The position numbers and the translations under genes are program-made. A DNA stretch of 46,599 nt. Source: Thermodesulfovibrionales bacterium (lineage in GTDB: Bacteria; Nitrospirota; Thermodesulfovibrionia; Thermodesulfovibrionales; SM23-35). Positions 1 through 46,599 of this stretch are shown in pieces (positions within the stretch are counted from its first letter, which is position 1; every line of letters begins with the position of its first letter). The notes under the pieces are model-generated. The model ran no database searches. It saw only the letters and a program-made list of their open reading frames with translations, and was not told the origin of the DNA. The stretch spans positions 1 to 46,599 of the forward strand of contig JBNAVX010000021.1 of the NCBI GenBank assembly GCA_049700155.1. The letters run 5' to 3'.

Positions 1-129
1 TGTGTAAAAAGGGTATGTAGGTCTTTCTAAAAACTTATTTTGGACAAGTCTGATTTAACTCACAATATAAAAGTTTCTCAATTATGTTATATTTAACATC
101 AAAGTAAAGATAATTTAAAATTAAATTTT

Positions 130-285
130 ATGGTGCCTAAAGAACTTATTCTGAATGCATGTGATATTCCAGCCGTGCCAATGGTGGCATTTAAAGTCCT
201 TAGACTTATTGAAGACCCTCATTCTACCCTTGAAGACATTCAAAGGGCTATTACTGCTGATGATGTATCTAAAAAAACAACTTAA
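130..285 (+). pseudogene. Truncated HDOD-domain gene remnant (N-terminal 51 codons only)
   Basis: ATG 130, TAA 283-285. Translation MVPKELILNACDIPAVPMVAFKVLRLIEDPHSTLEDIQRAITADDVSKKTT looks like the start of an HDOD domain and stops where the domain should continue. It overlaps the helicase start in another frame. Confidence 0.5.
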
Positions 286-2287
286 CCCCTCTCAATTTGC
301 AGCGGTTACAACGGTTGAAGGTCCTGTCCTTGTCATCGCAGGTGCAGGATCTGGAAAGACAAGGGTTATAGAATATCGTGTCCTTCATCTTATAGAAAAT
401 GAAATAAGCCCGAATTCCATTCTGCTTCTCACCTTTACGAGAAACGCAGCAAGAGAAATGATATCGAGGGCTGCTAAACATGACCCCCGTTGTAAAAATA
501 TTGAAGGCGGGACATTTCATTCCTTTGGATACAAGATACTCAAAAGATATGCAAAAACCATTGGCTTTCCCGAATCCTTCTCTGTCCTTGACGAAGGAGA
601 TGCAGAAGATGCAATCCACAGGTGTTGTATTGAACTTGGATTTTTCGAAAAGGAAAAGAGATTCCCTAGGAAAAATACCTTAAGAAACATCATTAGTTCT
701 TCAATCAATAAACATACTCCTATAAGAGAAATTGTTAAAAAAGAGTATCCACATTTTTTAGAATATATCCCAGACATAGAAACATTAAAAGAAAAATATA
801 CTGAATATAAGATATGCTCAAACTATCTTGACTATGATGACCTTTTAGTATATCTTAAGCTCCTCCTTGAGAATGAGGATATCAGATCACATCTATCCAG
901 CAGATATAGATACATAATGGTTGATGAATATCAGGATACGAATAAACTTCAAGGAGATATCACATGTGCATTAGCTGAAAGGCATAGAAACATAATGGTC
1001 GTAGGTGATGATGCTCAGAGCATATATGGTTTCAGGGGGGCTACACATGAAAATATTATGAAGTTTCCTGAGAGATTTCCTGAATGCAAGATAATAAAAC
1101 TTGAAGAAAATTATAGAAGTACCCAGTCAATCCTTGATGTAGCAAATGCAGTATTGGAAAACATGAAGAATAAATATGCCAAATGCCTTGTTTCAGCAAA
1201 AAAAATAATCGGTGAAAAACCTAAGCTTCTCTTTTTCAAGGATGTCTATGAAGAGGCAGAATGGATTGCAGAGAAGATAAAAGTCAACAGGGATGAGGGC
1301 ATTGCATTTTCACATCAATGCGTTCTGTTCCGTTCATCCTATCTATCTATTCCGCTTCAGGCTGAATTAAGCAAAAGAAACATACCTTTTATCGTATTTG
1401 GTGGACTTAAATTTTATGAGACAGCTCATGTAAAAGATATCATGTCCCATCTCAAGATATTAGTAAACCCGAAAGATGAACTTTCATGGAACAGGATACT
1501 AATGCTTATTGAAGGTATAGGTCCCAAGACAAGCAATAAGATATTGAAGGAAATAATTAAATGTTCTTTCCTAAAAGAGGTCTTAGAGAATGTTTTTCAA
1601 AAATATAAGAGGGGCTATGTGTATTCAGATGGGATAGAGAAACTTGAAAATGCCTTAAAGAAAGCATCCAATAAGACCTTAGAGGTCAGTGAAAAATTCG
1701 AGATTGTGCTCGATTATTACACCCCAATATTAAAAAACAGATTTGATGACTGGCATTTAAGATCAAATGATTTAGAGACATTAAAACAAATATCAACGAG
1801 GTATGATTCACTTGAGGACTTACTTGTAGATTTTGCTATTGAGCCACCTGAAAGAGGTATCTGGCGAGTAGAACCATCAACACCTGAAGAAGAAAAACCC
1901 CTTACTCTATCAACTATTCACGCTGCAAAAGGTCTTGAATGGGATTGTCTATTCCTCATTGGAATGATTGACGGAATACTACCTATTGCTTATTCACTTG
2001 ATGATGAGGATGAGATCGAAGAAGAACATCGTCTTTTTTATGTAGGAATCACAAGGGCTAAAAAGCAGCTTTTTTTATCTCTTCACCATGAAGGGATAAG
2101 AGGTGGAGTAAGTACACTTAATAAGGTCTCCAGATTTTTAGATGTCCCGAATGTTTATACAAAATTTGAACACAAAAGAATCAGTCAAAAGACAATAAAA
2201 TCTTCATCAATAACCCAAATAGAAGCAGAACTCAAATTTTACGACAAAGAATCACTGATCAGAAGAGTAATGGATTTTTTAAAGTGA
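260..2287 (+). CDS. UvrD/PcrA/Rep-family ATP-dependent DNA helicase (SF1)
   Basis: Walker A AGAGSGKT, VDEYQDTN, GDDAQSIYGFRGA, LEENYRST, STIHAAKGLEWD, FYVGITRAKK. The start is probably ATG 260/263 (MMYLKKQLNPSQ...). The 155-259 extension in the ORF track overlaps the HDOD remnant and is unlikely to be coding. Confidence 0.9.
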   Translation: MMYLKKQLNPSQFAAVTTVEGPVLVIAGAGSGKTRVIEYRVLHLIENEISPNSILLLTFTRNAAREMISRAAKHDPRCKNIEGGTFHSFGYKILKRYAKTIGFPESFSVLDEGDAEDAIHRCCIELGFFEKEKRFPRKNTLRNIISSSINKHTPIREIVKKEYPHFLEYIPDIETLKEKYTEYKICSNYLDYDDLLVYLKLLLENEDIRSHLSSRYRYIMVDEYQDTNKLQGDITCALAERHRNIMVVGDDAQSIYGFRGATHENIMKFPERFPECKIIKLEENYRSTQSILDVANAVLENMKNKYAKCLVSAKKIIGEKPKLLFFKDVYEEAEWIAEKIKVNRDEGIAFSHQCVLFRSSYLSIPLQAELSKRNIPFIVFGGLKFYETAHVKDIMSHLKILVNPKDELSWNRILMLIEGIGPKTSNKILKEIIKCSFLKEVLENVFQKYKRGYVYSDGIEKLENALKKASNKTLEVSEKFEIVLDYYTPILKNRFDDWHLRSNDLETLKQISTRYDSLEDLLVDFAIEPPERGIWRVEPSTPEEEKPLTLSTIHAAKGLEWDCLFLIGMIDGILPIAYSLDDEDEIEEEHRLFYVGITRAKKQLFLSLHHEGIRGGVSTLNKVSRFLDVPNVYTKFEHKRISQKTIKSSSITQIEAELKFYDKESLIRRVMDFLK

Positions 2288-2327
2288 AAGAATTACATAT
2301 TTCAAAGATTTTTTCCTGTAAGAATAT

Positions 2328-3425
2328 ATGTCCAGGTGTAAGATATGTAACTCAGTCTCAAATCACATCTCTCAGGAACTCAGCGTATGCCTTAAGTGTT
2401 TAAGGGAAAAACCTTCTGAATCCATCCCTCTCGCAATAAAGGCTCATAGAAGAAGCAGGTCAGTTTTTAAGCTTCCTGAGAGACCGCCTAAAGACCCTGA
2501 TGGTGTATCCTGTAGAATCTGTGTAAATGAATGCAGGATTCCCGAAGGTGAAGCAGGATACTGCGGATTGAGAAAAAATGTAAAAGGCAAGCTTACAGGC
2601 ATCTCTTTAGAAAAAGGAAAACTATCCTGGTATCATGACCCTCTTCCGACAAATTGTGTTGCAGACTGGGTATGTCCAGGAGGAACAGGGGCAGGTTATC
2701 CAGAATATGCATATTTACCAGGACCTGAAAGAGGATATAAAAACCTTGCTGTATTTTTCCATGCCTGCTCTCTGAACTGTCTTTATTGTCAGAACTGGCA
2801 CTTTAGAAGAAAGACCATAAACCAACAAACGATTCCTGTGGAAAAGCTTGTCTCAGATGTTGATAAAAAGACTTCATGTATCTGTTATTTTGGAGGTGAC
2901 CCGACACCACAACTGCCTTTTGCATTGCGGGCATCGAGACTTGCCATTGAACAGAACAAGGGAAGAATCCTGAGGATTTGCTGGGAGACAAACGGGACAA
3001 TGAATAGTGCCCTTCTTGATAAGATGATAGAACTTTCACTGAATTCAGGTGGCTGTATAAAATTTGACCTTAAGGCATGGGATGAAAATCTCCATATCGC
3101 CCTTACAGGAGTTACAAACAAAAGGACTCTTGAAAATTTTTCAAGAGTAGGGGAAAAGATAAAATCAAGACCTATCCCTCCCCTTCTTATAGCAAGTACC
3201 TTACTTGTCCCGGGTTATATAGATGAAAATGAGATAAGAAACATATCAAGATTCATTGCCTCAATAAACAATGAGATACCATATGCCCTTCTTGCATTTT
3301 ATCCCCATTTCTTTATGTCTGATATGCCATTGACAACGAAAGAACTTGCATTGAGATGCATGAAATCTGCTCAAGAAGAAGGTTTAAAAAATGTGAGGAT
3401 AGGGAATGTGCACCTGCTTGCATAA
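2328..3425 (+). CDS. Radical SAM enzyme, PflA-like / AmmeMemoRadiSam-like activase family, with N-terminal Cys-rich zinc-ribbon-like segment
   Basis: CxxxCxxC motif CSLNCLYCQNW. Upstream Cys cluster CRICVNECRIPEGEAGYCGLRKN is typical of COG1180-type radical SAM proteins. N-terminal CKIC...CLKC. Confidence 0.75.
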   Translation: MSRCKICNSVSNHISQELSVCLKCLREKPSESIPLAIKAHRRSRSVFKLPERPPKDPDGVSCRICVNECRIPEGEAGYCGLRKNVKGKLTGISLEKGKLSWYHDPLPTNCVADWVCPGGTGAGYPEYAYLPGPERGYKNLAVFFHACSLNCLYCQNWHFRRKTINQQTIPVEKLVSDVDKKTSCICYFGGDPTPQLPFALRASRLAIEQNKGRILRICWETNGTMNSALLDKMIELSLNSGGCIKFDLKAWDENLHIALTGVTNKRTLENFSRVGEKIKSRPIPPLLIASTLLVPGYIDENEIRNISRFIASINNEIPYALLAFYPHFFMSDMPLTTKELALRCMKSAQEEGLKNVRIGNVHLLA

Positions 3426-3445
3426 TCCAGACACCTTGAATACCG

Positions 3446-3466
3446 GGTGACCTGATGAGTGACCAC
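3446..3466. repeat. TGAC-type heptamer microrepeat (3 units: GGTGACC TGATGAG TGACCAC)
   Basis: Read directly. The string GGTGAC(C)TGATGA recurs at 41819-41832. Confidence 0.5.
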
Positions 3467-3492
3467 GAGGTTCTTACGCTCTCATCCTGATA

Positions 3493-3648
3493 ACCTCTTT
3501 TCTGAAGAAAGTGCAGAATTGCAGATGGGTTTTGTCTGTCAGATATTCAGCACTAAAAATAGCGTAAATGTAAAATACAAACTGTAGAAATTGGCAAAAC
3601 GAATTTGAGAGGCTGGCATCTCCTGAAAAATTAGCTCTCAGTGTTTAA
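3493..3648 (+). pseudogene. Decayed relic of a PAS-histidine kinase gene (paralog of the 22444-24696 kinase)
   Basis: 3493-3604 aligns by eye base-for-base with 23744-23854, with long identical runs such as agtgcagaatt, cagatgggtttt, attcagcact, aaatagcgtaaatgtaaaata and gtagaaattggcaaaa. 3605-3645 resembles 23975-24014. A block of roughly 120 nt is missing between the two segments, in-frame stops are present, and there is no start codon. Confidence 0.7.
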
Positions 3649-3732
3649 TTATTTGAAAAAAAGATATGTTGATGATAGAATTGATTGCAAGGTAAAAACA
3701 CTTAATAAGAATTAAATCAAAAAGGAGGTATT

Positions 3733-4155
3733 ATGGTTAAAACTAAAGTATCAAAAGACTTAATGATTGATGTTTTTGAGTATCCTCATGTACCTTATTG
3801 GTTTACAGTAAGGCAGGCAATAACCGTTATTAAAAAGTCTCTTATTGGGACAGAAAAATGTGTTCACCCTCTTGCAGTCTTAGTGTTTGATGAGAAGTAT
3901 AACATCCTTGGCACTCTGACTCTGAAGGATGTCCTGAAAGGTCTTGATTCCAGAGAAAAGGCTGAGCGTCCTGTAAGTGAGGTTATGGTCCCTGCGAAAC
4001 ACTTTGTTGAACCTGATGACCCTGTTAGTAAGGCAGCAGACTTGATGCTCAACAATGATCTTGTGTTGCTTCCTGTTATAGAAAATAAAAAGAAATTTGT
4101 CGGTGTTATAAGAATGATAGAGATATTTGACGAACTAACTAGTGCGATTTTATAG
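3733..4155 (+). CDS. Stand-alone CBS-pair domain protein (short paralog)
   Basis: Strong RBS aaaggagg. Sequence pattern KDLM...VxxD...LGTLTLKDVL and VSEVMVP...LLPVIE...VGVIRMIEI is typical of CBS pairs. Paralog of 8630-9148. Confidence 0.7.
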   Translation: MVKTKVSKDLMIDVFEYPHVPYWFTVRQAITVIKKSLIGTEKCVHPLAVLVFDEKYNILGTLTLKDVLKGLDSREKAERPVSEVMVPAKHFVEPDDPVSKAADLMLNNDLVLLPVIENKKKFVGVIRMIEIFDELTSAIL

Positions 4156-4252
4156 AAATCTTTTAAAATCAACTCTCTACAAACCCTTTTATTATCTCTA
4201 AAAAGGGGACATTAGGTTAAGTGGGGTTAATAGGTACAAAGAGGATTCTGGT

Positions 4253-5158
4253 ATGGCAAAAAGAATTATATCTAAAAAAGTTACAGAACAAAGCAAGAAA
4301 AAAGAAAAAAAGATAACTGCAGATCAAATATGCCCAGCAGCAAAGTTAGAAAAGTTGCTTTTGGCAACAGATCGTTCTGACTTTAGCGAAGGTGCTGTTA
4401 GGGAAGCAATCAAATTGGCAAAGACCTGTGGCAGTAAATTACACATAATATCTGTCACTGAAACACCCGACATTCGTGCCTTTAACTATCCTCTGACAGC
4501 ATTTGAAAAATTAGAAATATTAACAAAACAACATCTTGAATCATTAAAAGGATTGGCGGAAAAGGATGGTATCATTTGTGAGACAATTATACGTCGAGGT
4601 CCTGAAGCTTACAAATATATTGTTGATGAAGCAGAAAAGAGAAAAGTAGATATGATAATAATGGGCAGACGGGGAAAGACAGGAATTACACGACTTATGG
4701 TGGGCAGCGTGACTGCTAAGGTTATAGGATATGCACCTTGCAATGTTATGGTTGTTCCAAGGTTCGCAAGAATCACCTTTGAGAAAATTCTTGTTCCAAC
4801 TGACGGCTCAATCTTCAGTGAGTTAGCATCCCGTGAAGCTATAAGTATTGCAAAACTCACTAAAGGTAGTCTTATTGTACTTTCTGTTGCTAAAAAGGAA
4901 GAAAATCTTCCATTTGCTGAGGCAAGTGTTAATATTGTAAAAGAGTTTGCTGAAAAAGAGGGAGTAAAGATTGAGGCATTGACCCTTGTAGGTAATCCTC
5001 ATGAGGTTATAGTAGAAACTGCGGAGAAGCAGAAAGCTGGTTTCATTATTATTGGGAGTCATGGCAGAAGTGGCATAGAAAGAATTCTTATGGGAAGCGT
5101 AACAGAGAGGGTGATAGGGCATGCAGGTTGCGCTGTTTTAGTTGTAAGGAAGCAATAA
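4253..5158 (+). CDS. Tandem universal stress protein (2 x UspA domains)
   Basis: Two USP repeats, each ending with the ATP-binding-type motif (MGRRGKTGITRLMVGSVTAKV; IGSHGRSGIERILMGSVTERV). Close paralog of 27086-27925. Confidence 0.85.
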   Translation: MAKRIISKKVTEQSKKKEKKITADQICPAAKLEKLLLATDRSDFSEGAVREAIKLAKTCGSKLHIISVTETPDIRAFNYPLTAFEKLEILTKQHLESLKGLAEKDGIICETIIRRGPEAYKYIVDEAEKRKVDMIIMGRRGKTGITRLMVGSVTAKVIGYAPCNVMVVPRFARITFEKILVPTDGSIFSELASREAISIAKLTKGSLIVLSVAKKEENLPFAEASVNIVKEFAEKEGVKIEALTLVGNPHEVIVETAEKQKAGFIIIGSHGRSGIERILMGSVTERVIGHAGCAVLVVRKQ

Positions 5159-5166
5159 AAGTAAGA

Positions 5167-7686
5167 TTATACTTTCTCTGTAAGATGTTGGTTGATGAAG
5201 TCTTCTGCATACATATCAGCAATAGTATCATTGAACATTACCATGTCAAGTTGTTTTGTATAGGCTGTTAATTTACCCAAAATGACTAATATCGCTTCAA
5301 TAGTAGATTTTTTATATTTGGTTAGGATTGCATCTATTAAATCTTCTTTAACATTCATTCTAAAACCTATCTTTTTGAGTATTTCTGTTATAAGCCTGAC
5401 TCGCCTCAATCTTCTGTCATGAGAGGCTCCGCCTCCTTTAAAGAAGAACTTTATGTAATTATCATTCAGGTTATCACCTGCATATGCTTCAATTAATGAG
5501 AAATGATAACCAAGTCTTATACTGAAATTCATATAGTTTTTTGACAGTATGGCAAAACTTTTTTCTCCCATCTCATAAAGCTTTTCTTCTACTGTAGTAG
5601 CATTTACTATAGTACCTAAAAAACCTTTAAAATCTGGTTTTGGTCCGGGCCACCTCATACCTTTCATGCCCTTTAAGAGTGCAGAAAATGGAATAGAGTA
5701 AATATCCTCTGGAGATGCTTTTTTTATGTTATCTCTGATACCACCATCTATATCTAATAAGTGAACATCAATAGGGATTCCTGCTACCAGATCTATCGTC
5801 TTTGTTTTCTTGATATCATGACCTTTACCTATATCAAACATCTCCTGCATTGCTATCTCATGTGCAAAGCGGGTTATATCATGAAATGTCTCACAATATT
5901 GAGGTTGAAAGTTCTCATCCATAGGGTCAACTAAATTCAATGGTGCAATCTTTTTTAATACCCTTTCGAGTATTTTAAATAAATGTGTATCTTTAAAGGG
6001 CTCTTTCTTTTTAAACCCGTACTCAAGTAATTCATTAACCTTACCTTCATATACATTACAATTTATTGCATCTACTGTTATCTCCTGCCCATTTTTTATT
6101 ATGCGCGTTGCAACCTCTGTATCAAGGATTGTTGGAACCTGATACTCTCTGGAGAGAGAAGCCATATGTCCTGTTGCGCTTCCAACATCCGTAATAATTG
6201 CTGATGCCTTCTTCATGATTATCACAAATTTTGGAGATGTATGTCTTACCACAAGGACTGAACCTTCAGGAAAATCCTTAAGATTTTCTTCATCTCTAAG
6301 TATAAAAGCCTTACCATAACCAATACCTTTACATGCAATCACGCCTTTATCAAGAATGACATTATATCCCTTTATCCTTGTTGGAATGTTTTTTTCAGGC
6401 ATGAGATACTGGACTCTTAAAGGTCTTGTCTGTAATATGTATAATTGATTATCTCTACTGATAGCCCACTCAATATCTTGAGGACAACCATAGTGTCTTT
6501 CTAAATCAAGTGCATATCCTGCCAGTGTTCTTATCTGGTCATCATTAATGCATTGTTTTCCTTTCAATTCATCGGGAACAGAGACCTCTTTAAGACCTTC
6601 ATCTTTCTCACAAATAAGCATCTTACATTGATTTGATATCTTTTTGTCGAGAATAATCCCTGCAGGGCTTTTTGAGACTATGTATGAATCTGTACTTACA
6701 GTTCCGTCAACTACTAACTTCCCTATTCCATATACACCATTAATTATGAGGTAATCAGCTTCTGCATTGTTTGGATCTATTGTATAAATCACACCGCCTG
6801 CCTTTGCATCCACCATATTCAAAACACCGACAGCCATTACCATTTCTCCTTCTGAAAACCCTTTTGTCTTGTAATAGAATATTGCACGAGGAGTGAATAG
6901 ACTTGCTACAACCTCTTTGTATTTCTGAAGAATCAAATCTCCCGGAACATTGAGGAAAGTGGCATACTGCCCTGCAAAGCTATATTTACCATTCTCAAGA
7001 ATGGCACTGCTTCGCACTGAGACAGGAGTTTCTCTACCAATCTTTTTACAAAGCATCGAGTAAGCATCTTTAATAGCCTTTTCTAAATCATATGGAATAT
7101 CTGATTCTATTATCATATCCTGTATATCTTTACTAACCTTATTAACCTCCTCCATATTCTCTATGGTAAGCGATGACAGTGATAATAGTGTTTTATTTAT
7201 CTTTTCTGTAAACATATTAAGTTCCATAAATTGTGAGAATGCATACGCACTTATTACGAAGCCTTCAGGTATTGGAATACCAAGGCGATTTTTTATCTCT
7301 CCTAACTGTGCAATTTTACCACCTGCAACATTTACCATATTAGATGTTAAATTTTCTAAAGGAATGGTGAGTTCACTAACAGGAATTTCTATTTTGAAAG
7401 AAAGGATTTTTTCTATCTCTTCATTAATATAATCATATATTTTAAAAAGCTGTTGATGCTTATTTTTAGATAGGATATTAAGGTTCTCAATTATATTCAA
7501 GACCCCTTCTCTAATCAACCTCACATTTGTTTTTATATAATTTCTATCAAAAAGATATTCACCTGAAAGTTTTTCCTCCATATCTGCCATAATCTCAAGG
7601 ACAAAGTTGTTTTTATTGAGAAGTTGCTGAAAAATGCTGTACTTATCTTTTAAAGATTTTCTTAGTAATGAAGATTCCTGGTTCAT
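5167..7686 (-). CDS. PEP-utilizer family phosphotransferase: N-terminal helical region + PPDK_N-type ATP-grasp + swivel phospho-His domain + unrecognised ~290-aa C-terminal domain
   Basis: ATP-grasp motifs VAGGKIAQLGEI, RSSAILENGKYSFAGQYATFLNV, DIEWAISRDNQLYILQTRP. Swivel domain TDVGSATGHMASLSREYQVPT (His codon 6166-6168). The C-terminus lacks the PEP-utilizers_C TIM-barrel motifs I know. Confidence 0.8.
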   Translation of the reverse strand: MNQESSLLRKSLKDKYSIFQQLLNKNNFVLEIMADMEEKLSGEYLFDRNYIKTNVRLIREGVLNIIENLNILSKNKHQQLFKIYDYINEEIEKILSFKIEIPVSELTIPLENLTSNMVNVAGGKIAQLGEIKNRLGIPIPEGFVISAYAFSQFMELNMFTEKINKTLLSLSSLTIENMEEVNKVSKDIQDMIIESDIPYDLEKAIKDAYSMLCKKIGRETPVSVRSSAILENGKYSFAGQYATFLNVPGDLILQKYKEVVASLFTPRAIFYYKTKGFSEGEMVMAVGVLNMVDAKAGGVIYTIDPNNAEADYLIINGVYGIGKLVVDGTVSTDSYIVSKSPAGIILDKKISNQCKMLICEKDEGLKEVSVPDELKGKQCINDDQIRTLAGYALDLERHYGCPQDIEWAISRDNQLYILQTRPLRVQYLMPEKNIPTRIKGYNVILDKGVIACKGIGYGKAFILRDEENLKDFPEGSVLVVRHTSPKFVIIMKKASAIITDVGSATGHMASLSREYQVPTILDTEVATRIIKNGQEITVDAINCNVYEGKVNELLEYGFKKKEPFKDTHLFKILERVLKKIAPLNLVDPMDENFQPQYCETFHDITRFAHEIAMQEMFDIGKGHDIKKTKTIDLVAGIPIDVHLLDIDGGIRDNIKKASPEDIYSIPFSALLKGMKGMRWPGPKPDFKGFLGTIVNATTVEEKLYEMGEKSFAILSKNYMNFSIRLGYHFSLIEAYAGDNLNDNYIKFFFKGGGASHDRRLRRVRLITEILKKIGFRMNVKEDLIDAILTKYKKSTIEAILVILGKLTAYTKQLDMVMFNDTIADMYAEDFINQHLTEKV

Positions 7687-7725
7687 TGATTTTTTTAATA
7701 ATATTATAAACCCCTAAAAAAACTC

Positions 7726-7754
7726 TTGACAAGGAAAAAAAATTAGTATATTAT
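7726..7754 (+). promoter_or_regulatory. Sigma70-like promoter for the GntR gene (TTGACA-17-TATTAT)
   Basis: TTGACA 7726-7731, 17-nt spacer, TATTAT 7749-7754; 38 nt upstream of ATG 7792. Confidence 0.45.
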
Positions 7755-7787
7755 TATAACAAATATCAAAGATAATAATGTTATAAT
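7753..7787. promoter_or_regulatory. Perfect 9-bp inverted repeat ATTATAACA-N17-TGTTATAAT, candidate operator
   Basis: Read directly. It overlaps the putative -10 and lies between the divergent GntR gene and the PEP-utilizer gene. Confidence 0.35.
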
Positions 7788-7791
7788 CTTT

Positions 7792-8535
7792 ATGAATTTT
7801 CTAAACAGACAAAACTATCGTAAACTTTATGTTCAACTTTATGAAAAGCTGCGTAAAAAGATTGAGGACAAAGAATGGTCAGTTGGCACTCAGATACCAA
7901 CAGAACAGGAACTTTGTAAACTTTTTAATGTAAGCAGGGCAACAGTGAGGAGCGCTATTTCAGAGCTTGTGAGGCATGGTTATCTGATACGCCAGCAGGG
8001 TAAAGGGACCTTTGTTTCTAAAAAGATTGTGTCAGGCAAGCTTAACATGTTCATAACTTTTGGTGAAATAATGCTTGATGAAGAGGTAGATTTTTCAACA
8101 GAAGTTCTTGCTCAAACAATATTGATGCCCATTGACGACCTTCAGGATAAACTCAGGGTATCTGGAGACAGGCATATAATTTATATAAAAAGGTTAAGAA
8201 AGATTGATAACAAACCTTTTATGGTTCAGGAATCATATATACCTTTTCATATATGTCCACAGCTCTTAGAAGAGGATATCCAGAGAAATTCCCTTTTTGA
8301 ACTTTTTGAGAAAAAATATGGAATCCAGATTACTCGAGTAAGATCACTATTTGATGTGATATATTTCAACACAGATGAGGTTAAAATTCTTGGTTTATCC
8401 GAGACTTCACCTACACTACTTTTAAACCAGCATTTCTTTTCAGGTGAGACTCTAATAATGTATATGCGTTCTATTAAGAAACCCGGAAGTTTTGAACTCT
8501 CTATGGAATTTGAAAGAAAGACAGGTGAGATGTAG
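7792..8535 (+). CDS. GntR-family transcriptional regulator, HutC-like (wHTH + UTRA-type effector domain)
   Basis: N-terminal GntR HTH pattern LPTEQELCKLFNVSRATVRSAISELVRHGYLIRQQGKGTFV. C-terminal length and pattern are consistent with UTRA. Confidence 0.8.
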   Translation: MNFLNRQNYRKLYVQLYEKLRKKIEDKEWSVGTQIPTEQELCKLFNVSRATVRSAISELVRHGYLIRQQGKGTFVSKKIVSGKLNMFITFGEIMLDEEVDFSTEVLAQTILMPIDDLQDKLRVSGDRHIIYIKRLRKIDNKPFMVQESYIPFHICPQLLEEDIQRNSLFELFEKKYGIQITRVRSLFDVIYFNTDEVKILGLSETSPTLLLNQHFFSGETLIMYMRSIKKPGSFELSMEFERKTGEM

Positions 8536-8629
8536 GATGGATTAGGATTTTGGGGAGGTGAGAAAAAAATAAATAGATGATACCTTGGATATCAAAGGGA
8601 AATAATTGAGAATAATTGAAGGAGTTTCT

Positions 8630-9148
8630 ATGAAAAAAAACAAAGTCGTAAAGGATTTAATGATTGATGTTTTCAAATATCCGCACGTGCCTTATTGGTT
8701 TACGATAAGACAAACGATGATGATAATTAAAAAATCTCTTATAGAGAGCGAGAAACATTTTTATCCACTTGCGATATTAATATTCGATGAAAAATATAAT
8801 CTACTTGGTACATTGAGTATGAAGGATATTATTAGAGGACTTGAGCCCAGGTTTATGAAGACTTCAGAAAAGGCACAAGCTTATATATCAGAGGAAAAAG
8901 AACTATCAATTATATGGGATACCCTTTTTACTAAAGAATCAAAACAGCTTGCAGAGAAGCCTGTAAGTGATATTATGGTGCCTGCTAAGTTTTTTGTTGA
9001 ACCGGATGATCCCATAACAAAAGCAGCATATATAATGATATCCCATGGATTAGATTTATTGCCTGTTCTGGATAATAAGAAATTCGTAGGTCTTATAAGG
9101 ATGCCAGAGATATTTGATGAATTATCAAATGTAATTTTAAAGGAATAA
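8630..9148 (+). CDS. Stand-alone CBS-pair domain protein (long paralog)
   Basis: ATG 8630 behind RBS gaaggag (the ORF track starts at TTG 8606). Colinear with 3733-4155 but has about 35 extra residues between the two CBS motifs. Confidence 0.7.
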   Translation: MKKNKVVKDLMIDVFKYPHVPYWFTIRQTMMIIKKSLIESEKHFYPLAILIFDEKYNLLGTLSMKDIIRGLEPRFMKTSEKAQAYISEEKELSIIWDTLFTKESKQLAEKPVSDIMVPAKFFVEPDDPITKAAYIMISHGLDLLPVLDNKKFVGLIRMPEIFDELSNVILKE

Positions 9149-9164
9149 AATAGGGGGAGATAAA

Positions 9165-10688
9165 ATGGCAGAGGAAAAGGATGAAAGGGTTATAGCACCC
9201 GGTTTACCACCGCCACCTGAGGAGATAGTAGTTGCACCTCCCAAGGTTAAGATTGACTGGAAGAGGATATTTTTTATCCTTTTAGGATTAACTTTCTTTT
9301 TTCTTATTTATTTCAGTCCTCCCTGGCCTGATGCAGTTGACCCTTTGGGCAAGCATTTTGTTTTGTCACAGCAGGGGAAGTCAGCAATTGCATTATTTCT
9401 TCTTGCAGGCATATGGTGGGTATTTGAGGTTATCCCAATAGGTGCAACTTCTATTGCTATTGGTGTATTTCAGGCAATATTTGGTATTCGTTCTGCAAAA
9501 GATGCTTTCAAAGACTTTTTTGACCCTTCTGTATGGTTTATATTTGGCTCTGTAGTTATTGGTCTTGCATTCACAAAGACAGGACTTACAAAACGCCTTG
9601 CTGTTAAAATGCTCGGCATTGTAGGAGAGAAAACGAGCATGATACTGTTAGGTTCATTAATTGTTGTAGCAGGACTCACCCTTGTTATGGCTCATACAGC
9701 AGCAGCAGCTACTGTTTATCCGATTCTTCTTGCAGTCTATGCCCTTTATGGAGAAGGAGAGAAACAGACTAAATTTGGTAAAGCCCTTTTTATAGGTATG
9801 GCATATGCAGCGGGTGCCGGAAGCATTATTACATATTTAGGAGCAGCACGCGGACCTGCTGCTGCAGGTATGTTCAAGGAATTTACAGGTAGAGAAATGG
9901 GGTTCTTTCAGCTTCCCCTCTATATGTTTCCAGTTGCAGCAATCATGATCTTTGTAATATGGGTATATTTGATGATTTTCCTGAAGCCTGAGAAAAAGAC
10001 GATCCCTGGTCTGAAAGAGAAAGTAAAGGAGCTTGCAAAGGAAATAGGGCCTATGACCGGGCCCGAGAAGTTTGTGATTGTTACTGTTGCGCTTGTTGTT
10101 TTATTAATGGGTGCTCAGGCATTTGTCCCTGCCTTAAAGGGAATAGACAGGGCAGCAATCATGCTCATCGGAACGCTGTTGTTCTTCCTGTTCAGGATAC
10201 TGACAATAAAGGAGCTTGAGGACATGCCATGGAACATCATCCTTCTCTTTGGAGGGGCAATGAGCATTGGTTTCTGCCTCTGGAAATCAGGAGGAGCACA
10301 GTGGCTCGCAATTGAGTGGCTTGCATTATTTAAACAGGCACACTGGATGATATTCGTACTGAGCGTTGCATTCTTCGTCCTCGTAACGACCAACTTTATC
10401 ATGAATGTGGCAGCGATTGCTCTTTCATTGCCTATCTCCCTTGTTGTCGCAGGTTATATGGGTGTAGCGCCTGAGGTAATAGTCTATGCGTCTCTTGTTA
10501 CAGCAGGGATGCCGTTCGTGCTTTTAATTGGTGCTGCACCGAATGCAATAGCCTACGGCTCCGGGCAATTCAGTACGGGCGAATTTTTCAAACACGGCAT
10601 ACTTCCCTCTATCATCTTGATGGTTGTTCTCGCAGCGGCAATCTATTTCCTCTGGCCGATTCTGGGTATGCCGGTGTTGGTTAAATAA
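9165..10688 (+). CDS. Anion permease of the ArsB/NhaD - DASS (SLC13-like) superfamily
   Basis: 507 aa and polytopic, with a two-fold internal architecture and a central hydrophilic loop (KPEKKTIPGLKEKVKELAKEIG). Family call rests on overall pattern only. Confidence 0.6.
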   Translation: MAEEKDERVIAPGLPPPPEEIVVAPPKVKIDWKRIFFILLGLTFFFLIYFSPPWPDAVDPLGKHFVLSQQGKSAIALFLLAGIWWVFEVIPIGATSIAIGVFQAIFGIRSAKDAFKDFFDPSVWFIFGSVVIGLAFTKTGLTKRLAVKMLGIVGEKTSMILLGSLIVVAGLTLVMAHTAAAATVYPILLAVYALYGEGEKQTKFGKALFIGMAYAAGAGSIITYLGAARGPAAAGMFKEFTGREMGFFQLPLYMFPVAAIMIFVIWVYLMIFLKPEKKTIPGLKEKVKELAKEIGPMTGPEKFVIVTVALVVLLMGAQAFVPALKGIDRAAIMLIGTLLFFLFRILTIKELEDMPWNIILLFGGAMSIGFCLWKSGGAQWLAIEWLALFKQAHWMIFVLSVAFFVLVTTNFIMNVAAIALSLPISLVVAGYMGVAPEVIVYASLVTAGMPFVLLIGAAPNAIAYGSGQFSTGEFFKHGILPSIILMVVLAAAIYFLWPILGMPVLVK

Positions 10689-10693
10689 AGAAT

Positions 10694-10725
10694 GACACGG
10701 CGACTCGGTGAAACGGTGACACGGT
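10694..10725. repeat. Octamer tandem repeat GACACGGC GACTCGGT GAAACGGT GACACGGT
   Basis: Read directly; lies immediately 5' of the four-helix-bundle gene remnant. Confidence 0.6.
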
Positions 10726-10737
10726 GAAAGAAAGCAA

Positions 10738-10905
10738 ATGGCAGAGAACATTAGAACGTATAAAGATTTAAGAGTATTTCAACATGCAATGGAATCTGCT
10801 ATGAGGATTTTTGAAATTACAAAGACTTTCCCCGTTGAAGAACGGTATTCCCTTGTTAATCAGATAAAACGGTCATCAAAAAAGGAAGGTTACCATGGCT
10901 TTTGA
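10738..10905 (+). pseudogene. Truncated four-helix-bundle protein gene ('23S rRNA intervening-sequence protein' family), N-terminal ~47 aa retained
   Basis: MAENIRTYKDLRVFQHAMESAMRIFEITKTFPVEERYSLVNQIKRSS matches the family N-terminus (DLxVWQxA...FPxEERYxLxxQxRRAA). It then diverges and stops at 10903-10905, overlapping the next gene's start. Confidence 0.6.
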
Positions 10906-11608
10906 AAAAGTTATACATAAATATTTTGACAAGGTTCTTACTGAGGTTGATTTTGTGAAAAAGACCTATAATGCTCTGGAAAAATACGGATTCAATGACG
11001 AAAATGCAATTGCATCTGTCTGTATATGCAGGGATGAGATATCCCAACCACTGAGGAGTATAATAAAACATATATGGGGTGAAGCATTTGACCTTTCAAG
11101 TCTCGGAGGAATGTTTTTTGCTGGTAAGGCTGGGCTAAAAGCAATAATGCATCATGCGCCTGTATTTGCAGGTAAAGAACGATATGTCTTTTATGCCTTA
11201 CCCCACATTGCAATTGGAGAGAATGGCAAGTTAGGTGTGTGTAAAAGAAGAGGTAGAAAAGAAGAGTCAAATGCTTGCGGGGCATTAACTGTATTTTTGA
11301 ATGAACTTTCAAGCAAAAAACTGAATATTGCGATGGATTATGAAGACATTGAGTTGAGTTTAATTAGAACTCGTCTTTTAAGAGAGCTTACATATGGTCA
11401 TGTTCCTGACCTCATACAATTGACAAAAATAGCGTTAAAAGCCATTAAAGAAGACATAGAAAATGCACTGAAAAAAACTATAGACAAAAAACACAGCGAC
11501 TATGCATTAATAATGGGGATACAGATAAATGCCCCTGACGGCAATTATATCTGGCCTGCTGAATGTTATGTATTTGTGAATGGAATTAAAAAAGATGTTA
11601 CATTATAA
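10895..11608 (+). CDS. LCIB/LCIC-like beta-carbonic-anhydrase-fold protein (tentative)
   Basis: Motifs CICRDE (C43/C45), LPHIAIG (H104), NACGAL (C128). The Cys-His-Cys spacing (about 59 and 24 residues) matches my recollection of the LCIB-family zinc ligands. 27 nt upstream of the V-ATPase E gene. Confidence 0.5.
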   Translation: MAFEKVIHKYFDKVLTEVDFVKKTYNALEKYGFNDENAIASVCICRDEISQPLRSIIKHIWGEAFDLSSLGGMFFAGKAGLKAIMHHAPVFAGKERYVFYALPHIAIGENGKLGVCKRRGRKEESNACGALTVFLNELSSKKLNIAMDYEDIELSLIRTRLLRELTYGHVPDLIQLTKIALKAIKEDIENALKKTIDKKHSDYALIMGIQINAPDGNYIWPAECYVFVNGIKKDVTL

Positions 11609-11635
11609 AAAACTGGAGTATATAAGGAGTTTCTG

Positions 11636-12247
11636 ATGGCAGAAGATATTAAGAGTTTAATAGAGAAAATTCAGCAAGAGGGAATTAAGGCAGCAGAAGA
11701 AAAAGCAAAAGAAATAGAAGATGAGGCAAAAAAACAGGCAGACCTTATATTAGAGAATGCGCGTGTACAGGCAGAAAGATTGCTTTCCGAGACAAAAGAT
11801 AATCTTGCCAGAATGGAGCAGAGTCAAAAGGCACTTCTTGCTCAAGCAGGAAGGGATCTAATCCTTACCCTAAAAAAAGAGATCAATGCGATGCTTGAGA
11901 GGCTTATCAAACAAGAAATTCAAGAATCTATGAGACCTGAAGAAATGGCAGATATTATTAGTCAGATAATCAAAAGTGACACGACACTAAGCAAAGGGGA
12001 CATTATTGTTACACTTAGTCAAACGGACAGGGATAAATTAGAGAAAGGATTTTTAGCCAAACTTAAAGAAGAGGTTAAAAGAGGGATTGTCTTGAGGCCC
12101 TCAGAAGAAGTTCGCTCAGGTTTCCTCATCAGCTTTGATGGTAATAAATCATATTTCGATTTTAGCGACAAAGCACTGGCAGAATATATAGCTTCATACC
12201 TTAAACCAAAGCTTGCTGAATTACTTAAAAACGCTCTTAAGGAATAG
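11636..12247 (+). CDS. atpE: V-type ATPase subunit E
   Basis: About 200 aa with a long charged N-terminal coiled coil (IKAAEEKAKEIEDEAKKQADLILENARVQAERL); first position in the V-ATPase operon. Confidence 0.8.
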   Translation: MAEDIKSLIEKIQQEGIKAAEEKAKEIEDEAKKQADLILENARVQAERLLSETKDNLARMEQSQKALLAQAGRDLILTLKKEINAMLERLIKQEIQESMRPEEMADIISQIIKSDTTLSKGDIIVTLSQTDRDKLEKGFLAKLKEEVKRGIVLRPSEEVRSGFLISFDGNKSYFDFSDKALAEYIASYLKPKLAELLKNALKE

Positions 12248-12250
12248 ATT

Positions 12251-12823
12251 ATGGTAAAATTTTATACTTTTTTGGTTTCAAGTTTGCCAGCTTTGCTTTT
12301 TGGAATGAAGCCACCTTTCTCATACGAGCGTTTTCTTGAAATCTGCAAGCCTCTTATCCCCAGAGAGGACTTTCTATTATTAAGTACCCTTCCAATCACA
12401 ATTGATGAATATAGCAAAGGCATAAGACATCCTATGGTAGAGAAGTGGCTTGCCTTTGATACAATGCTAAGAAACGAATTAGTCAAAATAAGAGCTTATA
12501 AAATGAAAATAGATGAGTCTAAATACATGCGTGGTAAAACACCTATTGATATGACAATTTATCAGACCGCTATTTTAAGCACTAAGAGTACCTCGATACT
12601 TGAGGCAGAAAAAATATTGGATGAAGCACGTTGGCAAGCTCTTGATGATTTATGTTTTGGGCATTATTTTGACATTGATTACTTGATCCTTTATGCATAT
12701 AAGCTAAAGATTTTAGAACGCTGGGAAAGGATTCATTCTCAGGATAAAGAAAGACTCACAATAGTATATACCGAATGGACTACTGGTGAAACAATTACAC
12801 AGCCGGGGTCTGCTACAGGGTGA
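12251..12823 (+). CDS. DUF2764-type V-ATPase-associated protein (occupies the slot between E and A in Bacteroidetes/Chlamydia-type operons)
   Basis: N-terminus YTFLVSSLPALLFG is typical of the family, and the operon position fits. Confidence 0.6.
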   Translation: MVKFYTFLVSSLPALLFGMKPPFSYERFLEICKPLIPREDFLLLSTLPITIDEYSKGIRHPMVEKWLAFDTMLRNELVKIRAYKMKIDESKYMRGKTPIDMTIYQTAILSTKSTSILEAEKILDEARWQALDDLCFGHYFDIDYLILYAYKLKILERWERIHSQDKERLTIVYTEWTTGETITQPGSATG

Positions 12824-14586
12824 AAAAAATGGAAGAGAAAAGAATAGGTTTAATTGAGAAGGTAAGTGGGTGTATGGTGGCGGTAAGATTCAATACTTAC
12901 GCTATTCAGAATGAAGTAGCTTTTATTATTCACGACCAGGTCCGTCTGAAGTCTGAGGTAATAAGGATTCGAGGCAACATTGCAGAACTGCAAGTTTTTG
13001 AACCTACTGTAGGTGTAAAAGTAGGAGAAAAAGTAGAATTTACAGGAGAGCTTTTGTCTGTTGAACTCGGACCCGGGCTCCTTGGGCAGATATTTGATGG
13101 GCTTCAGAATCCTTTACCTGCTTTAGCAGAAAGATGTGGTTTCTTTTTAAGAAGAGGCACTTATTTAAGGGCGCTACCAGAAGATGTTGAGTGGAATTTT
13201 ACTCCTACAGTAAAGGTAGGAGATTTAGTTCGCGCCGGTGAAAAAATAGGCTTTGTTCCAGAGATGATATTTAAACACTTCATTATGGTACCATTTAGCT
13301 TAAAAGGAACTCTGGAAGTAGTCAACATAGTTAAAGCAGGTAATTATACCCTCAGAGATAAAATAGCTCAGGTTAAAGACTCGGAAGGTAAAATCCATGA
13401 TATCTATCTCTCTCAAAAGTGGCCTGTAAAGATACCTATTCGTGCATACGCGGAGAAACTTAGACCCACAGAGCCTCTTGTTACAAAGATGCGTATCATT
13501 GATTCACTATTTCCTGTCTGCAAGGGAGGTACATATTGTATTCCCGGACCCTTCGGTTCAGGCAAGACTGTCTTACAACAACTGACAAGCAGGCATGCAC
13601 AGATAGATATTGTGATTATAGCTGCCTGTGGAGAACGTGCAGGTGAAGTTGTGGAAACACTGAGAACCTTTCCTTATCTGAATGATCCACGCACGAATAG
13701 ACCATTAAGTGAGCGCACTGTTATTATCTGTAATACCAGCTCTATGCCTGTAGCAGCAAGAGATTCAAGTGTATATACCGCAGTTACTATAGCAGAGTAT
13801 TACCGCCAGATGGGTTTACATGTTTTATTGCTTGCAGATTCAACTTCTCGCTGGGCGCAGGCGATGCGCGAGATGTCAGGTCGTCTTGAGGAGATTCCAG
13901 GAGAAGAGGCTTTTCCTGCATATCTTGAATCCCGTATCGCCTCTTTTTATGAAAGGGCAGGAATAGTTAGATTATACGATGGAAATCTTGGCTCCGTTAC
14001 CATTGGCGGGACAGTAAGTCCTGCAGGTGGAAGCTTTGAAGAGCCTGTAACCCTCGCAACATTAAAAGTGGTTGGTGCATTCCATGGTCTTTCATGGGAT
14101 CGCTCTAATGCAAGGAGATACCCTGCAATTGACCCATTAATAAGCTGGAGTAAGTATAGTGGCATTATTGATCCTAAGCAGGTCCAGCGTGCAAAAGAAT
14201 GCTTAAGAAGGAGTAACGATATTGCACAGATGATGAAGGTGGTTGGTGAAGAAGGAACTTCCCTTGTAGATTATGTAGATTATTTAAAAGGAGAATTCCT
14301 TGATTTTGTATATTTACAGCAAAATGCTTATGATCCAGTAGATGAAGCTACAGATGAAGATAGGCAAAAATACGTTTTCGGGTTCATTTATGAGAATGTA
14401 CTTGAAAAAGAATTTGCCTTTAAAGATAAAGAGGATGCATTGCATTTTTTCCACATATTAAGACAACTCTTTCGCGGTTGGAATTCCTCTGTCTGGGATT
14501 CAGATGAGTTCAGACGCACACAAGAGGAGATAGAAAGTACATTAAAGAGAAAATTAGTGAAAGGGGAGGAGAAGGTTTATGCCTAA
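12820..14586 (+). CDS. atpA: V-type ATPase catalytic subunit A
   Basis: Walker [46 protein letters not shown]. Start is GTG 12820 (overlapping the upstream stop) or ATG 12829. Confidence 0.95.
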
Positions 14587-15889
14587 GGTCTATACTGATA
14601 TAATTCAAATCGCTGGAGATGTTATAACTGTCGAAGCTGAAGATATTGGCTACAACGAGATTGCTGAGATTACCACAAGTCGTGGTGTCTCTTTGGCTCA
14701 GGTGATTAAGCTTGACGGTAATAAAGTATTTTTGCAGGTCTTTGCTGGAAGCAAAGGTATTTCTAAAAGAGACAAGGTTCGTTTCCTGGGACGACCTATG
14801 CAGATATCAAGCGGGGAAAATCTCTTAGGTCGTATATTTAATGGAAGTGGTCGCCCACTGGATAACGGTCCTGATCTCTCTGAGAATCTGGTTGATATTG
14901 GCGGACCCTCAGTCAATCCTGCTAAAAGAATTATTCCAAACAAAATGATACGTACAGGAATACCTATGATTGATGTCTTTAATACATTTGTTGAGTCTCA
15001 GAAACTACCAATTTTCTCAATTGCTGGTGAGCCATACAATGAACTCCTAGCAAGAATAGCTATTCAAGCGGAGGTTGACATTATCATACTGGGAGGAATG
15101 GGGCTGAAATATGATGATTACCTCTTCTTCAGGGATATCTTAGAGGAGCAGGGAGCATTGTCACGATCTATCTTCTTTGTTCATACTGCAAGCGACCCCG
15201 TAGTTGAATGTCTATTAGTCCCTGATATCAGCTTGGCTGTAGCAGAAGGGTTTGCCCTTTCCGGAAAACGAGTGTTAGTCTTACTTACTGATATGACAAA
15301 TTTCTGTGATGCCCTGAAAGAAATATCAATAACAATGGAGTTAGTTCCTTCAAATAGAGGTTATCCAGGAGACCTTTATAGCCAATTAGCAAGCAGATAC
15401 GAAAAGGCAGTTGATTTTGAAGGAGCAGGGTCAATTACTGTCTTCGCAGTGTCTACTATGCCTGGTGATGATGTTACACATCCTGTACCAGATAACACTG
15501 GCTATATTACAGAGGGACAATTTTACTTAAAGGGTGGCGTAATTGAGCCATTTGGTTCTTTAAGCCGTCTAAAACAACTTGTAAATGGAAAGACCCGTGA
15601 AGATCACCGCACTATTATGGATACCATGATTCAGCTATATGCAAATTATCGTGAGACAAAAGAAAAATTAGCTATGGGTTTTCTGATGAGTCCATGGGAT
15701 AAAAAACTTCTTAAATATGGCAAAATTTTTGAAGAGAAGATGATGTCATTGAAGGTAAATATTCCGCTTGAAAAGGCACTGGATTTAGGTTGGGAGATTT
15801 TAGCAGAGTGTTTTACTCCAGAGGAGACAGGCATAAAGAAGTCAATGATCGAGCGATTCTGGCCAAAAGAAAAAATGGCACAAGTATAA
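14579..15889 (+). CDS. atpB: V-type ATPase subunit B
   Basis: Non-catalytic B-subunit pattern ([63 protein letters not shown]). Overlaps the end of A. Confidence 0.95.
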
Positions 15890-15903
15890 ACTCAATTTTT
15901 GAA

Positions 15904-16521
15904 ATGGCTAAATATAAATTAAATAAGACCGAATTGAAGAAACTACGCGACGCACTCCGTCAATATGAGAGATTCCTGCCCACACTTCAACTAAAGAAAC
16001 AGCAATTACAGATGGAGATACTGCATCAGTTGATTCTTTTAAAAGAGAAAGAAGAACTTTTAGCAAAAAAGAGGGAAAATATCCTGAGTTGGGCAGGACT
16101 TCTTGGAGAAGCACCAGAAGAATTAAAAACATGGCTGACTCCAAAAAATGTTGTTACTACAACTAGGAATATAGCTGGAGTAGATTTGCCAGTATTTTGT
16201 AACGTCGAATTTCCTTTTGTTGAGTATGACATCTTTCTTATGCCTTTATGGCTAGATTCAGCTATCGAGATACTTAGAGATATAATAACCTTACGTGAAG
16301 AAATAAGCGTGATTAAAAGGGGTATAGAAGTCTTAAGAAAGGAATTGCGTATTACTACACAGCGGGTTAATCTTTTTGAGAAAGTAAAAATTCCTGAGAC
16401 CAAAGAGGCAATACGCCGTATTAAGATATTCCTTGGCGACCAGATGGCTAATGCTGTTGGTCTTGCAAAGATTGCCAAAAATAAGCTCGGGCAGGAAGGT
16501 TTAGAGGAGGTAATTTTATGA
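15904..16521 (+). CDS. atpD: V-type ATPase subunit D
   Basis: MAKYKLNKTELKKLRDALRQYERFLPTLQLKKQQL is a typical D-subunit N-terminus. ATG 15904; the 15790 extension overlaps atpB. Confidence 0.85.
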   Translation: MAKYKLNKTELKKLRDALRQYERFLPTLQLKKQQLQMEILHQLILLKEKEELLAKKRENILSWAGLLGEAPEELKTWLTPKNVVTTTRNIAGVDLPVFCNVEFPFVEYDIFLMPLWLDSAIEILRDIITLREEISVIKRGIEVLRKELRITTQRVNLFEKVKIPETKEAIRRIKIFLGDQMANAVGLAKIAKNKLGQEGLEEVIL

Positions 16522-18287
16522 TTGTGCCTATGAAAAAATCAACCATAATAGTACTCGCCAGGGAAACAGAAAGTTGCCTGAAGGAATTAAGGAGGTTAGG
16601 GGTTTTACATATTGAACATCATCAGGTGCCACAAGGCAAAGATATAACAGTTCTCAAAGATGAGATAACACTCCTTAACGATGCACTTGGCATCCTCATC
16701 CAGACAGACCCTTCGTGTCCCTCGATGGCAGAAAAGGAAGAAATAAAAGTTGAAGATTGGAAGCATCTCGCACGAAATATCATTGAAACACGTAAAAGAA
16801 TCGAGCATGCTGAAGAATATATTAGAAATTTATCTGTTCAGATTGAGCAGTGGAAACCCTGGGGTGACTTTGACCCTGAAGAAATTAAAAAGTTAAGAGA
16901 AAAAGATATATATATAAAACTCTATCAGATTCCTTTCATGGATTTAAGAGATCTCCCAAAAGATTTAACGATAAAGACTATATTCACTGAAAAAAAGATA
17001 GCTCATTGTATAGTAATCGGTCGCAAAGAATTCAGCCTTCCTTTTAGAGAGATAGGTCTTCCTCGCTTGGGACTACATATAATGCATAAAAGGCTAATTG
17101 AAAACTCAGAAACTTTAAAGGCACTCAAGGAAGACTTGCATAGATTCTGTAACTTCTACCAGATGCTAATTAAAATAAAGAAAAGATTAGAAAAAGAACT
17201 TGAGATGCAGGAGGCGGTGAGAGGAATGGGTGTGGCTGGTGAACTGGCTTATGTCACTGGTTATATCCCTGTTGATACTGCCCAGACTTTATCGGATTTT
17301 GCTAAAGAACAGAAATGGGGTATTTACATCACCGATCCATCAGAAGAGGATTCAGTGCCTACCCTAATTCGCAATAAACGTTGGGTTAACATAATTACTC
17401 CATTGTTTAAATTCCTTGATATTATCCCCGGTTACAGGGAGCTGGATTTCAGCCCTATTATTCTAATCTTTTTCAGTCTATTTTTTGCTATGATTATAGG
17501 TGATGCTGGCTATGGTCTAATCTTTCTATCTATTACTGCTCTTATTCACAAGAAAAAAGGTAAGAGAATACAGAATAAAACAGCCCTTTTCCTTTTTTAT
17601 CTGTTAAGTTTATGTACTATTCTTTGGGGATTGCTTACAGGAACCTTCTTTGGTCAACAATGGAATTTAAAAGGTGGTTTGAAACCGATGATTCCAGCAC
17701 TGACTGATACAAAAGTCCTGCAGACCTTTTGCTTTTTTCTTGGTGCACTCCAGTTGAGCATTGCCCATTTATGGCGAGCAATCATTAAATTTCCCTCTCT
17801 TACTGCCATAGCAGAAATCGGCTGGATTACTATATTATGGGCTGCTTTCTTTCTTGCTAGGACGCTTATTCTTGGCGAAATGTTTCCTTATTCTGGCAAA
17901 TGGTTAATCATCGCTGGAATCACAATGGTCATCTTATTTTCCAGCCCGCAAAGGAATATCCTCAAGACGATAGGCAAAGGGTTGGCAAGTGTATCATTGA
18001 GTCTCATGAATAATTTTACAGATGTAGTTTCATACATACGTCTCTTTGCTGTAGGGCTTGCAGGTGTTGCAATTGCTGATACAGTAAACACACTTGCTTC
18101 AACTGCCAGTGGAGGAAACTGGCTAATTTCAGCACCTATTCTTTTGATCGGGCATTCAATAAATTTTGTTCTTGGACCAGTAGGAGTTCTTGTTCATGGA
18201 GTTAGGCTTAATGTTCTTGAATTTTCAAGCCATGCTGGTGTGAGCTGGAGCGGCATAGAATATAAGCCCTTAAAAGAAAAAGAATAA
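16518..18287 (+). CDS. atpI: V-type ATPase subunit I (a-type membrane stator)
   Basis: Soluble N-terminal half plus polytopic C-terminal half carrying the conserved Arg region (DVVSYIRLFAVGLAG). Confidence 0.9.
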   Translation: MIVPMKKSTIIVLARETESCLKELRRLGVLHIEHHQVPQGKDITVLKDEITLLNDALGILIQTDPSCPSMAEKEEIKVEDWKHLARNIIETRKRIEHAEEYIRNLSVQIEQWKPWGDFDPEEIKKLREKDIYIKLYQIPFMDLRDLPKDLTIKTIFTEKKIAHCIVIGRKEFSLPFREIGLPRLGLHIMHKRLIENSETLKALKEDLHRFCNFYQMLIKIKKRLEKELEMQEAVRGMGVAGELAYVTGYIPVDTAQTLSDFAKEQKWGIYITDPSEEDSVPTLIRNKRWVNIITPLFKFLDIIPGYRELDFSPIILIFFSLFFAMIIGDAGYGLIFLSITALIHKKKGKRIQNKTALFLFYLLSLCTILWGLLTGTFFGQQWNLKGGLKPMIPALTDTKVLQTFCFFLGALQLSIAHLWRAIIKFPSLTAIAEIGWITILWAAFFLARTLILGEMFPYSGKWLIIAGITMVILFSSPQRNILKTIGKGLASVSLSLMNNFTDVVSYIRLFAVGLAGVAIADTVNTLASTASGGNWLISAPILLIGHSINFVLGPVGVLVHGVRLNVLEFSSHAGVSWSGIEYKPLKEKE

Positions 18288-18303
18288 GAAAAGGAGAGGA
18301 GAT

Positions 18304-18768
18304 ATGGAAGGTGTAGAAATGATGGTCCAATTTCGTGATTTAGGAGCAATACTTGCTCTGGCATTGTCAGCTTTTGGTTCTGCCTTTGGAACTGGAATCT
18401 CTGGAATGGCAGCCATCGGAGCGTGGAAAAAAAATTTTATCCAGAATAAACCACCCTCTTTCTTATTGGTAGCCCTGACAGCTGCTCCCCTTACCCAGAC
18501 AATTTACGGTTTCATACTCATGCAAAATATGGTAGGAGCAATTGCAATTAAAGAACATTATCTCTGGGGCGTAGGAGCTTTTGCAGGAGCTGCTATTGGA
18601 CTGTCTGCATTCTGGCAGGGAAAGTGTGCAGCATGCGCTTGCGACTCAATGGGTGAGACTGGCAAGGGTTTTGGCAATTATATTGCTGTTTTAGGTATGA
18701 CCGAAACAGTGGCGCTTCTGGTGATGGTTTTTACTATCGTCGTCTTAAAGCGCCTCGCTGGAGCATAA
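18304..18768 (+). CDS. atpK: V-type ATPase proteolipid subunit K (double-hairpin c subunit) with Na+-binding signature
   Basis: 4 TM. PLTQTIYGF, FWQGK and MTETVAL align with Enterococcus hirae NtpK T64/Q65, Q110 and E139. Confidence 0.85.
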   Translation: MEGVEMMVQFRDLGAILALALSAFGSAFGTGISGMAAIGAWKKNFIQNKPPSFLLVALTAAPLTQTIYGFILMQNMVGAIAIKEHYLWGVGAFAGAAIGLSAFWQGKCAACACDSMGETGKGFGNYIAVLGMTETVALLVMVFTIVVLKRLAGA

Positions 18769-18807
18769 ATAAATCTAAACGTTGCATAAACAGATTCGAT
18801 TTTGATC

Positions 18808-18884
18808 TGTCATTCCTGCAGTCCTTAAGCGGAAATCCAGAAACAAAGGCACTGGATGCCCGATTGAAAACTTAGGGCATGACA
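18808..18884. mobile_element. 77-bp MITE-like palindromic element (TGTCAT...ATCCAG / CTGGAT...ATGACA)
   Basis: Termini tgtcattcc...ggcatgaca with an internal aatccag/ctggat pair. Same length and layout as 19039-19115. Confidence 0.6.
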
Positions 18885-19038
18885 AAATAATGTTACATAA
18901 TGAGTCAACTTAAAGTGAACTCTAAAGCTTACTTTATTATTGAGTTCAAATGCGCATCTATCTTGCATATGCGGGTGTCTGTCTCCAATATTTTTACAAC
19001 TGGGTAGTGTCTATTCATAAAGTATGATTTAAGTAGGA

Positions 19039-19115
19039 TGTCATTCCCCGACTTGATCGGGGAATCCAGTCTTTTCAATAGGTTCTGGATTGTTCGGTCA
19101 AGCAGGACAATGACA
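19039..19115. mobile_element. 77-bp MITE-like palindromic element, second copy
   Basis: tgtcattccccgacttgatcggggaatccag...ctggattgttcggtcaagcaggacaatgaca, giving nested hairpins. The 69-aa minus-strand ORF here is its spurious translation. Confidence 0.65.
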
Positions 19116-19252
19116 ATAAATAAGTTTATAGAAAACACTATTTTAGAAAAAGATGTAAAATAATAATGAGTGTTCCTGTTGTCAATCTGAAAGTTGTTTC
19201 TATTATTTTATTATGCTTCTAAACCCATTTTGCATCTCCTTCACTCTCTGAC

Positions 19253-20434
19253 ATGCTTATTATAAGCGCCTCAATGAGGCACATGTTAGAAAGAATTGAA
19301 GTGGAACATATTTCAGAGAAGGATATTACAAAGTTGTTACAAGAGAAAAGATTTCTTCAGTCCATTATCGACGGGATTAAAGACCAGATAATGGTTGTTG
19401 ACAGGGAATATAGAATAAAGGAAGCAAATGAGTTACTTGTAGAAAGACTGAAAAGACCTAAACATGAGATTGTTGATAAATTCTGTTATAGTGTCCTCCA
19501 CAATCTAAATGAGCCTTGCAATATCCCCAATCATCCCTGCCCAGTTCAGGAGACATTAAAAACTGGCAGGACTTCTGAAGCACTGCATACACATTTTAAA
19601 GGACGTGAAGTTTCATATTATAGAGTAATAGCCTATCCAATTTTTGATGACCAAGGCAATATCGCATATGTGATTGAAATGGCGAGGGATGTTACAAAAT
19701 GGAAGAGGGCTGGAGAGAAGATGCATAATGTGCAAAAACTTGCAGCTCTTGGGGAATTAGCAGCAGGAGTTGCCCACGAGCTCAACAACCCTATAGCTAT
19801 AATCCTTGGCTTTTCAGACCTTCTATTAGAAGAGACTGAACCTGATAGCAAAGAATATAAAATGCTTAAAGCCATAGAAAGGCAGGGTCTTAATTGTAAA
19901 AAGATTATTGAAAATTTTTTAAGTCTCGCAAGTTATCACGCAAAAACTGAATATTCTACCGATGTCAATATAAACTTACAAAAGGTCCTCTCAGTTGTTG
20001 AAAATATCTTGGTTTCAAAAAATATCACCTTAAAAAAGAACCTTTTAAAGGACTTACCAAAAGTAAGAGGAGACCCAGGAGATCTACAACAGGTCTTTGT
20101 GAATTTAATTACAAATGCAGTTGACGCAATGGAAGAAGGAGGAGTTTTGACTATCTCAACGAGGCTTAACGAAACCGGAAACAGGGCAGAGATAGTTTTT
20201 GAAGATACAGGGCATGGTATAAAAAAAGAATACAGGGAAAGGATTTTTGATCCATTTTTTACTACAAAAAGGATGGGAGAGGGAACTGGATTAGGACTTT
20301 CTGTCAGTTATGGTATTGTTACAAAGTATGGTGGAGAAATTAACTTCGAGACAATCTCTGAGGAGGATGAAAAAGAGAAAAAAGGGACTACATTTATTGT
20401 TTCTCTGCCCGTTGTTCCCTCAGAAAGTGAATGA
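19253..20434 (+). CDS. Cytoplasmic PAS-domain sensor histidine kinase (HK1)
   Basis: No TM segment. PAS with Cys/His cluster CYSVLHNLNEPCNIPNHPCP. H-box VAHELNNPIA, N-box LITNAVDA, G1 DTGHGI, G2 GTGLGLS. Confidence 0.85.
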   Translation: MLIISASMRHMLERIEVEHISEKDITKLLQEKRFLQSIIDGIKDQIMVVDREYRIKEANELLVERLKRPKHEIVDKFCYSVLHNLNEPCNIPNHPCPVQETLKTGRTSEALHTHFKGREVSYYRVIAYPIFDDQGNIAYVIEMARDVTKWKRAGEKMHNVQKLAALGELAAGVAHELNNPIAIILGFSDLLLEETEPDSKEYKMLKAIERQGLNCKKIIENFLSLASYHAKTEYSTDVNINLQKVLSVVENILVSKNITLKKNLLKDLPKVRGDPGDLQQVFVNLITNAVDAMEEGGVLTISTRLNETGNRAEIVFEDTGHGIKKEYRERIFDPFFTTKRMGEGTGLGLSVSYGIVTKYGGEINFETISEEDEKEKKGTTFIVSLPVVPSESE

Positions 20435-20478
20435 ACCCTAAACAAACACAAGCTTAATTTATATTATATTAAATAAAG

Positions 20479-20600
20479 TGTCATTGCAAGGAGTGAAACC
20501 TTCACCTGTCATTGCGAGATTCTCAAGGAGAGTCGAAGCAATCTCAAAAAAAGGGCTAAAGAGGATGAGATCGCCACGCCCTTTCGGGCTTGCAATGACA
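20479..20600. mobile_element. MITE-like palindromic element of the 'TGTCATTGCGAG...CGAAGCAATCTC' family, with an extra 5' half-copy
   Basis: tgtcattgcaag (20479) and tgtcattgcgag (20507) pair with cttgcaatgaca (ends 20600). Inner arms are cgaagcaatctc / gagatcgccacg. Confidence 0.6.
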
Positions 20601-20623
20601 ATGTAAAAATAGGTTAAGTTCAA

Positions 20624-22255
20624 ATGCGGGATTTATTAAGTAGATTTAGAAGAAGGAGATTCACTAATAAAATATCCCCAACGAGGGAAAAACTCCAAAA
20701 AAAATATCATTACTTCCAGAAAATGCTTTCTGAAACAAATGCTGTGCGTGTAATAATGGCAGATATGGAAGAAAAGCTTTCAGGTGATTATCTATTTGAC
20801 ATGAATTATATAAGGTCTAATTTAAATATCTTATTCAATAAGATGCCAAATATTATAGACTGCCTTTATGAAATCTCTGACGGAAGATATTCTGAGCTTT
20901 ACGATATATATGATAGAGCGTCTTCAGATATTAAAGAAATTCTTGATAAGAGAAAAGAGACTGAAGAATATAAATATAAATATAAAAATAATATGACAGA
21001 TATAAAAGCCAACATAATGACAGAACTTGATAAGTTAAGGAGACCAACACCCTTAAAGGGCTACAAGTTGTTAATCGATAGAGGTGTTATTGCCTGTAAA
21101 GGTGTAGGGGTCGGAAAAGCCTATTTAGTCAATAAGGAAGAAGATCTGGATAATTTTCCTGCTGGGGCAGTGCTTATAATAAGACAAATATCCCCTAAGG
21201 CTGTAACTGTAATGAATAAGGCAACTGCTATCGTAACCGATGTGGGAAGTCCTGCTGAATATGCTTTATCACTCATAAAAGATTTCAAGGTTCCTACTAT
21301 CCTTAATACAAAAATAGCAACAAAGCTCATAACAAAAGGCATGGTAATAACTGTAGATGCTATTAATGGCAACATTTATGAAGGACGTGTGCATGAAGTT
21401 ATTGAGCTTGGCAAAAAAAAGGAAAACCTGTTTAAAAATACACATGTTTATAAGATCTTAGAAGAAGTAATTAGAAAGATAGTCCCTTTAAACCTGATTT
21501 ATCTCAGGGTAGATTCATTCAGACCCGAACTTTGCAAGACATTCCATGATATAACTCACTTCGTCAATGAGGTATCTTTGAATGAGATGTTTAAAATCAG
21601 TGATAGCCCAGATATAAAAGAGGGTGAAGCTGTAAGATTGGTATTAAATATACCCCTTAAGATATATATAATAGACCTGAGTGATGGCATTGAAACTCCT
21701 GCGAAAAGAATATCTATTAATAATATCTGCTCTATTCCTATGAATGCCTTCCTTAAAGGTATGATGCATATGAAATGGCCTGGTAAAAGACCTAAGAATG
21801 CCACAGGTTTCGCATCCGTCGTTGCCAATATCGCAGTTGACCCTTCTTTACATCAAGAGAGAGGATGGGGAAAAAGTTTTGTCTTGTTATCAAGAGAATA
21901 CATGAATTTTAATATCAGATTAGGATACCATCTATCTACAGTGGAAGCATACGCAGGAGATAACATAGACAATAATTTCATTCATTTTCATTTTAAGGGT
22001 GGCGGTGCGTCTATTGAGAGGCGTATCAGAAGAACAAGGTTGATAGAAGAAATTTTAAGAAAACTGGATTTTGAGGTTGACAGGATGGGAGATATGCTTA
22101 ATGCTAAAATAACGAGGTATGATAAGTCAATCATAGAGGAGAAATTAAATATTTTGGGGCGACTCACAGTTTATACAAAGCAATTAGACATGATTATGTT
22201 CAGCGATGCCTTTGTGGATTGTTATTTACAAGAATTTTTGAAGGAGTATTGTTAA
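20624..22255 (+). CDS. Degenerate PEP-utilizer-family paralog: no ATP-grasp domain and swivel His replaced by Tyr; retains the N-terminal helical region and the unrecognised C-terminal domain
   Basis: Colinear with 5167-7686 at the N-terminus (IMADMEEKLSGDYLFDMNYI), swivel (GVIACKGVGVGKAYL...TDVGSPAEYALSLIKDFKVPT; Tyr codon 21260-21262) and C-terminus (YMNFNIRLGYHLSTVEAYAGDN...FKGGGASIERRIRR). Confidence 0.8.
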   Translation: MRDLLSRFRRRRFTNKISPTREKLQKKYHYFQKMLSETNAVRVIMADMEEKLSGDYLFDMNYIRSNLNILFNKMPNIIDCLYEISDGRYSELYDIYDRASSDIKEILDKRKETEEYKYKYKNNMTDIKANIMTELDKLRRPTPLKGYKLLIDRGVIACKGVGVGKAYLVNKEEDLDNFPAGAVLIIRQISPKAVTVMNKATAIVTDVGSPAEYALSLIKDFKVPTILNTKIATKLITKGMVITVDAINGNIYEGRVHEVIELGKKKENLFKNTHVYKILEEVIRKIVPLNLIYLRVDSFRPELCKTFHDITHFVNEVSLNEMFKISDSPDIKEGEAVRLVLNIPLKIYIIDLSDGIETPAKRISINNICSIPMNAFLKGMMHMKWPGKRPKNATGFASVVANIAVDPSLHQERGWGKSFVLLSREYMNFNIRLGYHLSTVEAYAGDNIDNNFIHFHFKGGGASIERRIRRTRLIEEILRKLDFEVDRMGDMLNAKITRYDKSIIEEKLNILGRLTVYTKQLDMIMFSDAFVDCYLQEFLKEYC

Positions 22256-22270
22256 TGTGAAATTTTATAC

Positions 22271-22387
22271 TGTTATTGTGAGACAAGAAGTGTTTGAGCA
22301 ACCTCAAAGGAACGATTACAGGCATTGCTTCATAGAGTTTATCCTGAGCCATCTATTGAGATTCTTCTGTTTCGCATCAGAATGGCA
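22271..22387. repeat. Degenerate remains of MITE-like elements (TGTTATTGTGAG...; ...GAGATTCTTCTGTTTCGCATCAGAATGGCA)
   Basis: Resembles the TGTCATTGCGAG and ...GCTCAGAATGACA palindromic repeat families but carries many mismatches. Confidence 0.35.
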
Positions 22388-22443
22388 AAAGCGAGGGTCT
22401 CGTATTGATTTAAATATATTAATAATGATGTTATGAGGTTAAG

Positions 22444-24696
22444 TTGAAGAGAAAAGAAAGGTCTCCTGGAGAAAAATACTACAACATAAGAAGGGCTATC
22501 ATTATTTTTGGAATCTTTTTGATAGTATTACTTATGAGTGCGCTATATCTGGGCATGGTCTCTGCAAGACATATGAAAGAGATAATACGTGACGATTTCA
22601 ACAAACAGCAACTCGTATTAGCAAGGTATGCTGCGAATCGTATTGAAAACAGTCTTGAATTTATTAGAAGAGAGCTTTCACTATTGAGTCTTTCCCCATC
22701 TATCCAATATCTGGAGTCATCTTGGTCGAACAGGATGAACACTACCTTATCAGGGGTAGTGGATGAAGGGGTAATTGAAATAAGACTTTTGGATAACAAA
22801 GGGAAGACAGCTTATATTGTTGACAAACTCGGGGCAGCTCGGATAATGAAAGGTGATTTTCAGAATACTGAATATTTTAAATGGGCTCTTATAAAAGAAA
22901 ATAAAAATAGAATCTATATGGGTGATATCATAAAAATTAAAGAGCATTATCCTGTAAGACTCATAATGAATCTAGCTACTCCAATATATGAAGAATCTGT
23001 TGATGAGGCACATCCAATACCTACTGGACGTTTCTCTGGAGTGCTTATATTTACAGTAGATGTGACCCACTTAGTCAGAAATTCTATCAAAGATATTAGA
23101 TCAGGGAAGACAGGATATGCCTGGGCAATAGATAACAGAGGCATATTTTTATATCATCCGAAAAAGGAATTCATCGGAGAAGATTCCTTTGAAGTACGTA
23201 GCAGACTTTACCCAAAGATCTCCTACGACCGGATTAACATAATACAAAAAGAAGGTATGCTTAAAGGTAAAGAAGGAACTGGATGGTATATTTGTGGATG
23301 GCATGGAGATATAGAAACCGAAATGAAAAAATTGATAGCTTATGCGCCTGTTTTTCTGACAAGAGGTAAAGATAATATATGGTCAATAGCTGTAGTTGCA
23401 CCAATGAGCGAGGTCGAGGGACCAATACATTTTATTTACACCAGACAGTTTTATATTCAGGGAGTTATTGTATTAGTTATCATACTTGGTAGCATATATG
23501 TAATAAACTTTGAAAGACGGTGGGCTAAGACGCTTGAGGAAGAGATAACATTGAAAACAGAATATTTAAAAAAATCACTCGATAAACTGGAGAAATCAGA
23601 AGAAAAATACAGAACCCTTGTTGAAAGTGCAGAAGACTTGATATTCACTGTGGATGAAAAAGGAAATTACTTATCTATGAATAGATGTGCAGCGCGATTC
23701 TTTGGAAAAGATCCGAATGAATTAATCGGTAAAAACATGTATGACCTATTTTCTGTAGAAAGTGCAGAATTACAGATGGGTTTTATCAGGCAGGTATTCA
23801 GCACTGGAAATAGCGTAAATGTAAAATATCCAGTAGAAATTGGCAAAAGCGAATACTGGCTTACCAGCAATTTTGTTGGTCTTAAGAATGAAAATAACAA
23901 GGTCTCAGCTGTTCTTGGGATTTCAAGAGATATTACAGAGAGAAAAAAGATAGAAGATGAGCAGATGTACAATACAGAAAGGCTGGCGTCCCTTGGAAAG
24001 CTGACTGCTAGTGTAGCCCATGAGCTTAATAACCCAATAGCTATAATCCTTGGATTTACAGATCGTCTTTTAGAAAAAACTGACCCCAACAGTAAAGAAT
24101 ATGAGATGCTTAAAGCCATAGAAAGGCAGGGTCTTAATAGTAAAAGGATTATTGAAAATCTTCTGGGCTTTGCCAGATATCCTGAGAAAACAGAATATTG
24201 TGCAGATGTCAATAAAAGCCTTGAAAGTGTTCTTATCGTGGTAGAAAATCTCCTTGTTTCAAAGAAGATCATCTTAGAGACAAACCTTACAGAAGGTTTA
24301 CCAAGGGTAAGGGGAGATTCGGGACATTTACAGCAAGTCTTTATGAATCTGATTACCAATGCTGTTTCTGCTATGGAAGGTGGGGGGATTTTGACTATCT
24401 CTACACGACTTAATGAGACCAGTAACAGGGTTGAGATACTTTTTAAGGATACAGGTCATGGGATCAAAAAAGAATATAGAGACAAAATATTTGAAGCATT
24501 TTTTACAACTAAAAAAGTTGGTGAAGGGACAGGATTAGGGCTTTCTGTATGTCAGGGAATTGTGACAAGATACGGTGGAGAGATAACCTTTGAGACAGTC
24601 TCTGAAGATGAAGATAGAGAGAGGAAAGGGACTACTTTTATAGTGTCCCTCCCTGTTGTTCCTTTAGAAGTTGAAAAGTGCTATGGTCAAACTTAA
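22444..24696 (+). CDS. Membrane sensor histidine kinase (HK2): TM - large extracytoplasmic Cache-like domain - TM - coiled coil - PAS - HisKA - HATPase
   Basis: TTG start behind gagg. TM segments at about aa 18-40 and 335-355. H-box VAHELNNPIA. The transmitter is very similar to HK1's. Confidence 0.85.
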   Translation: MKRKERSPGEKYYNIRRAIIIFGIFLIVLLMSALYLGMVSARHMKEIIRDDFNKQQLVLARYAANRIENSLEFIRRELSLLSLSPSIQYLESSWSNRMNTTLSGVVDEGVIEIRLLDNKGKTAYIVDKLGAARIMKGDFQNTEYFKWALIKENKNRIYMGDIIKIKEHYPVRLIMNLATPIYEESVDEAHPIPTGRFSGVLIFTVDVTHLVRNSIKDIRSGKTGYAWAIDNRGIFLYHPKKEFIGEDSFEVRSRLYPKISYDRINIIQKEGMLKGKEGTGWYICGWHGDIETEMKKLIAYAPVFLTRGKDNIWSIAVVAPMSEVEGPIHFIYTRQFYIQGVIVLVIILGSIYVINFERRWAKTLEEEITLKTEYLKKSLDKLEKSEEKYRTLVESAEDLIFTVDEKGNYLSMNRCAARFFGKDPNELIGKNMYDLFSVESAELQMGFIRQVFSTGNSVNVKYPVEIGKSEYWLTSNFVGLKNENNKVSAVLGISRDITERKKIEDEQMYNTERLASLGKLTASVAHELNNPIAIILGFTDRLLEKTDPNSKEYEMLKAIERQGLNSKRIIENLLGFARYPEKTEYCADVNKSLESVLIVVENLLVSKKIILETNLTEGLPRVRGDSGHLQQVFMNLITNAVSAMEGGGILTISTRLNETSNRVEILFKDTGHGIKKEYRDKIFEAFFTTKKVGEGTGLGLSVCQGIVTRYGGEITFETVSEDEDRERKGTTFIVSLPVVPLEVEKCYGQT

Positions 24697-24739
24697 TTTA
24701 ATCCGAGTAATGCAGATGTTTATAATTCATGACATAAAT

Positions 24740-24861
24740 GCAGGACATAGTATTCTCGCTCATTCTCGGTCGTTCCGACCTCCGAGGCTTTTGCCTCTTT
24801 ATATTAGAAATATTCTCAAAGGAATATCAGCAAAAGAATCCGCTCAAATACTATGCCCTGC
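24740..24861 (+). repeat. Structured palindromic element, copy 1 (outer stem GCAGGACATAGTATT / AAATACTATGCCCTGC)
   Basis: Shares the blocks AGTATTCTCGCTCATTCTCGG, CCTCCGAGG and AATCCGCTC(A/G)AATACT with 39352-39460. The internal hairpins differ in sequence but pairing is kept. Confidence 0.6.
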
Positions 24862-24945
24862 TTTTTGTGCCACAGTCGCCTGCGACTACAATGGTTTTAT
24901 AATGAACTTTGCTTAATTCAGGTATTTTGCCTGAGGGGAGGGAAT

Positions 24946-25350
24946 ATGGCAGAGATTTTAATTGTAGATGATGAAGTGGATATGCTTGCCCTTCTTGCTA
25001 TGATCATCACAGAAAAGACCAATCACAGGGCAACAACCACAAATAATCCTTTTGAGGTACCTAAATTAATTAAAGAAGGTAATTTCGATTTATTGATTGC
25101 TGATCTAAAGATGCCTGGTATGGGTGGTATAGAACTCATTGATGAAGTTAGAAAGATAGATAAAATTATTCCTATACTTATTATTACCGCTTATGGTTCT
25201 ATTGAATCAGCAGAAGAGGCGATACATAAGGGTGCTTATGATTACATCACAAAACCCTTTCGCAAAGAGCAGATACTTATTGCTATTAATAGGGCACTTG
25301 AATGGAAAGAGATGAAGAGAGAGATTGATTATTTAAAAGGGAAAAAATAA
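24946..25350 (+). CDS. Single-domain response regulator (CheY-like REC)
   Basis: ATG 24946 behind gaggggaggg. VDDE, ADLKMPG, ITAYG and TKPF pocket residues are present, and there is no output domain. Confidence 0.85.
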   Translation: MAEILIVDDEVDMLALLAMIITEKTNHRATTTNNPFEVPKLIKEGNFDLLIADLKMPGMGGIELIDEVRKIDKIIPILIITAYGSIESAEEAIHKGAYDYITKPFRKEQILIAINRALEWKEMKREIDYLKGKK

Positions 25351-25600
25351 TAAAAAGCATTATCCAAAAAATTGTTTAAGAACCCTTCTATAACATTTTT
25401 AAAAAGCCTTTTTTCTTATCTATTGTGAATGCATAGCCTATTAATAATTTTATAATTTATTTTTATAATTTAAATTTTAACTTTTTATTGACTTTGTAAT
25501 AACATTAGATTATTCTACTATATCTCTTAACATGTTGCGAAACACATCTGAGATGTTGCAAATCAAAACAACATAAAGAAAAGGAGGAGAGAAGATTAAA

Positions 25601-26575
25601 ATGGAAAAGCGATTCTCTAAATTTTTGTTCATCTCCTTAGTCTTACTAGCTATAACATTAGTTGCTGTCACCCTATTTGCTACTACTGAACCATCAACTG
25701 TCCAGCAAACAGCAGAAAAGGGTTCAAAGATTCCTTGGTGGGCATGGTCAATTATACTCTTAGTTTTTACATTTATCCTTGGTATACTCGCTGTGCTTGG
25801 AGGGGTAGGAGGTGGTGTATTATTCGTTCCTCTTGTAGGGGGGTTCTTCCCTTTTCATATTGACTTCGTGAGAGGAGCCGGCTTAATTGTAGCCCTTTCA
25901 GGAGCACTTGCTGCAGGTCCTGGGCTTTTAAAAAGGAATCTTGCTAGCCTCCGTCTCGCCCTTCCTGTAGCCTTAATCGCTTCATCTTCAGCAATAATCG
26001 GTGCAATGATAGGACTTGCCCTTCCAGCACATATAGTTAATATACTTCTTGGTGCAACTATAATCGGTATTGTCATAATCATGGCTTCTGCAAAGAAGTC
26101 TGATTTTCCGAATGTCCCAAAGCCTGATAAACTATCTCAAACATTAGGCATAATGGGAATATACAGAGAGGTATCCCTTGGTAAAGATATTGAATGGAAT
26201 ATACATAGAACGGCTCCGGGATTAATCTTATTTATAGTTATCGGCATAATGGCAGGAATGTTCGGTCTTGGGGCTGGTTGGGCAAATGTCCCTGTCCTGA
26301 ACCTTCTCATGGGAGCGCCTCTTAAGATATCTGTTGCAACAAGTAAGTTCTTACTTTCCATAACTGACACATCTGCTGCATGGATTTATCTCAATTCAGG
26401 TGCCGTGCTTCCGATGATAGTTGTTCCATCAGTTGTGGGTATTATGCTTGGTTCTATCGTTGGTGTTAGGATCCTCGCGGTTGCAAAACCAAAGGCGATT
26501 AAATGGATAGTAATAGGACTTTTATTATTCGCAGGAGTCAGGGCTTTACTTAAAGGGCTCGGGATATGGAGATGA
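25601..26575 (+). CDS. TSUP (TauE/SafE, DUF81) family anion permease
   Basis: Polytopic. Motif GGVGGGVLFVPLV and a second-half repeat GLGAGWANVPVLNLL are typical of TauE/SafE. Confidence 0.75.
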   Translation: MEKRFSKFLFISLVLLAITLVAVTLFATTEPSTVQQTAEKGSKIPWWAWSIILLVFTFILGILAVLGGVGGGVLFVPLVGGFFPFHIDFVRGAGLIVALSGALAAGPGLLKRNLASLRLALPVALIASSSAIIGAMIGLALPAHIVNILLGATIIGIVIIMASAKKSDFPNVPKPDKLSQTLGIMGIYREVSLGKDIEWNIHRTAPGLILFIVIGIMAGMFGLGAGWANVPVLNLLMGAPLKISVATSKFLLSITDTSAAWIYLNSGAVLPMIVVPSVVGIMLGSIVGVRILAVAKPKAIKWIVIGLLLFAGVRALLKGLGIWR

Positions 26576-26585
26576 AAATAAATTT

Positions 26586-26613
26586 AAAACTCAAAAGTCA
26601 AAACTCAAAACTG
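26586..26613. repeat. Heptamer tandem repeat AAAACTC AAAAGTC AAAACTC AAAACTG
   Basis: Read directly; lies in the 85-nt spacer between the TSUP gene and the small membrane protein gene. Confidence 0.7.
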
Positions 26614-26660
26614 AGAATCTTATAAAAATTTTAAACTTTTTATGAAATCAGGAGGGTTTT

Positions 26661-27083
26661 ATGGCAGAAGAGGATAGAACAAAGGCATCAGGTGAACAGA
26701 TTATATATGCAAATATCTTAAATATAGGTATGTATTTAGGTCTTGCTATTATAATAGTAACCTTTATTATATACATCTTAGGGATATTACCATCATTTAT
26801 TCCACCTCAGGATATCCCCAAATACTGGACGATGAAATCTGGAGACTTTATACATAGCCTGCATGCCCCTACAGGATGGGATTGGTTAGCATTGGTTAAT
26901 AAGGGAGATTATCTGAATTTTATAGGGATAGCATTACTTGCAGGACTAACCATTCTGTGTTATATTTGTATATTGCCAATATTGTTAGGTAAAAAAGATT
27001 TTATCTATTTTGTTATTTCTCTCATTGAAGTAGCAGTGTTGGCATTGGCGGCAAGTGGGATATTAAAATCAGGAGGTCATTAA
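26661..27083 (+). CDS. Small integral membrane protein (about 4 TM), DUF1634-like (tentative)
   Basis: Hydrophobic segments. DUF1634 proteins are commonly adjacent to TSUP genes. RBS aggaggg. Confidence 0.5.
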   Translation: MAEEDRTKASGEQIIYANILNIGMYLGLAIIIVTFIIYILGILPSFIPPQDIPKYWTMKSGDFIHSLHAPTGWDWLALVNKGDYLNFIGIALLAGLTILCYICILPILLGKKDFIYFVISLIEVAVLALAASGILKSGGH

Positions 27084-27085
27084 TC

Positions 27086-27925
27086 ATGGCAAATAAGGTG
27101 TGTCCAATAATAGAAAGGCTTGAAAGGCTGCTTTTAGCCACAGATGGTTCAGAATACAGTGAAGGGGCTGTTAGGGAGGCTATTAATTTAGCAAAGACAT
27201 GTGGAAGTAAACTATATGCTATATCAGTTATAGAGGTCAATCCTGAGTTTGAAGCACTTGCACCTGGACTTGCTGAAAAGGAAGAAAAGCAGAGAAGTGA
27301 ACATCTCAAGACAGTTAAATCAAAGGCGTCTAAGGAAGGTGTTGATTGTGAGATTATTTTATATCGTGGCGGAGAACCTTATGAATCTATCGTTGACGAA
27401 GCAGCAAAGAACAAGGTAGGGATGATTGTCATGGGTAGATACGGTCGAACTGGTTTAGGAAGGGTTATGATGGGAAGCACGACTGCTAAAGTCATAGGCT
27501 ATACACTTTGCAGGGTCATGGTTGTTCCTAAAGAAGCAAAGCTAAACTTTGATAAGATACTTATTGCTACAGATGGTTCAATGCATAGCGAATTTGCAGC
27601 AAATGAGGCTATAAGCATCGCAAAACGCAGTGGTAGTACATTGATTGCTCTTTCTGTTGCAAAAAAAGATGAAAATCTTCCAGCTGCAAAGGAGTGTGTT
27701 GATGCAGTAAAAAAAGATGCTGAAAAAGAAGGCATAAAAGTAAAAACTATAATCAGAAAGGGGATACCTCACGAGGTTATAGTAAAAACAGGTGCTCAGG
27801 AAGATGTTGGTCTTATAGTTATTGGAAGCCACGGTAGGACAGGCATAACAAAACTACTCATGGGGAGCGTAACAGAGAGAGTAATAGGACATGCAGAGAG
27901 CCCTGTCCTGGTTTGGAAACTTTAA
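27086..27925 (+). CDS. Tandem universal stress protein (2 x UspA)
   Basis: MGRYGRTGLGRVMMGSTTAKV and IGSHGRTGITKLLMGSVTERV. Its N-terminus is nearly identical in pattern to that of 4253-5158. Confidence 0.85.
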   Translation: MANKVCPIIERLERLLLATDGSEYSEGAVREAINLAKTCGSKLYAISVIEVNPEFEALAPGLAEKEEKQRSEHLKTVKSKASKEGVDCEIILYRGGEPYESIVDEAAKNKVGMIVMGRYGRTGLGRVMMGSTTAKVIGYTLCRVMVVPKEAKLNFDKILIATDGSMHSEFAANEAISIAKRSGSTLIALSVAKKDENLPAAKECVDAVKKDAEKEGIKVKTIIRKGIPHEVIVKTGAQEDVGLIVIGSHGRTGITKLLMGSVTERVIGHAESPVLVWKL

Positions 27926-28130
27926 AATATCTTCAAATAAAAACTGAATTTATTTATAAGTACATAAATGCTTTTTATGTCTTTCCTGTAGTTTTTCCTT
28001 GAGTTTATTGTCTAAATATTCTATCATCTATTATATCTGGGGGCTAACTGAGAGGAGCTTAAACACTGTGTAACAAAGCATTCATAGCAGAAGATAAACC
28101 ATAAACATTAAAGGGCTATGGACTGTTAAG

Positions 28131-28427
28131 ATGGCCACTGAATTCAGAAGGAAACATAAAAGGCAATATCATGTCGGCTTCGTAAGATACCACCTAAATG
28201 TCTTAGATAATAAGAGGTTGAAGAAAGTTCAGGGAACCGGTGTTTCTGTAGATATAAGTGAAGGAGGGCTTGGCTTGATAACTCAATATCCACTCGAGGA
28301 AGGACATTTTTTACTCTTTGAAGATGGGAATTTGATAGATGATATTAAACTCAAGGCGTCTATCGTCAGATGGACACAGGAACTTGAAGACAAAACTTAT
28401 CGTGTGGGATTGGAGTTTGTAGAATAA
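28131..28427 (+). CDS. Stand-alone PilZ-domain protein (c-di-GMP receptor type)
   Basis: RRKHKR (RxxxR) and DISEGGLG (DxSxxG) motifs at the canonical spacing. Confidence 0.75.
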   Translation: MATEFRRKHKRQYHVGFVRYHLNVLDNKRLKKVQGTGVSVDISEGGLGLITQYPLEEGHFLLFEDGNLIDDIKLKASIVRWTQELEDKTYRVGLEFVE

Positions 28428-28438
28428 ATCTTTATTGT

Positions 28439-29800
28439 TCATTCTCCTTCTAATCCATATTTTTTCAACTTTCTCCACAGTGATACTCTATCAATTTTAA
28501 GTATCTGTGAAGCAAGTGTTTTATTGCCACCTACTTCCTTTAAGACCCAGTTAATGTAGGACTTTTCCTGTTCCTCAAGTGAAGGATATCTACCCTCCTT
28601 TTTTCTGAAGGTCCTTATGCTCAATTGTCTGAGGTCCTCAGGAAGATGAGCTACCTCAATCATGTCTCCAGTTGTGAGGGCAACACCTCTTTCGATGATA
28701 TTTTCCAGTTCTCTAACATTTCCCGGGAAATCGTAGTTTACCAGAATAGCCATTACTTCAGGGGAGATCTCCTTTACATCTTTTTTCATCAATAATGCAT
28801 ACTTTTTCAGGAAATAGTAACCTAAGAGAGGTATATCGTCTTTTCTTTCTGAAAGGGGTGGAATATGTAATGAAACCACATTTAATCTGAAATATAAATC
28901 CTGTCTTAATCGTCCAGCCTTCACCGCATCCTGTATGTCTCTATTTGTTGCTGCAATAAACCTGACATCCACCTTTATAGGTTCTGTCCCCCCTACCCTT
29001 AAGACCTCTTTTTCCTGAATAACCCTTAAAAGCTTTACCTGCATAGAAGGAGGCATTTCTGTTATCTCATCAAGAAAGAGAGTGCCTTTAGATGCAGTTT
29101 CTATTAATCCTTTTTTCATAGCTACTGCACCAGTAAATGCACCTTTTTCATGCCCGAAAAGCTCACTTGAAAGGAGTTCCTCTGTAAAGGCACCACAATT
29201 TATGGCAAAGAATGGACCCCCAGCACGCAGACTATTGAAATGTATAAATCTCGCAAACAGCTCCTTACCTGTTCCACTCTCTCCGCTTATGAGGACATTA
29301 CACTCTGTTGGCGCTATCTGCCTTGCTGTATCAAGGAGCTTCTGCATCTTTATATCCTGTGTAATTATCTTAACCTTGCCCTGAAATTTTTCTATCTGCT
29401 CCCTGAGTTCAATGTTCTCTCTCTTTAACCTTACCTTTTCAACTGCCTCCTTAACGACCTTTCTTACCTCTTCCAGTTTAAAAGGCTTCGCTACATAATA
29501 GAATGCACCGTGTTTCATGGTCTCAACAGCAGACTCAAGAGTGGCATAACCTGTTATCATTATCACCTCTGTGTCAGGATATAGCTCACGGCATTTTTTC
29601 AGTATCTGCATCCCGTCCACCTTCTCCATCCTCAAGTCTGTCAGTACAACATCAAATTGGTGTTCTTCTATGAGTCTGAGTGCAGTAGGTCCACTTTCTG
29701 TTCCAATAACATCATAACCCTCTTTTCTCATAACATGTTCGAGGTTTTTAAGTGCAATCTTTTCATCATCAACGATTAATATCTTTGCTGTAACCTCCAT
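28439..29800 (-). CDS. Sigma54-dependent response regulator (NtrC family: REC + AAA+ + Fis-type HTH)
   Basis: REC (VDDE, LTDLRM, KPF), Walker A GESGTGKE, GAFTGA loop, Walker B FLDEI, C-terminal HTH (NKTLASQILKIDRVSLWRKLKKYG). Start overlaps the HK stop by 1 nt. Confidence 0.92.
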   Translation of the reverse strand: MEVTAKILIVDDEKIALKNLEHVMRKEGYDVIGTESGPTALRLIEEHQFDVVLTDLRMEKVDGMQILKKCRELYPDTEVIMITGYATLESAVETMKHGAFYYVAKPFKLEEVRKVVKEAVEKVRLKRENIELREQIEKFQGKVKIITQDIKMQKLLDTARQIAPTECNVLISGESGTGKELFARFIHFNSLRAGGPFFAINCGAFTEELLSSELFGHEKGAFTGAVAMKKGLIETASKGTLFLDEITEMPPSMQVKLLRVIQEKEVLRVGGTEPIKVDVRFIAATNRDIQDAVKAGRLRQDLYFRLNVVSLHIPPLSERKDDIPLLGYYFLKKYALLMKKDVKEISPEVMAILVNYDFPGNVRELENIIERGVALTTGDMIEVAHLPEDLRQLSIRTFRKKEGRYPSLEEQEKSYINWVLKEVGGNKTLASQILKIDRVSLWRKLKKYGLEGE

Positions 29801-31344
29801 TATTTCTCCTTTTTTATTGGTAATCTTATCAGGAATGAAGTCCCTTTACCAACTTCGCTATAGACTCCTATACAGCCATTATTTTCTTCAATAATCTCCT
29901 CAACAACATAGAGACCGAGTCCAGAGCCCTTTCTGATATCAATTCTTGAGCTGGAATCTTTTTCAGAATCCTTTGTTGTGAAAAAAGGTTCAAATATCCT
30001 CGGTAAAATCTCAGGGGGAATCCCTACACCTGTATCTTTTATCTCAATGTCAATTGTATCTTTACCAATAGGACACTCACCTGTACATGTGTAACGATAT
30101 TCTGGATATTCACAGACCTTTTCATATGTCTCATTAACTGTTCCTTCTGCCTTCTTTGTAAAATGTTTCTTTGCCATAATGAATACCTTTCCTTCATCAG
30201 TAATTGCTTCAATAGCATTTTTTATGAGATTTAAGAAAGCCTGCTGAATCCTCTGTTTATCAGCAAAAATGTATATATCATCCGCTATATCAACGTTGAT
30301 TTCGATTCCTGATGGTATTTCACCTTTGATAAATAGGATCGTCTCTTCAATAAGTTTTTTAAGCGGTAGGCTCTCTTTTTTGAATTCCCTGTGTCTTGAG
30401 AATTCTAATAAAGAACGGACAATATCACGCGCCCTATCTGTCTGTGTGGAAATCTGTGTAAGCAGTTCTTTTTTATAATCTGTATCAGCCTCTTCAAGCT
30501 CTTCTGCGAGTATCTGGCAGGATGATGATATATTTGCTAACGGGTTATTCAATTCATGTGCAACGCCAGAAAGTAATGTCCCAAGTGAGGCGAGCTTCTC
30601 TCTCTGTATAAGGTGTTTCTGTCTTAATTCAAGTTCACTCAACATCTTATTGAATGCATCTGTTAAAGAAACGATCTCTCTGTCTTTTGAATTGATTGAC
30701 ACAGTTCTGAGCTTCCTTTCTTCTATTAGTTTCATCTGTTCTTCCAATGCTTGAAGAGGTTTTTCTACCATCCTCGACAGAATTTGACCGATTACAATCC
30801 CTAAAAGTGATAAAGAGATAATCAGGAGAACAAGTATCCTCTGTGTTCTCGTGAGTAATTCCTGTAATCTCTTCCTTTCAGTCTTTGACAAATCTTCAGA
30901 AACTGTCACTATCTCCTTGCCTTTTTCTCTTATTAACTTCTCCAGAGCTATTCGCTTATCAATGTTATTCTTATTAGTTATAGCGAATTCAGTCATCAAT
31001 GACTTATATTCATCTAAACCCCTTTTTATGAAATAAAGCTGTGGGGCTATAGAAAGCCTCTTAAATCTATCAATATGTTGATTAAGTATTTCCTGAAGCT
31101 TGTTGACATAATCCATATTTTCCCTGTAGTCCTCATCTTTGTTATATAAAAAGAAGTTCTTCTCGAACCGCCTTATCTCAAGAACGCCGTCAAATAGTTC
31201 CGAGATAACATCTCCAAATTGGACCTTCCTCTCCATATACCAGAGTTCTGTAAGTGTGAAGATAGTGATTAATATTAGGACCAATATCCCGCCGTAATAA
31301 CCAAGAATAATCTTCTGCCTCAAGCTTGAGGGAAATTTAAACAT
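29800..31344 (-). CDS. Membrane sensor histidine kinase (HK3) with helical extracytoplasmic sensor and a Cys-containing insertion in the ATPase domain
   Basis: Two TM segments flank a helical region of about 130 aa. H-box VAHELNNPLA, N-box LIKNAIEA, G1 DTGVGI, G2 GSGLGL. About 25 extra residues lie between N and G1, including CEYPEYRYTCTGEC (30073-30114). Confidence 0.85.
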   Translation of the reverse strand: MFKFPSSLRQKIILGYYGGILVLILITIFTLTELWYMERKVQFGDVISELFDGVLEIRRFEKNFFLYNKDEDYRENMDYVNKLQEILNQHIDRFKRLSIAPQLYFIKRGLDEYKSLMTEFAITNKNNIDKRIALEKLIREKGKEIVTVSEDLSKTERKRLQELLTRTQRILVLLIISLSLLGIVIGQILSRMVEKPLQALEEQMKLIEERKLRTVSINSKDREIVSLTDAFNKMLSELELRQKHLIQREKLASLGTLLSGVAHELNNPLANISSSCQILAEELEEADTDYKKELLTQISTQTDRARDIVRSLLEFSRHREFKKESLPLKKLIEETILFIKGEIPSGIEINVDIADDIYIFADKQRIQQAFLNLIKNAIEAITDEGKVFIMAKKHFTKKAEGTVNETYEKVCEYPEYRYTCTGECPIGKDTIDIEIKDTGVGIPPEILPRIFEPFFTTKDSEKDSSSRIDIRKGSGLGLYVVEEIIEENNGCIGVYSEVGKGTSFLIRLPIKKEK

Positions 31345-31579
31345 ATATTAATTTTAAAAGTTATCATTGCAAAAAGCAATGTTTGACGATTCTTTTGCAA
31401 CATTAAACGATAAATAGTTTGTAATCTTTTATTGATGCGTCTCTATCAATAATCTATAAGTAAGATAAACTTTGTATTCAATTCTATGTTGAATTATGCA
31501 TCAATTAGTCTTTTTTATTAGATGACCCTCTTTTTAAAAATATCATGAAAAAACAATATCTTACGAATATAAAGGTGCA

Positions 31580-31595
31580 TGGCATGGAATATGTT
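31580..31595 (+). promoter_or_regulatory. Sigma54-like -24/-12 element TGGCAT-N5-ATGT (weak -12)
   Basis: TGGCATGGAATATGTT lies 33-48 nt upstream of ATG 31628. GG is present but the -12 reads GT rather than GC. Confidence 0.3.
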
Positions 31596-31627
31596 TAAGT
31601 TAAATACAAAAAGGAGGTGTGTAAGGA

Positions 31628-31807
31628 ATGAAAAAGCTGATTAAAAAATTAGAAAGGCTATTTTCAGCAGCAGCCTTTGCAGAGGCTGGCGAATACGATA
31701 CTGCAAGGGAGATTCTAAGAGAAGAAGAAAGACCTCAGAAGAGAGAAAGGGTCACTCCATCTACAAGGCCAAGAAAGGAGCTAAGGGCACCAGGCATAAA
31801 AAGGTAA
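31628..31807 (+). CDS. Unannotated 59-aa protein with an 'FAEAGE-x2-TAREI' N-terminal module and a basic Pro/Arg-rich tail
   Basis: Strong RBS aaaaggaggtg with 8-nt spacing. MKKLIKKLERLFSAAAFAEAGEYDTAREILREEERPQKRERVTPSTRPRKELRAPGIKR. The N-terminal ~30 aa are paralogous to the N-terminus of 34126-34602. Confidence 0.6.
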   Translation: MKKLIKKLERLFSAAAFAEAGEYDTAREILREEERPQKRERVTPSTRPRKELRAPGIKR

Positions 31808-31833
31808 AACTAAGGTAAAACTAAAGTAAAAGG
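31801..31833. repeat. Tandem 11-mer AAGGTAAAACT AAGGTAAAACT AAAGTAAAAGG
   Basis: Read directly. It spans the small-ORF stop codon and most of the spacer before the Lon start. Confidence 0.7.
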
Positions 31834-31845
31834 CGCTAAATAAAA

Positions 31846-33954
31846 ATGAATATCTTTAAGAGATCAGAAGATAAGCTACAGGCTGCAACGATTGAGGAGA
31901 TAAGGCAGGTAATTGCCTCATCTAAGATACCACCTTATGTCCAGCAGGTCGCAAAAAAGGAGCTTGATATGCTATCGAAGACAAGCCCTACTGTAGCGGA
32001 ATATGCGATAGGGCTTGCATACATTGAATATCTTGTCAGTTTACCATGGGATAAGAAGACTGAGGACTGCCTCGATCTTGAGAGGGCTGAAAGAATCCTG
32101 AACGAAAGGCACTATGGATTGCAGATGGTTAAGGAGAGAATCTTAGAGCACCTATCAGTAAAGATCTTAATAGCAAATAAAAAACCAAGAATTCTGGTTG
32201 TAGATGATGAAGAAGTTGCAAGAAAAAACTTAGAACATATATTGAAGAAAGAAAACTATACAGTTGTCACAGCAGCGAATGGAGCAGAAGCTATTAAGAA
32301 GATGGAGGCATCTAATTTTGATGTGATTCTTACTGATATCAGAATGGAGAAGGTTAACGGGATTGAGGTTCTTGAAAGGGCTAAAAACATATGCCCCGAG
32401 ACCAAGGTTATCATGATTACTGGTTATGCATCAGTGGACTCTGCTGTTGAGACTATGAAGAAAGGTGCATTTCATTATATTGAAAAGCCCTTTAAGGTTG
32501 ATACAGTGCGCTCAGTTGTAAAAAATGCAATTGAGAAGAAGCTGTCAACTATCTCTACAAAAGGCTCTGTATTATGCTTTGCAGGTCCACCGGGAACAGG
32601 GAAGACCTCACTGGGTAAGTCTATTTCTGATGCACTTGGGAGAAAGTTTGCGAGGATCTCTCTTGCAGGTATGAAAGATGAGGCTGAGATCAGAGGACAT
32701 AGAAGGACATATGCAGGTGCAATGCCCGGGCGTATTATTGAAGAGATTAGACGTGTAGAATCTTCTAATCCTGTCTTCATGCTCGATGAGATTGATAAGA
32801 TAGGACAGGACTTTAAAGGTGATTCTGCCTCTGCACTGCTTGAAGTACTCGACCCTGAACAGAATCAAAATTTTCTCGACCACTATCTTGATGTACCTTT
32901 TGACTTATCTGGCGTGATGTTTATTGTAACGGCAAATATTGCTGACAATATTCATGATGCACTCAGAGACCGAATGGAAGTAATCGAACTATCAGGCTAT
33001 ACAGAGGATGAAAAGATAAAGATAGGCTTACAGTATCTTGTTCCGAAGCAGATCCGTGAACAGGGACTATCAGATTATCCACCTGAATTTACTCCTGAGG
33101 CTATATTAAAGATCGTTCATGAATATACACGAGAAGCAGGCATCCGCAATCTTGAGAGGCAGATCGCCAACATCTGTAGAAAGATTGCCACAGAATATGT
33201 CCATCATAAAAAGAATATTCAAAATATTAAAGTGACACCCCGCGAGGTAGAGAAATATCTTGGAACGAGAAAATACTACAGAGAGGTTGCTGATGAGGAG
33301 AATAGGATTGGTGTAACTACTGGTCTTGTATGGACAGAAACAGGTGGAGAGATTATCTTTGTAGAGGCTGCGAAGATGAAGGGAAATAAACAATTAATAC
33401 TGACTGGTTCCCTGGGGAATGTAATGTGTGAATCAGCACATGCAGCATTGAGTTATATAAGGAGCAATGCATCAGTCTTCAACATCCCTGACAACTTCTT
33501 TGAGAACCATGACATCCATATCCATGTACCTGCTGGAGCCATACCAAAAGACGGACCATCTTCAGGGACTACGATCGCACTCGCTCTTATTTCACTTCTA
33601 ACCGGGGTACCTGCGAGGAGAGATGTAGCTATATCAGGTGAGATGACATTGAGCGGAAGGATACTTCCTGTTGGAGGTATCAAAGAGAAGTTGCTGGCTG
33701 CAAGACGGGCAGGAGTAAAAACAGTAGTCTTCCCTCTTAAGAATAAGGTAGATATTGAAAGTCTTCCTGAAGATGTAAAAAGAGGACTTGATATAAGACT
33801 TGTTGATAGAATCGAGGAGATCGTTCCTATTGTTCTAATGAATAAATCAAAGTCTGATATACAGGATAGGCAGAGGTCAAACCTTTTTCATTCAGAGGGA
33901 ATTGCAATCTGCAACATGAATACCCTTTCATGTAGCAGTATTAAAAAAGCTTGA
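31846..33954 (+). CDS. LonA-type protease lacking the N-terminal LON domain, with a receiver (REC) domain inserted into the AAA+ module
   Basis: LPW motif region, HYGLQMVKERILEHLSV, then REC (nt about 32188-32541; Asp codon 32335-32337). This is followed by GPPGTGKTS, DEAEIRGHRRTYAGAMPGRI, FMLDEIDK, and the protease domain PKDGPSSG...GGIKEKLLAA. Confidence 0.85.
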   Translation: MNIFKRSEDKLQAATIEEIRQVIASSKIPPYVQQVAKKELDMLSKTSPTVAEYAIGLAYIEYLVSLPWDKKTEDCLDLERAERILNERHYGLQMVKERILEHLSVKILIANKKPRILVVDDEEVARKNLEHILKKENYTVVTAANGAEAIKKMEASNFDVILTDIRMEKVNGIEVLERAKNICPETKVIMITGYASVDSAVETMKKGAFHYIEKPFKVDTVRSVVKNAIEKKLSTISTKGSVLCFAGPPGTGKTSLGKSISDALGRKFARISLAGMKDEAEIRGHRRTYAGAMPGRIIEEIRRVESSNPVFMLDEIDKIGQDFKGDSASALLEVLDPEQNQNFLDHYLDVPFDLSGVMFIVTANIADNIHDALRDRMEVIELSGYTEDEKIKIGLQYLVPKQIREQGLSDYPPEFTPEAILKIVHEYTREAGIRNLERQIANICRKIATEYVHHKKNIQNIKVTPREVEKYLGTRKYYREVADEENRIGVTTGLVWTETGGEIIFVEAAKMKGNKQLILTGSLGNVMCESAHAALSYIRSNASVFNIPDNFFENHDIHIHVPAGAIPKDGPSSGTTIALALISLLTGVPARRDVAISGEMTLSGRILPVGGIKEKLLAARRAGVKTVVFPLKNKVDIESLPEDVKRGLDIRLVDRIEEIVPIVLMNKSKSDIQDRQRSNLFHSEGIAICNMNTLSCSSIKKA

Positions 33955-34059
33955 TAGACTTTAAAAAAACAGATTCTTTATTTAAGAATGTTGCAAAATT
34001 AAACGAGAGAAAAACCCTTAGTAAACGAGAAAACCTGAAAAATTAAATAGTTATTAAGT

Positions 34060-34075
34060 TGGTATAAGAATTGTT
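34060..34075 (+). promoter_or_regulatory. Sigma54-like -24/-12 element TGGTAT-N5-TTGT (imperfect)
   Basis: TGGTATAAGAATTGTT lies 51-66 nt upstream of ATG 34126 and has the same deviation pattern as 31580-31595. Confidence 0.3.
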
Positions 34076-34125
34076 AAATTGAACAACCTGATGGAGCATA
34101 AAGAGAGTGAAAAATTAAAGAGCTT

Positions 34126-34602
34126 ATGAAAAAGGAGAATCTAAAAGACTTGATAAAAAAGATAGAAGACATAATGACTGCCTCTACCTTTGCAGAGGCA
34201 GGTGAGTTTGAGACTGCAAGGGAAATAATAAAAGGCGAAAGAAGGGTACTCCTTGCTATGAGAGAAGGAGAGGTAGAAAGAAAAGCCTTAACATATGCAT
34301 TGAATACATGTAAGAGAATCGGGGCTGATATGGATATCTTATATATCTCAACGATTGATGCAAGCGAAAATCCGATTCTAAAAGAATTTTTTTCAGAGCT
34401 TCAGAGAGAGGGGATAAATTATCGGCTGTTTATGAAGACTGGTCGTTTGAGAGAAGAGATTAAGCACTACACAGACTCTGAGAGTAATATCAAATTTGTC
34501 GTTGTTGAGTCACCTGCTGCTGAACGCTGGAATAGAGAGGAGGGGCTCTCTAAGATACTCGAAAAGATTAAGTGTCCGCTGGTAGTGGTAGATATCCCCT
34601 AA
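34126..34602 (+). CDS. FAEAGE-module protein fused to a USP-like (adenine-nucleotide alpha-hydrolase-fold) domain lacking the ATP-binding motif
   Basis: The N-terminus KDLIKKIEDIMTASTFAEAGEFETAREII parallels the 31628 ORF. The remainder follows a USP-like beta-alpha pattern (VLLAM...DILYIS...FVVVES...CPLVVV) without G-x2-G-x9-G(S/T). Confidence 0.6.
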   Translation: MKKENLKDLIKKIEDIMTASTFAEAGEFETAREIIKGERRVLLAMREGEVERKALTYALNTCKRIGADMDILYISTIDASENPILKEFFSELQREGINYRLFMKTGRLREEIKHYTDSESNIKFVVVESPAAERWNREEGLSKILEKIKCPLVVVDIP

Positions 34603-34663
34603 AATTTAAGGTCTGTTCAAATAAATTAAGTTAAAAAACTAACTATCAAAAAGGAGGTAACAA

Positions 34664-34915
34664 ATGGCAAAAGAAGGTGTCAAGAAGAAGAAACCTGTTG
34701 GAAAGATGCTCTTATTTGGGATTGTTACAGTAACCCTCTATGTGCTCCTGTTATCAAATCAGGATTTTATTAACAAAAATTTTGTGCGAGGTGGATTTTA
34801 TGCCCTGCTACCTATAGCAACGGCATTTATCTTCTCGTTCTTCCACGGGACATTTACAGGGAGTTTCTGGACTGTCCTCGGTGTTGAGGCAAAAAAGAAG
34901 AGGGAGGTGAAATAA
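34664..34915 (+). CDS. Small membrane protein (2 TM, Lys-rich termini)
   Basis: Strong RBS aaaaggagg. Its stop abuts the start of the TSUP gene, suggesting translational coupling. Confidence 0.6.
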   Translation: MAKEGVKKKKPVGKMLLFGIVTVTLYVLLLSNQDFINKNFVRGGFYALLPIATAFIFSFFHGTFTGSFWTVLGVEAKKKREVK

Positions 34916-34916
34916 T

Positions 34917-36011
34917 ATGCATGATGTAGTAAGTCAGGTAAGCAATTTTATCGACCTTACATGGATGAACATATTGTATCTATTCTTTGTGGGTTTTGTC
35001 GGTGGTCTTGTGAGCGGATTTATCGGTTCAGGAGGTGCTTTTGTGCTCACTCCTGGAATGATGAGTATGGGTGTTCCTGGTCTTGTTGCAGTAGCAAGCA
35101 ACATGTGCCATAAGTTTCCAAAGGCACTCGTTGGTGCTATAAAACGTGCTAAATATGGTCAGGTTGATGTCAAGCTTGGATTGATTATGGGTGCCTCAGC
35201 CGAGGCAGGAGTCCTGTATGGAGCCCATATTCAGGAAAGTATCAAGAGGGCATGGGGAGATGCGGGTTCTAACCTTTATGTAAGTGTGGCATTCGTTGTG
35301 GTCCTGGCAATAGTTGGAGGTTATGTATTACGTGATGCCTTCAAAAGCAAAAAAACCGGAGATAGCTCTGAAGAAGAAAAGGTTACCAAGATTGCCCGCT
35401 GGGTGCAGTCTATACATATACCAGGAACAATGGTCTATTTTAAGAGTCTCAAGGCAAAGGTATCAGTTCTTCTTACCATACCGCTTGGTTTTGCAACAGG
35501 CATGCTTGCTGCCACTATAGCAGTTGGTGGTTTTATAGGTGTGCCAGCCATGATTTACGTACTTGGTGCACCAAGCCTTATGGCATCTGCAACAGAGCTT
35601 GTAATAGCATTTGTTATGGGTATGGGAGGTTCATTTAAATATGCACTGCATGGTTTTGTTGATATCCGGCTTTCAATGATTATACTTGCAGGCTCGCTCT
35701 TCGGGATCCAATTAGGCGCTATCGGTACAACATATGTAAAACCATTTATGATAAAGCTTGTCATGGGGCTTATCATGGTCATCGTCCTTTTCAGTCGTGG
35801 GTTGATGGTTCCTGTATATCTCTCACAACTTGGAGTAATCCAGACCCTGAGTGAAACTACAACTAAATTGTTAAAGACCACAAGCTTTGCTATAATGATG
35901 ATCGCCTTACTTACAGGAGCTATTGTGGTTTTAACTGCATTATGGAAAGGTATCAGGGAAGAAAAGTTGCAGCATGCTACAAAAGAGGTCTTAGAGCATG
36001 GGAAGATATAG
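34917..36011 (+). CDS. TSUP (TauE/SafE)-like permease, long form
   Basis: Polytopic. GFIGSGGAFVLTPGM and the second-half VGGFIGVPAMIYVLG resemble TauE repeats, with a hydrophilic central loop. Confidence 0.65.
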   Translation: MHDVVSQVSNFIDLTWMNILYLFFVGFVGGLVSGFIGSGGAFVLTPGMMSMGVPGLVAVASNMCHKFPKALVGAIKRAKYGQVDVKLGLIMGASAEAGVLYGAHIQESIKRAWGDAGSNLYVSVAFVVVLAIVGGYVLRDAFKSKKTGDSSEEEKVTKIARWVQSIHIPGTMVYFKSLKAKVSVLLTIPLGFATGMLAATIAVGGFIGVPAMIYVLGAPSLMASATELVIAFVMGMGGSFKYALHGFVDIRLSMIILAGSLFGIQLGAIGTTYVKPFMIKLVMGLIMVIVLFSRGLMVPVYLSQLGVIQTLSETTTKLLKTTSFAIMMIALLTGAIVVLTALWKGIREEKLQHATKEVLEHGKI

Positions 36012-36852
36012 AAAGATACTCGTTGCAATAGACGGCTCTGGATCAAGCAAGAATGCACTCAGACAGGCGATAAAGCTGGCAAACAGTGAGGAATGCTGGA
36101 TTACTGTCGTATCTGTAATCCCATCTTACACAGGAGACCTTTCAGCAACATTTATAGGTGATATTAGAAAGGCTATGGCTGAGCCATGTGAAAGGGCACT
36201 CTCTGAAGCAGAAGAGATTGCTAAGGCTGAAAGGGCATTAATAAAGACTGTATGTGAAGAAGGGGAGATATACGAGAGGATTGTTGACCTTGCAGAAGCA
36301 GAGAATTGCGATCTTATAGTAATGGGAAGGAAAGGTCTCTCAAAGATAGAAAGGGCATTCATGGGAAGTGTAACAGCAAGGGTTATCGGACACAGCCAGA
36401 GAGATGTCCTTGTAGTTCCTGAGAATACTGCCATAGGTTGGAAGTGTATCTTCCTTAATACTGATGGTTCTAAATATAGTGAGGCTGCAACAGAGAGTGC
36501 GATAAACTTTGCAAAATCTTATGGTGGGGAGCTGATGGTCCTTTCAGTAGTCGAGGTAACAGAAGAATTTATTACACGTGCCCCTGGAATGCTTGAAGAA
36601 ATGGTTAAGAAGGCAAAGGGTTTTGTAGATGATGTGAAGAAGAAGGCAGAAAATTCTAATATTAAGACCACGACATTCGTGAGAGAAGGTGAGGCTTATA
36701 AGGTAATAACAGACCTTGCAAAAGAGCAGAAGGCTGATATTATCTTTATGGGAAGCCATGGAAGAACAGGACTTAAAAGACTTCTCATGGGTAGCGTAAC
36801 AGCAAAGGTTATAGGATATGCACCCTGCCCCGTACTTGTAGTCAGACCTTAA
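35998..36852 (+). CDS. Tandem universal stress protein (2 x UspA)
   Basis: ILVAIDGSGSS, MGRKGLSKIERAFMGSVTARV, MGSHGRTGLKRLLMGSVTAKV. Overlaps the end of the TSUP gene by 14 nt. Confidence 0.85.
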   Translation: MGRYRKILVAIDGSGSSKNALRQAIKLANSEECWITVVSVIPSYTGDLSATFIGDIRKAMAEPCERALSEAEEIAKAERALIKTVCEEGEIYERIVDLAEAENCDLIVMGRKGLSKIERAFMGSVTARVIGHSQRDVLVVPENTAIGWKCIFLNTDGSKYSEAATESAINFAKSYGGELMVLSVVEVTEEFITRAPGMLEEMVKKAKGFVDDVKKKAENSNIKTTTFVREGEAYKVITDLAKEQKADIIFMGSHGRTGLKRLLMGSVTAKVIGYAPCPVLVVRP

Positions 36853-36868
36853 ATGGTTCAATATAGAA

Positions 36869-36901
36869 AGCCCCTGAATATATTCAGGGGCTCTTTATTT
36901 T
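36869..36901 (+). terminator. Rho-independent terminator
   Basis: Perfect palindrome AGCCCCTGAATA/TATTCAGGGGCT followed by a T-rich tract (CTTTATTTT). Confidence 0.85.
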
Positions 36902-36980
36902 ACATTTTATCAACACCCAATTCACAGAAATAATTCTTTAAAATTCATCAATTAAGAAATCTCCATTTTTCTCTTGACTT

Positions 36981-36996
36981 CCACAATATATTGTGT
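36981..36996. promoter_or_regulatory. NrdR box inside the nrdJ promoter
   Basis: CCACAATATATTGTGT against the NrdR consensus acaCwAtATaTwGtgt. It sits between TTGACT (36974-36979) and an AT-rich -10 region. Confidence 0.7.
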
Positions 36997-37071
36997 TAAA
37001 AATTATCGCTAAATACAAAATTTAGGAGGCATAGATAACAGCCTCTTTGTAAAATCTGGAGGTGAAGTTTT

Positions 37072-39333
37072 ATGAAAATGGTTAACAGTATCGGTCTCAC
37101 TCCGAATAGTCTAAAGGTACTTGAAAGGAGATACCTCAAGAAGGATGAATCAGGGAAGGTTGTAGAGACGCCAGAAGAGCTCTTCAGGAGAGTAGCAAAG
37201 GCAGTAGCATCAGCAGATCTCAGATATGGTAATTCAGAGAATGATGTCAAGCTTCTTGAAGAAAGATTCTATGAGATGATGACCTCCCTTTCTTTTCTCC
37301 CCAATAGCCCAACCCTCATGAATGCAGGAAGAAGGCTTGGTCAGTTAAGCGCATGCTTTGTTCTGCCAGTAGAAGACTCTATGGAATCCATTTTTGAGGC
37401 TGTAAAGAATGCTGCAATCATTCATAAATCAGGAGGTGGGACAGGCTTCAGTTTTTCAAGGCTGAGACCGAAAGGTGATGTTGTAGGCTCTACAAAGGGC
37501 ATCTCTTCAGGTCCTGTATCTTTTATGACTGTATTTGATACTGCAACAGAGGCGGTAAAACAAGGGGGAACAAGAAGAGGAGCCAATATGGGTATTTTGA
37601 GGGTTGACCACCCTGATATCATCTCCTTTATTACATCTAAACAGGACAACTCAAAGTTGAATAACTTTAATATATCCGTCGCCCTTACAGATGATTTTAT
37701 GAAGGCTGTTAAGGAAGACAGGACTTATGACCTTATAAATCCAAGGACAAAGGAAAAGACAGAAACCCTTAAGGCAAGAGATGTATTCAATCTGATAGTT
37801 GAAAATGCATGGAAAAATGGTGAACCCGGCATCGTCTTTATGGATAGGGTAAATGAATCAAACCCAACGCCTCTTTTGGGGCAAATAGAGTCAACTAACC
37901 CATGTGGTGAACAACCACTTCTACCTTATGAATCTTGTAACCTGGGTTCTATAAATCTTGCTAAACACGTTAAATATGAAGCGTCATGCGAGAAAAGTGT
38001 TGATTGGGATAAGCTGAAAGGCACAGTGCGGGATGCAGTCCATTTTCTTGATAATGTCATAGATATAAATAAATATCCACTTCAGGTTATAGAAGAGATG
38101 ACAAAGGCAAACAGGAAGATAGGTCTCGGTGTTATGGGATGGGCAGATATGCTTATAAGCCTTGGAATTCCATACAATTCAGATGAAGCTTTAAGGCTTG
38201 CAGAAGAAGTGATGGGATTCATTCAGCGAGAAGGTAGGTTGGCATCAAGCGATTTGGCTGAGCAGAGAGGGACATTTCCTAACTTTAAGGGGAGTATATA
38301 TGATGGTAAAGTAAAGGTAAGGAATGCAACGATAACAACGATAGCACCTACAGGTACACTCTCAATAATCGCTGGTTGTTCATCAGGTATAGAGCCCATA
38401 TTTGCAATCTCATATGTGAGAACTGTGATGGAAGGTACTAAGTTAATAGAAGTCAATCCATATTTTGAAAAGATAGCAAAAGAGAGGGGATTCTGGGAAA
38501 GAGGATTGATGGAAAAGATTGCTGAAAAGGGTTCATTAAAGGAATTCAAAGAGATACCTGAGGATATCAAGAGACTCTTTATCACAGCCCATGATATTAC
38601 TCCTCATGAGCATATCAGGATGCAGGCAGCATTCCAGAAGTATGTAGATAATGCAGTCTCAAAGACCGTAAACTTCCCACACAGTGCAACTAAAGAGGAT
38701 GTTAAGGAAGTTTATCTCCTTGCATATGAACTGGGATGTAAAGGAGTTACTGTCTATAGAGATGGTTCAAGGGAGGAACAGGTTCTATCAAAAGGCAAAA
38801 AAGATGTCAGTACTCAGTGGTCAGCAGTCAGTGCTCAGACATTAAAAATAACTCCAAGAAAAAGACCTGAGGTAATAAATGGTTCAACACGCCTCATGAA
38901 AACAGGCTGTGGAAATCTTTATGTTACTATCAATGAAGATGATGAAGGACATCTATTCGAGCTCTTCACATCTATGGGGAAAGCTGGTGGTTGTGCTGCA
39001 AGTCAGTCTGAGGCGATTGGCAGGCTTGTCTCTCTTGCATTCAGGTCAAACATAGAGCCTGATGAAGTTATAAAACAGCTAAAGGGTATCTCATGCCACT
39101 CACACGTCTGGGTTGAAGGCGGGAAGATAACATCATGCTCTGATGCAATAGCAAAGGCTCTTGAGAAATATCTTCAGAGACAAAGAGATGGAAATGGAGA
39201 CGGTCAGAAGGGCTATAAATCCGCCTCTGGCGGAGTTATGTTCATAGGTAGATGTCCTGAGTGCGGAGGTGCTGTTGAGCATGAATCAGGCTGTGCAGTC
39301 TGCCACAATTGCGGGTTCACAAAGTGCGGTTAA
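37072..39333 (+). CDS. nrdJ: Class II (adenosylcobalamin-dependent) ribonucleotide reductase
   Basis: TNPCGEQPL, ESCNLGSINL, VSKTVNFP, VYRDGSR, C-terminal Cys-rich finger CPECGG...CAVCHNCG. Confidence 0.92.
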   Translation: MKMVNSIGLTPNSLKVLERRYLKKDESGKVVETPEELFRRVAKAVASADLRYGNSENDVKLLEERFYEMMTSLSFLPNSPTLMNAGRRLGQLSACFVLPVEDSMESIFEAVKNAAIIHKSGGGTGFSFSRLRPKGDVVGSTKGISSGPVSFMTVFDTATEAVKQGGTRRGANMGILRVDHPDIISFITSKQDNSKLNNFNISVALTDDFMKAVKEDRTYDLINPRTKEKTETLKARDVFNLIVENAWKNGEPGIVFMDRVNESNPTPLLGQIESTNPCGEQPLLPYESCNLGSINLAKHVKYEASCEKSVDWDKLKGTVRDAVHFLDNVIDINKYPLQVIEEMTKANRKIGLGVMGWADMLISLGIPYNSDEALRLAEEVMGFIQREGRLASSDLAEQRGTFPNFKGSIYDGKVKVRNATITTIAPTGTLSIIAGCSSGIEPIFAISYVRTVMEGTKLIEVNPYFEKIAKERGFWERGLMEKIAEKGSLKEFKEIPEDIKRLFITAHDITPHEHIRMQAAFQKYVDNAVSKTVNFPHSATKEDVKEVYLLAYELGCKGVTVYRDGSREEQVLSKGKKDVSTQWSAVSAQTLKITPRKRPEVINGSTRLMKTGCGNLYVTINEDDEGHLFELFTSMGKAGGCAASQSEAIGRLVSLAFRSNIEPDEVIKQLKGISCHSHVWVEGGKITSCSDAIAKALEKYLQRQRDGNGDGQKGYKSASGGVMFIGRCPECGGAVEHESGCAVCHNCGFTKCG
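38806..38840. repeat. Heptamer tandem repeat inside the nrdJ coding sequence (GTCAGTA CTCAGTG GTCAGCA GTCAGTG CTCAGAC)
   Basis: Read directly. It translates as VSTQWSAVSAQT in the linker between YRDGSR and the RPxxxxG(S/T)T segment. Confidence 0.7.
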
Positions 39334-39351
39334 TGGTAATGTTATGATGAA

Positions 39352-39460
39352 TTGGCAGATACAGTATTCTCGCTCATTCTCGGCTCGATTAAGATCGAGC
39401 CTCCGAGGTAAATTCTTTCTTCGAAAGAATTTAAATCCGCTCGAATACTGCATCTGCCAA
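39352..39460 (+). repeat. Structured palindromic element, copy 2 (outer stem TTGGCAGATACAGTATTC / GAATACTGCATCTGCCAA)
   Basis: Same conserved blocks as 24740-24861. Internal hairpins are GGCTCGAT/ATCGAGCC and AAATTCTTTC/GAAAGAATTT. Confidence 0.6.
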
Positions 39461-39525
39461 GAATTTTATGAATGATATGGGTTAATTATTTCGTAAATAC
39501 TGATATTTTATCCTCATTGATAATT

Positions 39526-40701
39526 TCAAGTTCTGTAAGCTTTATTAGCCCTGATGTAATCTTCTGTTAAATCGCATGTCAGGACTTTTGCAGATGATTT
39601 TCCAAGTTTAAGATCTATGATTAATCTAATCTCCTTCTTTTTTAAGATCTTTTCTACATATTTATCCCTTCCTGTACATACTCCATCGCCAACAGTTTTA
39701 ACCTCTCCAAAATAGATATCTATCTTTTCTTCCTTAATCTCTATACCTGAATGTCCAATAGCTGCCATGATGCGACCCCAGTTTGGGTCATTTCCATAAA
39801 TAGCTGTCTTTACAAGATTTGAATTTGCTATGGCAAAGGCAGCCTTTTCAGCATCTCTCTCGCTTCTGGCTCCTTTTACCTCTACCTCTATTAACTTGGT
39901 CGCACCTTCACCATCTTTAACAATAAGTCTTGCCAATTCATAAGTTATCTCATCAATAGCCTCTTTAAATGAAAGATATGATCCTGATTTTTTGGTTAGC
40001 AGTGAATTACCGATTACACCATTTGCCATCATAAGGACTGTGTCATTGGTTGATTGACATCCATCAACAGTTATCCTGTTAAAAGACTGTTCCACTGCTT
40101 CCCTCAATGTTTTGTCAAGCGTATCTCGTTCAACTGCGATATCCGTCATCAAGAAACACAGCATTGTTGCCATATCTGGACATATCATACCAGCTCCCTT
40201 ACAAATTCCAACAATTTTTCCTTCTTTATTTCCTATTTTTATTCCTTTACTGATAATTTTTGGGAAGGTATCAGTAGTCATCATGGCTTTTGCAATATCC
40301 TCAATCTCTGATTTTCCTATATTTCTTATCAGTTCAGGAATCTTTTTTCGAATCTTTTCCATTGGAAGAGGAACTCCTATTACACCTGTGGAGCACATAT
40401 AAATAAGAGAAGGTTTTATTTTAAGACTATCAGCAATCTTCTTTATTATCTCTACAGCATCAAGTAAGCCTTTTTCCCCTGTGCATGCATTCGCATTTCC
40501 ACTGTTGACTACGATAGCCTGACCCCTGCCTGATTTTATTTTTTCCATATCTAATCTAACTGGTGCTGCCTTGATCTTATTCGTTGTAAATGTGCCTGCT
40601 ATATTCGCCTCTACCTTAGAATAGATAAGTGCGAGGTCTTTTCGGTGAGGCTCCTTGATTGAGGCTTTTACTGTAGAAAAAAGAAATCCTTCAGGGGTCA
40701 T
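39526..40701 (-). CDS. argJ: Bifunctional ornithine acetyltransferase / N-acetylglutamate synthase
   Basis: DLALIYS, AGTFTTNKIKAAPV, TTDTFPK, autoprocessing-site region ATMLCFLMTDIAV. Confidence 0.9.
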   Translation of the reverse strand: MTPEGFLFSTVKASIKEPHRKDLALIYSKVEANIAGTFTTNKIKAAPVRLDMEKIKSGRGQAIVVNSGNANACTGEKGLLDAVEIIKKIADSLKIKPSLIYMCSTGVIGVPLPMEKIRKKIPELIRNIGKSEIEDIAKAMMTTDTFPKIISKGIKIGNKEGKIVGICKGAGMICPDMATMLCFLMTDIAVERDTLDKTLREAVEQSFNRITVDGCQSTNDTVLMMANGVIGNSLLTKKSGSYLSFKEAIDEITYELARLIVKDGEGATKLIEVEVKGARSERDAEKAAFAIANSNLVKTAIYGNDPNWGRIMAAIGHSGIEIKEEKIDIYFGEVKTVGDGVCTGRDKYVEKILKKKEIRLIIDLKLGKSSAKVLTCDLTEDYIRANKAYRT

Positions 40702-40706
40702 ATTTT

Positions 40707-41747
40707 TTATGGAAAGAAACCTTGTGAATCGAGCGCAGTCTTTTCATCAAAGCCCATCATAATATTCATATTCTGTATAGCCTGGCCTGATGCACCCTTC
40801 ATAAGATTATCTATTGCTGTAACAATGATTAAGGTGTTTGTCCTTTTATTTACTGTTAGACTTATTTCACAGAAGTTCGTCCCGCGAACATTTTTTACAT
40901 TAGGGTATTTACCTTCTTCCAACAACTTTATGAATGGCTCATTATCGTATGTCTCTCTGTATATCTCTATAATATTTTTTAAATCTAACTTCTTTATTAA
41001 TGCCGAGTATATTGTTGTAAGAATGCCCCTCTCAAAAGGACCAACATGAGGAGTAAAATTTACTATTATGTTTTTCCCTGCAATAGCAGATAACTCCTGT
41101 TCTATTTCTGGCGTATGACGGTGGTTAGCAATAGCATAAGCCCTGAAAGCTCCATTGGCCTCGCAATAGGAGAATACTATATCAGATTTTCTTCCTGCAC
41201 CACTCATTCCTGATTTTGAGTCTATGATAATGGAGTTAACATTAATGAGTCTATTCTTAATAGCTGGATACAGTCCAAGAATTGCTCCTGTTGGGTAACA
41301 ACCTGGATTTGCAATGATATTTGACTTAGAAATTTTATCCCTATAGAGTTCTGGAATTCCATAGACAGCCTTTTTGAGAATTTCTGGAAATTTATGTGGC
41401 ACTTTATACCATTCTTGATATGCTTTTGCATCTTTTATTCTGTAATCTGCAGAGAGATCAATAACCTTCTTACCATGCTGAAAAACAAAATATACTGCAT
41501 CCTGTGATTCTCCGTGTGGAAGTGCCATAAAGAAAAGGTCTGCCTTATGAAGAATTTTATCAATCTTCATAGGTTCATATGTTAGATTTGCATATTTATA
41601 AAGATTTGGGAAAAGGTCTGTTACAGCTTTTCCTGCTGATTTTTCTGAGGTAACTGTGGTGACTGTTACTGCTGGATGTTTTGAAAGGACACGAAGTAAC
41701 TCACCTCCTGTATAGCCACTCCCTCCGCAAATGGCAACCTTTAACAT
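40707..41747 (-). CDS. argC: N-acetyl-gamma-glutamyl-phosphate reductase
   Basis: MLKVAICGGSGYTGGELLR, active-site NPGCYPT. The start is taken as the ATG at 41747, because the ORF-track extension to 41768 only translates the heptamer array. Confidence 0.9.
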   Translation of the reverse strand: MLKVAICGGSGYTGGELLRVLSKHPAVTVTTVTSEKSAGKAVTDLFPNLYKYANLTYEPMKIDKILHKADLFFMALPHGESQDAVYFVFQHGKKVIDLSADYRIKDAKAYQEWYKVPHKFPEILKKAVYGIPELYRDKISKSNIIANPGCYPTGAILGLYPAIKNRLINVNSIIIDSKSGMSGAGRKSDIVFSYCEANGAFRAYAIANHRHTPEIEQELSAIAGKNIIVNFTPHVGPFERGILTTIYSALIKKLDLKNIIEIYRETYDNEPFIKLLEEGKYPNVKNVRGTNFCEISLTVNKRTNTLIIVTAIDNLMKGASGQAIQNMNIMMGFDEKTALDSQGFFP

Positions 41748-41750
41748 CAG

Positions 41751-41834
41751 CCAATGGTCAATAGTCAATAGTCAACAGTCATTAGTTTAAGGACTAATAA
41801 CCAGTGACTGACTAATGACCGGTGACTGATGACC
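41751..41834. repeat. Twelve-unit heptamer array forming an imperfect hairpin (CAATGGT CAATAGT CAATAGT CAACAGT CATTAGT | TTAAGGA | CTAATAA CCAGTGA CTGACTA ATGACCG GTGACTG ATGACCT)
   Basis: Read directly. It fills almost the whole rpsI-argC spacer, and the unit orientation flips at the centre. Confidence 0.75.
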
Positions 41835-41840
41835 TTCACT

Positions 41841-42233
41841 TTATCTCTTGGAGAACTGGAATCTTTTTCTAGCACCCTTCTGTCCGTATTTTTTTCTTTC
41901 TTTTTCCCTTGGATCACGTGTGAGGAAGCCCTCTTTCTTCAACCGTGAACGGAGGTCGCTATCCATGTTCACTATTGCTCTTGCTATTCCATGACGTATA
42001 GCACCTGCCTGTCCTGAGAGCCCACCTCCTGTCACTGTTGCAATTATGTTATACTTTCCAGTGAGACCTGCAAGTTCAATGGGCTGGCGGAGTATCATTC
42101 TCAAGGTTTCTCTTGGAAAATAGATATTAGCAGGTTTATTATTTACAATTATTTTCCCATCTCCTGGGGTGATTATAACCCGAGCCTTAGATGATTTTCT
42201 TCTCCCAGTTGCATAATATTGAATTTCAGCCAT
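41841..42233 (-). CDS. rpsI: 30S ribosomal protein S9
   Basis: 130 aa; [19 protein letters not shown]-terminal [17 protein letters not shown]. Confidence 0.97.
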
Positions 42234-42263
42234 TTTGAACTCCTTTATCCAAAATTTTTTACT

Positions 42264-42692
42264 TTACAATCTCAATCTTTCAGGATTCTGTGCCTTATGA
42301 GGATGATCAGGACCCCTATAAACCTTAAGCTTTTTTAATAAAGCTCTCCCAAGTCTTCCCTTTGGTAGCATCCCCCATACTGCATCAGTAATAATCTTTT
42401 CAGGTCTCCTTTCTAATAGGTCTTTTGCTGACTCTGCCTTTAAACCACCAGGATAGCCTGAATGATGATAATAAATCTTATTCTCGAGTTTCTTACCTGT
42501 CAGCCTTATTTTGTCAGCATTTACTACAATTATGAAATCTCCTGTGTCAATATTAGGAGTAAATATGGGTTTATTTTTACCACGAAGATATGTGGCTATC
42601 TTTGTTGCGAGTCTTCCAAGGATAGCACCTTCAGCATCAATAAGATACCACTTTCTTTCTACTTTTTCTTTTGAAGCAAATTGTGTCTTCAT
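42264..42692 (-). CDS. rplM: 50S ribosomal protein L13
   Basis: 142 aa; [38 protein letters not shown]. Confidence 0.97.
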
Positions 42693-42775
42693 ATATACCC
42701 TCTTTTAATGAATAAATTGAATTAAATAAAATAATATAATCTTAATAATATTGTCAAATTAAGTGGAGATTTTTG

Positions 42776-43627
42776 ATGAAAATCGGAGTCCATACTTCTA
42801 TTTCAGGGGGATTACATCGAAGTTTAGAAAGGGCGAATTCCCTTGGATGTAATACAGTGCAGATATTTACTCATAATCCGCGAGCCTGGAATGTAAAAAA
42901 AATTACTGAAGAAGAGTCTTCACTATTCCGAACACTCAGAACTGATTTAAGTATCTCACCCATTTATATCCATGCCTCATATTTAATAAACTTAGCATCA
43001 GAAGATAGAATTTTACAGAAAAAATCTATCAATTTACTTATTAATGAAATGGAAAGGGCTGATACTATAGGAGCTGATTACGTGATTGTTCATCTGGGTA
43101 GTTCAGCTGATAATAATAAAGGTGCTTCAAGGAAAAGAATAATTTCAGCTCTTACTGAGATTTCTGAGAGCAGATTTTGGAAAGCAGGTCTTATTATAGA
43201 GAATACTGCCGGTGAAAAAGGAGATATATCCTCACAGATAGTAGATCTCTACGAGATTATCAATTGCGTTAAAGAAACTTTAATAAGGGGTATATGTATT
43301 GATACCTGTCATGTTTTCGCAGCAGGTTATGATATCAGGAATGATAAAGGGATTAAACGACTTTTTGAGGAAATAAAGTATTATATCGGGCTGGATAAAT
43401 TTAAAGTTATTCATCTCAATGATTCAAAAGGTGATTTAGGTTCTAAAATTGATAGACATGAACATATTGGTGCTGGGAGAATAGGGATTGCAGGGTTAAA
43501 AAAGTTTTTAAAACATTTCTATTTCACAAATGCACCTATAATACTCGAGACACCAAAGAAACAGGAGACTGATGATATAGAAAACCTCATTAAAGTCAGA
43601 AAGATGCTCTATAGCAATATCTCTTAA
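42776..43627 (+). CDS. nfo: Endonuclease IV (AP endonuclease, xylose-isomerase-like TIM barrel)
   Basis: IGVHTS, YIHASYLINL, VIVHLGS, IENTAG, CIDTCHVFAAGYD, HLNDSK, DRHEHIGAG. ATG 42776. Confidence 0.88.
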   Translation: MKIGVHTSISGGLHRSLERANSLGCNTVQIFTHNPRAWNVKKITEEESSLFRTLRTDLSISPIYIHASYLINLASEDRILQKKSINLLINEMERADTIGADYVIVHLGSSADNNKGASRKRIISALTEISESRFWKAGLIIENTAGEKGDISSQIVDLYEIINCVKETLIRGICIDTCHVFAAGYDIRNDKGIKRLFEEIKYYIGLDKFKVIHLNDSKGDLGSKIDRHEHIGAGRIGIAGLKKFLKHFYFTNAPIILETPKKQETDDIENLIKVRKMLYSNIS

Positions 43628-43769
43628 TAATATTTATAGGTTAATCGTTGAACAATCATTCTCAAAAATATCAATTTAAAGATTGTTCACTAAATCGCAT
43701 TTTTTGTTCTCAAATTTAATTTTTTTGTTGACAAATATAAAATTTTCTTGTATATGTTTATATAACAAA

Positions 43770-44315
43770 ATGTTGAAGAGTTTATTTTCATCGTCAATAA
43801 GAGCTGATGTCCTTTCTCTTCTTTTGAATAGCCCTGAAGAACAGTTCTATATCAGAGAAATTGCAGAACTCCTCAGAAAAAATCCATCAGGTGTTAAAAG
43901 AGAACTCGATAATCTTGAAAAGATGGGGATCGTCATAAGCGAAAAGGTAGCTAATCTAAAATACTTCCGTGCAAACAAAGAATCACCCTTATTCTCTGAG
44001 CTAAAAAATCTAATAACAAAGTCACTCGGTCTGCCAGGTGCACTAAAAGCTGTCCTTCGGGCGTCAGGTGCAAAAGTAGCTTTTTTATATGGACCCTATG
44101 CAGAAGGATTAGATGTTAATACAGTTAATCTTTTTGTGATTGGGGGTGCACAGACCTCTCTAACAAAAGAATTAAAAAATCTTGAAAAAAGGTTTGATCG
44201 AAAGATTAATTATACAATTATTGATGAGAATGAGTTTCAACTAAAGAAAAAAAGGGGTGATTCTAACCTTAAAAAACTTATGTCAGGTAAAAAGATCACC
44301 CTGATAGGAAGGTAG
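43770..44315 (+). CDS. Winged-helix (ArsR-like) regulator with a C-terminal nucleotidyltransferase-like domain
   Basis: ATG 43770 downstream of TTGACA-17-TATATG. wHTH pattern IREIAELLRKNPSGVKRELDNLEKMGIV. The 43683 extension is unlikely to be coding. Confidence 0.6.
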   Translation: MLKSLFSSSIRADVLSLLLNSPEEQFYIREIAELLRKNPSGVKRELDNLEKMGIVISEKVANLKYFRANKESPLFSELKNLITKSLGLPGALKAVLRASGAKVAFLYGPYAEGLDVNTVNLFVIGGAQTSLTKELKNLEKRFDRKINYTIIDENEFQLKKKRGDSNLKKLMSGKKITLIGR

Positions 44316-44381
44316 TGAGAACAGAGTGTCCTGCACCTCTTGTCGATTCAAAGGTGTGGGAGAGAAAGGGGGTGAACTTTA

Positions 44382-44447
44382 GTGGCAGTTAAAAAGGCAG
44401 CAGCTAAGAAGAAAGCAGCCAAGAAGAAGACCGCAAAAAAGAAATAG
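44382..44447 (+). CDS. Candidate 21-codon Lys/Ala-rich micro-ORF (VAVKKAAAKKKAAKKKTAKKK)
   Basis: GTG start 9 nt after aaggggg, followed by a strong terminator. No homology claimed. Confidence 0.3.
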   Translation: MAVKKAAAKKKAAKKKTAKKK

Positions 44448-44477
44448 TTTTACCCACAAGCTCAATCTCGATTTTCG

Positions 44478-44511
44478 GGCTGGAGAAGGAGTTCTCCAGC
44501 CTATTTTTTTT
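44478..44511. terminator. Rho-independent terminator (GGCTGGAGAA-GGAG-TTCTCCAGCC + T8), nested within a perfect 20-bp inverted repeat
   Basis: Stem and T-run read directly. Lies between convergent genes. The outer inverted repeat is 44421-44440 / 44506-44525. Confidence 0.8.
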
Positions 44512-44619
44512 GCGGTCTTCTTCTTAATTATAAAACTCTATTTGTATAAAAATTTCAAGAGAAAAGTTATAACTTATTGAAATTAAAGGAAATTTAATAA
44601 ACAAATGATTTAAATAGTG

Positions 44620-45507
44620 TTATGTATAAGCATATGAAGGTTGAGAGATGTCTGAGACTATCTCCCAACAATCTCGATGTAAAAGAAGTTTTTTCAGGAA
44701 TCTGTGATTTGTTGAATGTCCTGCCTTGCTGGCAAAGATGTGGCCATAGATTGGTAGACCTATTAATGAAAGGTCTCCGATGAGGTCAAGTATTTTATGA
44801 CGAACAAACTCATCTTTGAATCTGAGCCCTGAAGAATTTAATATGCCATCCCTTCCGAGAATTATAGCATTTTCAATTGAACCCCCTTTCGCATATCCAT
44901 TTGCTCTGAGGTATTCTACGTCTTTAAGAAAGCCGAATGTCCTCGCTGGAGCGATCTCCTTTATAAAGCTCTCTTCTGTAAGATCCAAACTCAGATTCTG
45001 TTCTCCAAGTAAATGGTGGTTAAAGTGGATTCTATATGTTACTCTTCTTCCATTATATGGAAAGACGGCAATCTCAGAATTTCCGTCAGAAAAGATTATC
45101 GGTCTTGTTATCCTTAAATAAGGTCTCTTCTTCCCCTGTTTTGCAATACCAGCCTGCAAAATGATTTTTGTAAGCTCTATTGAGCTTCCATCAAGTATAG
45201 GAATCTCTTGCCCTGTAACCTCTATTATGACATTGTCTATGCCAAGGCCTGACAAGGCAGCGAGAATATGTTCCACAGTCCTGATTTTTACTCCATTGTA
45301 TCCAATAGTGGTAGAAAAAGCAGTATCAATAACAGAATTAACAGATGCCTTTATTGATATTTTCTTATCACCGCCTCTGGTGGTCTTTGTAAATATGATC
45401 CCACTATCCCTCTGGGCAGGCTTGAGATATACCTTTGAATATTGACCTGTATGTAATCCTATACCTTCAAAACTGACTTCTTGTTTTATTGTCTTCTGTA
45501 AACGCAT
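44620..45507 (-). CDS. lpxC: UDP-3-O-acyl-N-acetylglucosamine deacetylase
   Basis: GIGLHTG, TVEHILAALSGLGIDN, EIPILDGS, ARTFGF, GGSIENAII, DEFVRHKILDLIGDL, GHSTN. Confidence 0.93.
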   Translation of the reverse strand: MRLQKTIKQEVSFEGIGLHTGQYSKVYLKPAQRDSGIIFTKTTRGGDKKISIKASVNSVIDTAFSTTIGYNGVKIRTVEHILAALSGLGIDNVIIEVTGQEIPILDGSSIELTKIILQAGIAKQGKKRPYLRITRPIIFSDGNSEIAVFPYNGRRVTYRIHFNHHLLGEQNLSLDLTEESFIKEIAPARTFGFLKDVEYLRANGYAKGGSIENAIILGRDGILNSSGLRFKDEFVRHKILDLIGDLSLIGLPIYGHIFASKAGHSTNHRFLKKLLLHRDCWEIVSDISQPSYAYT

Positions 45508-45699
45508 TATTATTTTAAAGTCATATTATATATTTAATTTATTCCAGAGAATTTTCTTAAGCAAATAAGATGCCAACAATACTTTTAATATCAATTAAAC
45601 TTAACCCTTTAAAAATGGCTTTTTATAGATATTTATTAAAATATTTTAGGGTAGAAGTGTTGTTTATTGAGCATAGACTGAGTAATATTTAACACAGAG

Positions 45700-46599
45700 C
45701 TATACCTCGCCTCCTACAACTATTTCAGGTATCCTTACTGTTGGCATAGCATCAGTAACAGGTACTCCTTGTGAATCCTTGCCACATGTCCCGATAGAAA
45801 AACCTAAATCTGAACCAACCATGTCAATAGATTTCAAGATCTCTGGACCATTTCCTGCTATAGTTGCACCTCTTACAGGGTCGTTAATCATTCCGTTTTT
45901 AATTAAGTATCCTTCCTGAACGTCAAATACAAAATCACCTGTAACTGTATTAACCTGTCCCCCACCCATTTTTTTGACAAATAATCCATAATCTAAAGAC
46001 CTTATTATCTCTTCAGGCTGAGTTCTACCAGGTGCAATATATGTATTGGTCATCCTTGGTATAGGTCTAAATTGATAGGATTGTCTTCTGCCATTGCCTG
46101 TTGAAAGTGTACCATCTTTCATTGCTGTTAATCTATCATACATATAATTTTTGAGAATGCCTTTTTCTACAAGAACAGTCTGCTGGGAAGACACGCCTTC
46201 ATCATCAAATCTGTATGAACCTCTCTTTTTTTGAAGAGTTGAGTCATCAATAACAGTTATAAGGGGTGAAGCAATTTGTTCTCCTAATTTTTTTGAATAT
46301 ACAGATAGGTTCTGCTGAACAAGGTCAGCCTCAAGACCATGGCCTATTGCCTCATGTATCATGGTGCCACCTGCTTCTGATGAAATAATCACAGGCATCC
46401 TTCCCCCTGGGGATTTTCTTGCTGTTAGCATCATTATAGCCCTTTTTGCAGCTTTCAGGCTTAACTCTTCAATATTAATCTCACCAAAAAGTTCAAATCC
46501 AATAAAACCACCTGCTGATTCATATCCTGTCTGAATAATCCCATTATCAGAAGCAACTACATGAATTAGTATCAACGTATGAATCCTTTCATCTTCAGC
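45700..46599 (-). CDS. tldD: TldD-family metalloprotease (partial; the N-terminus lies beyond the window end)
   Basis: HEAIGHGLEAD zinc motif, GNGRRQSY, PRMTNTYI, C-terminal VGGE. The frame stays open to the window edge. Confidence 0.85.
   Translation of the reverse strand, partial: AEDERIHTLILIHVVASDNGIIQTGYESAGGFIGFELFGEINIEELSLKAAKRAIMMLTARKSPGGRMPVIISSEAGGTMIHEAIGHGLEADLVQQNLSVYSKKLGEQIASPLITVIDDSTLQKKRGSYRFDDEGVSSQQTVLVEKGILKNYMYDRLTAMKDGTLSTGNGRRQSYQFRPIPRMTNTYIAPGRTQPEEIIRSLDYGLFVKKMGGGQVNTVTGDFVFDVQEGYLIKNGMINDPVRGATIAGNGPEILKSIDMVGSDLGFSIGTCGKDSQGVPVTDAMPTVRIPEIVVGGEV

What the first reader, a model, noticed from the sequence alone, without database searches (positions are those of the whole stretch)
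5167..7686. PEP-synthase-like phosphotransferase whose C-terminal 'substrate' domain is not the usual TIM barrel
The ATP-grasp (PPDK_N) and swivel phospho-His domains are textbook (VAGGKIAQLGEI; RSSAILENGKYSFAGQ; DIEWA...LQTRP; GSATGHMASLSRE). The last ~290 aa carry none of the PEP-utilizers_C motifs I know. This stretch includes CETFHDITRFAHEIAMQEMF, RWPGPKP, YMNFSIRLGYHFSLIEAYAGDN and FFFKGGGASHDRRLRR. There is also a ~110-aa N-terminal helical extension (IMADMEEKLSGEYLFDRNYI). So the enzyme probably phosphorylates, via a His relay, an unknown acceptor, much as rifampicin phosphotransferase re-uses the same two domains. It is flanked by a tandem USP (convergent, 8-nt gap), a CBS protein and a divergent GntR/HutC regulator.
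Basis: partly seen in the sequence, partly recalled or inferred. Interest (0 to 1): 0.65.

Follow-up and report, generated by a model that had tools for sequence, protein, structure and literature searches.

The report
Dikinase-like enzyme with orphan acceptor module
This gene encodes a PEP-synthase-like ATP/histidine phosphate-relay enzyme whose usual pyruvate-binding barrel is replaced by a previously undescribed two-part module, which defines a large uncharacterised protein family in sulfur-cycling anaerobes and points to an unknown phosphorylation or signalling reaction.

Summary
ORF 5167-7686(-) encodes 839 aa with an intact PPDK_N ATP-grasp (aa 119-434) and a swivel phospho-His domain (His507). 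Residues 1-110 and 556-839 match nothing in Pfam, NCBIfam or PDB sequences. AlphaFold models the C-terminal region confidently as an alpha+beta fold, not a (beta-alpha)8 barrel. Foldseek finds no PDB neighbour (best E 0.17).

New findings:
- The N-terminal extension and the C-terminal domain form one module. Natural ~390-aa proteins consist of just these two parts joined together (model pTM 0.84). The ATP-grasp/swivel cassette sits in the linker between them.
- The module defines about 2000 clusters at 50% identity, mostly full-length ~850-aa proteins of Nitrospirota/Thermodesulfovibrionia.
- The kinase cassette was lost repeatedly. The window also holds a conserved paralog (20624-22255) with no ATP-grasp and His->Tyr in the swivel.
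- H728, G752 and R762 are invariant, next to a KGGG...RRxRR loop. This suggests an anion or phosphate pocket.
- Synteny is conserved: a divergent GntR-CBS-DASS-LCIB operon driven from back-to-back promoters, and a CheY-like regulator plus dCache kinase downstream.

Best reading is a His-relay phosphotransferase with a novel acceptor or ligand module tied to two-component signalling. The acceptor is unknown. It is a new variant of a known kind.

The parts
5167..7686 (-). Whole gene 'Q': 839-aa dikinase-like protein (N-ext / ATP-grasp / swivel-His / C-domain)
   Evidence: ORF; domains; orthologs at 61-83% identity over 100% of its length
7357..7686 (-). N-terminal part of the N+C module (aa 1-110): three long helices, conserved motif MADMEEKLSGEYLFD
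   Evidence: AF2 helices 3-39, 48-72 and 79-96. Matches the N-terminus of standalone module proteins. Absent from PpsA models, which start aligning at aa ~106
6385..7332 (-). PPDK_N ATP-grasp domain (aa 119-434)
   Evidence: Pfam PF01326, E 3e-94. 32% identity to PpsA 2ols; Foldseek E 8e-26. K124, R225, E406, Q419 and R421 conserved
6991..6993 (-). Asn232 in the RSSAxxED loop: the only position where the query departs from a >=90% family consensus (Asp in 226 of 237)
6043..6354 (-). Swivel / PEP-utilizers mobile domain (aa 445-548)
   Evidence: Pfam PF00391, E 1e-19; aligns to the EI and PPDK phospho-carrier domains
6166..6168 (-). Catalytic His507 (GSATGHMAS)
   Evidence: Codon verified. His in 285 of 295 aligned relatives and in 134 of 136 representatives
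5170..6021 (-). C-terminal part of the N+C module (aa 556-839): orphan alpha+beta domain
   Evidence: No Pfam or NCBIfam hit. AF2 pLDDT mostly 85-95 with non-TIM topology. No PDB fold match
5401..5439 (-). Strand, Gly-rich loop and basic helix start: K750-GGG-ASHD-RRLRR762, a candidate anion/phosphate-binding site
   Evidence: G752 and R762 invariant in 150/150; R758 in 135/150 and R761 in 121/150. Beta 744-750 followed by helix 756-773
5503..5505 (-). Invariant His728 (RLGYHFS) in a beta-hairpin of the C-domain
   Evidence: 150/150 representatives; invariant in alignments A1-A3
7703..7732 (-). Sigma70-like promoter toward Q (TTGTCA-18-TATAAT)
   Evidence: Best site in the scan, 11/12. The pattern is conserved in 16 of 32 Q-GntR intergenic regions against 0.065 expected
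7726..7754 (+). Sigma70-like promoter toward the GntR operon (TTGACA-17-TATTAT); its -35 overlaps that of the Q promoter
   Evidence: The core CTTGACAA/CTTGTCAA is present in 24 of 32 regions
7792..8535 (+). GntR/HutC-type regulator (GntR HTH + UTRA), divergent from Q
   Evidence: Pfam. Within 0.8 kb upstream of the family gene in 31 of 67 loci
8606..9148 (+). CBS-pair protein (CBS_b)
   Evidence: Pfam. A homolog is present in 58 of 83 loci, and within 1.3 kb upstream in 44 of 67
9165..10688 (+). DASS-family anion:Na+ symporter
   Evidence: Pfam and TIGR00785 above cut-off. Nearest solved relatives are VcINDY and SLC13. Present in 37 of 83 loci
10895..11608 (+). LCIB-type beta-carbonic-anhydrase-like protein
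   Evidence: Pfam PF18599, E 5e-57. LCIB/LCIC structures at E 1e-40 to 1e-42. Present in 25 of 83 loci
4253..5158 (+). Tandem universal stress protein, convergent with Q (8-nt gap)
   Evidence: Pfam Usp x2. The same arrangement occurs only in close relatives L049, L030 and L031
3733..4155 (+). Small CBS-pair protein (CBS_a), a paralog of CBS_b
   Evidence: Pfam; 86% identical orthologs in L030 and L049
20624..22255 (+). Paralog Q2 (543 aa): N-ext + swivel-like domain with catalytic His replaced by Tyr213 + C-domain; no ATP-grasp
   Evidence: BLASTP: 50% identity over aa 435-834 and 44% over aa 6-100 of Q. The Tyr is also present in orthologs L009 and L010. Codon at 21260-21262
22444..25350 (+). 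dCache-PAS histidine kinase (22444-24696) and single-domain response regulator (24853-25350) next to Q2. Orthologs of this pair flank the family gene in most genomes
   Evidence: Pfam. The RR lies within ~1 kb downstream in 41 of 66 loci, and 36 of those are followed by the dCache kinase

Best explanation
Q is an ATP-dependent histidine-relay phosphotransferase of the PpsA/PPDK superfamily. In it, the PEP/pyruvate TIM barrel has been replaced by a previously undescribed bipartite 'N+C module' (aa 1-110 plus 556-839).

Proposed mechanism:
(1) The ATP-grasp domain binds ATP and pyrophosphorylates or phosphorylates swivel His507, releasing AMP. This is inferred from strong homology and conserved catalytic residues.
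(2) The swivel domain rotates on its flexible linkers to the N+C module. This is inferred from the domain order, which is the same as in PpsA and PPDK.
(3) The module holds an anionic ligand in a pocket formed by invariant H728, G751-753, R758/R761/R762, K750, D603 and D814, and this ligand receives the phosphoryl group. This step is inferred only.

The module is an autonomous folding and binding unit. It also occurs alone, or with a His-less swivel, and in those forms it probably acts as a non-catalytic binder or regulator, or is served in trans.

Expression is coupled to a GntR-CBS-DASS transporter-LCIB carbonic anhydrase operon through back-to-back promoters. In most genomes the gene is also paired with a dCache histidine kinase and a CheY-like regulator. 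So the enzyme probably acts on, or senses, an imported small anion (a carboxylate, bicarbonate or a sulfur oxyanion) under two-component and adenylate (CBS/USP) control. The identity of the acceptor is unknown.
For: Relay intact. PPDK_N E 3e-94 and swivel E 1e-19. 32% identity to solved PpsA over aa 108-555. Foldseek E 8e-26 to PpsA and E 1e-22 to RPH and HpeI. His507, E406, Q419 and R421 are conserved in >95% of relatives.

C-domain is not a TIM barrel and is an orphan. Evidence.

N-ext and C-domain are one unit. Standalone N+C proteins exist. Their model has pLDDT 86 and pTM 0.84, with a low-confidence linker exactly where the cassette is inserted. No complete family member among the representatives lacks the N-ext.

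Active-site-like conservation. H728, G752 and R762 are present in 150/150; D603 in 147 and D814 in 148. The Gly-rich loop runs into a basic helix N-terminus.

Family size. 2002 representative clusters, and 115 of the best 150 have the full architecture.

Context. CBS in 58, GntR in 44, DASS in 37 and LCIB in 25 of 83 loci. RR plus dCache kinase lies downstream in 41 and 36 of 66 loci. The divergent promoter is conserved.
Against: No biochemical evidence exists, and the acceptor is unidentified. The module persists without the relay: N+C-only proteins arose repeatedly from full-length ancestors. Some of these loci show no full-length paralog nearby (L001 and L003). The window's paralog Q2 and its orthologs have Tyr in place of the catalytic His, yet keep all C-domain invariants. 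This fits a ligand-sensing or protein-interaction role at least as well as a catalytic acceptor site. The tight pairing with a response regulator and kinase suggests signalling rather than metabolism. The query itself carries D232N in a loop that is otherwise 95% conserved, and the effect of this change is unknown.
Confidence: 0.5

Rival explanations
1. The N+C module is primarily a regulatory or signalling module. It would be a ligand sensor, a dimerisation core, or a docking site for the adjacent CheY-like response regulator. The ATP-grasp/His cassette would then be an optional effector whose phosphoryl group goes to a protein (the RR, CBS or USP) or simply cycles ATP to AMP. Under this view the family is an output or accessory component of the dCache kinase / CheY-like two-component pathway.
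For: An RR (>=45% identity to the window's RR) lies within ~1 kb downstream in 41 of 66 loci, followed by a dCache kinase in 36. Tandem Q-kinase-RR triads occur in L078 and L081. The kinase cassette was lost repeatedly while the module was kept. The His->Tyr paralog is conserved and flanked by two kinases and an RR. ATP-grasp-less forms sit next to RR plus kinase with no separate ATP-grasp gene. The window region 19-36 kb is rich in kinases, a sigma54 activator, an RR-Lon protease and USPs.
Against: 115 of the best 150 representatives keep a complete and apparently functional relay. An invariant His, several Arg and a Gly-rich loop look more like a small-anion or phosphate site than a protein interface. 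In the homologous enzymes the position after the swivel domain is the second catalytic site. No fusion to receiver or kinase domains was found.
Confidence: 0.3
2. Q is an ordinary PEP synthase or PPDK whose C-terminal PEP/pyruvate TIM barrel is merely very divergent. This is the database annotation 'phosphoenolpyruvate synthase / pyruvate, water dikinase'.
For: The domain order is the same as in PpsA. The best family hits are the PpsA models NF005057 and TIGR01418. Sources name relatives 'pyruvate, water dikinase'. From memory, FSIRLGYHFS faintly resembles the barrel motif FSIGSNDLTQ, and a near-invariant Cys598 exists.
Against: PpsA HMMs stop at aa 555 and score about half their cut-offs. PF02896 is absent even at E<=10. 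The predicted topology is an antiparallel meander plus helices, and the FSIRLGYH stretch is a beta-hairpin. Foldseek with the clean module model finds no PpsA, PPDK or EI barrel, although those structures are in the library and were hit through the other domains. The profile against PDB sequences finds nothing.
Confidence: 0.02
3. Q is a xenobiotic, antibiotic or phenolic phosphotransferase of the RPH / YvkC / phenylphosphate-synthase / HpeHI type, and inactivates or activates an organic hydroxyl compound.
For: The ATP-grasp is 28-31% identical to RPH and HpeI. These enzymes show that the relay can serve non-TIM acceptor domains. Phenylphosphate synthase uses a CBS-pair accessory subunit (my knowledge of Thauera PpsABC), and CBS proteins are conserved neighbours here. 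One relative lies in the benzene-degrading ORM2a genome (L074).
Against: The domain order differs: in RPH and PigC the swivel is at the C-terminus, after the acceptor domain. RPH, PigC and RedH models score 240 bits or less against cut-offs of 999-1350. The module model has no fold match to the RIF-binding domain. No carboxylase or aromatic-degradation genes are in the conserved neighbourhood. The conserved partners are an anion symporter, a carbonic anhydrase and a two-component system.
Confidence: 0.08

Closest known systems
Phosphoenolpyruvate synthase (PpsA; pyruvate, water dikinase, EC 2.7.9.2) and pyruvate phosphate dikinase (PPDK)
   Same: ATP-grasp (PPDK_N) followed by the swivel phospho-His domain, in the same order. 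About 32% identity to solved PpsA over aa 108-555. The catalytic His, the T-x-H motif and the ATP-grasp residues are conserved.
   Different: There is no PEP-utilizers_C TIM barrel. A 110-aa helical N-terminal segment and a 284-aa alpha+beta C-terminal domain instead form a separate module with no Pfam, NCBIfam or PDB relative. Scores are below the curated PpsA cut-offs.
Rifampin phosphotransferase (RPH) and the PigC/RedH ligases
   Same: They re-use the ATP-grasp plus swivel-His relay with a non-TIM acceptor domain. The ATP-grasp is ~31% identical.
   Different: In RPH the order is ATP-grasp, acceptor domain, swivel. Here it is N-ext, ATP-grasp, swivel, C-domain. The acceptor modules are unrelated. 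The equivalog scores are far below cut-off. The genomic context also differs.
Split phenol-type dikinases: phenylphosphate synthase PpsABC (Thauera) and HpeHI (Rhodococcus; PDB 9goj)
   Same: The relay components can be separate polypeptides. A CBS-pair protein is an accessory subunit of phenylphosphate synthase (my knowledge). Here, reduced architectures and conserved CBS neighbours exist.
   Different: No separate ATP-grasp gene accompanies the reduced forms. There are no carboxylase genes. The acceptor-binding parts are not detectably related.
PTS Enzyme I / EI-Ntr (PtsP)
   Same: A swivel phospho-His domain is used for signalling-type phosphotransfer. The swivel aligns to EI at E ~1e-11.
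   Different: EI is charged by PEP through a TIM barrel and docks HPr through a helical subdomain. Q has an ATP-grasp, no barrel, and no HPr-like partner in its neighbourhood.

Membership tests
PpsA/PPDK (PEP-utilizing dikinases) | N-terminal PPDK_N ATP-grasp nucleotide-binding domain | tested here: met
   PF01326, E 3e-94, aa 119-434; Foldseek to 2ols, E 8e-26
PpsA/PPDK (PEP-utilizing dikinases) | Central swivel domain with catalytic His (T-x-H) | tested here: met
   PF00391, E 1e-19; GSATGH507MAS; His conserved in the family
PpsA/PPDK (PEP-utilizing dikinases) | C-terminal PEP/pyruvate-binding TIM barrel (PEP-utilizers_C, PF02896) | tested here: not met
   No hit at E<=10. PpsA HMMs and PDB chains stop at aa ~555. 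AF2 topology is not (beta-alpha)8. No barrel found by Foldseek
PpsA/PPDK (PEP-utilizing dikinases) | Score above the curated equivalog cut-off (NF005057 598 bits; TIGR01418 739.75 bits) | tested here: not met
   397.3 and 390.2 bits
PpsA/PPDK (PEP-utilizing dikinases) | ATP + pyruvate -> AMP + PEP (+Pi/PPi) activity | not testable with these tools
   Requires an enzyme assay
Rifampin phosphotransferase (RPH) | Domain order ATP-grasp, rifampin-binding domain, C-terminal swivel; equivalog score >=999 bits | tested here: not met
   NF041857 scores 240 bits against a cut-off of 999, and matches the ATP-grasp only. In Q the swivel is followed, not preceded, by the extra domain. The module model has no fold match to the RPH middle domain
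Prodigiosin ligases PigC/RedH | Equivalog score >=1300 bits | tested here: not met
   235 and 214 bits
Unnamed 'N+C module' family (defined here) | N-terminal three-helix segment with the (M/I)AD(M/L)EEK..F(D/E) motif, co-occurring with the C-domain | tested here: met
   Both stretches match the A2 profile in 115 of the best 150 representatives and in the query
Unnamed 'N+C module' family (defined here) | C-domain invariants: T/S600-x-x-D603, W679-P680, N720-x-S-x-x-x-G-Y-H728, K-G-G-G/A, R758-x-x-R-R762, T-K/R-Q-x-D814 | tested here: met
   All are present in the query
Anti-phage defence systems (PADLOC) | Match to any PADLOC model | tested here: not met
   No hits for Q, Q2, the standalone module, CBS or USP

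The most novel reading that the evidence does not exclude
The N+C module is a new protein fold that binds a small inorganic or organic anion brought in by the co-regulated DASS symporter, for example bicarbonate (hence the LCIB carbonic anhydrase) or a sulfur oxyanion. Full-length Q would then be a new kind of dikinase that phosphorylates that anion, or runs in reverse to regenerate ATP from the AMP that sulfate reducers make in bulk. Its activity would be gated by a CheY-like regulator from a dCache kinase. The His-less and cassette-less paralogs would act as ligand-sensing partners. This would amount to a previously unknown link between two-component signalling and dikinase chemistry in sulfur-cycling anaerobes.
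Probability: 0.15. Interest if true: 0.85.

Novelty: new variant of a known kind. Interest (0 to 1): 0.62.

Why it matters
Public annotation calls thousands of these proteins 'phosphoenolpyruvate synthase' or 'PEP/pyruvate-binding protein', although they lack the pyruvate/PEP-binding domain. Metabolic reconstructions of Nitrospirota and Thermodesulfovibrionia that count them as gluconeogenic PpsA are therefore probably wrong.

The family offers a well-defined orphan domain. It has no Pfam or NCBIfam model and no PDB fold neighbour, but it has a clear candidate active site, three natural architectures and a highly conserved gene neighbourhood. This makes it directly testable.

Identifying its ligand could reveal a new acceptor for the ATP-grasp/swivel-His relay. 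Known acceptors so far are pyruvate, rifampicin, phenols and glucans. It could alternatively reveal a new output mechanism for dCache/CheY-type two-component systems.

Tried and rejected
(1) Divergent TIM barrel. Rejected on HMM, topology and Foldseek evidence. I looked for canonical PpsA, PPDK or PtsI genes in the window and the 84 loci to build a barrel profile for hhalign. None were found, so that formal profile-profile test was not run.

(2) The resemblance, recalled from memory, of FSIRLGYHFS to the barrel motif FSIGSNDLTQ. That stretch is a beta-hairpin in the model, so this was rejected.

(3) PilZ-like reading of N720-x-S-x-x-x-G and R758-x-x-x-R762 (from memory). The spacing and motif order do not fit PilZ, and no PilZ hit appears at E<=10. 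Not pursued.

(4) Weak Foldseek hits: YbjN/T3S-chaperone-like 2plg and 4h5b, arginine kinase 9fho, and uncharacterised viral proteins. All have E>0.05 and TM<=0.5, so they are not significant.

(5) Informative domain fusions among family members of unusual length. None were found beyond PPDK_N and PEP-utilizers.

(6) A separate ATP-grasp subunit next to ATP-grasp-less members. None was found.

(7) Anti-phage defence. No PADLOC hits.

(8) Literature. Six searches found no description of the family or of the gene cluster.

(9) Expression data. No RNA runs hold the locus; only hot-spring metagenome DNA runs do.

(10) Substrate hints from the DASS transporter. The nearest solved relatives carry dicarboxylates, citrate or sulfate alike, so this was uninformative.

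No pocket or contact analysis could be done.
Full report
OBSERVATION. Pfam assigns aa 119-434 to PPDK_N (E 3e-94) and aa 472-540 to the PEP-utilizers mobile domain (E 1e-19). Scanned separately at E<=10, aa 1-117 and 558-839 hit nothing meaningful. NCBIfam PpsA equivalogs align only to aa 106-555 and score 397 and 390 bits against cut-offs of 598 and 740. RPH, PigC and RedH models score 240 bits or less against cut-offs of 999-1350. Solved PpsA chains (9dae, 2ols, 8a8e) align only to aa 108-560. The neighbours are as described: CBS 3733-4155(+), tandem USP 4253-5158(+) convergent with an 8-nt gap, and GntR/UTRA 7792-8535(+) divergent.

THE C-TERMINAL DOMAIN IS NOT A TIM BARREL. An AlphaFold2 model of the full protein was built on an 84-sequence family alignment (pLDDT 81, pTM 0.66). 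It places the C-terminal region at pLDDT mostly 85-95. The order of elements is: helices 551-559, 568-580 and 601-620; short strands 631-633 and 641-647; helix 665-675; a disordered conserved loop 684-707; a four-strand antiparallel meander (710-715, 718-725, 728-735, 744-750); a Gly-rich loop; helix 756-773; strands 776-780 and 783-789; and helices 793-812 and 820-834. That is not a (beta-alpha)8 pattern. Foldseek with the full model hits PpsA, RPH, HpeI, PPDK, EI and D-Ala-D-Ala ligases, but only through the ATP-grasp and swivel domains.

THE N-EXTENSION AND THE C-DOMAIN ARE ONE MODULE. A search with aa 558-839 returned 195 relatives. Among them are ~385-420-aa proteins whose N-terminus matches Q aa ~10-105 and whose remainder matches Q aa ~560-835, with nothing in between. 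One of them (P0073) was modelled with the whole family as its alignment. It folds as a single confident unit (pLDDT 86.4, pTM 0.84). Its only low-confidence stretch (aa 122-126) lies exactly where Q carries the ATP-grasp/swivel cassette. This clean model has no significant neighbour in the PDB (best E 0.17, no hit at E<=1e-3, no TIM barrel) or in the viral BFVD library (best E 0.057). A profile of the module finds nothing in PDB sequences. Pfam at E<=10 finds nothing in any of 15 members, and NCBIfam finds nothing. The module is therefore an orphan at both sequence and fold level, within the limits of the libraries available. AlphaFold DB could not be searched.

FAMILY SIZE, ARCHITECTURES AND CONSERVATION. 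The full-length architecture is common. More than 120 clusters at 61-83% identity cover 100% of Q. They are ~840-870 aa, carry only PF01326 and PF00391, and are named 'PEP/pyruvate-binding domain-containing protein' or 'phosphoenolpyruvate synthase'. They come mostly from Nitrospirota and Thermodesulfovibrionales MAGs.

The module profile matches 2002 representatives (50%-identity clusters) at E<=1e-3 and 719 at E<=1e-30. Of the best 150:
- 115 have N-ext + ATP-grasp + swivel + C-domain;
- 6 have N-ext + swivel + C-domain;
- 6 have N-ext + C-domain only;
- the rest are fragments.

The swivel His is present in 134 of 136, and E406, Q419 and R421 of the ATP-grasp are present in >98%. In the C-domain, H728, G752 and R762 are present in 150/150, D603 in 147 and D814 in 148. 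Other invariant or near-invariant positions are T600, W679-P680, S710, Y718, N720, G726-Y727, N743, K750, R758, R761 and T810-K/R811-Q812.

A strand (744-750) leading through K-G-G-G into a helix that begins D-R-R-L-R-R is the classic geometry of an anion or phosphate site. Together with an invariant His and two Asp, it looks like an active or ligand-binding site. This is inference; I could not inspect coordinates.

REDUCED FORMS ARE REAL AND RECURRENT. The nearest relatives of several reduced proteins are full-length proteins, not other reduced ones:
- P0002 (N+C): 82% to a full-length protein against 57% to any reduced form;
- P0290: 77% against 44%;
- P0316 (N+swivel+C): 86% against 38%.

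So the cassette, or the ATP-grasp alone, has been lost several times while the module was retained.

The window itself carries such a paralog, Q2 (20624-22255, 543 aa). It has the N-ext (44% identical), a swivel-like domain and the C-domain (50% identical over 400 aa). The motif GSATGHMASL is changed to GSPAEYALSL. Orthologs in L009 and L010 read GSATGYMAS, so the His->Tyr change is conserved. All C-domain invariants are kept. Other ATP-grasp-less members keep the His. They sit either directly after a full-length paralog or alone, and never beside a separate ATP-grasp gene.

GENOMIC CONTEXT. 211 loci in species-representative genomes encode a relative. The best 80 are overwhelmingly Nitrospirota (Thermodesulfovibrionia, Dissulfurispiraceae, Ca. 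Magnetobacterium/Magnetominusculus). A few are Thermodesulfobacteriota (including ORM2a) and one is a Chloroflexota MAG. An Acidobacteriota contig carries a standalone module.

I used the window's proteins as tblastn probes on 83 loci. Homologs occur as follows: CBS in 58, GntR in 44, DASS in 37, LCIB in 25, the single-domain RR in 64, the dCache kinase in 44, and TauE in 30. The canonical order is LCIB<-DASS<-CBS<-GntR | Q-> | <-RR<-dCache-kinase (<-USP<-TauE).

Counting only loci with enough flank:
- an RR of >=45% identity lies within ~1 kb downstream in 41 of 66, followed by the dCache kinase in 36;
- CBS or GntR lies immediately upstream in 47 of 67;
- DASS is present in 24 of 45 and LCIB in 21 of 45.

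These are lower bounds. A USP directly downstream, as in the window, occurs in only 3 of 66. Even the Acidobacteriota standalone module sits divergent from GntR-CBS-DASS-LCIB. In two deltaproteobacterial loci, Q-kinase-RR triads are repeated in tandem (L078, L081). Many genomes have two tandem full-length paralogs, one next to GntR and one next to the RR. The window's Q groups with the GntR-proximal type, while Q2 occupies an RR/kinase context.

REGULATORY REGION. The 105-bp Q-GntR spacer contains the two best sigma70-like sites of the region. These are TTGTCA-18-TATAAT toward Q (7732->7703) and TTGACA-17-TATTAT toward GntR (7726->7754), with overlapping -35 hexamers. The core CTTGTCAAG is present in 24 of 32 such spacers. 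The full Q-direction pattern is present in 16 of 32, against 0.065 expected from shuffles. An ATAAYRTTAT pseudo-palindrome occurs 25 times against 0.5 expected. In most relatives the ATG follows the -10 by 5-7 nt, which suggests a leaderless mRNA. In the window's clade it follows by 16 nt. This supports co-regulation of Q with the transporter/carbonic-anhydrase operon, plausibly by the GntR/HutC protein.

HOW IT MOST LIKELY WORKS. Shown by homology: Q has a complete ATP-grasp and a swivel-His relay in the PpsA order. Inferred: ATP charges His507, and the swivel carries the phosphoryl group to the N+C module. There, an anionic ligand bound by H728, the GGG loop and the Arg cluster is phosphorylated. 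The reverse reaction is also possible. Activity would be set by the CheY-like regulator and by the adenylate-sensing CBS and USP partners. I give this reading a confidence of 0.5.

The main rival (0.3) is that the module is chiefly a sensor or interaction module of the two-component pathway, and that the relay targets a protein. It explains the cassette-less and His-less forms and the RR/kinase synteny better. It explains the near-universal retention of an intact relay and the pocket-like invariants less well. The two readings share a common core: the module binds something through its invariant site. An ordinary PpsA/PPDK (0.02) and an RPH- or phenol-type xenobiotic kinase (0.08) are disfavoured by the tests listed under membership.

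CAVEATS.
- The query differs from a >=90% family consensus at a single position, D232N in the RSSAxxED loop of the ATP-grasp (226 of 237 relatives have Asp). I cannot tell whether this affects activity.
- The gene caller's version (807 aa, starting at M33) truncates the conserved N-ext. Homology supports the 839-aa start.
- No transcript data exist for the locus. It derives from a hot-spring metagenome.
- No paper describing the family or the cluster was found.

VERDICT. The feature is real and well conserved, and it is mis-annotated in databases. It is a new variant of the PpsA/PPDK/RPH kind of His-relay phosphotransferase, defined by an orphan bipartite module with a probable anion-binding site and a conserved link to a two-component system and an anion-transport/carbonic-anhydrase operon. 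Interest is 0.62.

Noticed in passing
window 20624-22255 (+): A second family member, Q2 (543 aa): N-ext + swivel-like domain + C-domain with no ATP-grasp. The catalytic His is replaced by Tyr213 (codon 21260-21262). The substitution is conserved in orthologs (L009, L010), and the gene is flanked by a PAS kinase, a dCache kinase and a CheY-like RR.
   Followed up: yes
window 7687-7791: Back-to-back sigma70-like promoters with overlapping -35 hexamers (CTTGTCAAG core), conserved in 24 of 32 Q-GntR spacers. ATAAYRTTAT pseudo-palindromes are candidate GntR operators. In most relatives the -10 lies 5-7 nt from the ATG, which suggests leaderless mRNA.
   Followed up: partly
window 6991-6993 (-): Asn232 replaces the Asp that 226 of 237 relatives have in the RSSAxxED ATP-grasp loop. 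It is the query's only deviation from a >=90% consensus. The functional effect is unknown.
   Followed up: partly
window 25601-27925 (+): The triad TauE permease, 140-aa protein without any Pfam hit (26661-27083), and tandem USP recurs in the same order in at least 12 related loci (e.g. L022, L024, L030, L035, L043, L054). A second TauE-USP pair is at 34917-36852.
   Followed up: partly
window 31846-33954 (+): A response-regulator receiver fused to an AAA+ Lon protease (702 aa). The same fusion lies near the family gene in the Acidobacteriota locus L001 (55% identical) and in L013 (66%), next to a sigma54 activator and a kinase pair (window 28439-31344).
   Followed up: no
window 10895-18768 (+): The LCIB-type carbonic-anhydrase-like gene is followed directly by a V-type ATPase operon (VatpA/VatpB-like ORFs at 12820-15889). 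This adjacency is specific to the window's lineage: only L024 shows a V-ATPase subunit, and there it is next to the Q2 region.
   Followed up: no
window 3733-4155 and 8606-9148 (+): Two paralogous CBS-pair proteins share the unusual N-terminal motif DLMIDVF(E/K)YPHVPYWFT(V/I)RQ. Weak NCBIfam similarity to the CBS regulator HhpR and to the c-di-AMP-binding protein CbpB.
   Followed up: no
window 7591-7686 (-), aa 1-32 of Q: The gene prediction on record (P0121, 807 aa) starts at Met33 and cuts off conserved N-terminal residues. Orthologs and standalone modules support the longer ORF. Most relatives extend a further ~10 residues (MxxxxKxFxK...).
   Followed up: yes
L003 6270-7421; L001 14721-15506: Genes of 383 aa and 261 aa with no Pfam hit sit inside otherwise conserved module/CBS/DASS/TauE neighbourhoods. 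They may be further uncharacterised components.
   Followed up: no

What the first reader, a model, noticed from the sequence alone, without database searches (positions are those of the whole stretch)
28439..33954. One kinase with two closely related receivers: a transcriptional arm (sigma54 EBP) and a proteolytic arm (REC-Lon) in divergent operons
HK3 (29800-31344) is translationally coupled to an NtrC-type regulator (28439-29800). The small-ORF/REC-Lon operon is transcribed divergently from it. The Lon REC and the NtrC-type REC align without gaps over about 117 aa. I counted roughly 55% identical positions by hand, including long shared runs (KNLEH, FDV.LTD.RMEKV.G, VIMITGYA..SAVETMK.GAF.Y..KPFK). 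The lone REC at 24946-25350 is much less similar to either. This pattern is what a duplicated receiver retaining the same kinase partner would look like. It suggests a branched two-component pathway that couples sigma54 transcription with regulated proteolysis.
Basis: inference. Interest (0 to 1): 0.7.

Follow-up and report, generated by a model that had tools for sequence, protein, structure and literature searches.

The report
Kinase with regulator and receiver-Lon protease
One membrane sensor kinase sits beside two closely related phosphate-receiver proteins, a sigma-54 gene activator and a Lon protease with a built-in receiver; this three-part signalling system was already proposed in Desulfovibrio vulgaris, so the locus is a further example, not a discovery.

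Summary
The receiver (REC) domains of the sigma54 activator (28439-29800, -) and of the REC-Lon protease (31846-33954, +) share 65/117 residues (56%) with no gaps. The lone REC shares only 32-34% with either.

The interpretation, one kinase feeding two receivers, is well supported by computation:
- 18 of 20 REC-Lon loci from Nitrospirota and Desulfobacterota carry the same kinase and activator nearby. None of 38 ordinary-Lon control loci does.
- Both receiver sets share a private alpha1 signature (DDE-x-[IV]-A-[RL]-x-N), which is absent from other receivers in these loci.
- Their extra similarity lies on the kinase-docking face.
- The kinase's phosphotransfer helix is conserved across both phyla.

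It is not new. Rajeev et al. 2011 described DVU3303-3305 of Desulfovibrio vulgaris as a "three-component system" and noted Thermodesulfovibrio orthologues. Trotter et al. 2023 reported cofitness above 0.9 for the three genes. The published activator motif (GTTGC-N5-GCAAC) and sigma54-type promoters occur in the window, before the small ORF/REC-Lon and before a TauE-Usp operon.

Phosphotransfer to either receiver and the effect of phosphorylation on Lon remain untested. I add three details: the REC is a clean insertion into an N-terminally truncated LonA; a conserved small protein motif (FAEAGE) marks two regulon members; and the gene order varies between genomes.

The parts
28439..29800 (-). 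NtrC-family sigma54 enhancer-binding response regulator (EBP), 453 aa: REC, AAA+ sigma54-interaction domain with GAFTGA, and Fis-type HTH
   Evidence: Pfam hits. GAFTGA at aa 220. 49-91% identical to the EBPs next to REC-Lon in 18 other loci.
29435..29785 (-). EBP receiver domain core (aa 6-122)
   Evidence: BLASTP 56% identity, no gaps, to the Lon REC. Alpha1 signature DDEKIALKNLEHV.
29800..31344 (-). Membrane histidine kinase HK3, 514 aa: two TM segments flanking a helical sensor region, then HisKA and HATPase_c. Its stop codon overlaps the EBP start (TAATG).
   Evidence: DHp helix 'SGVAHELNNPLANISSSCQIL' is conserved in 18 loci across two phyla and differs from HK1 and HK2.
31366..31380 (.). 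Palindrome ATTGCAAAAAGCAAT. Predicted EBP binding site (UAS), 22 nt upstream of the HK3 start and about 200 nt upstream of the sigma54-type promoter.
   Evidence: Matches the DVU3305-orthologue motif GTTGC-N5-GCAAC (PMC3333781 Table S9). A site at the same position relative to the kinase start occurs in L081, L085 and L086.
31488..31502 (.). Second, weaker UAS-like site GTTGAATTATGCATC
   Evidence: Two mismatches to the motif, but an identical sequence lies at the same place in L083.
31580..31595 (+). Sigma54-type promoter TGGCATGGAATATGTT (-24 GG, -12 TGT), 32 nt upstream of the small ORF
   Evidence: Conserved upstream of the small ORF in all six Nitrospirota loci. One of only 3 matches to TGGYAYN5WTGYT in the window, where 0.44 are expected (pattern derived post hoc).
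31628..31807 (+). Small ORF, 59 aa, with the motif KKLE..F.A..FAEAGEY.TAREIL and a basic tail. Conserved, with no known family.
   Evidence: Homologues found in 6 Nitrospirota and 4 Desulfobacterota loci by jackhmmer. It always lies divergent from the kinase or at the head of the TauE-Usp operon.
31846..33954 (+). REC-Lon, 702 aa: an N-terminally truncated LonA with a receiver domain inserted before the AAA+ module
   Evidence: Pfam. TIGR00763 scores 714.8, above its cut-off of 608. Walker A at aa 247, Walker B at 313, catalytic Ser motif DGPSSG at 569 and Lys motif GGIKEK at 610. The top 120 homologues all have this architecture.
31846..32181 (+). REC-Lon aa 1-112: the helical bundle equivalent to canonical LonA residues about 244-347. 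The globular N-terminal substrate-binding domain and long helix are absent.
   Evidence: Alignment to PDB Lon chains. No LON_substr_bdg hit.
32188..32538 (+). Inserted receiver domain of REC-Lon (aa 115-231). D120, D121, D164 (phospho-acceptor), T192 and K214 are invariant.
   Evidence: (beta-alpha)5 fold at pLDDT 82-89, with 3- and 8-residue linkers on either side.
32548..33852 (+). Lon AAA+ module, lid and S16 protease domain (aa 235-669)
   Evidence: Aligns to residues 347-775 of solved LonA structures, E 1e-160.
33901..33915 (.). UAS ATTGCAATCTGCAAC, inside the non-conserved 3' tail of the REC-Lon ORF and 211 nt upstream of the next operon
   Evidence: Equivalent sites GTTGCAATTTGCAAC in L083 and GTTGCGATATGTAAC in L001.
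33990..34004 (.). Weaker UAS-like site GTTGCAAAATTAAAC
   Evidence: Two mismatches. The same sequence is present in L083.
34060..34075 (+). Sigma54-type promoter TGGTATAAGAATTGTT, 50 nt upstream of the 158-aa gene
   Evidence: L083 has TGGCACAAAAATTGT and L081 has TGGTATGAAATTTGGT at the equivalent place.
34126..34602 (+). 158-aa protein: the N-terminal FAEAGEF.TAREI motif (shared with the small ORF) plus a weak Usp-like domain
34664..34915 (+). 83-aa two-TM membrane protein, conserved in the module
34917..36011 (+). TauE/SafE-family anion transporter, the counterpart of DVU3299
   Evidence: Pfam. 57-95% identical copies lie next to REC-Lon in 18 loci. DVU3299 is a DVU3305 target (PMC3333781, PMC10102598).
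35998..36852 (+). Tandem universal stress protein (Usp x2), the counterpart of DVU3298
36869..36892 (+). Intrinsic terminator closing the operon
   Evidence: 10-bp stem with 6 GC pairs, followed by a T-run.

Best explanation
The locus is a Nitrospirota orthologue of the Desulfovibrio vulgaris DVU3303-3305 'three-component system'. It contains one membrane histidine kinase (HK3) and two receivers that share HK3's docking signature.

**Step 1 (inferred).** HK3 senses an unknown envelope or anion-related stress and autophosphorylates.

**Step 2 (inferred from co-conservation, a shared alpha1/loop signature and a conserved DHp helix; not measured).** HK3 transfers the phosphoryl group to Asp55 of the EBP and to Asp164 of REC-Lon.

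**Step 3 (binding shown for the D. vulgaris orthologue by DAP-chip; here supported by motifs and promoters).** The phosphorylated EBP binds GTTGC-N5-GCAAC sites. It then activates sigma54 promoters upstream of two units: the small FAEAGE-motif ORF, which in this window is followed by REC-Lon, and the 158aa-83aa-TauE-Usp operon.

**Step 4 (inferred).** Phosphorylation of the REC, which is inserted by 3- and 8-residue linkers directly in front of the Lon AAA+ module, switches Lon activity. The REC takes the place of the missing N-terminal substrate-binding domain. By analogy with NtrC1/DctD-type receivers, it probably controls ring assembly or substrate access. The same signal would then change both transcription and proteolysis.

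The substrates are unknown. The two FAEAGE-motif proteins of the regulon are candidates.
For: - **Architecture and REC similarity:**
- **Functional receiver and protease residues are all present:**
- **Co-occurrence:** 18/20 REC-Lon loci carry the kinase and EBP across two phyla, against 0/38 control loci.
- **Shared signature:** alpha1 and the beta4-alpha4 loop carry a signature private to the two receiver sets. Their excess identity is confined to the kinase-facing elements.
- **Kinase:** HK3 DHp helix 1 is conserved and differs from the other two kinases in the window. No other kinase is consistently linked to REC-Lon.
- **Global comparison:** the partner EBP REC scores as high to the Lon REC as any non-Lon single-REC protein among the top hits from 1.84e9 representatives.
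- **Regulatory sites:** the published motif and conserved sigma54-type promoters are present.
- **Literature:** DVU3305 binds the DVU3302/3303 intergenic region, and the three genes were proposed to form a three-component system with orthologues in Thermodesulfovibrio (PMC3333781). Cofitness is above 0.9 for DVU3303-3305 (PMC10102598). The regulon is listed in PMC4641369.
Against: - No phosphotransfer, ATPase or protease assay exists for any member. None was found in the searchable literature.
- In D. vulgaris, REC-Lon is the first gene of the DVU3303-3305 operon. Transposon polarity could therefore inflate the cofitness.
- REC phylogeny is weakly resolved. The Lon+EBP clade has 37% bootstrap support once one rogue sequence is removed. 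Lon RECs and EBP RECs are not reciprocally monophyletic.
- Two loci are exceptions. L007 has no kinase or EBP within 10 kb, and L003 has only an EBP fragment.
- The AF2 model has pTM 0.41, so it says nothing reliable about how the REC contacts the AAA+ ring.
- The -12 elements of both promoters read GT instead of the canonical GC.
Confidence: 0.68

Rival explanations
1. REC-Lon is only a transcriptional target of the HK3-EBP system, as a sigma54 regulon member. Its receiver is phosphorylated by another kinase elsewhere in the genome or by acetyl phosphate. The REC similarity would then reflect common ancestry only.
For: - In the window, REC-Lon lies downstream of a sigma54-type promoter with EBP sites, so co-localisation could be explained by regulation alone.
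- L007 keeps REC-Lon without a nearby kinase or EBP.
- Extra HK-EBP paralogue pairs lie close by in L081 and L086.
Against: - In L081 and L085, REC-Lon is not downstream of the small-ORF promoter, yet the kinase and EBP remain adjacent.
- The alpha1 and loop signature is maintained in both receivers across two phyla, while the distal elements (beta2, alpha2, alpha3) have diverged to background. This points to selection on a common docking surface.
- RECs of the extra EBP paralogues lack the signature.
Confidence: 0.12
2. The Lon REC is not a parallel output. Either it is a phosphate sink, or it is a bait that heterodimerises with the similar EBP REC so that Lon degrades the EBP or the kinase. 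Both would give negative feedback on the pathway.
For: - Lon's normal substrate-binding N domain is missing, and a REC similar to the EBP's sits in its place.
- Alpha4, beta5 and alpha5, the usual REC dimer face, are 49-70% identical between the two receivers.
Against: - In D. vulgaris, mutants of all three genes have the same fitness pattern, with cofitness above 0.9 (PMC10102598). A feedback protease should give a different or opposite phenotype, although polarity is a caveat.
- A pure sink would not need an intact Walker A/B and Ser-Lys dyad, yet these are conserved in all homologues.
Confidence: 0.12
3. The similarity of the two receivers is ordinary REC-family conservation and carries no functional meaning.
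For: All REC domains share the DD, D, T and K residues and align without gaps.
Against: - 56% identity compares with 32-36% for other RECs in the same loci.
- The two sets share a private alpha1 signature.
- Co-occurrence is 18/20 against 0/38 in controls.
Confidence: 0.02

Closest known systems
DVU3303-DVU3304-DVU3305 'three-component system' of Desulfovibrio vulgaris Hildenborough (Rajeev et al. 2011, PMC3333781; Kazakov et al. 2015, PMC4641369; Trotter et al. 2023, PMC10102598)
   Same: - The same three proteins: REC-Lon, a membrane histidine kinase and a sigma54 EBP response regulator.
- The same neighbouring regulon: hypothetical proteins, a TauE-type anion transporter and UspA.
- The same EBP motif, GTTGC-N5-GCAAC.
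- Thermodesulfovibrio orthologues were already noted by the authors.
   Different: - **Gene order.** D. vulgaris has one operon, Lon-HK-EBP, divergent from the transporter operon. Here HK-EBP is divergent from small ORF-Lon, and the transporter operon lies downstream.
- **Small gene.** The small FAEAGE-motif gene sits next to the kinase promoter here, not at the head of the transporter operon.
- **Kinase insert.** HK3 here carries a Cys-containing insert in the ATP-binding domain.
- **Sequence.** I could not compare directly with the DVU proteins. The Desulfovibrionaceae MAG orthologues (L013, L015) are 49-53% identical for the EBP and 47-50% for REC-Lon.
ArcB -> ArcA + RssB in E. coli (Mika & Hengge 2005; reviewed in PMC3861889)
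   Same: One kinase phosphorylates both a transcription-factor response regulator and a response regulator that controls proteolysis. The system was also called a 'three-component system'.
   Different: - RssB is a separate adaptor that delivers RpoS to ClpXP. Here the receiver is fused into the protease itself.
- The protease is Lon and the transcription arm is sigma54-dependent.
- ArcA and RssB receivers are not close paralogues (own knowledge).
CckA-ChpT -> CtrA + CpdR in Caulobacter (for example PMC11519897)
   Same: A branched phosphorelay that couples a DNA-binding response regulator with a receiver that controls an AAA+ protease.
   Different: - CpdR is a single-domain receiver acting in trans on ClpXP, and it is active when unphosphorylated (own knowledge).
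- That pathway uses a phosphorelay with an Hpt protein, not direct transfer.
NtrC1/DctD-type receivers controlling AAA+ ring assembly (Aquifex NtrC1 and NtrC4 structures 1NY5, 1ZY2, 3DZD)
   Same: - A receiver sits directly N-terminal to an AAA+ module.
- These are the closest solved receivers to the Lon REC (75-83 bits).
- They offer a plausible model for how phosphorylation could gate assembly or activity.
   Different: - In the EBP a coiled-coil linker of about 20 residues joins REC and AAA+. In REC-Lon the linker is about 8 residues, and the REC is an insertion after a helical bundle.
- The AAA+ module belongs to a different clade (Lon, not sigma54 activator).
Canonical LonA (endopeptidase La, TIGR00763; for example PDB 3M6A, 6U5Z, 7P6U)
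   Same: - The helical bundle, AAA+ module, lid and S16 protease domain with the Ser-Lys dyad.
- It scores above the TIGR00763 cut-off.
   Different: - It lacks the first ~243 residues, which form the globular N domain and long helix.
- It has a 122-residue REC inserted between residues equivalent to about 347 and 348.

Membership tests
DVU3303-3305-type three-component system (HK + sigma54 EBP-RR + REC-Lon RR) | A response regulator made of a REC domain plus the Lon AAA+ and S16 protease domains | tested here: met
   Pfam finds Response_reg, AAA, Lon_lid and Lon_C in one 702-aa ORF.
DVU3303-3305-type three-component system (HK + sigma54 EBP-RR + REC-Lon RR) | An adjacent histidine kinase and NtrC-family EBP response regulator, conserved together with REC-Lon | tested here: met
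   Present in the window. 18/20 REC-Lon loci carry both, against 0/38 canonical-Lon loci.
DVU3303-3305-type three-component system (HK + sigma54 EBP-RR + REC-Lon RR) | The EBP binding motif GTTGC-N5-GCAAC in the adjoining intergenic regions | tested here: met
   Sites at 31366-31380 and 33901-33915, plus two weaker sites. Motif taken from PMC3333781 Table S9. This is sequence evidence only. Binding was not tested.
DVU3303-3305-type three-component system (HK + sigma54 EBP-RR + REC-Lon RR) | A neighbouring sigma54-dependent operon encoding hypothetical proteins, a membrane anion transporter and a UspA protein | tested here: met
   158aa-83aa-TauE-Usp at 34126-36852, with a sigma54-type promoter at 34060-34075.
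DVU3303-3305-type three-component system (HK + sigma54 EBP-RR + REC-Lon RR) | Direct orthology to the DVU3303, DVU3304 and DVU3305 sequences | tested here: inconclusive
Desulfovibrionaceae MAG loci L013 and L015 with the same synteny are 49-53% (EBP) and 47-50% (REC-Lon) identical. The paper reports the T. yellowstonii EBP at 50% to DVU3305.
DVU3303-3305-type three-component system (HK + sigma54 EBP-RR + REC-Lon RR) | The kinase phosphorylates both receivers | not testable with these tools
   Only indirect support: the shared alpha1 and loop signature and the conserved DHp helix.
LonA protease (endopeptidase La) | An AAA+ module with Walker A and B, and an S16 domain with the Ser-Lys dyad | tested here: met
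   GPPGTGKT at aa 247, LDEIDK at 313, DGPSSG at 569, GGIKEK at 610. TIGR00763 scores 714.8 against a cut-off of 608.
LonA protease (endopeptidase La) | The N-terminal LON substrate-binding domain | tested here: not met
   No such Pfam hit. Only residues equivalent to about 244-347 of LonA are present. It is therefore a truncated, REC-containing LonA derivative.
NtrC-family sigma54 enhancer-binding response regulator | A REC with the phospho-acceptor Asp, an AAA+ domain with the GAFTGA loop, and a C-terminal HTH_8 | tested here: met
   Best NCBIfam matches are AtoC, ZraR and NtrC, all below their equivalog cut-offs, so it is a family member without a named orthologue.
Functional (phosphorylatable) receiver domain | An acidic pair, the phospho-acceptor Asp, a conserved Thr/Ser and a conserved Lys | tested here: met
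   Lon REC residues D120, D121, D164, T192 and K214 are invariant in 33 homologues. The EBP REC has the same residues.
Branched one-kinase/two-receiver pathways coupling transcription and proteolysis (ArcB-ArcA-RssB; CckA-ChpT-CtrA-CpdR) | The proteolysis arm is a free-standing receiver or adaptor acting on ClpXP | tested here: not met
   Here the receiver is fused inside a Lon protease. The locus works like these systems in logic, but it is not a member of either.

The most novel reading that the evidence does not exclude
The inserted receiver is a direct phospho-switch for a Lon machine. It acts like an NtrC1-type receiver that gates AAA+ ring assembly or pore access, and it replaces Lon's substrate-recognition domain. 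The conserved FAEAGE-motif proteins would be the dedicated substrates or anti-activators of phosphorylated REC-Lon. These are the 59-aa ORF and the N-terminus of the 158-aa protein, both behind sigma54 promoters of the same regulon. Together they would form a transcription-proteolysis feed-forward or feedback loop driven by one kinase. The lineage-specific co-clustering of Lon and EBP receivers would then reflect co-evolution of two receivers with one kinase.
Probability: 0.2. Interest if true: 0.6.

Novelty: new member of a known kind. Interest (0 to 1): 0.33.

Why it matters
If phosphotransfer to both receivers is confirmed, this family would be a compact natural example of one sensor kinase switching both sigma54 transcription and an AAA+ protease, with the receiver built into the protease. 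No REC-Lon has been studied biochemically or structurally. No solved structure contains this architecture, and no such study turned up in the searched literature.

The family is widespread in sulfate- and thiosulfate-reducing Nitrospirota and Desulfobacterota. In D. vulgaris it is linked to oxyanion (chlorate) stress through the TauE-type transporter. However, the three-component idea itself has been in the literature since 2011, so this window adds an example and some detail, not a new concept.

Tried and rejected
- **Global library search.** I searched 1.84e9 representative proteins with the Lon REC to find its nearest receiver family. The top 150 were ranked by summed scores and dominated by multi-REC proteins. 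The result only gives a bound: no single-REC protein other than REC-Lon fragments exceeds about 145 bits.
- **Duplication timing.** NJ trees and a four-point test asked whether the duplication pre-dates the Nitrospirota/Desulfobacterota split. This is unresolved: 70% of bootstraps favour lineage-specific grouping and 30% favour orthology. The first Biopython bootstrap timed out.
- **Canonical sigma54 consensus.** A search with TGGCAC-N5-TTGCW and up to 2 mismatches gave only chance-level hits and missed the real candidates. These were found by cross-locus conservation instead.
- **AlphaFold2 model.** The REC-Lon model, built from a shallow 33-sequence alignment, has pLDDT 68.7 and pTM 0.41. 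The domains fold, but their arrangement is unreliable, so I ran no fold search and drew no mechanistic conclusion.
- **Genome scan.** It returned only 16 REC-Lon loci. The other 64 served as canonical-Lon controls.
- **Recent gene conversion.** Rejected as an explanation for the similarity, because third-position identity is 39%.
- **Family searches.** Pfam and NCBIfam gave nothing significant for the small ORF, the 158-aa protein or the 83-aa protein.

Full report
**1. What is in the sequence**

The region holds two divergent units.

On the minus strand lies a 514-aa membrane histidine kinase, HK3 (29800-31344; HisKA + HATPase_c). Its TAA stop overlaps by one base the ATG of a 453-aa NtrC-family enhancer-binding response regulator, the EBP (28439-29800). 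The EBP has REC, Sigma54_activat with GAFTGA, AAA_lid and HTH_8 domains. An AAGGAG lies 8 nt upstream of its start.

On the plus strand a 59-aa ORF (31628-31807) is followed after 38 nt by a 702-aa protein (31846-33954). That protein carries Response_reg (aa 116-225), AAA, Lon_lid and Lon_C domains.

BLASTP of the two response regulators gives 65/117 identities (56%), 83% positives, no gaps and E 5e-43. Over the same columns the lone REC at 24946-25350 shares 34% with the Lon REC and 32% with the EBP REC.

**2. Anatomy of REC-Lon**

Residues 14-112 align to residues about 244-347 of solved LonA structures. Residues 235-669 align to about 347-775. The receiver is therefore a clean 122-residue insertion just before the first strand of the AAA+ module. 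The globular N-terminal substrate-binding domain and long helix of LonA, about 243 residues, are missing.

Walker A, Walker B and the Ser and Lys motifs of the protease are intact. The receiver's D120, D121, D164, T192 and K214 are invariant in 33 homologues.

An AlphaFold2 model gives a confident (beta-alpha)5 receiver, joined by linkers of 3 and 8 residues. Its pTM is only 0.41, so the domain arrangement cannot be trusted. No solved structure has this architecture. NCBIfam simply calls the protein endopeptidase La.

**3. Is the pairing more than chance?**

All 120 best homologues of REC-Lon (72-95% identity, mostly Nitrospirota/Thermodesulfovibrionales) have the same architecture.

A scan of species-representative genomes returned one further Nitrospirota locus and 15 Desulfobacterota loci with the REC insertion at the same position. 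The Desulfobacterota families include Syntrophobacteraceae, Desulfococcaceae, Desulfomonilaceae, Desulfobulbales and Desulfovibrionaceae. Four more Nitrospirota loci came from exact-protein look-ups.

Of 20 loci with usable flanks, 18 have an HK3-like kinase immediately next to an EBP 49-91% identical to the window's, within 10 kb of REC-Lon. Eighteen also have a TauE transporter 57-95% identical to the one at 34917-36011, usually with a tandem Usp. Two loci are exceptions:
- L003 has only an EBP fragment.
- L007 has neither a kinase nor an EBP within 10 kb.

Among 38 canonical-Lon loci of at least 12 kb from the same scan, none has an HK3-like kinase or such a TauE. One has an EBP of at least 45% identity.

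Gene order differs between lineages:
- Lon-HK-EBP as one operon in L015.
- HK-EBP convergent with Lon in most Desulfobacterota.
- HK-EBP divergent from Lon in the window.

'Divergent operons' is therefore a local arrangement. The conserved unit is the gene set.

**4. Do the two receivers look like partners of one kinase?**

Across 117 core columns, mean identities are:

| Comparison | Mean identity |
|---|---|
| Lon REC vs EBP REC, same locus | 51.7% (range 41-59) |
| Lon REC vs partner-type EBP REC, other loci | 48.9% |
| Lon REC or partner EBP REC vs non-partner EBP or lone RECs in the same loci | 34-36% |

After the DD pair, both sets read E-x-[IV]-A-[RL]-x-N-L-x-[HYFR]-[IV]. A(+4) and N(+7) are invariant in 21/21 Lon RECs and 18/18 partner EBP RECs. 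They occur in 1/9 and 0/9 other receivers. The Ala after T-G-[YF] in the beta4-alpha4 loop is present in 20/21, 17/18 and 0/9.

Broken down by structural element:

| Element | Lon REC vs EBP REC, same locus | Lon REC vs other RECs (background) |
|---|---|---|
| alpha1 | 59% | 20% |
| beta3-alpha3 loop | 54% | 28% |
| beta4-alpha4 loop | 65% | 30% |
| beta5-alpha5 loop | 42% | 20% |
| alpha5 | 49% | 25% |
| beta2, alpha2, alpha3 | at background | at background |

From Spo0F-Spo0B and HK853-RR468 structures (my own knowledge), alpha1 and those loops form the kinase-docking face.

HK3's DHp helix 1, SG[VI]AH[EQ]LNNPL[SN]NIS[ST]SCQIL, is conserved in all 18 kinases. It differs from HK1 and HK2 of the window, which read AHELNNPIAIILGF.

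In the search of 1.84 billion representatives, only four single-REC proteins scored above about 145 bits to the Lon REC, and all four are REC-Lon fragments. The best individual REC among the multi-REC proteins that fill the rest of the list has 49% identity and 123 bits. The window's EBP scores 145.3 bits.

**5. Phylogeny**

In NJ trees with up to 54 outgroup receivers, Lon RECs and partner EBP RECs form one clade once a degenerate, Asp-less receiver (L013 15719-17242) is removed. Bootstrap support is only 37%.

Within that clade the Nitrospirota Lon and EBP receivers group together instead of with their Desulfobacterota counterparts. A four-point test favours this lineage-specific grouping in 70% of bootstraps and orthology in 30%. 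This is unresolved. It could mean co-evolution of two receivers with one kinase, compositional convergence, or noise in a short domain.

Recent gene conversion is excluded, because third codon positions are only 39% identical.

**6. Regulatory sites**

The motif published for DVU3305 orthologues is GTTGC-N5-GCAAC, for example T. yellowstonii ATTGCAAAATGCAACG. It occurs at:
- 31366-31380 (ATTGCAAAAAGCAAT), 22 nt from the HK3 start. Sites lie 22-35 nt from the kinase start in L081, L085 and L086.
- 33901-33915 (ATTGCAATCTGCAAC), in the non-conserved 3' tail of the REC-Lon ORF.
- Weaker conserved sites at 31488 and 33990.

A sigma54-type promoter lies 32 nt upstream of the small ORF (31580-31595, TGGCATGGAATATGTT). 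It is conserved upstream of that ORF in all six Nitrospirota loci. A second promoter (34060-34075, TGGTATAAGAATTGTT) precedes the 158aa-83aa-TauE-Usp operon, which ends in a strong terminator at 36869-36892.

The derived pattern TGGYAYN5WTGYT occurs only three times in the window, where 0.44 matches are expected. The third match lies upstream of lpxC. The pattern was derived post hoc, so this statistic is indicative only.

No terminator separates the small ORF from REC-Lon. In this window REC-Lon is therefore probably also under EBP control (inference). In L081 and L085 the small ORF stays divergent from the kinase while Lon lies on the other strand. The small ORF thus belongs with the kinase promoter region, not with Lon.

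**7. What is already known**

Rajeev et al. [quoted passage not shown] The paper reports further that:
- DAP-chip places DVU3305 between DVU3302-3298 (hypotheticals, a membrane protein, UspA) and DVU3303-3305.
- They list orthologues in Thermodesulfovibrio yellowstonii, Dechloromonas and Thioalkalivibrio, mostly associated with the Lon-RR.

Kazakov et al. 2015 list the regulon (PMC4641369).

Trotter et al. 2023 (PMC10102598) report pairwise cofitness above 0.9 for DVU3303:DVU3305. Mutants gain fitness in chlorate, whereas the transporter DVU3299 is needed in chlorate. One caveat is mine: DVU3303 is the first gene of that operon, so polarity could contribute to the cofitness.

I found no biochemical or structural study of any REC-Lon.

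The logic of one kinase, a transcriptional response regulator and a proteolysis-controlling response regulator is also known from two other systems:
- ArcB-ArcA-RssB (PMC3861889).
- CckA-ChpT-CtrA/CpdR.

In both, the receiver acts in trans on ClpXP.

**8. Most likely mechanism**

- **HK3** is a two-TM kinase with a helical sensor region. That region carries a conserved LEIRR[FY]EKN[FY]xLY motif. I infer that HK3 phosphorylates both the EBP and REC-Lon.
- **The phosphorylated EBP** activates the two sigma54 promoters.
- **Phosphorylation of the receiver in REC-Lon** changes protease activity. The receiver is wedged between the helical bundle and the AAA+ module. It may work by controlling assembly or substrate access, as NtrC1/DctD receivers do for their AAA+ rings.

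The following steps are shown:
- the domain architecture;
- the conserved catalytic and phospho-acceptor residues;
- co-conservation of the genes;
- the shared docking-face signature;
- the presence of the motif and promoters;
- DNA binding and cofitness for the orthologous proteins in D. vulgaris, from the literature.

The following are inferred:
- phosphotransfer to either receiver;
- the direction of the effect on Lon;
- the substrates.

**9. Verdict**

The locus is a further member of a known, still uncharacterised, kind of system. Interest is modest.

Noticed in passing
window 31628-31807 and 34126-34602; also L008 9272-9580(-), L010 8781-9398(-), L013 8926-9429(-), L015 9391-9711(-): The 59-aa ORF and the N-terminus of the 158-aa protein share a conserved motif, KKLE..F.A..FAEAGE[FYW].TAREI. 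It gives a weak single-TPR-like hit. In the 158-aa protein it is followed by a weak Usp-like domain. Proteins with this motif head the TauE-Usp operon in Desulfobacterota as well. No Pfam or NCBIfam family matches. They are candidate substrates or regulators of REC-Lon.
   Followed up: partly
window 25601-27925, with 22444-25350; also 4253-5158: A second, paralogous TauE / 140-aa membrane protein / tandem-Usp cassette lies just downstream of HK2 (a dCache-PAS kinase) and the lone REC. It is followed by a PilZ gene (28131-28427). A third tandem-Usp gene lies at 4253-5158 and is 58% identical to Usp_L. Loci L081 and L086 also carry extra HK-EBP-TauE-Usp modules. TauE-Usp cassettes thus seem to be repeatedly wired to two-component systems in these genomes.
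   Followed up: partly
window 19253-20434 (HK1) and 22444-24696 (HK2): HK1 and HK2 have almost identical DHp helices (AHELNNPIAIILGF[ST]D...KEY.MLKAIERQGLN). They may therefore converge on one receiver, perhaps the lone REC at 24946-25350. That would be the many-to-one counterpart of the one-to-two arrangement studied here.
   Followed up: no
window 45560-45575 (-): A near-consensus sigma54-type promoter, TGGCATCTTATTTGCT, lies about 53 nt upstream of lpxC (44620-45507, -). It is the only other match in the window to the promoter pattern derived from the two module promoters.
   Followed up: no
window 29800-31344 (-), HK3 aa about 385-425: The ATP-binding domain of HK3 carries an insert of about 40 residues with three cysteines (VCEYPEYRYTCTGECP). 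The insert is shared by L083, L081 and L085, is partial in L086, and is absent from L001 and all Desulfobacterota orthologues. It may be a lineage-specific redox or metal-sensing element.
   Followed up: no
L013 15719-17242 (+): A further EBP paralogue lies next to the module in a Desulfovibrionaceae MAG. Its receiver lacks the phospho-acceptor Asp (LVGL in place of LTDL), so it is a pseudo-receiver. It behaves as a rogue long branch in the REC trees.
   Followed up: no
L007 (uncultured delta proteobacterium) 9884-11890, and flanks: This locus has a REC-Lon with the normal alpha1 signature but no HK3-like kinase or partner EBP within 10 kb. It is flanked instead by an HK2-like kinase and three lone-REC-like genes. 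L003 keeps only a C-terminal EBP fragment.
   Followed up: no
window 33853-33954: The last ~35 codons of the REC-Lon ORF are not conserved, since most homologues end at about 666 aa. They overlap the predicted EBP binding site for the downstream operon at 33901-33915. The ORF tail is probably incidental read-through into a regulatory region.
   Followed up: partly
window 25487-25575: Upstream of TauE_L there is a sigma70-like promoter (TTGACT-17-TATTCT), followed by two direct GTTGC half-sites (GTTGCGAAAC, GTTGCAAATC) within 70 nt of the start codon. This may be cross-talk with the GTTGC-binding EBP.
   Followed up: no

What the first reader, a model, noticed from the sequence alone, without database searches (positions are those of the whole stretch)
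31628..31807. Unannotated 59-aa ORF upstream of REC-Lon sharing an 'FAEAGE-x2-TAREI' module with the first gene of the next operon
This ORF is below the ORF-track length cut-off but has one of the best RBSs in the window (aaaaggaggtg). Its N-terminus KKLIKKLERLFSAAAFAEAGEYDTAREIL aligns residue-for-residue with KDLIKKIEDIMTASTFAEAGEFETAREII at the start of the USP-like protein (34126-34602). In the small protein the module is followed by a basic, Pro/Arg-rich and probably disordered tail. In the other protein it is followed by a USP-like fold. Its position directly upstream of a Lon that lacks its own substrate-recognition domain suggests an adaptor, degron or anti-adaptor role. I do not recognise the module as a named family.
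Basis: partly seen in the sequence, partly recalled or inferred. Interest (0 to 1): 0.7.

Follow-up and report, generated by a model that had tools for sequence, protein, structure and literature searches.

The report
Conserved small hairpin protein beside REC-Lon
The 59-codon ORF is a real, strongly conserved gene for a tiny protein (one TPR-like helical hairpin plus a conserved basic tail) that belongs to a stress-signalling gene cluster already known from Desulfovibrio (kinase, sigma-54 regulator, receiver-fused Lon protease, USP/TauE transporter operon), and its hairpin turns out to be one copy of a widespread, unnamed repeat.

Summary
ORF 31628-31807 exists, has a perfect Shine-Dalgarno site, and shares 20/35 residues with the N-terminus of the 158-aa protein at 34126-34602.

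It is a true gene. There are more than 90 near-full-length homologues, synonymous sites are saturated, and pN is 0.08-0.21 in both halves.

The shared segment is one unit of an unnamed TPR/FimV-like hairpin repeat ("FAEAGE"). A profile search found it in about 1,500 protein clusters, in 1-4 copies. It is fused to divergent USP domains or REC domains, or stands alone with short C-terminal motifs.

The window protein belongs to the subclass with a conserved basic tail (…RKELRAPGIKR).

The neighbourhood is the counterpart of the D. vulgaris DVU3303-3305 "three-component system" plus its DVU3302-3298 target operon: histidine kinase, sigma-54 regulator, REC-Lon, USP-like, small membrane protein, TauE and tandem Usp. 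The small gene heads a transcription unit with a conserved sigma-54-type promoter.

Gene order around Lon varies. However, tail-bearing small proteins track REC-Lon, once even without the transporter operon, and Lon-less module loci lack them.

A Lon-linked connector role is therefore plausible but unproven. The family is undescribed and of moderate interest.

The parts
31366..31380 (.). Perfect palindrome ATTGCAAAAAGCAAT. Candidate enhancer-binding-protein site, about 214 nt upstream of the sigma-54-like promoter.
   Evidence: It is one of only 3 exact RTTGC-N5-GCAAY matches in the 46.6-kb window. It is conserved in 5 of 6 relatives in the upstream alignment. It resembles the D. vulgaris DVU3305 site GTTGC-N4-GCAAC.
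31488..31502 (.). Second, imperfect palindrome GTTGAATTATGCATC. Candidate enhancer site about 92 nt upstream of the promoter.
   Evidence: It has 2 mismatches to RTTGC-N5-GCAAY. The aligned position in relatives reads TGTTGCATTATGCAACA.
31580..31595 (+). Sigma-54-type promoter candidate TGGCATGGAATATGTT (-24 TGGCA, -12 TG).
   Evidence: The core TGGCATG…TG is invariant in the six-relative alignment. A site scoring at least 9/12 against TGGCACG-N4-TTGCW lies upstream of 33 of 48 small genes, typically 44-90 nt from the start. Among control ORFs the figure is 53 of 1,309.
31609..31619 (+). Shine-Dalgarno AAAAGGAGGTG.
   Evidence: Read directly. Conserved in relatives.
31628..31807 (+). Small protein gene, 59 aa plus stop.
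   Evidence: 93 homologues, nearly all 55-60 aa and covering the full length. Purifying selection.
31628..31720 (+). Residues 1-31: single 'FAEAGE' helical hairpin (helices 2-19 and 23-31).
   Evidence: AlphaFold pLDDT is 88-94. Invariant A14 F17 A18 A26, near-invariant E19 A20 G21 E22. The profile finds 1,496 proteins, many with 2-4 copies.
31721..31804 (+). Residues 32-59: basic tail. The conserved C-terminal motif RPRKELRAPGIKR occupies residues 47-59 (nt 31766-31804).
   Evidence: Near-invariant R47 L52 R53 A54 P55 G56 R59. Related …[LMI]RA[PS]… tails occur in Nitrospirota and Thermodesulfobacteriota. Modelled as coil, pLDDT 60-67.
31801..31831 (.). 2.8 copies of an 11-nt tandem repeat (AAGGTAAAACT) spanning the stop codon and the spacer before Lon.
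   Evidence: The spacer length before Lon varies among relatives (17-174 nt), so the repeat is probably incidental.
31846..33954 (+). REC-Lon: short Lon neck helix, receiver domain, AAA+, Lon lid, Lon protease domain. No Lon N-terminal substrate-binding domain.
   Evidence: Pfam. The REC domain is 55% identical to the REC of the adjacent sigma-54 regulator. No terminator-like site is predicted on the + strand between the small gene and Lon.
33901..33915 (.). Perfect palindrome ATTGCAATCTGCAAC, with an imperfect one at 33990-34004. Candidate enhancer sites for the second promoter.
34060..34075 (+). Second sigma-54-type promoter candidate TGGTATAAGAATTGTT, ahead of the USP-like gene.
   Evidence: Relatives with Lon inserted between the two genes have TGGCAY-N5-TTGNT at the same place (L009, L012, L051, L060).
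34126..34602 (+). 158-aa protein: N-terminal FAEAGE hairpin (residues about 6-40, nt 34141-34245) followed by a divergent USP-fold domain.
34664..36852 (+). Rest of the operon: 83-aa membrane protein (34664-34915), TauE/TSUP anion transporter (34917-36011) and tandem Usp (35998-36852).
   Evidence: Pfam. Synteny across about 40 loci.
28439..31344 (-). Divergent histidine kinase (29800-31344) and sigma-54-dependent response regulator (28439-29800).
   Evidence: Pfam. Conserved next to the cluster.

Best explanation
**Shown**
- The ORF encodes a genuine 59-aa protein. It has one TPR/FimV-like helical hairpin (a single 'FAEAGE repeat') and a conserved basic tail ending in RKELRAPGIKR.
- It is the first gene after a conserved sigma-54-type promoter and is probably co-transcribed with REC-Lon.
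- It sits in a conserved cluster: histidine kinase, sigma-54 response regulator, REC-Lon, hairpin-USP-like protein, small membrane protein, TauE transporter and tandem Usp. This is the counterpart of the D. vulgaris DVU3303-3305 three-component system and its DVU3302-3298 target operon.

**Inferred**
- The kinase phosphorylates both the regulator and the closely paralogous REC domain of Lon.
- The regulator then switches on the small gene (with Lon) and the transporter operon.
- The small protein acts as a connector. Its hairpin pairs or stacks with the equivalent single hairpin on the USP-like protein, as the repeats do within one chain in multi-repeat relatives.
- Its conserved C-terminal motif engages the REC-Lon, which lacks its own N-terminal recognition domain.
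- The outcome could be delivery of the USP-like regulator to Lon, shielding of that regulator as a decoy, or degradation of the small protein itself as a timer. The direction cannot be decided from sequence.
For: **Real gene**
- Conservation over the full length.
- pN far below a saturated pS in both the module and the tail.
- Conserved RBS.

**Regulon**
- The sigma-54-like promoter is strongly enriched upstream of small genes: 33/48 against 53/1,309 controls.
- Conserved palindromes lie upstream of both promoters. They resemble the measured DVU3305 site.
- In D. vulgaris, DVU3305 regulates DVU3302-3298 and its own operon. DVU3303-3305 have pairwise cofitness above 0.9.
- The Lon REC domain is 55% identical to the regulator's REC domain.

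**Hairpin as an association unit**
- 2-4 tandem copies occur in many proteins.
- Single copies are spread over two or three different proteins of one locus: small protein plus USP-like, or REC proteins plus a three-repeat protein in L088.
- There is weak TPR and FimV-C-terminal similarity in sequence and fold.
- Small and USP-like hairpins from the same locus are slightly more alike than those from different loci: 0.463 against 0.434, permutation p = 0.0012.

**Tail linked to Lon**
- 39/56 REC-Lon loci carry a small module protein, mostly within 1.7 kb.
- Small proteins with this tail found independently of Lon also sit beside REC-Lon.
- L176 has the small gene and REC-Lon alone, without the transporter operon.
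- Five Lon-less module loci lack the tail class.
Against: - No interaction was tested.
- About a quarter of REC-Lon loci with at least 5 kb of flank on both sides (9 of 36 by my hand count) have no small gene. The small protein is therefore not obligatory for REC-Lon.
- L004 has a small gene with this tail beside a USP/TauE operon with no Lon in the locus. The same genome does have REC-Lon elsewhere.
- The association counts come from non-independent, phylogenetically clustered loci and a small Lon-less sample.
- The within-locus similarity excess is small and could reflect lineage composition or gene conversion.
- The tail is basic rather than hydrophobic or aromatic like known Lon degrons.
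- In D. vulgaris, mutants of the signalling system gain fitness in chlorate while the transporter mutant loses fitness. A simple 'activate the transporter' logic does not explain this.
Confidence: 0.42

Rival explanations
1. Lon-independent micro-regulator. The small protein acts only through hairpin pairing, as a decoy or partner of the USP-like protein that gates the TauE transporter. Lon is merely co-regulated in the same stress cluster. The tail would serve another purpose, such as contacting the transporter, the membrane or the tandem Usp.
For: - The tightest and commonest adjacency is small gene followed by USP-like gene, often 10-40 nt apart under one promoter.
- L004 has small, USP-like, TauE and Usp genes with no Lon or two-component system in the locus.
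- In some loci the small gene is the last gene of the transporter operon.
- A USP that regulates a transporter has precedent: TeaD is among the fold hits.
Against: - L176 has a small gene paired only with REC-Lon, with no USP or TauE genes nearby.
- Lon-less module loci lack the tail class.
Confidence: 0.28
2. Dedicated Lon substrate or allosteric regulator, analogous to LarA. The small protein binds REC-Lon through its C-terminal motif and tunes or times protease activity. The hairpin is only its folded body, and the resemblance to the USP-like N-terminus reflects common descent rather than interaction.
For: - Co-transcription with Lon in the window.
- The isolated small-gene/REC-Lon pair in L176.
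- A conserved C-terminal short motif, as in LarA, where five C-terminal residues are essential.
Against: - LarA docks its terminal aromatic residue into the Lon N-terminal domain. This Lon lacks that domain, and the tail ends in Lys-Arg.
- The variable position relative to Lon, and the frequent fusion into the transporter operon, argue for a tie to the USP-like protein too.
Confidence: 0.17
3. Nucleic-acid-binding or transcription-machinery modulator. The arginine/lysine-rich tail would bind DNA or RNA, or the sigma-54 activator or kinase, as a two-component 'connector'.
For: - The strongly basic tail.
- The position as first gene next to the kinase and regulator genes.
- Modules also occur on REC proteins in other loci.
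Against: No nucleic-acid-binding fold or family hit. The association with REC-Lon is more specific than the association with the kinase and regulator.
Confidence: 0.08
4. Not a functional protein: a chance ORF, a leader peptide or uORF controlling Lon translation, or an RNA element.
For: It is short and lies just upstream of Lon in this window.
Against: - Amino-acid conservation over the full length in more than 90 clusters.
- Saturated synonymous sites against low non-synonymous change.
- The position relative to Lon is not conserved, including convergent and distal placements.
- No Rfam match.
Confidence: 0.02

Closest known systems
D. vulgaris Hildenborough DVU3303 (REC-Lon) / DVU3304 (kinase) / DVU3305 (sigma-54 regulator) 'three-component system' with target operon DVU3302-3298 (Rajeev 2011 PMC3333781; Kazakov 2015 PMC4641369; Trotter 2023 PMC10102598)
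   Same: The gene set is the same: kinase, sigma-54 regulator, Lon fused to a receiver, and a neighbouring operon of hypothetical, membrane (anion transporter) and UspA proteins. The divergent layout seen in many relatives here (L020, L037-L042, L096) matches the DVU gene order. The operator palindrome is similar.
   Different: Those papers do not describe the shared hairpin module, its repeat nature or the small protein's tail. DVU3302 and DVU3301 are listed only as 'hypothetical'. I could not fetch DVU3302 to confirm that it is the orthologue. The palindrome spacing here is N5, not N4.
FimV/HubP C-terminal TPR motif (NCBIfam TIGR03504; PDB 4mal/4mbq) and TPR repeats in general
   Same: A helix-turn-helix of about 30 residues with small or hydrophobic positions and a Gly at the turn. 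It occurs singly or in tandem and is a known protein-protein interaction unit. The best fold match of the 59-aa model is FimV TPR3: 33-36% identity over 25-27 residues, rmsd 0.5 Å.
   Different: All sequence scores are below family cut-offs: 15.2 bits against 30.65 for the window protein, and TPR families at 17-25 bits against 23-27. The Foldseek E-value is not significant. The invariant acidic FAE-x-GE turn is specific to this family.
LarA, small heat-shock regulator and substrate of Caulobacter Lon (PMC10665427, PMC11882793)
   Same: A small protein dedicated to Lon whose activity resides in a short C-terminal motif.
   Different: LarA binds the Lon N-terminal domain through a terminal aromatic residue. 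REC-Lon has no such domain, and this tail is basic. There is no sequence similarity.
Anti-adaptors IraP/IraM/IraD acting on RssB, the receiver-domain adaptor of ClpXP (own knowledge, not tested here)
   Same: Small stress-induced proteins that modulate proteolysis through a receiver-domain protein.
   Different: A different protease, no homology, and here the receiver is fused to the protease. The resemblance is a lead only.
TeaD, a universal stress protein that regulates the TeaABC TRAP transporter (PDB 3hgm)
   Same: A USP-fold protein encoded with, and thought to regulate, a transporter. It is among the top fold matches of the 158-aa protein.
   Different: TeaD has no N-terminal hairpin module. 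The 158-aa protein lacks a visible G-x2-G-x9-G(S/T) ATP-binding motif (read from the sequence).

Membership tests
Pfam TPR families (TPR_4, TPR_6, TPR_14 and others) | Score at or above the Pfam gathering threshold for a TPR model | tested here: not met
   The window protein has no Pfam hit at E <= 0.01. Multi-repeat relatives reach 17-25 bits against cut-offs of 23.5-27.
FimV/HubP C-terminal motif (TIGR03504) | Score at or above the NCBIfam cut-off (30.65 bits) | tested here: not met
   15.2 bits for the window protein and 23.8 bits for the two-repeat relative P0296. The fold match to FimV TPR3 is not significant, E = 4.4.
TPR-like helical repeat (structural class) | Two antiparallel helices per unit, occurring in tandem arrays | tested here: met
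   AlphaFold gives helices 2-19 and 23-31 at pLDDT about 90, and helices 3-24 and 28-35 in the 158-aa protein. Relatives carry 2-4 tandem units. Stacking of the units was not modelled.
Universal stress protein family (for the 158-aa partner) | Pfam PF00582 match above cut-off | tested here: not met
   No hit at E <= 0.01. Multi-repeat relatives reach about 20 bits against a cut-off of 24.
Universal stress protein family (for the 158-aa partner) | USP alpha/beta fold | tested here: met
   The model has pLDDT 88. The top 12 Foldseek hits are all USPs (3tnj, 5ahw, 3hgm, 1jmv, 7ji4 and others) at probability 1.0 and E down to 2.5e-6.
Universal stress protein family (for the 158-aa partner) | ATP-binding motif G-x2-G-x9-G(S/T) before the last strand | tested here: not met
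   The sequence reads …ESPAAERWNREEGLSKILEKIKCPLVVV with no such motif. The tandem Usp at 35998-36852 has it in both halves (read from the sequences).
DVU3303-3305-type three-component stress cluster | Adjacent histidine kinase, sigma-54 response regulator and receiver-fused Lon | tested here: met
   Pfam architectures. Conserved in dozens of loci.
DVU3303-3305-type three-component stress cluster | Neighbouring target operon with hypothetical, membrane-transporter and UspA genes under a sigma-54 promoter | tested here: met
   USP-like, 83-aa membrane protein, TauE and tandem Usp. Sigma-54-like promoters at 31580 and 34060.
DVU3303-3305-type three-component stress cluster | Regulator binding site GTTGC-N4-GCAAC | tested here: inconclusive
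   No good N4 match lies in the intergenic regions. Conserved N5 palindromes RTTGC-N5-GCAAY lie upstream of both promoters.
DVU3303-3305-type three-component stress cluster | The small protein is the orthologue of DVU3302 | not testable with these tools
Only synteny with Thermodesulfobacteriota loci supports it.
LarA-type Lon regulators | C-terminal degron with a terminal aromatic or hydrophobic residue that docks into the Lon N-terminal domain | tested here: not met
   The tail ends …APGIKR. This Lon has no N-terminal substrate-binding domain.
Protease adaptor or anti-adaptor (functional class) | Physical binding to both the protease and the substrate, and a change in degradation rate | not testable with these tools
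   Only gene-neighbourhood evidence is available.

The most novel reading that the evidence does not exclude
FAEAGE hairpins may form a modular hetero-association code. Single hairpins on different proteins of one locus (small proteins, USP-like regulators, receiver proteins) would assemble into TPR-like stacks. The short C-terminal motifs on the stand-alone members would be the effector ends. In this reading the …LRAPG… tail class is a trans-acting replacement for the missing Lon N-domain. It would be a new kind of adaptor that delivers the hairpin-tagged USP-like gatekeeper of an anion transporter to a phosphorylation-activated Lon.
Probability: 0.2. Interest if true: 0.8.

Novelty: new variant of a known kind. 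Interest (0 to 1): 0.55.

Why it matters
- **The open question.** REC-Lon proteases occur in many sulfate reducers and Nitrospirota, and in D. vulgaris REC-Lon belongs to a genetically validated stress and anion-transport signalling unit. How a Lon without its recognition domain chooses substrates is unknown.
- **A concrete candidate.** A conserved 59-aa partner carries a transferable-looking C-terminal motif and a hairpin shared with the first protein of the target operon. This gives a cheap, direct set of experiments: binding, degradation and tail deletion.
- **A new family definition.** The work defines an unnamed repeat family of about 1,500 clusters at 50% identity. It marks sigma-54-controlled anion-transporter/USP loci in anaerobic sulfur-cycling bacteria and could be turned into a family model for annotation.

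Tried and rejected
- **Third word-index protein search with the module profile.** It listed only the 120 best hits, all small proteins, so it gave no architectures. A first attempt failed because the query was under 40 aa. The exhaustive profile search gave the architectures instead.
- **Metagenome scan anchored on the sigma-54 regulator from Lon-less loci.** The aim was an unbiased sample. The tool chose generic AAA+ patterns, so only L096 and L097 were orthologous, and the Lon-less sample stayed at five loci.
- **Search for the DVU3305 operator with N4 spacing and for short inverted repeats.** Nothing useful turned up. The conserved sites proved to have N5 spacing.
- **PDB sequence search with the small-protein profile.** No meaningful hit.
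- **Rfam scan of 31300-34200.** Nothing relevant.
- **Literature search for the motif string and for 'REC-Lon'.** No relevant papers.
- **Look-ups of several repeat-class representatives.** The contigs were too short to show context.
- **Leader-peptide/uORF idea.** Rejected because the position relative to Lon is variable.
- **Recent duplication or gene conversion as the cause of the shared segment.** Not supported. DNA identity is limited to the conserved codons, and both families keep the module across phyla.
Full report

Yes. ORF 31628-31807 (+) encodes a 59-aa protein. A perfect Shine-Dalgarno sequence, AAAAGGAGGTG, lies 8 nt upstream.

BLASTP against the 158-aa ORF at 34126-34602 aligns residues 1-35 with residues 6-40. 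There are 20 identities, 29 positives and no gaps, with a pairwise E of 2e-12. A six-frame scan for the core motif finds exactly these two copies in the 46.6-kb window.

The gene between them (31846-33954) has this architecture: a short Lon neck segment, then REC, AAA+, Lon_lid and Lon_C. It has no Lon N-terminal substrate-binding domain. Neither the 59-aa nor the 158-aa protein matches any Pfam family.

**2. Is it a gene?**

- A database search returned 93 homologues. Nearly all are 55-60 aa and cover the whole query at 56-95% identity. They come from Nitrospirota/Thermodesulfovibrionales metagenome-assembled genomes, where some are annotated 'hypothetical protein'.
- Conservation covers the tail as well as the N-terminal module. 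M1, A14, F17, A18, A26 and A54 are invariant. E9, E19, A20, G21, E22, R47, L52, R53, P55, G56 and R59 are near-invariant.
- Nei-Gojobori comparisons with nine orthologues give pN of 0.08-0.21 against pS of 0.62-0.9, in both the module and the tail halves.
- There is no Rfam match in the region.

**3. What is the shared module?**

The N-terminal module is kept in all sampled members of the 158-aa family.

A 42-column profile of the module was searched against 1.84 billion representative proteins. It found 1,496 proteins at E <= 1e-3 and 288 at E <= 1e-10. Many of these have 2-4 matched stretches, so the module is a repeat unit.

Four architectures appear among the top hits:
- (a) 1-2 repeats plus a basic tail ending …[RK]xxLRAPG.xR. 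The window protein belongs here.
- (b) 1-4 repeats followed by a divergent USP-like domain, 150-430 aa in total.
- (c) 2-3 repeats plus a different C-terminal motif, …VGLxGVRVxYGxV.
- (d) two-repeat proteins of about 100 aa with a distinctive second repeat.

In one locus the module also sits at the C-terminus of two receiver-type proteins (L088).

No Pfam or NCBIfam model passes its cut-off. There are only weak TPR_4/6/14, PPR and FimV-C-terminal hits. A literature search for the motif string found nothing relevant.

AlphaFold predicts a helical hairpin (helices 2-19 and 23-31, pLDDT about 90) followed by coil at pLDDT 60-67. The closest solved fold is the single TPR3 of FimV, with 33-36% identity over 25-27 residues and rmsd 0.5 Å, but the E-value is not significant. 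I therefore call it a TPR/FimV-like hairpin repeat that is not a member of any curated family.

The 158-aa protein models confidently (pLDDT 88) as the same hairpin followed by an alpha/beta domain. The best structural matches of that domain are universal stress proteins, including the transporter regulator TeaD and the KdpD USP domain. It lacks the ATP-binding glycine motif that the neighbouring tandem Usp retains (sequences).

**4. Genomic context**

Look-ups of homologues and a scan of species-representative genomes with the N-terminal 240 residues of the REC-Lon gave 56 non-redundant REC-Lon loci. These come from Nitrospirota and Thermodesulfobacteriota.

A scripted synteny analysis shows a recurrent gene set:
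- histidine kinase
- sigma-54 response regulator
- REC-Lon
- small hairpin protein
- hairpin-USP-like protein
- a membrane protein of about 83 aa
- TauE
- tandem Usp

Order and orientation vary. The observed layouts are:
- small > Lon > USP-like (the window type)
- Lon > small > USP-like
- < USP-like < small | Lon > (divergent)
- Lon > < small (convergent)
- USP-like > TauE > Usp > small (small gene last)

This variability also excludes a leader-peptide role.

**5. The cluster is already known from functional genomics**

[quoted passage not shown] These genes are induced by several stresses.
- Transposon fitness data show pairwise cofitness above 0.9 for DVU3303-3305.
- Mutants of DVU3303-3305 gain fitness in chlorate. 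The putative anion transporter DVU3299 is needed in chlorate.
- The divergent layout in many of my loci (for example L020, L037-L042, L096) matches the DVU gene order.
- None of these papers mentions the shared module or the small protein's tail. I could not fetch DVU3302 to confirm orthology.

**6. Regulation**

A sigma-54-type element, TGGCATGGAATATGTT, lies at 31580-31595, 48 nt before the start codon.
- Across loci, a site scoring at least 9/12 against TGGCACG-N4-TTGCW occurs upstream of 33 of 48 small genes. Most lie 44-90 nt from the start codon.
- Among control ORFs the figure is 53 of 1,309.
- Its core is invariant in an alignment of six upstream regions. That alignment also reveals conserved palindromes: ATTGCAAAAAGCAAT at 31366-31380 and GTTGAATTATGCATC at 31488-31502.

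Only three exact RTTGC-N5-GCAAY sites exist in the window. Two of them lie upstream of the two sigma-54-like promoters, at 31366 and 33901. The second promoter, TGGTATAAGAATTGTT at 34060-34075, precedes the USP-like gene. The palindromes resemble the DVU3305 site GTTGC-N4-GCAAC, but with one extra spacer base. A search with N4 spacing found nothing useful.

Where the small gene directly precedes the USP-like gene, only the small gene has the promoter. Where Lon is inserted between them, as in the window, the USP-like gene has its own promoter.

The REC domain of Lon is 55% identical to the REC domain of the adjacent regulator. This fits one kinase feeding both outputs, but that step is inferred.

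**7. Is the small protein tied to Lon or to the USP/TauE operon?**

Both, at different levels.

The module itself is tied to sigma-54-controlled anion-transporter/USP loci whether or not Lon is present:
- Thermosulfuriphilus ammonigenes (L087)
- a Thermodesulfobacterium-like contig (L089)
- a locus with a DASS transporter in place of TauE directly after the USP-like gene (L090)
- loci rich in receiver proteins (L088 and L095)

None of these has REC-Lon, and none has a small protein with the …LRA… tail.

The tail class, in contrast, follows REC-Lon:
- 39 of 56 REC-Lon loci have a small module ORF with a short tail. Of the 36 loci with at least 5 kb of flank on both sides, I count 27 from that table.
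- Of the 30 with the strict motif, 28 lie within 1.7 kb of Lon.
- Proteins of this tail class that were looked up independently of Lon again lie beside REC-Lon (L092/93; L096).
- In L176 an 84-aa two-repeat protein ending …PELRA lies convergent with REC-Lon. There are no transporter, USP or two-component genes in 14.5 kb.
- The one exception is L004. There the small gene lies with a second USP/TauE operon and no Lon in the locus, but the genome encodes REC-Lon elsewhere.

These counts are small and phylogenetically non-independent.

**8. Mechanism**

*Shown:*
- It is a real small protein made of a hairpin and a conserved tail.
- It has a conserved sigma-54-type promoter.
- It belongs to the DVU3303-type cluster.
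- Its hairpin is one unit of a repeat that appears in tandem within proteins and singly on several proteins of one locus.

*Inferred:*
- Single hairpins associate between proteins as the tandem units do within proteins.
- The small protein therefore pairs with the USP-like protein.
- Its tail contacts REC-Lon, which lacks its own recognition domain.
- This links phosphorylation-controlled proteolysis to the USP-like regulator of the transporter.

One weak extra hint: small and USP-like hairpins from the same locus are slightly more alike than those from different loci (0.463 against 0.434, permutation p = 0.0012).

The direction of action (adaptor, decoy or timer substrate) cannot be decided from sequence.

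The LarA precedent is only a loose analogy. LarA is a small Lon regulator that acts through a C-terminal motif. It docks an aromatic terminus into the Lon N-domain, which is absent here.

The D. vulgaris phenotypes remain unexplained. Signalling mutants are fitter in chlorate, while the transporter mutant is less fit. A negative regulator within the operon could account for this, but that is speculation.

**9. Novelty and verdict**

The cluster is known. The REC-Lon was already noticed as unusual. Small protease regulators and TPR-like interaction hairpins are known kinds.

Three things are new:
- the definition of a widespread, unnamed repeat family;
- the recognition that the first two hypothetical proteins of this regulon share that repeat;
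- the subclass with a conserved C-terminal motif that tracks REC-Lon.

I rate this a new variant of a known kind, of moderate interest. Its main value is a clear, testable hypothesis for how an N-domain-less Lon finds its substrate.

Noticed in passing
window 32176-32535 vs 28439-29800: The receiver domain of REC-Lon is 55% identical (83% similar) over 116 residues to the receiver of the adjacent sigma-54 regulator. This suggests a recent common origin and a shared kinase.
   Followed up: partly
L088 6346-6849 and 6868-7311: Two receiver-type proteins carry a single FAEAGE module at their extreme C-terminus. They sit next to a three-repeat small protein, a kinase, TauE and a PPDK-like gene. 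The module is therefore also used on two-component proteins.
   Followed up: partly
representative proteins P0300, P0305, P0341, P0361 and others; loci L088 and L095: A second class of stand-alone repeat proteins ends in a different conserved motif, …(F/L)xxxVGLxGVRVxYGxV. It occurs in loci with PAS-sigma-54 activators, dCache kinases and several single-domain receivers, without Lon.
   Followed up: partly
L176 4313-6685: A two-repeat small protein with a …PELRA tail lies convergent with a REC-Lon in a Thermodesulfobacteriota MAG, with none of the usual transporter, USP or two-component genes nearby. A TGGCACG…-type element lies upstream of the small gene.
   Followed up: partly
window 31801-31831: 2.8 copies of an 11-nt tandem repeat (AAGGTAAAACT) span the stop codon of the small gene and the spacer before Lon. 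The spacer length before Lon differs among relatives.
   Followed up: partly
window 22444-27925: A second transporter set lies immediately upstream: dCache-PAS kinase (22444-24696), single receiver (24853-25350), TauE (25601-26575), a 140-aa protein with no family (26661-27083) and tandem Usp (27086-27925). It has no FAEAGE module.
   Followed up: partly
window 3733-10688: A further stress and anion-transport grouping: CBS protein, tandem Usp (4253-5158), PPDK-like protein (5167-7686, minus strand), GntR regulator, CBS protein and a DASS (Na/sulfate symporter family) transporter (9165-10688). The third exact RTTGC-N5-GCAAY palindrome of the window (4354-4368) lies inside the Usp gene.
   Followed up: no
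window 28131-28427; L009 3242: A 98-aa PilZ-domain gene sits next to the sigma-54 regulator. It is also present at the same place in relative L009.
   Followed up: no
L114 2769-2906: A 45-aa single-module ORF (…FAEAGEYDDA…) lies on the same contig as an otherwise unrelated NtrC-type regulator. The module may occur beyond the TauE/USP context.
   Followed up: no
L019, L049, L057, L059, L062 (REC-Lon loci): Some REC-Lon clusters have no small gene. In L049 the USP-like gene appears truncated, with a degenerate module (FIEEGRFETLKR). This suggests lineage-specific loss.
   Followed up: no
window 10895-11608: An LCIB-type beta-carbonic anhydrase homologue (Pfam LCIB_C_CA, E = 5e-57) lies downstream of the DASS transporter. 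This family is best known from algal CO2-concentrating mechanisms.
   Followed up: no

What the first reader, a model, noticed from the sequence alone, without database searches (positions are those of the whole stretch)
34126..36852. Four-gene cassette: FAEAGE/USP-like protein, 83-aa membrane protein, long TSUP permease, tandem USP
The genes are tightly packed (34915/34917 abut, and 35998 overlaps 36011). They are bounded by a sigma54-like element and a perfect-stem terminator (36869-36901). The same logic of TSUP permease plus small membrane partner plus tandem USP recurs at 25601-27925 with non-identical parts. TSUP substrates are mostly unknown, with sulfite, sulfonates and other anions proposed. 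Hard-wired pairing with nucleotide-binding USP proteins and a small membrane subunit suggests a regulated multi-subunit anion transporter that has not been characterised.
Basis: partly seen in the sequence, partly recalled or inferred. Interest (0 to 1): 0.65.

Follow-up and report, generated by a model that had tools for sequence, protein, structure and literature searches.

The report
Sigma-54 stress-regulated TSUP transporter operon
The four genes are real and travel together in hundreds of genomes, but they are the end of a larger, already mapped stress regulon (a sensor kinase, a sigma-54 activator and a phosphorylation-controlled Lon protease driving a TSUP membrane transporter with small partner proteins) whose transported substrate is still unknown.

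Summary
The ORFs, the 1-nt P2/TSUP spacer, the 14-nt TSUP/USP overlap, the terminator and the second cassette are all as described.

The adjacency is strongly conserved. P2->TSUP is found in 80/80 Nitrospirota loci and 59/60 distant metagenome loci. TSUP->tandem USP is found in 71/74 near loci but only 17/35 distant ones, where a cytidylate-kinase-like protein can take its place.

The 83-aa protein belongs to an unnamed family, not DUF1634. In other lineages it is fused to the USP-fold protein, to the FAEAGE helix, or to both, so these parts probably work as one unit.

The unit is wider than the finding. It also includes a 59-aa FAEAGE ORF (31628-31807), a receiver-Lon protease, a histidine kinase and an NtrC-type activator, with a sigma-54 promoter and enhancer palindromes at 31365-31595.

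This architecture, promoter type (TTGT at -12) and enhancer motif (TGTTGC-N5-GCAACA) match the Desulfovibrio vulgaris DVU3298-DVU3305 "three-component general stress" system (Rajeev 2011; Kazakov 2015). So it is a new member of a known but functionally unsolved module.

The best reading is a stress-induced heteromeric TSUP permease gated by nucleotide-sensing USPs and reset by Lon. No evidence identifies the substrate.

The parts
28439..29800 (-). NtrC-type sigma-54 enhancer-binding response regulator (receiver + Sigma54_activat + HTH_8)
   Evidence: Pfam. Orthologues at 77-89% identity lie next to the cassette in 35 of 80 Nitrospirota loci. In distant loci the count is 23/28. Counterpart of DVU3305.
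29800..31344 (-). Membrane histidine kinase (2 TM, ~140-aa periplasmic helical sensor, HAMP, HisKA, HATPase_c)
   Evidence: Pfam. Co-located with the NtrC gene in related loci. The sensor domain has no recognisable relative. Counterpart of DVU3304.
31365..31381 (.). Enhancer-like palindrome CATTGCAAAAAGCAATG (core TTGC-N5-GCAA)
   Evidence: Conserved in L009, L035, L069 and Dissulfurispira. TTGC-N5-GCAA occurs 62 times in the 80 loci against about 12 expected, and the sites cluster upstream of the FAEAGE genes. Same type as the DVU3305 sites TGTTGC-N5-GCAACA.
31487..31503 (.). Second enhancer-like site TGTTGAATTATGCATCA
   Evidence: Two mismatches to the DVU3305 consensus. It sits in an invariant block, GTTG...TGCA, of alignment A5.
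31580..31595 (+). Sigma-54-type promoter TGGCATGGAATATGTT, 48 nt upstream of the 59-aa ORF
   Evidence: TGGCA-G--A--TG is invariant in five taxa. A TGGCAC-N5-(T/A)TG(T/A/C) site lies 45-70 nt upstream of the small ORF in about 20 loci. The DVU3302 promoter, CTTGGCACGGGGCTTGTTA at -56, also has TTGT at -12.
31628..31807 (+). 59-aa ORF: FAEAGE helix (MKKLIKKLERLFSAAAFAEAGEYDTAREIL) plus a basic tail
   Evidence: 57% identical to P1 residues 6-40, E=2e-12. 34 homologous small ORFs were found in related loci. The helix is fused to P2 in at least 11 representative proteins.
31846..33954 (+). Receiver-domain Lon protease (RR-Lon)
   Evidence: Pfam Response_reg + AAA + Lon_lid + Lon_C. It is adjacent in 26 of 80 near loci. 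In distant loci it lies divergently upstream in 45/46. Counterpart of DVU3303.
33900..33916 (.). Enhancer-like site AATTGCAATCTGCAACA inside the 3' end of the Lon gene
   Evidence: Two mismatches to TGTTGC-N5-GCAACA. It lies about 145 nt upstream of the 34060 element.
34060..34075 (+).
   Evidence: The closest relative, L012, has TGGCACAAAAATTGTT at the aligned position. It is not conserved in L035 or L069, so it is probably a lineage-specific internal promoter.
34126..34602 (+). P1: N-terminal FAEAGE helix plus a USP-fold domain without the ATP-binding motif
   Evidence: Model pLDDT 84. The top Foldseek hits are all USPs, including TeaD 3hgm. There is no G-x2-G-x9-G[ST] motif. It is present at full length in 49/79 loci. 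It is fused to P2 in P0365.
34664..34915 (+). P2: 83-aa two-helix membrane hairpin of an unnamed family (invariant Q33, P50, H61, E75; motif FSFxHGxFTGxFWxVLGxE)
   Evidence: No Pfam or NCBIfam match. The alignment is A1. 350 species genomes carry a relative. 319 clusters at 50% identity match the profile at E<=1e-3.
34917..36011 (+). Long TSUP (TauE/SafE) permease with an extra C-terminal TM at about residues 324-342
   Evidence: Pfam TauE covers residues 22-291. Identity is 73-92% across Nitrospirota loci and 57-70% in distant loci. It follows P2 in 80/80 and 59/60 loci.
35998..36852 (+). Tandem universal stress protein; both domains carry the ATP-binding motif
   Evidence: Pfam. The motifs are GRKGLSKIERAFMGS and GSHGRTGLKRLLMGS. 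Both are kept in 57 of 67 orthologues. It is adjacent in 71/74 near loci.
36869..36901 (+). Intrinsic terminator
25601..27925 (+). Paralogous cassette: TSUP (324 aa), 140-aa divergent DUF1634-like membrane protein, tandem USP (279 aa)
   Evidence: The same trio lies near cassette 1 in L031 and L071, inverted in L070, and partly in L060. In L021 the USP is missing.

Best explanation
The finding is the distal part of one sigma-54 operon.

**Proposed mechanism.**
- A membrane histidine kinase senses an unknown envelope or periplasmic signal. It phosphorylates two response regulators.
- The NtrC-type activator binds TTGC-N5-GCAA enhancers and fires the sigma-54 promoter at 31580. A weaker copy of the promoter lies at 34060.
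- The transcript encodes a 59-aa FAEAGE peptide, a receiver-Lon protease, P1, P2, a long TSUP permease and a tandem ATP-binding USP. It ends at the terminator at 36869.
- P2, a 2-TM hairpin, is an obligate membrane partner of this TSUP clade.
- P1 and the FAEAGE helix dock on the cytoplasmic side of P2. In other lineages they are the same polypeptide.
- The tandem USP couples transport to adenine-nucleotide status, as TeaD does for TeaABC.
- The phospho-activated Lon probably removes one of the soluble regulators to switch or reset the system.

**Shown here.** The gene content, the conservation of order and spacing, the fusions, the USP fold of P1, the ATP motifs, the conserved promoter and enhancer elements, and in-situ transcripts in relatives.

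**Taken from the literature on the D. vulgaris counterpart.** Activator binding, and induction at high pH, heat shock and stationary phase.

**Inferred.** The physical complex, USP gating, the Lon targets and the direction of transport. The substrate is unknown. A small anion is the family default, not a result.
For: **Synteny.**
- P2->TSUP is found in 80/80 loci, with a 1-nt spacer in 61/80. TSUP->USP is found in 71/74.
- In a distant clade, TSUP follows P2 in 59/60 loci. RR-Lon is upstream in 45/46, and NtrC is nearby in 23/28.

**Fusions.**
- P0365 is a P1-P2 fusion followed by TauE and Usp.
- 41 of the 150 best P2 relatives are at least 200 aa long with P2 at the C-terminus. 17 of these match the P1 profile.
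- At least 11 relatives are FAEAGE-helix-P2 fusions.

**Domain evidence.**
- P1 has a USP fold.
- Both ATP motifs are present in USPa and in 57/67 orthologues.

**Promoter and enhancers.** They are conserved across taxa. No + strand terminator lies between 31628 and 36869.

**Transcription.** Metatranscriptome contigs cover the cassette of relatives of L022. Some span the P2/TSUP and TSUP/USP junctions, and the flanks have zero depth.

**D. vulgaris counterpart.**
- DVU3305 binds the DVU3302/3303 intergenic region.
- The operon is listed as three hypotheticals, a TSUP and a USP.
- Its sigma-54 promoter has TTGT at -12, and its enhancer sites are TGTTGC-N5-GCAACA.
- It is induced by stress, and orthologues with RR-Lon are reported in Thermodesulfovibrio.
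Against: - There is no direct evidence for a protein complex, for transport, or for any substrate.
- The TSUP model was too poor to use (pLDDT 48).
- Orthology to the DVU genes rests on architecture, annotation and cis-elements, not on sequence comparison. No D. vulgaris sequence was reachable.
- The window promoters lack the canonical -12 GC.
- The tandem USP is replaced or absent in about half of the distant loci. P1 is full-length in only 49/79 near loci. These regulators are therefore exchangeable.
- The metatranscriptome evidence comes from contigs of mixed related populations, and DNA carry-over cannot be excluded.
- The window carries three tandem USP genes in 46 kb, so some USP adjacency could reflect abundance.
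Confidence: 0.6

Rival explanations
1. The TSUP/P2 pair is the main sulfate (or sulfite/thiosulfate) carrier of dissimilatory sulfur metabolism in Thermodesulfovibrionia. ATP-sensing USPs match uptake to the ATP cost of sulfate activation.
For: - The TSUP is unusually conserved, at 73-92% identity.
- Marietou 2018 found no SulP or DASS and eight TSUPs in T. yellowstonii. The paper raised TSUPs as candidate sulfate carriers.
- A TauE and its partner membrane protein rise during thiosulfate disproportionation in Dissulfuribacter.
Against: - No sulfur-metabolism gene is a conserved neighbour in any of about 170 loci.
- This window has its own DASS transporter.
- The D. vulgaris counterpart is induced by high pH, heat and stationary phase and is co-regulated with kdp. 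That is a stress pattern, not a respiratory one.
- Marietou's conserved candidate clade is represented by DVU2958, not by DVU3299.
Confidence: 0.15
2. The membrane proteins act mainly as a co-sensor (transceptor) that reports flux or envelope state to the histidine kinase. Transport itself is secondary.
For: - The HK, activator and RR-Lon are bound to P2-TSUP more constantly than any metabolic gene.
- The kinase's sensor domain has no recognisable ligand-binding family.
- From general knowledge, transporter-kinase co-sensing is established elsewhere, for example DctA-DcuS and BceAB-BceS.
Against: - The TSUP is a full-length permease under strong purifying selection.
- The regulators are encoded divergently or upstream, like an ordinary inducible transporter.
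- No fusion links P2 or the TSUP to the kinase among the 150 best relatives.
Confidence: 0.1
3. P2 is an insertion or assembly chaperone for the TSUP (the AtpI-like label that JGI gives some homologues), not a stoichiometric subunit. The USP-fold proteins are general stress proteins that merely share the promoter.
For: - JGI names several homologues 'F0F1-type ATP synthase assembly protein I'.
- USP genes are abundant in this genome.
- The USP is replaceable in distant loci.
Against: - No Pfam or NCBIfam AtpI-type model matches P2, even at E<=10.
- The 1-nt spacing in 61/80 loci and the overlapping TSUP/USP genes suggest coupled translation.
- Recurrent fusion of USP-fold and FAEAGE parts to P2 ties them physically to the membrane unit.
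Confidence: 0.1
4. The adjacency is a local accident of this genome with no functional link.
For: None beyond the high density of USP genes in the window.
Against: Order, strand and spacing are conserved in 80 species-level genomes and 80 metagenome loci from a distant clade.
Confidence: 0.01

Closest known systems
[quoted passage not shown] 2011, PMC3333781; Kazakov et al. 2015, PMC4641369)
   Same: - The parts list matches: HK (DVU3304), sigma-54 NtrC-type RR (DVU3305) and receiver-Lon (DVU3303).
- The target operon is three small hypotheticals + a TSUP transporter (DVU3299) + a USP (DVU3298).
- The sigma-54 promoter lies about 50 nt upstream of the first small gene and has TTGT at -12.
- There are two TGTTGC-N5-GCAACA enhancers about 150 and 230 nt upstream.
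- The authors already noted orthologues with the Lon-RR in Thermodesulfovibrio.
   Different: - In the window the Lon gene lies inside the target transcript, between the FAEAGE peptide and P1, instead of with the regulators.
- The window has a second, degenerate promoter copy before P1.
- Sequence orthology of the three hypotheticals could not be checked here.
- The papers do not describe the P2 family, the FAEAGE motif, the USP fold of P1 or their fusions.
TSUP (TauE/SafE, TC 2.A.102) permeases with the DUF1634 membrane partner
   Same: - A TSUP permease is encoded next to a small integral membrane protein.
- The window's second cassette looks like this pairing (weak full-length DUF1634 match).
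- The pairing is annotated in other genomes as 'transmembrane protein co-occurring with sulfite exporter TauE/SafE'.
   Different: - P2 of the finding is unrelated to the 140-aa protein and matches no DUF1634 model.
- P2 precedes the TSUP rather than following it.
- P2 is a 2-TM hairpin that is often fused to cytoplasmic USP-fold or FAEAGE parts.
TeaD, the USP encoded in the TeaABC TRAP-transporter operon of Halomonas elongata (PDB 3hgm)
   Same: - A USP-fold protein is encoded in a transporter operon.
- TeaD is among the top structural matches of P1.
- From general knowledge, TeaD binds ATP and damps transport. That is the model used here for the tandem USP.
   Different: - The transporter family differs (TRAP versus TSUP).
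- TeaD has a single USP domain.
- P1 itself lacks the ATP motif.
- Two distinct USP-type proteins are present here, plus a protease.
Other sigma-54-controlled TSUP operons of Desulfovibrionales (e.g. DVU2956 -> DVU2957-2964; DVU0110/DVUA0057 -> DVU0132-0133)
   Same: An enhancer-binding protein is encoded next to a sigma-54 promoter that drives a TSUP operon of unknown substrate. Nine such TSUP or PSE operons are listed for D. vulgaris.
   Different: The activators are different (single-component EBPs), no Lon-RR is present, and the gene content differs.

Membership tests
TSUP / TauE-SafE permease (Pfam PF01925) | Match to the family model above the curated threshold over its full length | tested here: met
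   126 bits against a 32.6-bit cut-off; profile positions 1-234 of 237. The same holds for the second TSUP, at 115 bits.
TSUP / TauE-SafE permease (Pfam PF01925) | 4+4 transmembrane repeat topology | tested here: inconclusive
   The hydropathy profile shows multiple TM segments plus an extra C-terminal one. The AlphaFold model was too poor to count helices (pLDDT 48).
TSUP / TauE-SafE permease (Pfam PF01925) | Transport of a sulfur-containing anion | not testable with these tools
   No solved relative was found by sequence. No conserved metabolic neighbour was found.
Universal stress protein, ATP-binding class | Pfam Usp above threshold, and G-x2-G-x9-G[ST] in each domain | tested here: met
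   For 35998-36852: 221 bits, two domains. Motifs start at residues 110 and 252, and both are kept in 57/67 orthologues.
Universal stress protein (P1, 34126-34602) | Pfam Usp above threshold | tested here: not met
   16.2 bits against a 24-bit cut-off.
Universal stress protein (P1, 34126-34602) | USP alpha/beta fold | tested here: met
   Model pLDDT 84. The 29 best Foldseek PDB hits are all USPs at probability 1.0, with TM about 0.5-0.66.
Universal stress protein (P1, 34126-34602) | ATP-binding motif G-x2-G-x9-G[ST] | tested here: not met
   The motif is absent in P1 and not conserved in the 34-sequence alignment.
DUF1634 (PF07843), the usual small partner of TauE | Match to the family model | tested here: not met
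   The 83-aa P2 gives no match even at E<=10. It shows no similarity to the 140-aa protein of cassette 2.
DUF1634 (PF07843), for the 140-aa protein 26661-27083 | Match to the family model above threshold | tested here: inconclusive
   The alignment is full-length (profile 2-100 of 102), but scores are below the 27.5-bit cut-off. E=0.13 in the window, and 0.0027 and 0.033 in two orthologues.
AtpI / AtpZ small membrane proteins (JGI label for P2 homologues) | Match to a curated AtpI-type model | tested here: not met
   No Pfam or NCBIfam hit.
DVU3305 three-component regulon (D. vulgaris) | HK + sigma-54 NtrC-type RR + receiver-Lon next to the target operon | tested here: met
   Window 28439-33954. 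The arrangement recurs in near and distant loci. It is described for DVU3303-3305.
DVU3305 three-component regulon (D. vulgaris) | Target operon of three small hypotheticals, a TSUP and a USP | tested here: met
   The window encodes the 59-aa peptide, P1, P2, the TSUP and the USP. Kazakov's supplement lists DVU3302-3298 in the same way.
DVU3305 three-component regulon (D. vulgaris) | Enhancer motif TGTTGC-N5-GCAACA upstream of a sigma-54 promoter | tested here: met
   The window has sites at 31487 (2 mismatches), 31365 (core palindrome) and 33900 (2 mismatches). Core palindromes are enriched about 5-fold and are position-specific in 80 loci.
DVU3305 three-component regulon (D. vulgaris) | Sequence orthology of each protein to DVU3298-3305 | not testable with these tools
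   No D. vulgaris sequence could be fetched.
Sigma-54 promoter | GG at -24 and GC at -12 with fixed spacing | tested here: inconclusive
   GG is present, and TGGCA is invariant across taxa. The -12 reads TGT in both window sites. The published DVU3302 promoter also reads TTGT. A canonical site does exist elsewhere in the window, at 45561.

The most novel reading that the evidence does not exclude
P2, with its FAEAGE/USP-fold appendages, is a dedicated gating subunit of one TSUP clade. The same kinase that induces the operon also activates a receiver-Lon protease. That protease degrades the soluble gate (P1 or the 59-aa peptide). The transporter would then be controlled by a built-in transcription-plus-proteolysis switch. 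A dedicated phospho-regulated protease of this kind has not been described for a secondary transporter.
Probability: 0.2. Interest if true: 0.7.

Novelty: new member of a known kind. Interest (0 to 1): 0.45.

Why it matters
TSUP is one of the largest transporter families with almost no assigned substrates. This clade comes with an unusually complete, conserved control kit: a kinase, a sigma-54 activator, a receiver-Lon, two USP-type proteins and a private 2-TM partner. The kit spans at least Nitrospirota and Desulfobacterota.

The link to the D. vulgaris DVU3298-3305 locus makes the system testable in a genetically tractable organism. Mutants, fitness data and stress transcriptomes already exist for that organism.

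The work here also gives the three "hypothetical proteins" a concrete structural reading and a prediction of who touches whom.

Tried and rejected
- **TSUP structure.** The AlphaFold model from 31 sequences was unusable (pLDDT 48.5), because all listed homologues are at least 80% identical. No fold search was run on it.
- **Solved structures.** A PDB sequence search found nothing for the TSUP. For P1 it found only a marginal USP hit.
- **RNA evidence.** No RNA run holds the window itself; it comes from a hot-spring metagenome with DNA runs only.
- **Kinase sensor domain.** It has no informative PDB or family match.
- **Other family scans.** Rfam and tRNA scans of the window were empty. PADLOC found no defence-system link for the cassette proteins.
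- **Literature.** The held library has no paper that discusses the FAEAGE motif (the one hit is unrelated), none on DUF1634, and no TSUP structure. One search was badly targeted and gave nothing.
- **Ideas considered and dropped.**
  - P2 as DUF1634 or AtpI: no model match.
  - The 34060 element as the main promoter: it is conserved only in the closest relatives.
  - DVU2956-2958 as the counterpart: it has a single-component EBP and no Lon, so DVU3298-3305 fits better.


Full report

Yes. The ORF list gives P1 at 34126-34602 (158 aa) and P2 at 34664-34915 (83 aa). It gives the TSUP at 34917-36011 (364 aa) and the USP at 35998-36852 (284 aa).

P2 and the TSUP are separated by one base. The TSUP and the USP overlap by 14 bases.

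Pfam confirms TauE for the permease (E=2e-36) and a two-domain Usp (E=7e-66). It gives only a sub-threshold Usp match for P1 (E=0.016) and nothing for P2. NCBIfam agrees.

The terminator at 36869-36892 has a 10-bp stem with 6 G-C pairs, followed by a T-run.

The second cassette at 25601-27925 has a TauE permease (29% identical to the first). It also has a 140-aa membrane protein and a tandem USP (38% identical).

It has the -24 GG but TGT instead of TGC at -12.

**2. Is the adjacency conserved?**

The 83-aa protein has about 225 close relatives, nearly all from Nitrospirota or Thermodesulfovibrionales MAGs. P1 has about 257, from the same groups and from the isolate Dissulfurispira thermophila.

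A scan of one genome per species found 350 genomes with a P2 relative. The 80 best loci were analysed by tblastn:
- P2 is followed by the TSUP in 80/80 loci, with a 1-nt spacer in 61.
- The TSUP is followed by the tandem USP in 71 of the 74 loci that extend far enough.
- Full-length P1 is present in 49/79 loci.
- The TSUP is 73-92% identical across these loci.

**3. The unit is larger than the finding.**

Upstream of P1 in many loci lies a 55-65-aa ORF. It consists of the N-terminal helix of P1 plus a basic tail (34 cases).

The window has this ORF at 31628-31807: MKKLIKKLERLFSAAAFAEAGEYDTAREIL.... It is 57% identical to P1 residues 6-40.

Three more genes belong to the neighbourhood: a receiver-domain Lon protease (31846-33954), a histidine kinase (29800-31344, minus strand) and an NtrC-type sigma-54 activator (28439-29800, minus strand). 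Orthologues of these sit beside the cassette in the long contigs examined.

The intergenic region in front of the 59-aa ORF carries three elements:
- TGGCATGGAATATGT at 31580.
- A palindrome, CATTGCAAAAAGCAATG, at 31365.
- A second site, TGTTGAATTATGCATCA, at 31487.

All three fall in blocks that are conserved in four other taxa, including Dissulfurispira.

A TGGCAC-N5-(T/A)TG site lies 45-70 nt upstream of the small ORF in about 20 loci. TTGC-N5-GCAA palindromes are about five-fold enriched in the 80 loci and pile up just upstream of the FAEAGE genes.

No + strand terminator separates 31628 from 36869.

The 34060 element has a matching TGGCACAAAAATTGTT in the closest relative only. It has an enhancer-like AATTGCAATCTGCAACA about 145 nt upstream. 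I read it as a lineage-specific internal copy of the promoter.

**4. What are the small proteins?**

*P1.* An AlphaFold model (pLDDT 84) has two N-terminal helices and a five-stranded alpha/beta domain. Its best 29 PDB matches are all universal stress proteins, including TeaD. P1 and its 33 aligned relatives lack the G-x2-G-x9-G[ST] ATP motif.

*Tandem USP.* It has the ATP motif in both domains, as do 57 of 67 orthologues.

*P2.* It is a hairpin with basic ends and invariant Q33, P50, H61 and E75. It has no curated family.

A profile search of 1.84 billion representatives found 319 clusters related to P2. Among the 150 best:
- 41 are at least 200 aa long with P2 at the C-terminus.
- 17 of those match the P1 profile.
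- At least 11 shorter ones are FAEAGE-helix-P2 fusions.
- One (P0365) is a complete P1-P2 fusion.

These fusions argue that P1, the FAEAGE helix and P2 act together at the cytoplasmic face of the membrane.

**5. Does the module hold in distant lineages?**

Five fusion genes were looked up, and each was followed by a 356-398-aa TauE gene.

A metagenome scan with the fusion alignment gave 80 loci, analysed:
- The TSUP (57-70% identical) follows in 59/60 loci.
- A receiver-Lon lies divergently upstream in 45/46 loci.
- An NtrC orthologue is nearby in 23/28 loci.
- The gene after the TSUP is a tandem USP in 17/35 loci, a cytidylate-kinase-like protein (PF13189) in 10/35, and neither in 8/35.

One fusion cluster is labelled Desulfobaccales.

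The constant core is therefore kinase + activator + receiver-Lon + (USP-fold/FAEAGE)-P2 + TSUP.

**6. Expression.**

The window comes from a hot-spring metagenome with no RNA runs.

For the related locus L022, contigs from four metatranscriptomes cover P1 through the USP. Several span the P2/TSUP and TSUP/USP junctions, and the flanks have zero depth. This fits co-transcription in situ.

Two caveats apply. The contigs come from mixed related populations, and DNA carry-over cannot be excluded.

**7. Comparison with what is known.**

Rajeev et al. [quoted passage not shown] Its main points:
- Its parts are DVU3305 (sigma-54 response regulator), DVU3304 (kinase) and DVU3303 (response regulator with a Lon protease).
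- DVU3305 binds between DVU3302 and DVU3303.
- The genes rise at high pH, heat shock and stationary phase.
- Orthologues with the Lon-RR and a conserved site occur in Thermodesulfovibrio yellowstonii.

Their supplement lists DVU3302, DVU3301 and DVU3300 as hypothetical, DVU3299 as a membrane protein and DVU3298 as a UspA protein.

Kazakov et al. 2015 add the following:
- DVU3299 is called a TSUP family transporter.
- The sigma-54 promoter is CTTGGCACGGGGCTTGTTA at -56.
- The enhancer sites are TGTTGCATTATGCAGCA at -227 and TGTTGCATATCGCAACA at -146.

The window has the same gene count and order. It also has the same unusual TTGT at -12, and the same palindrome type at comparable distances.

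I therefore file the finding as the Nitrospirota version of this module. Sequence orthology to the DVU proteins could not be tested here, and I mark it as inferred.

Sigma-54 control of TSUP operons in general is also documented.

No paper in the held library discusses the FAEAGE motif (the single hit for the string is unrelated), and none discusses the fold of the hypotheticals. I found none that names the P2 family or the fusions.

**8. The second cassette.**

Its 140-aa protein and two of its orthologues give weak but full-length matches to DUF1634. This is the known TauE partner, annotated elsewhere as [quoted passage not shown]. It is unrelated to P2.

Dissulfurispira has a third version: a USP-like protein with an internal FAEDGE helix, a TauE, an Alph_Pro_TM protein and USPs. 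This version lies behind a canonical TGGCATCTATCTTGCT promoter and a second kinase/activator pair.

**9. Mechanism and confidence.**

The best-supported reading (0.6) is a stress-induced heteromeric TSUP permease with three control layers:
- Its synthesis is set by the kinase/activator pair.
- Its activity is tuned by USP-type nucleotide sensors.
- Its regulators are probably cleared by the receiver-Lon.

The complex, the gating and the Lon targets are inferences.

The substrate is open. No sulfur-metabolism gene is a conserved neighbour. The window has its own DASS carrier. The D. vulgaris expression pattern is that of stress, not respiration.

The specific "dissimilatory sulfate carrier" idea gets 0.15. 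A transceptor role gets 0.1, and an assembly-factor role for P2 gets 0.1.

**10. Verdict.**

The system is a new member of a known, experimentally mapped but functionally unsolved module. It comes with new descriptive detail (the P2 family, the FAEAGE helix, the fusions, the exchangeable third partner) and clear experiments to run.

Interest is moderate, at 0.45.

Noticed in passing
window 31846-33954: The Lon protease has a response-regulator receiver domain (residues 116-225) in place of most of the usual N-terminal substrate domain. In this lineage its gene lies inside the target transcript, between the FAEAGE peptide and P1. In most other loci it is divergent.
   Followed up: partly
window 3733-5158: A third tandem USP (4253-5158, both ATP motifs) lies next to a CBS-domain protein (3733-4155). 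A near-perfect DVU3305-type palindrome, AGTTGCTTTTGGCAACA (1 mismatch), lies at 4353-4369, inside the 5' part of the USP ORF.
   Followed up: no
window 8606-10688: A CBS-domain protein (8606-9148) lies directly upstream of a DASS sodium:anion symporter (9165-10688). This is another pairing of an adenine-nucleotide-sensing domain with an anion carrier.
   Followed up: no
window 45561-45575 (-), upstream of 44620-45507: A canonical sigma-54 promoter, TGGCATCTTATTTGC, lies about 55 nt upstream of lpxC. D. vulgaris also has sigma-54 control of lpxC through DVU2934.
   Followed up: partly
window 10895-18768: An LCIB-type beta-carbonic anhydrase (10895-11608) is followed by what looks like a V/A-type ATPase operon (A, B, D and c subunits; 11636-18768).
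   Followed up: no
window 25533-25570: Two TGTTGC half-sites (25533 and 25554) lie within 70 nt upstream of the second TSUP gene. No full palindrome or sigma-54 site was found there.
   Followed up: no
L087 14937-18471 (Dissulfurispira thermophila): This is a third cassette type. It has a 165-aa USP-like protein with the FAEDGE helix in the middle of the chain, a TauE (310 aa), an Alph_Pro_TM protein (PF09608), a tandem USP and a further USP. It lies behind a canonical sigma-54 promoter and its own kinase/activator pair.
   Followed up: partly
L091 3696-4493; L092 4612-5421; 10 of 35 loci among L094-L173: In the distant clade a Cytidylate_kin2-like protein (PF13189), not a USP, follows the TSUP. 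One nucleotide-binding partner seems to have been swapped for another.
   Followed up: partly
alignment A6 (USP-like-P2 fusion proteins): There is an invariant methionine exactly where the P2 part begins. The C-terminal tail carries a conserved RPRA...NPFH motif. The methionine may mark an internal start or a recent gene fusion.
   Followed up: no
L001 1451-1963 versus window 34126-34602: The gene caller gives P1 170 aa on the near-identical public contig, and several relatives have that N-terminal extension. In the window an in-frame stop leaves 158 aa.
   Followed up: partly
window 28131-28427: A stand-alone 98-aa PilZ-domain protein lies between the second cassette and the activator gene. 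In Dissulfurispira a PilZ-HD protein occupies the place next to the activator.
   Followed up: no
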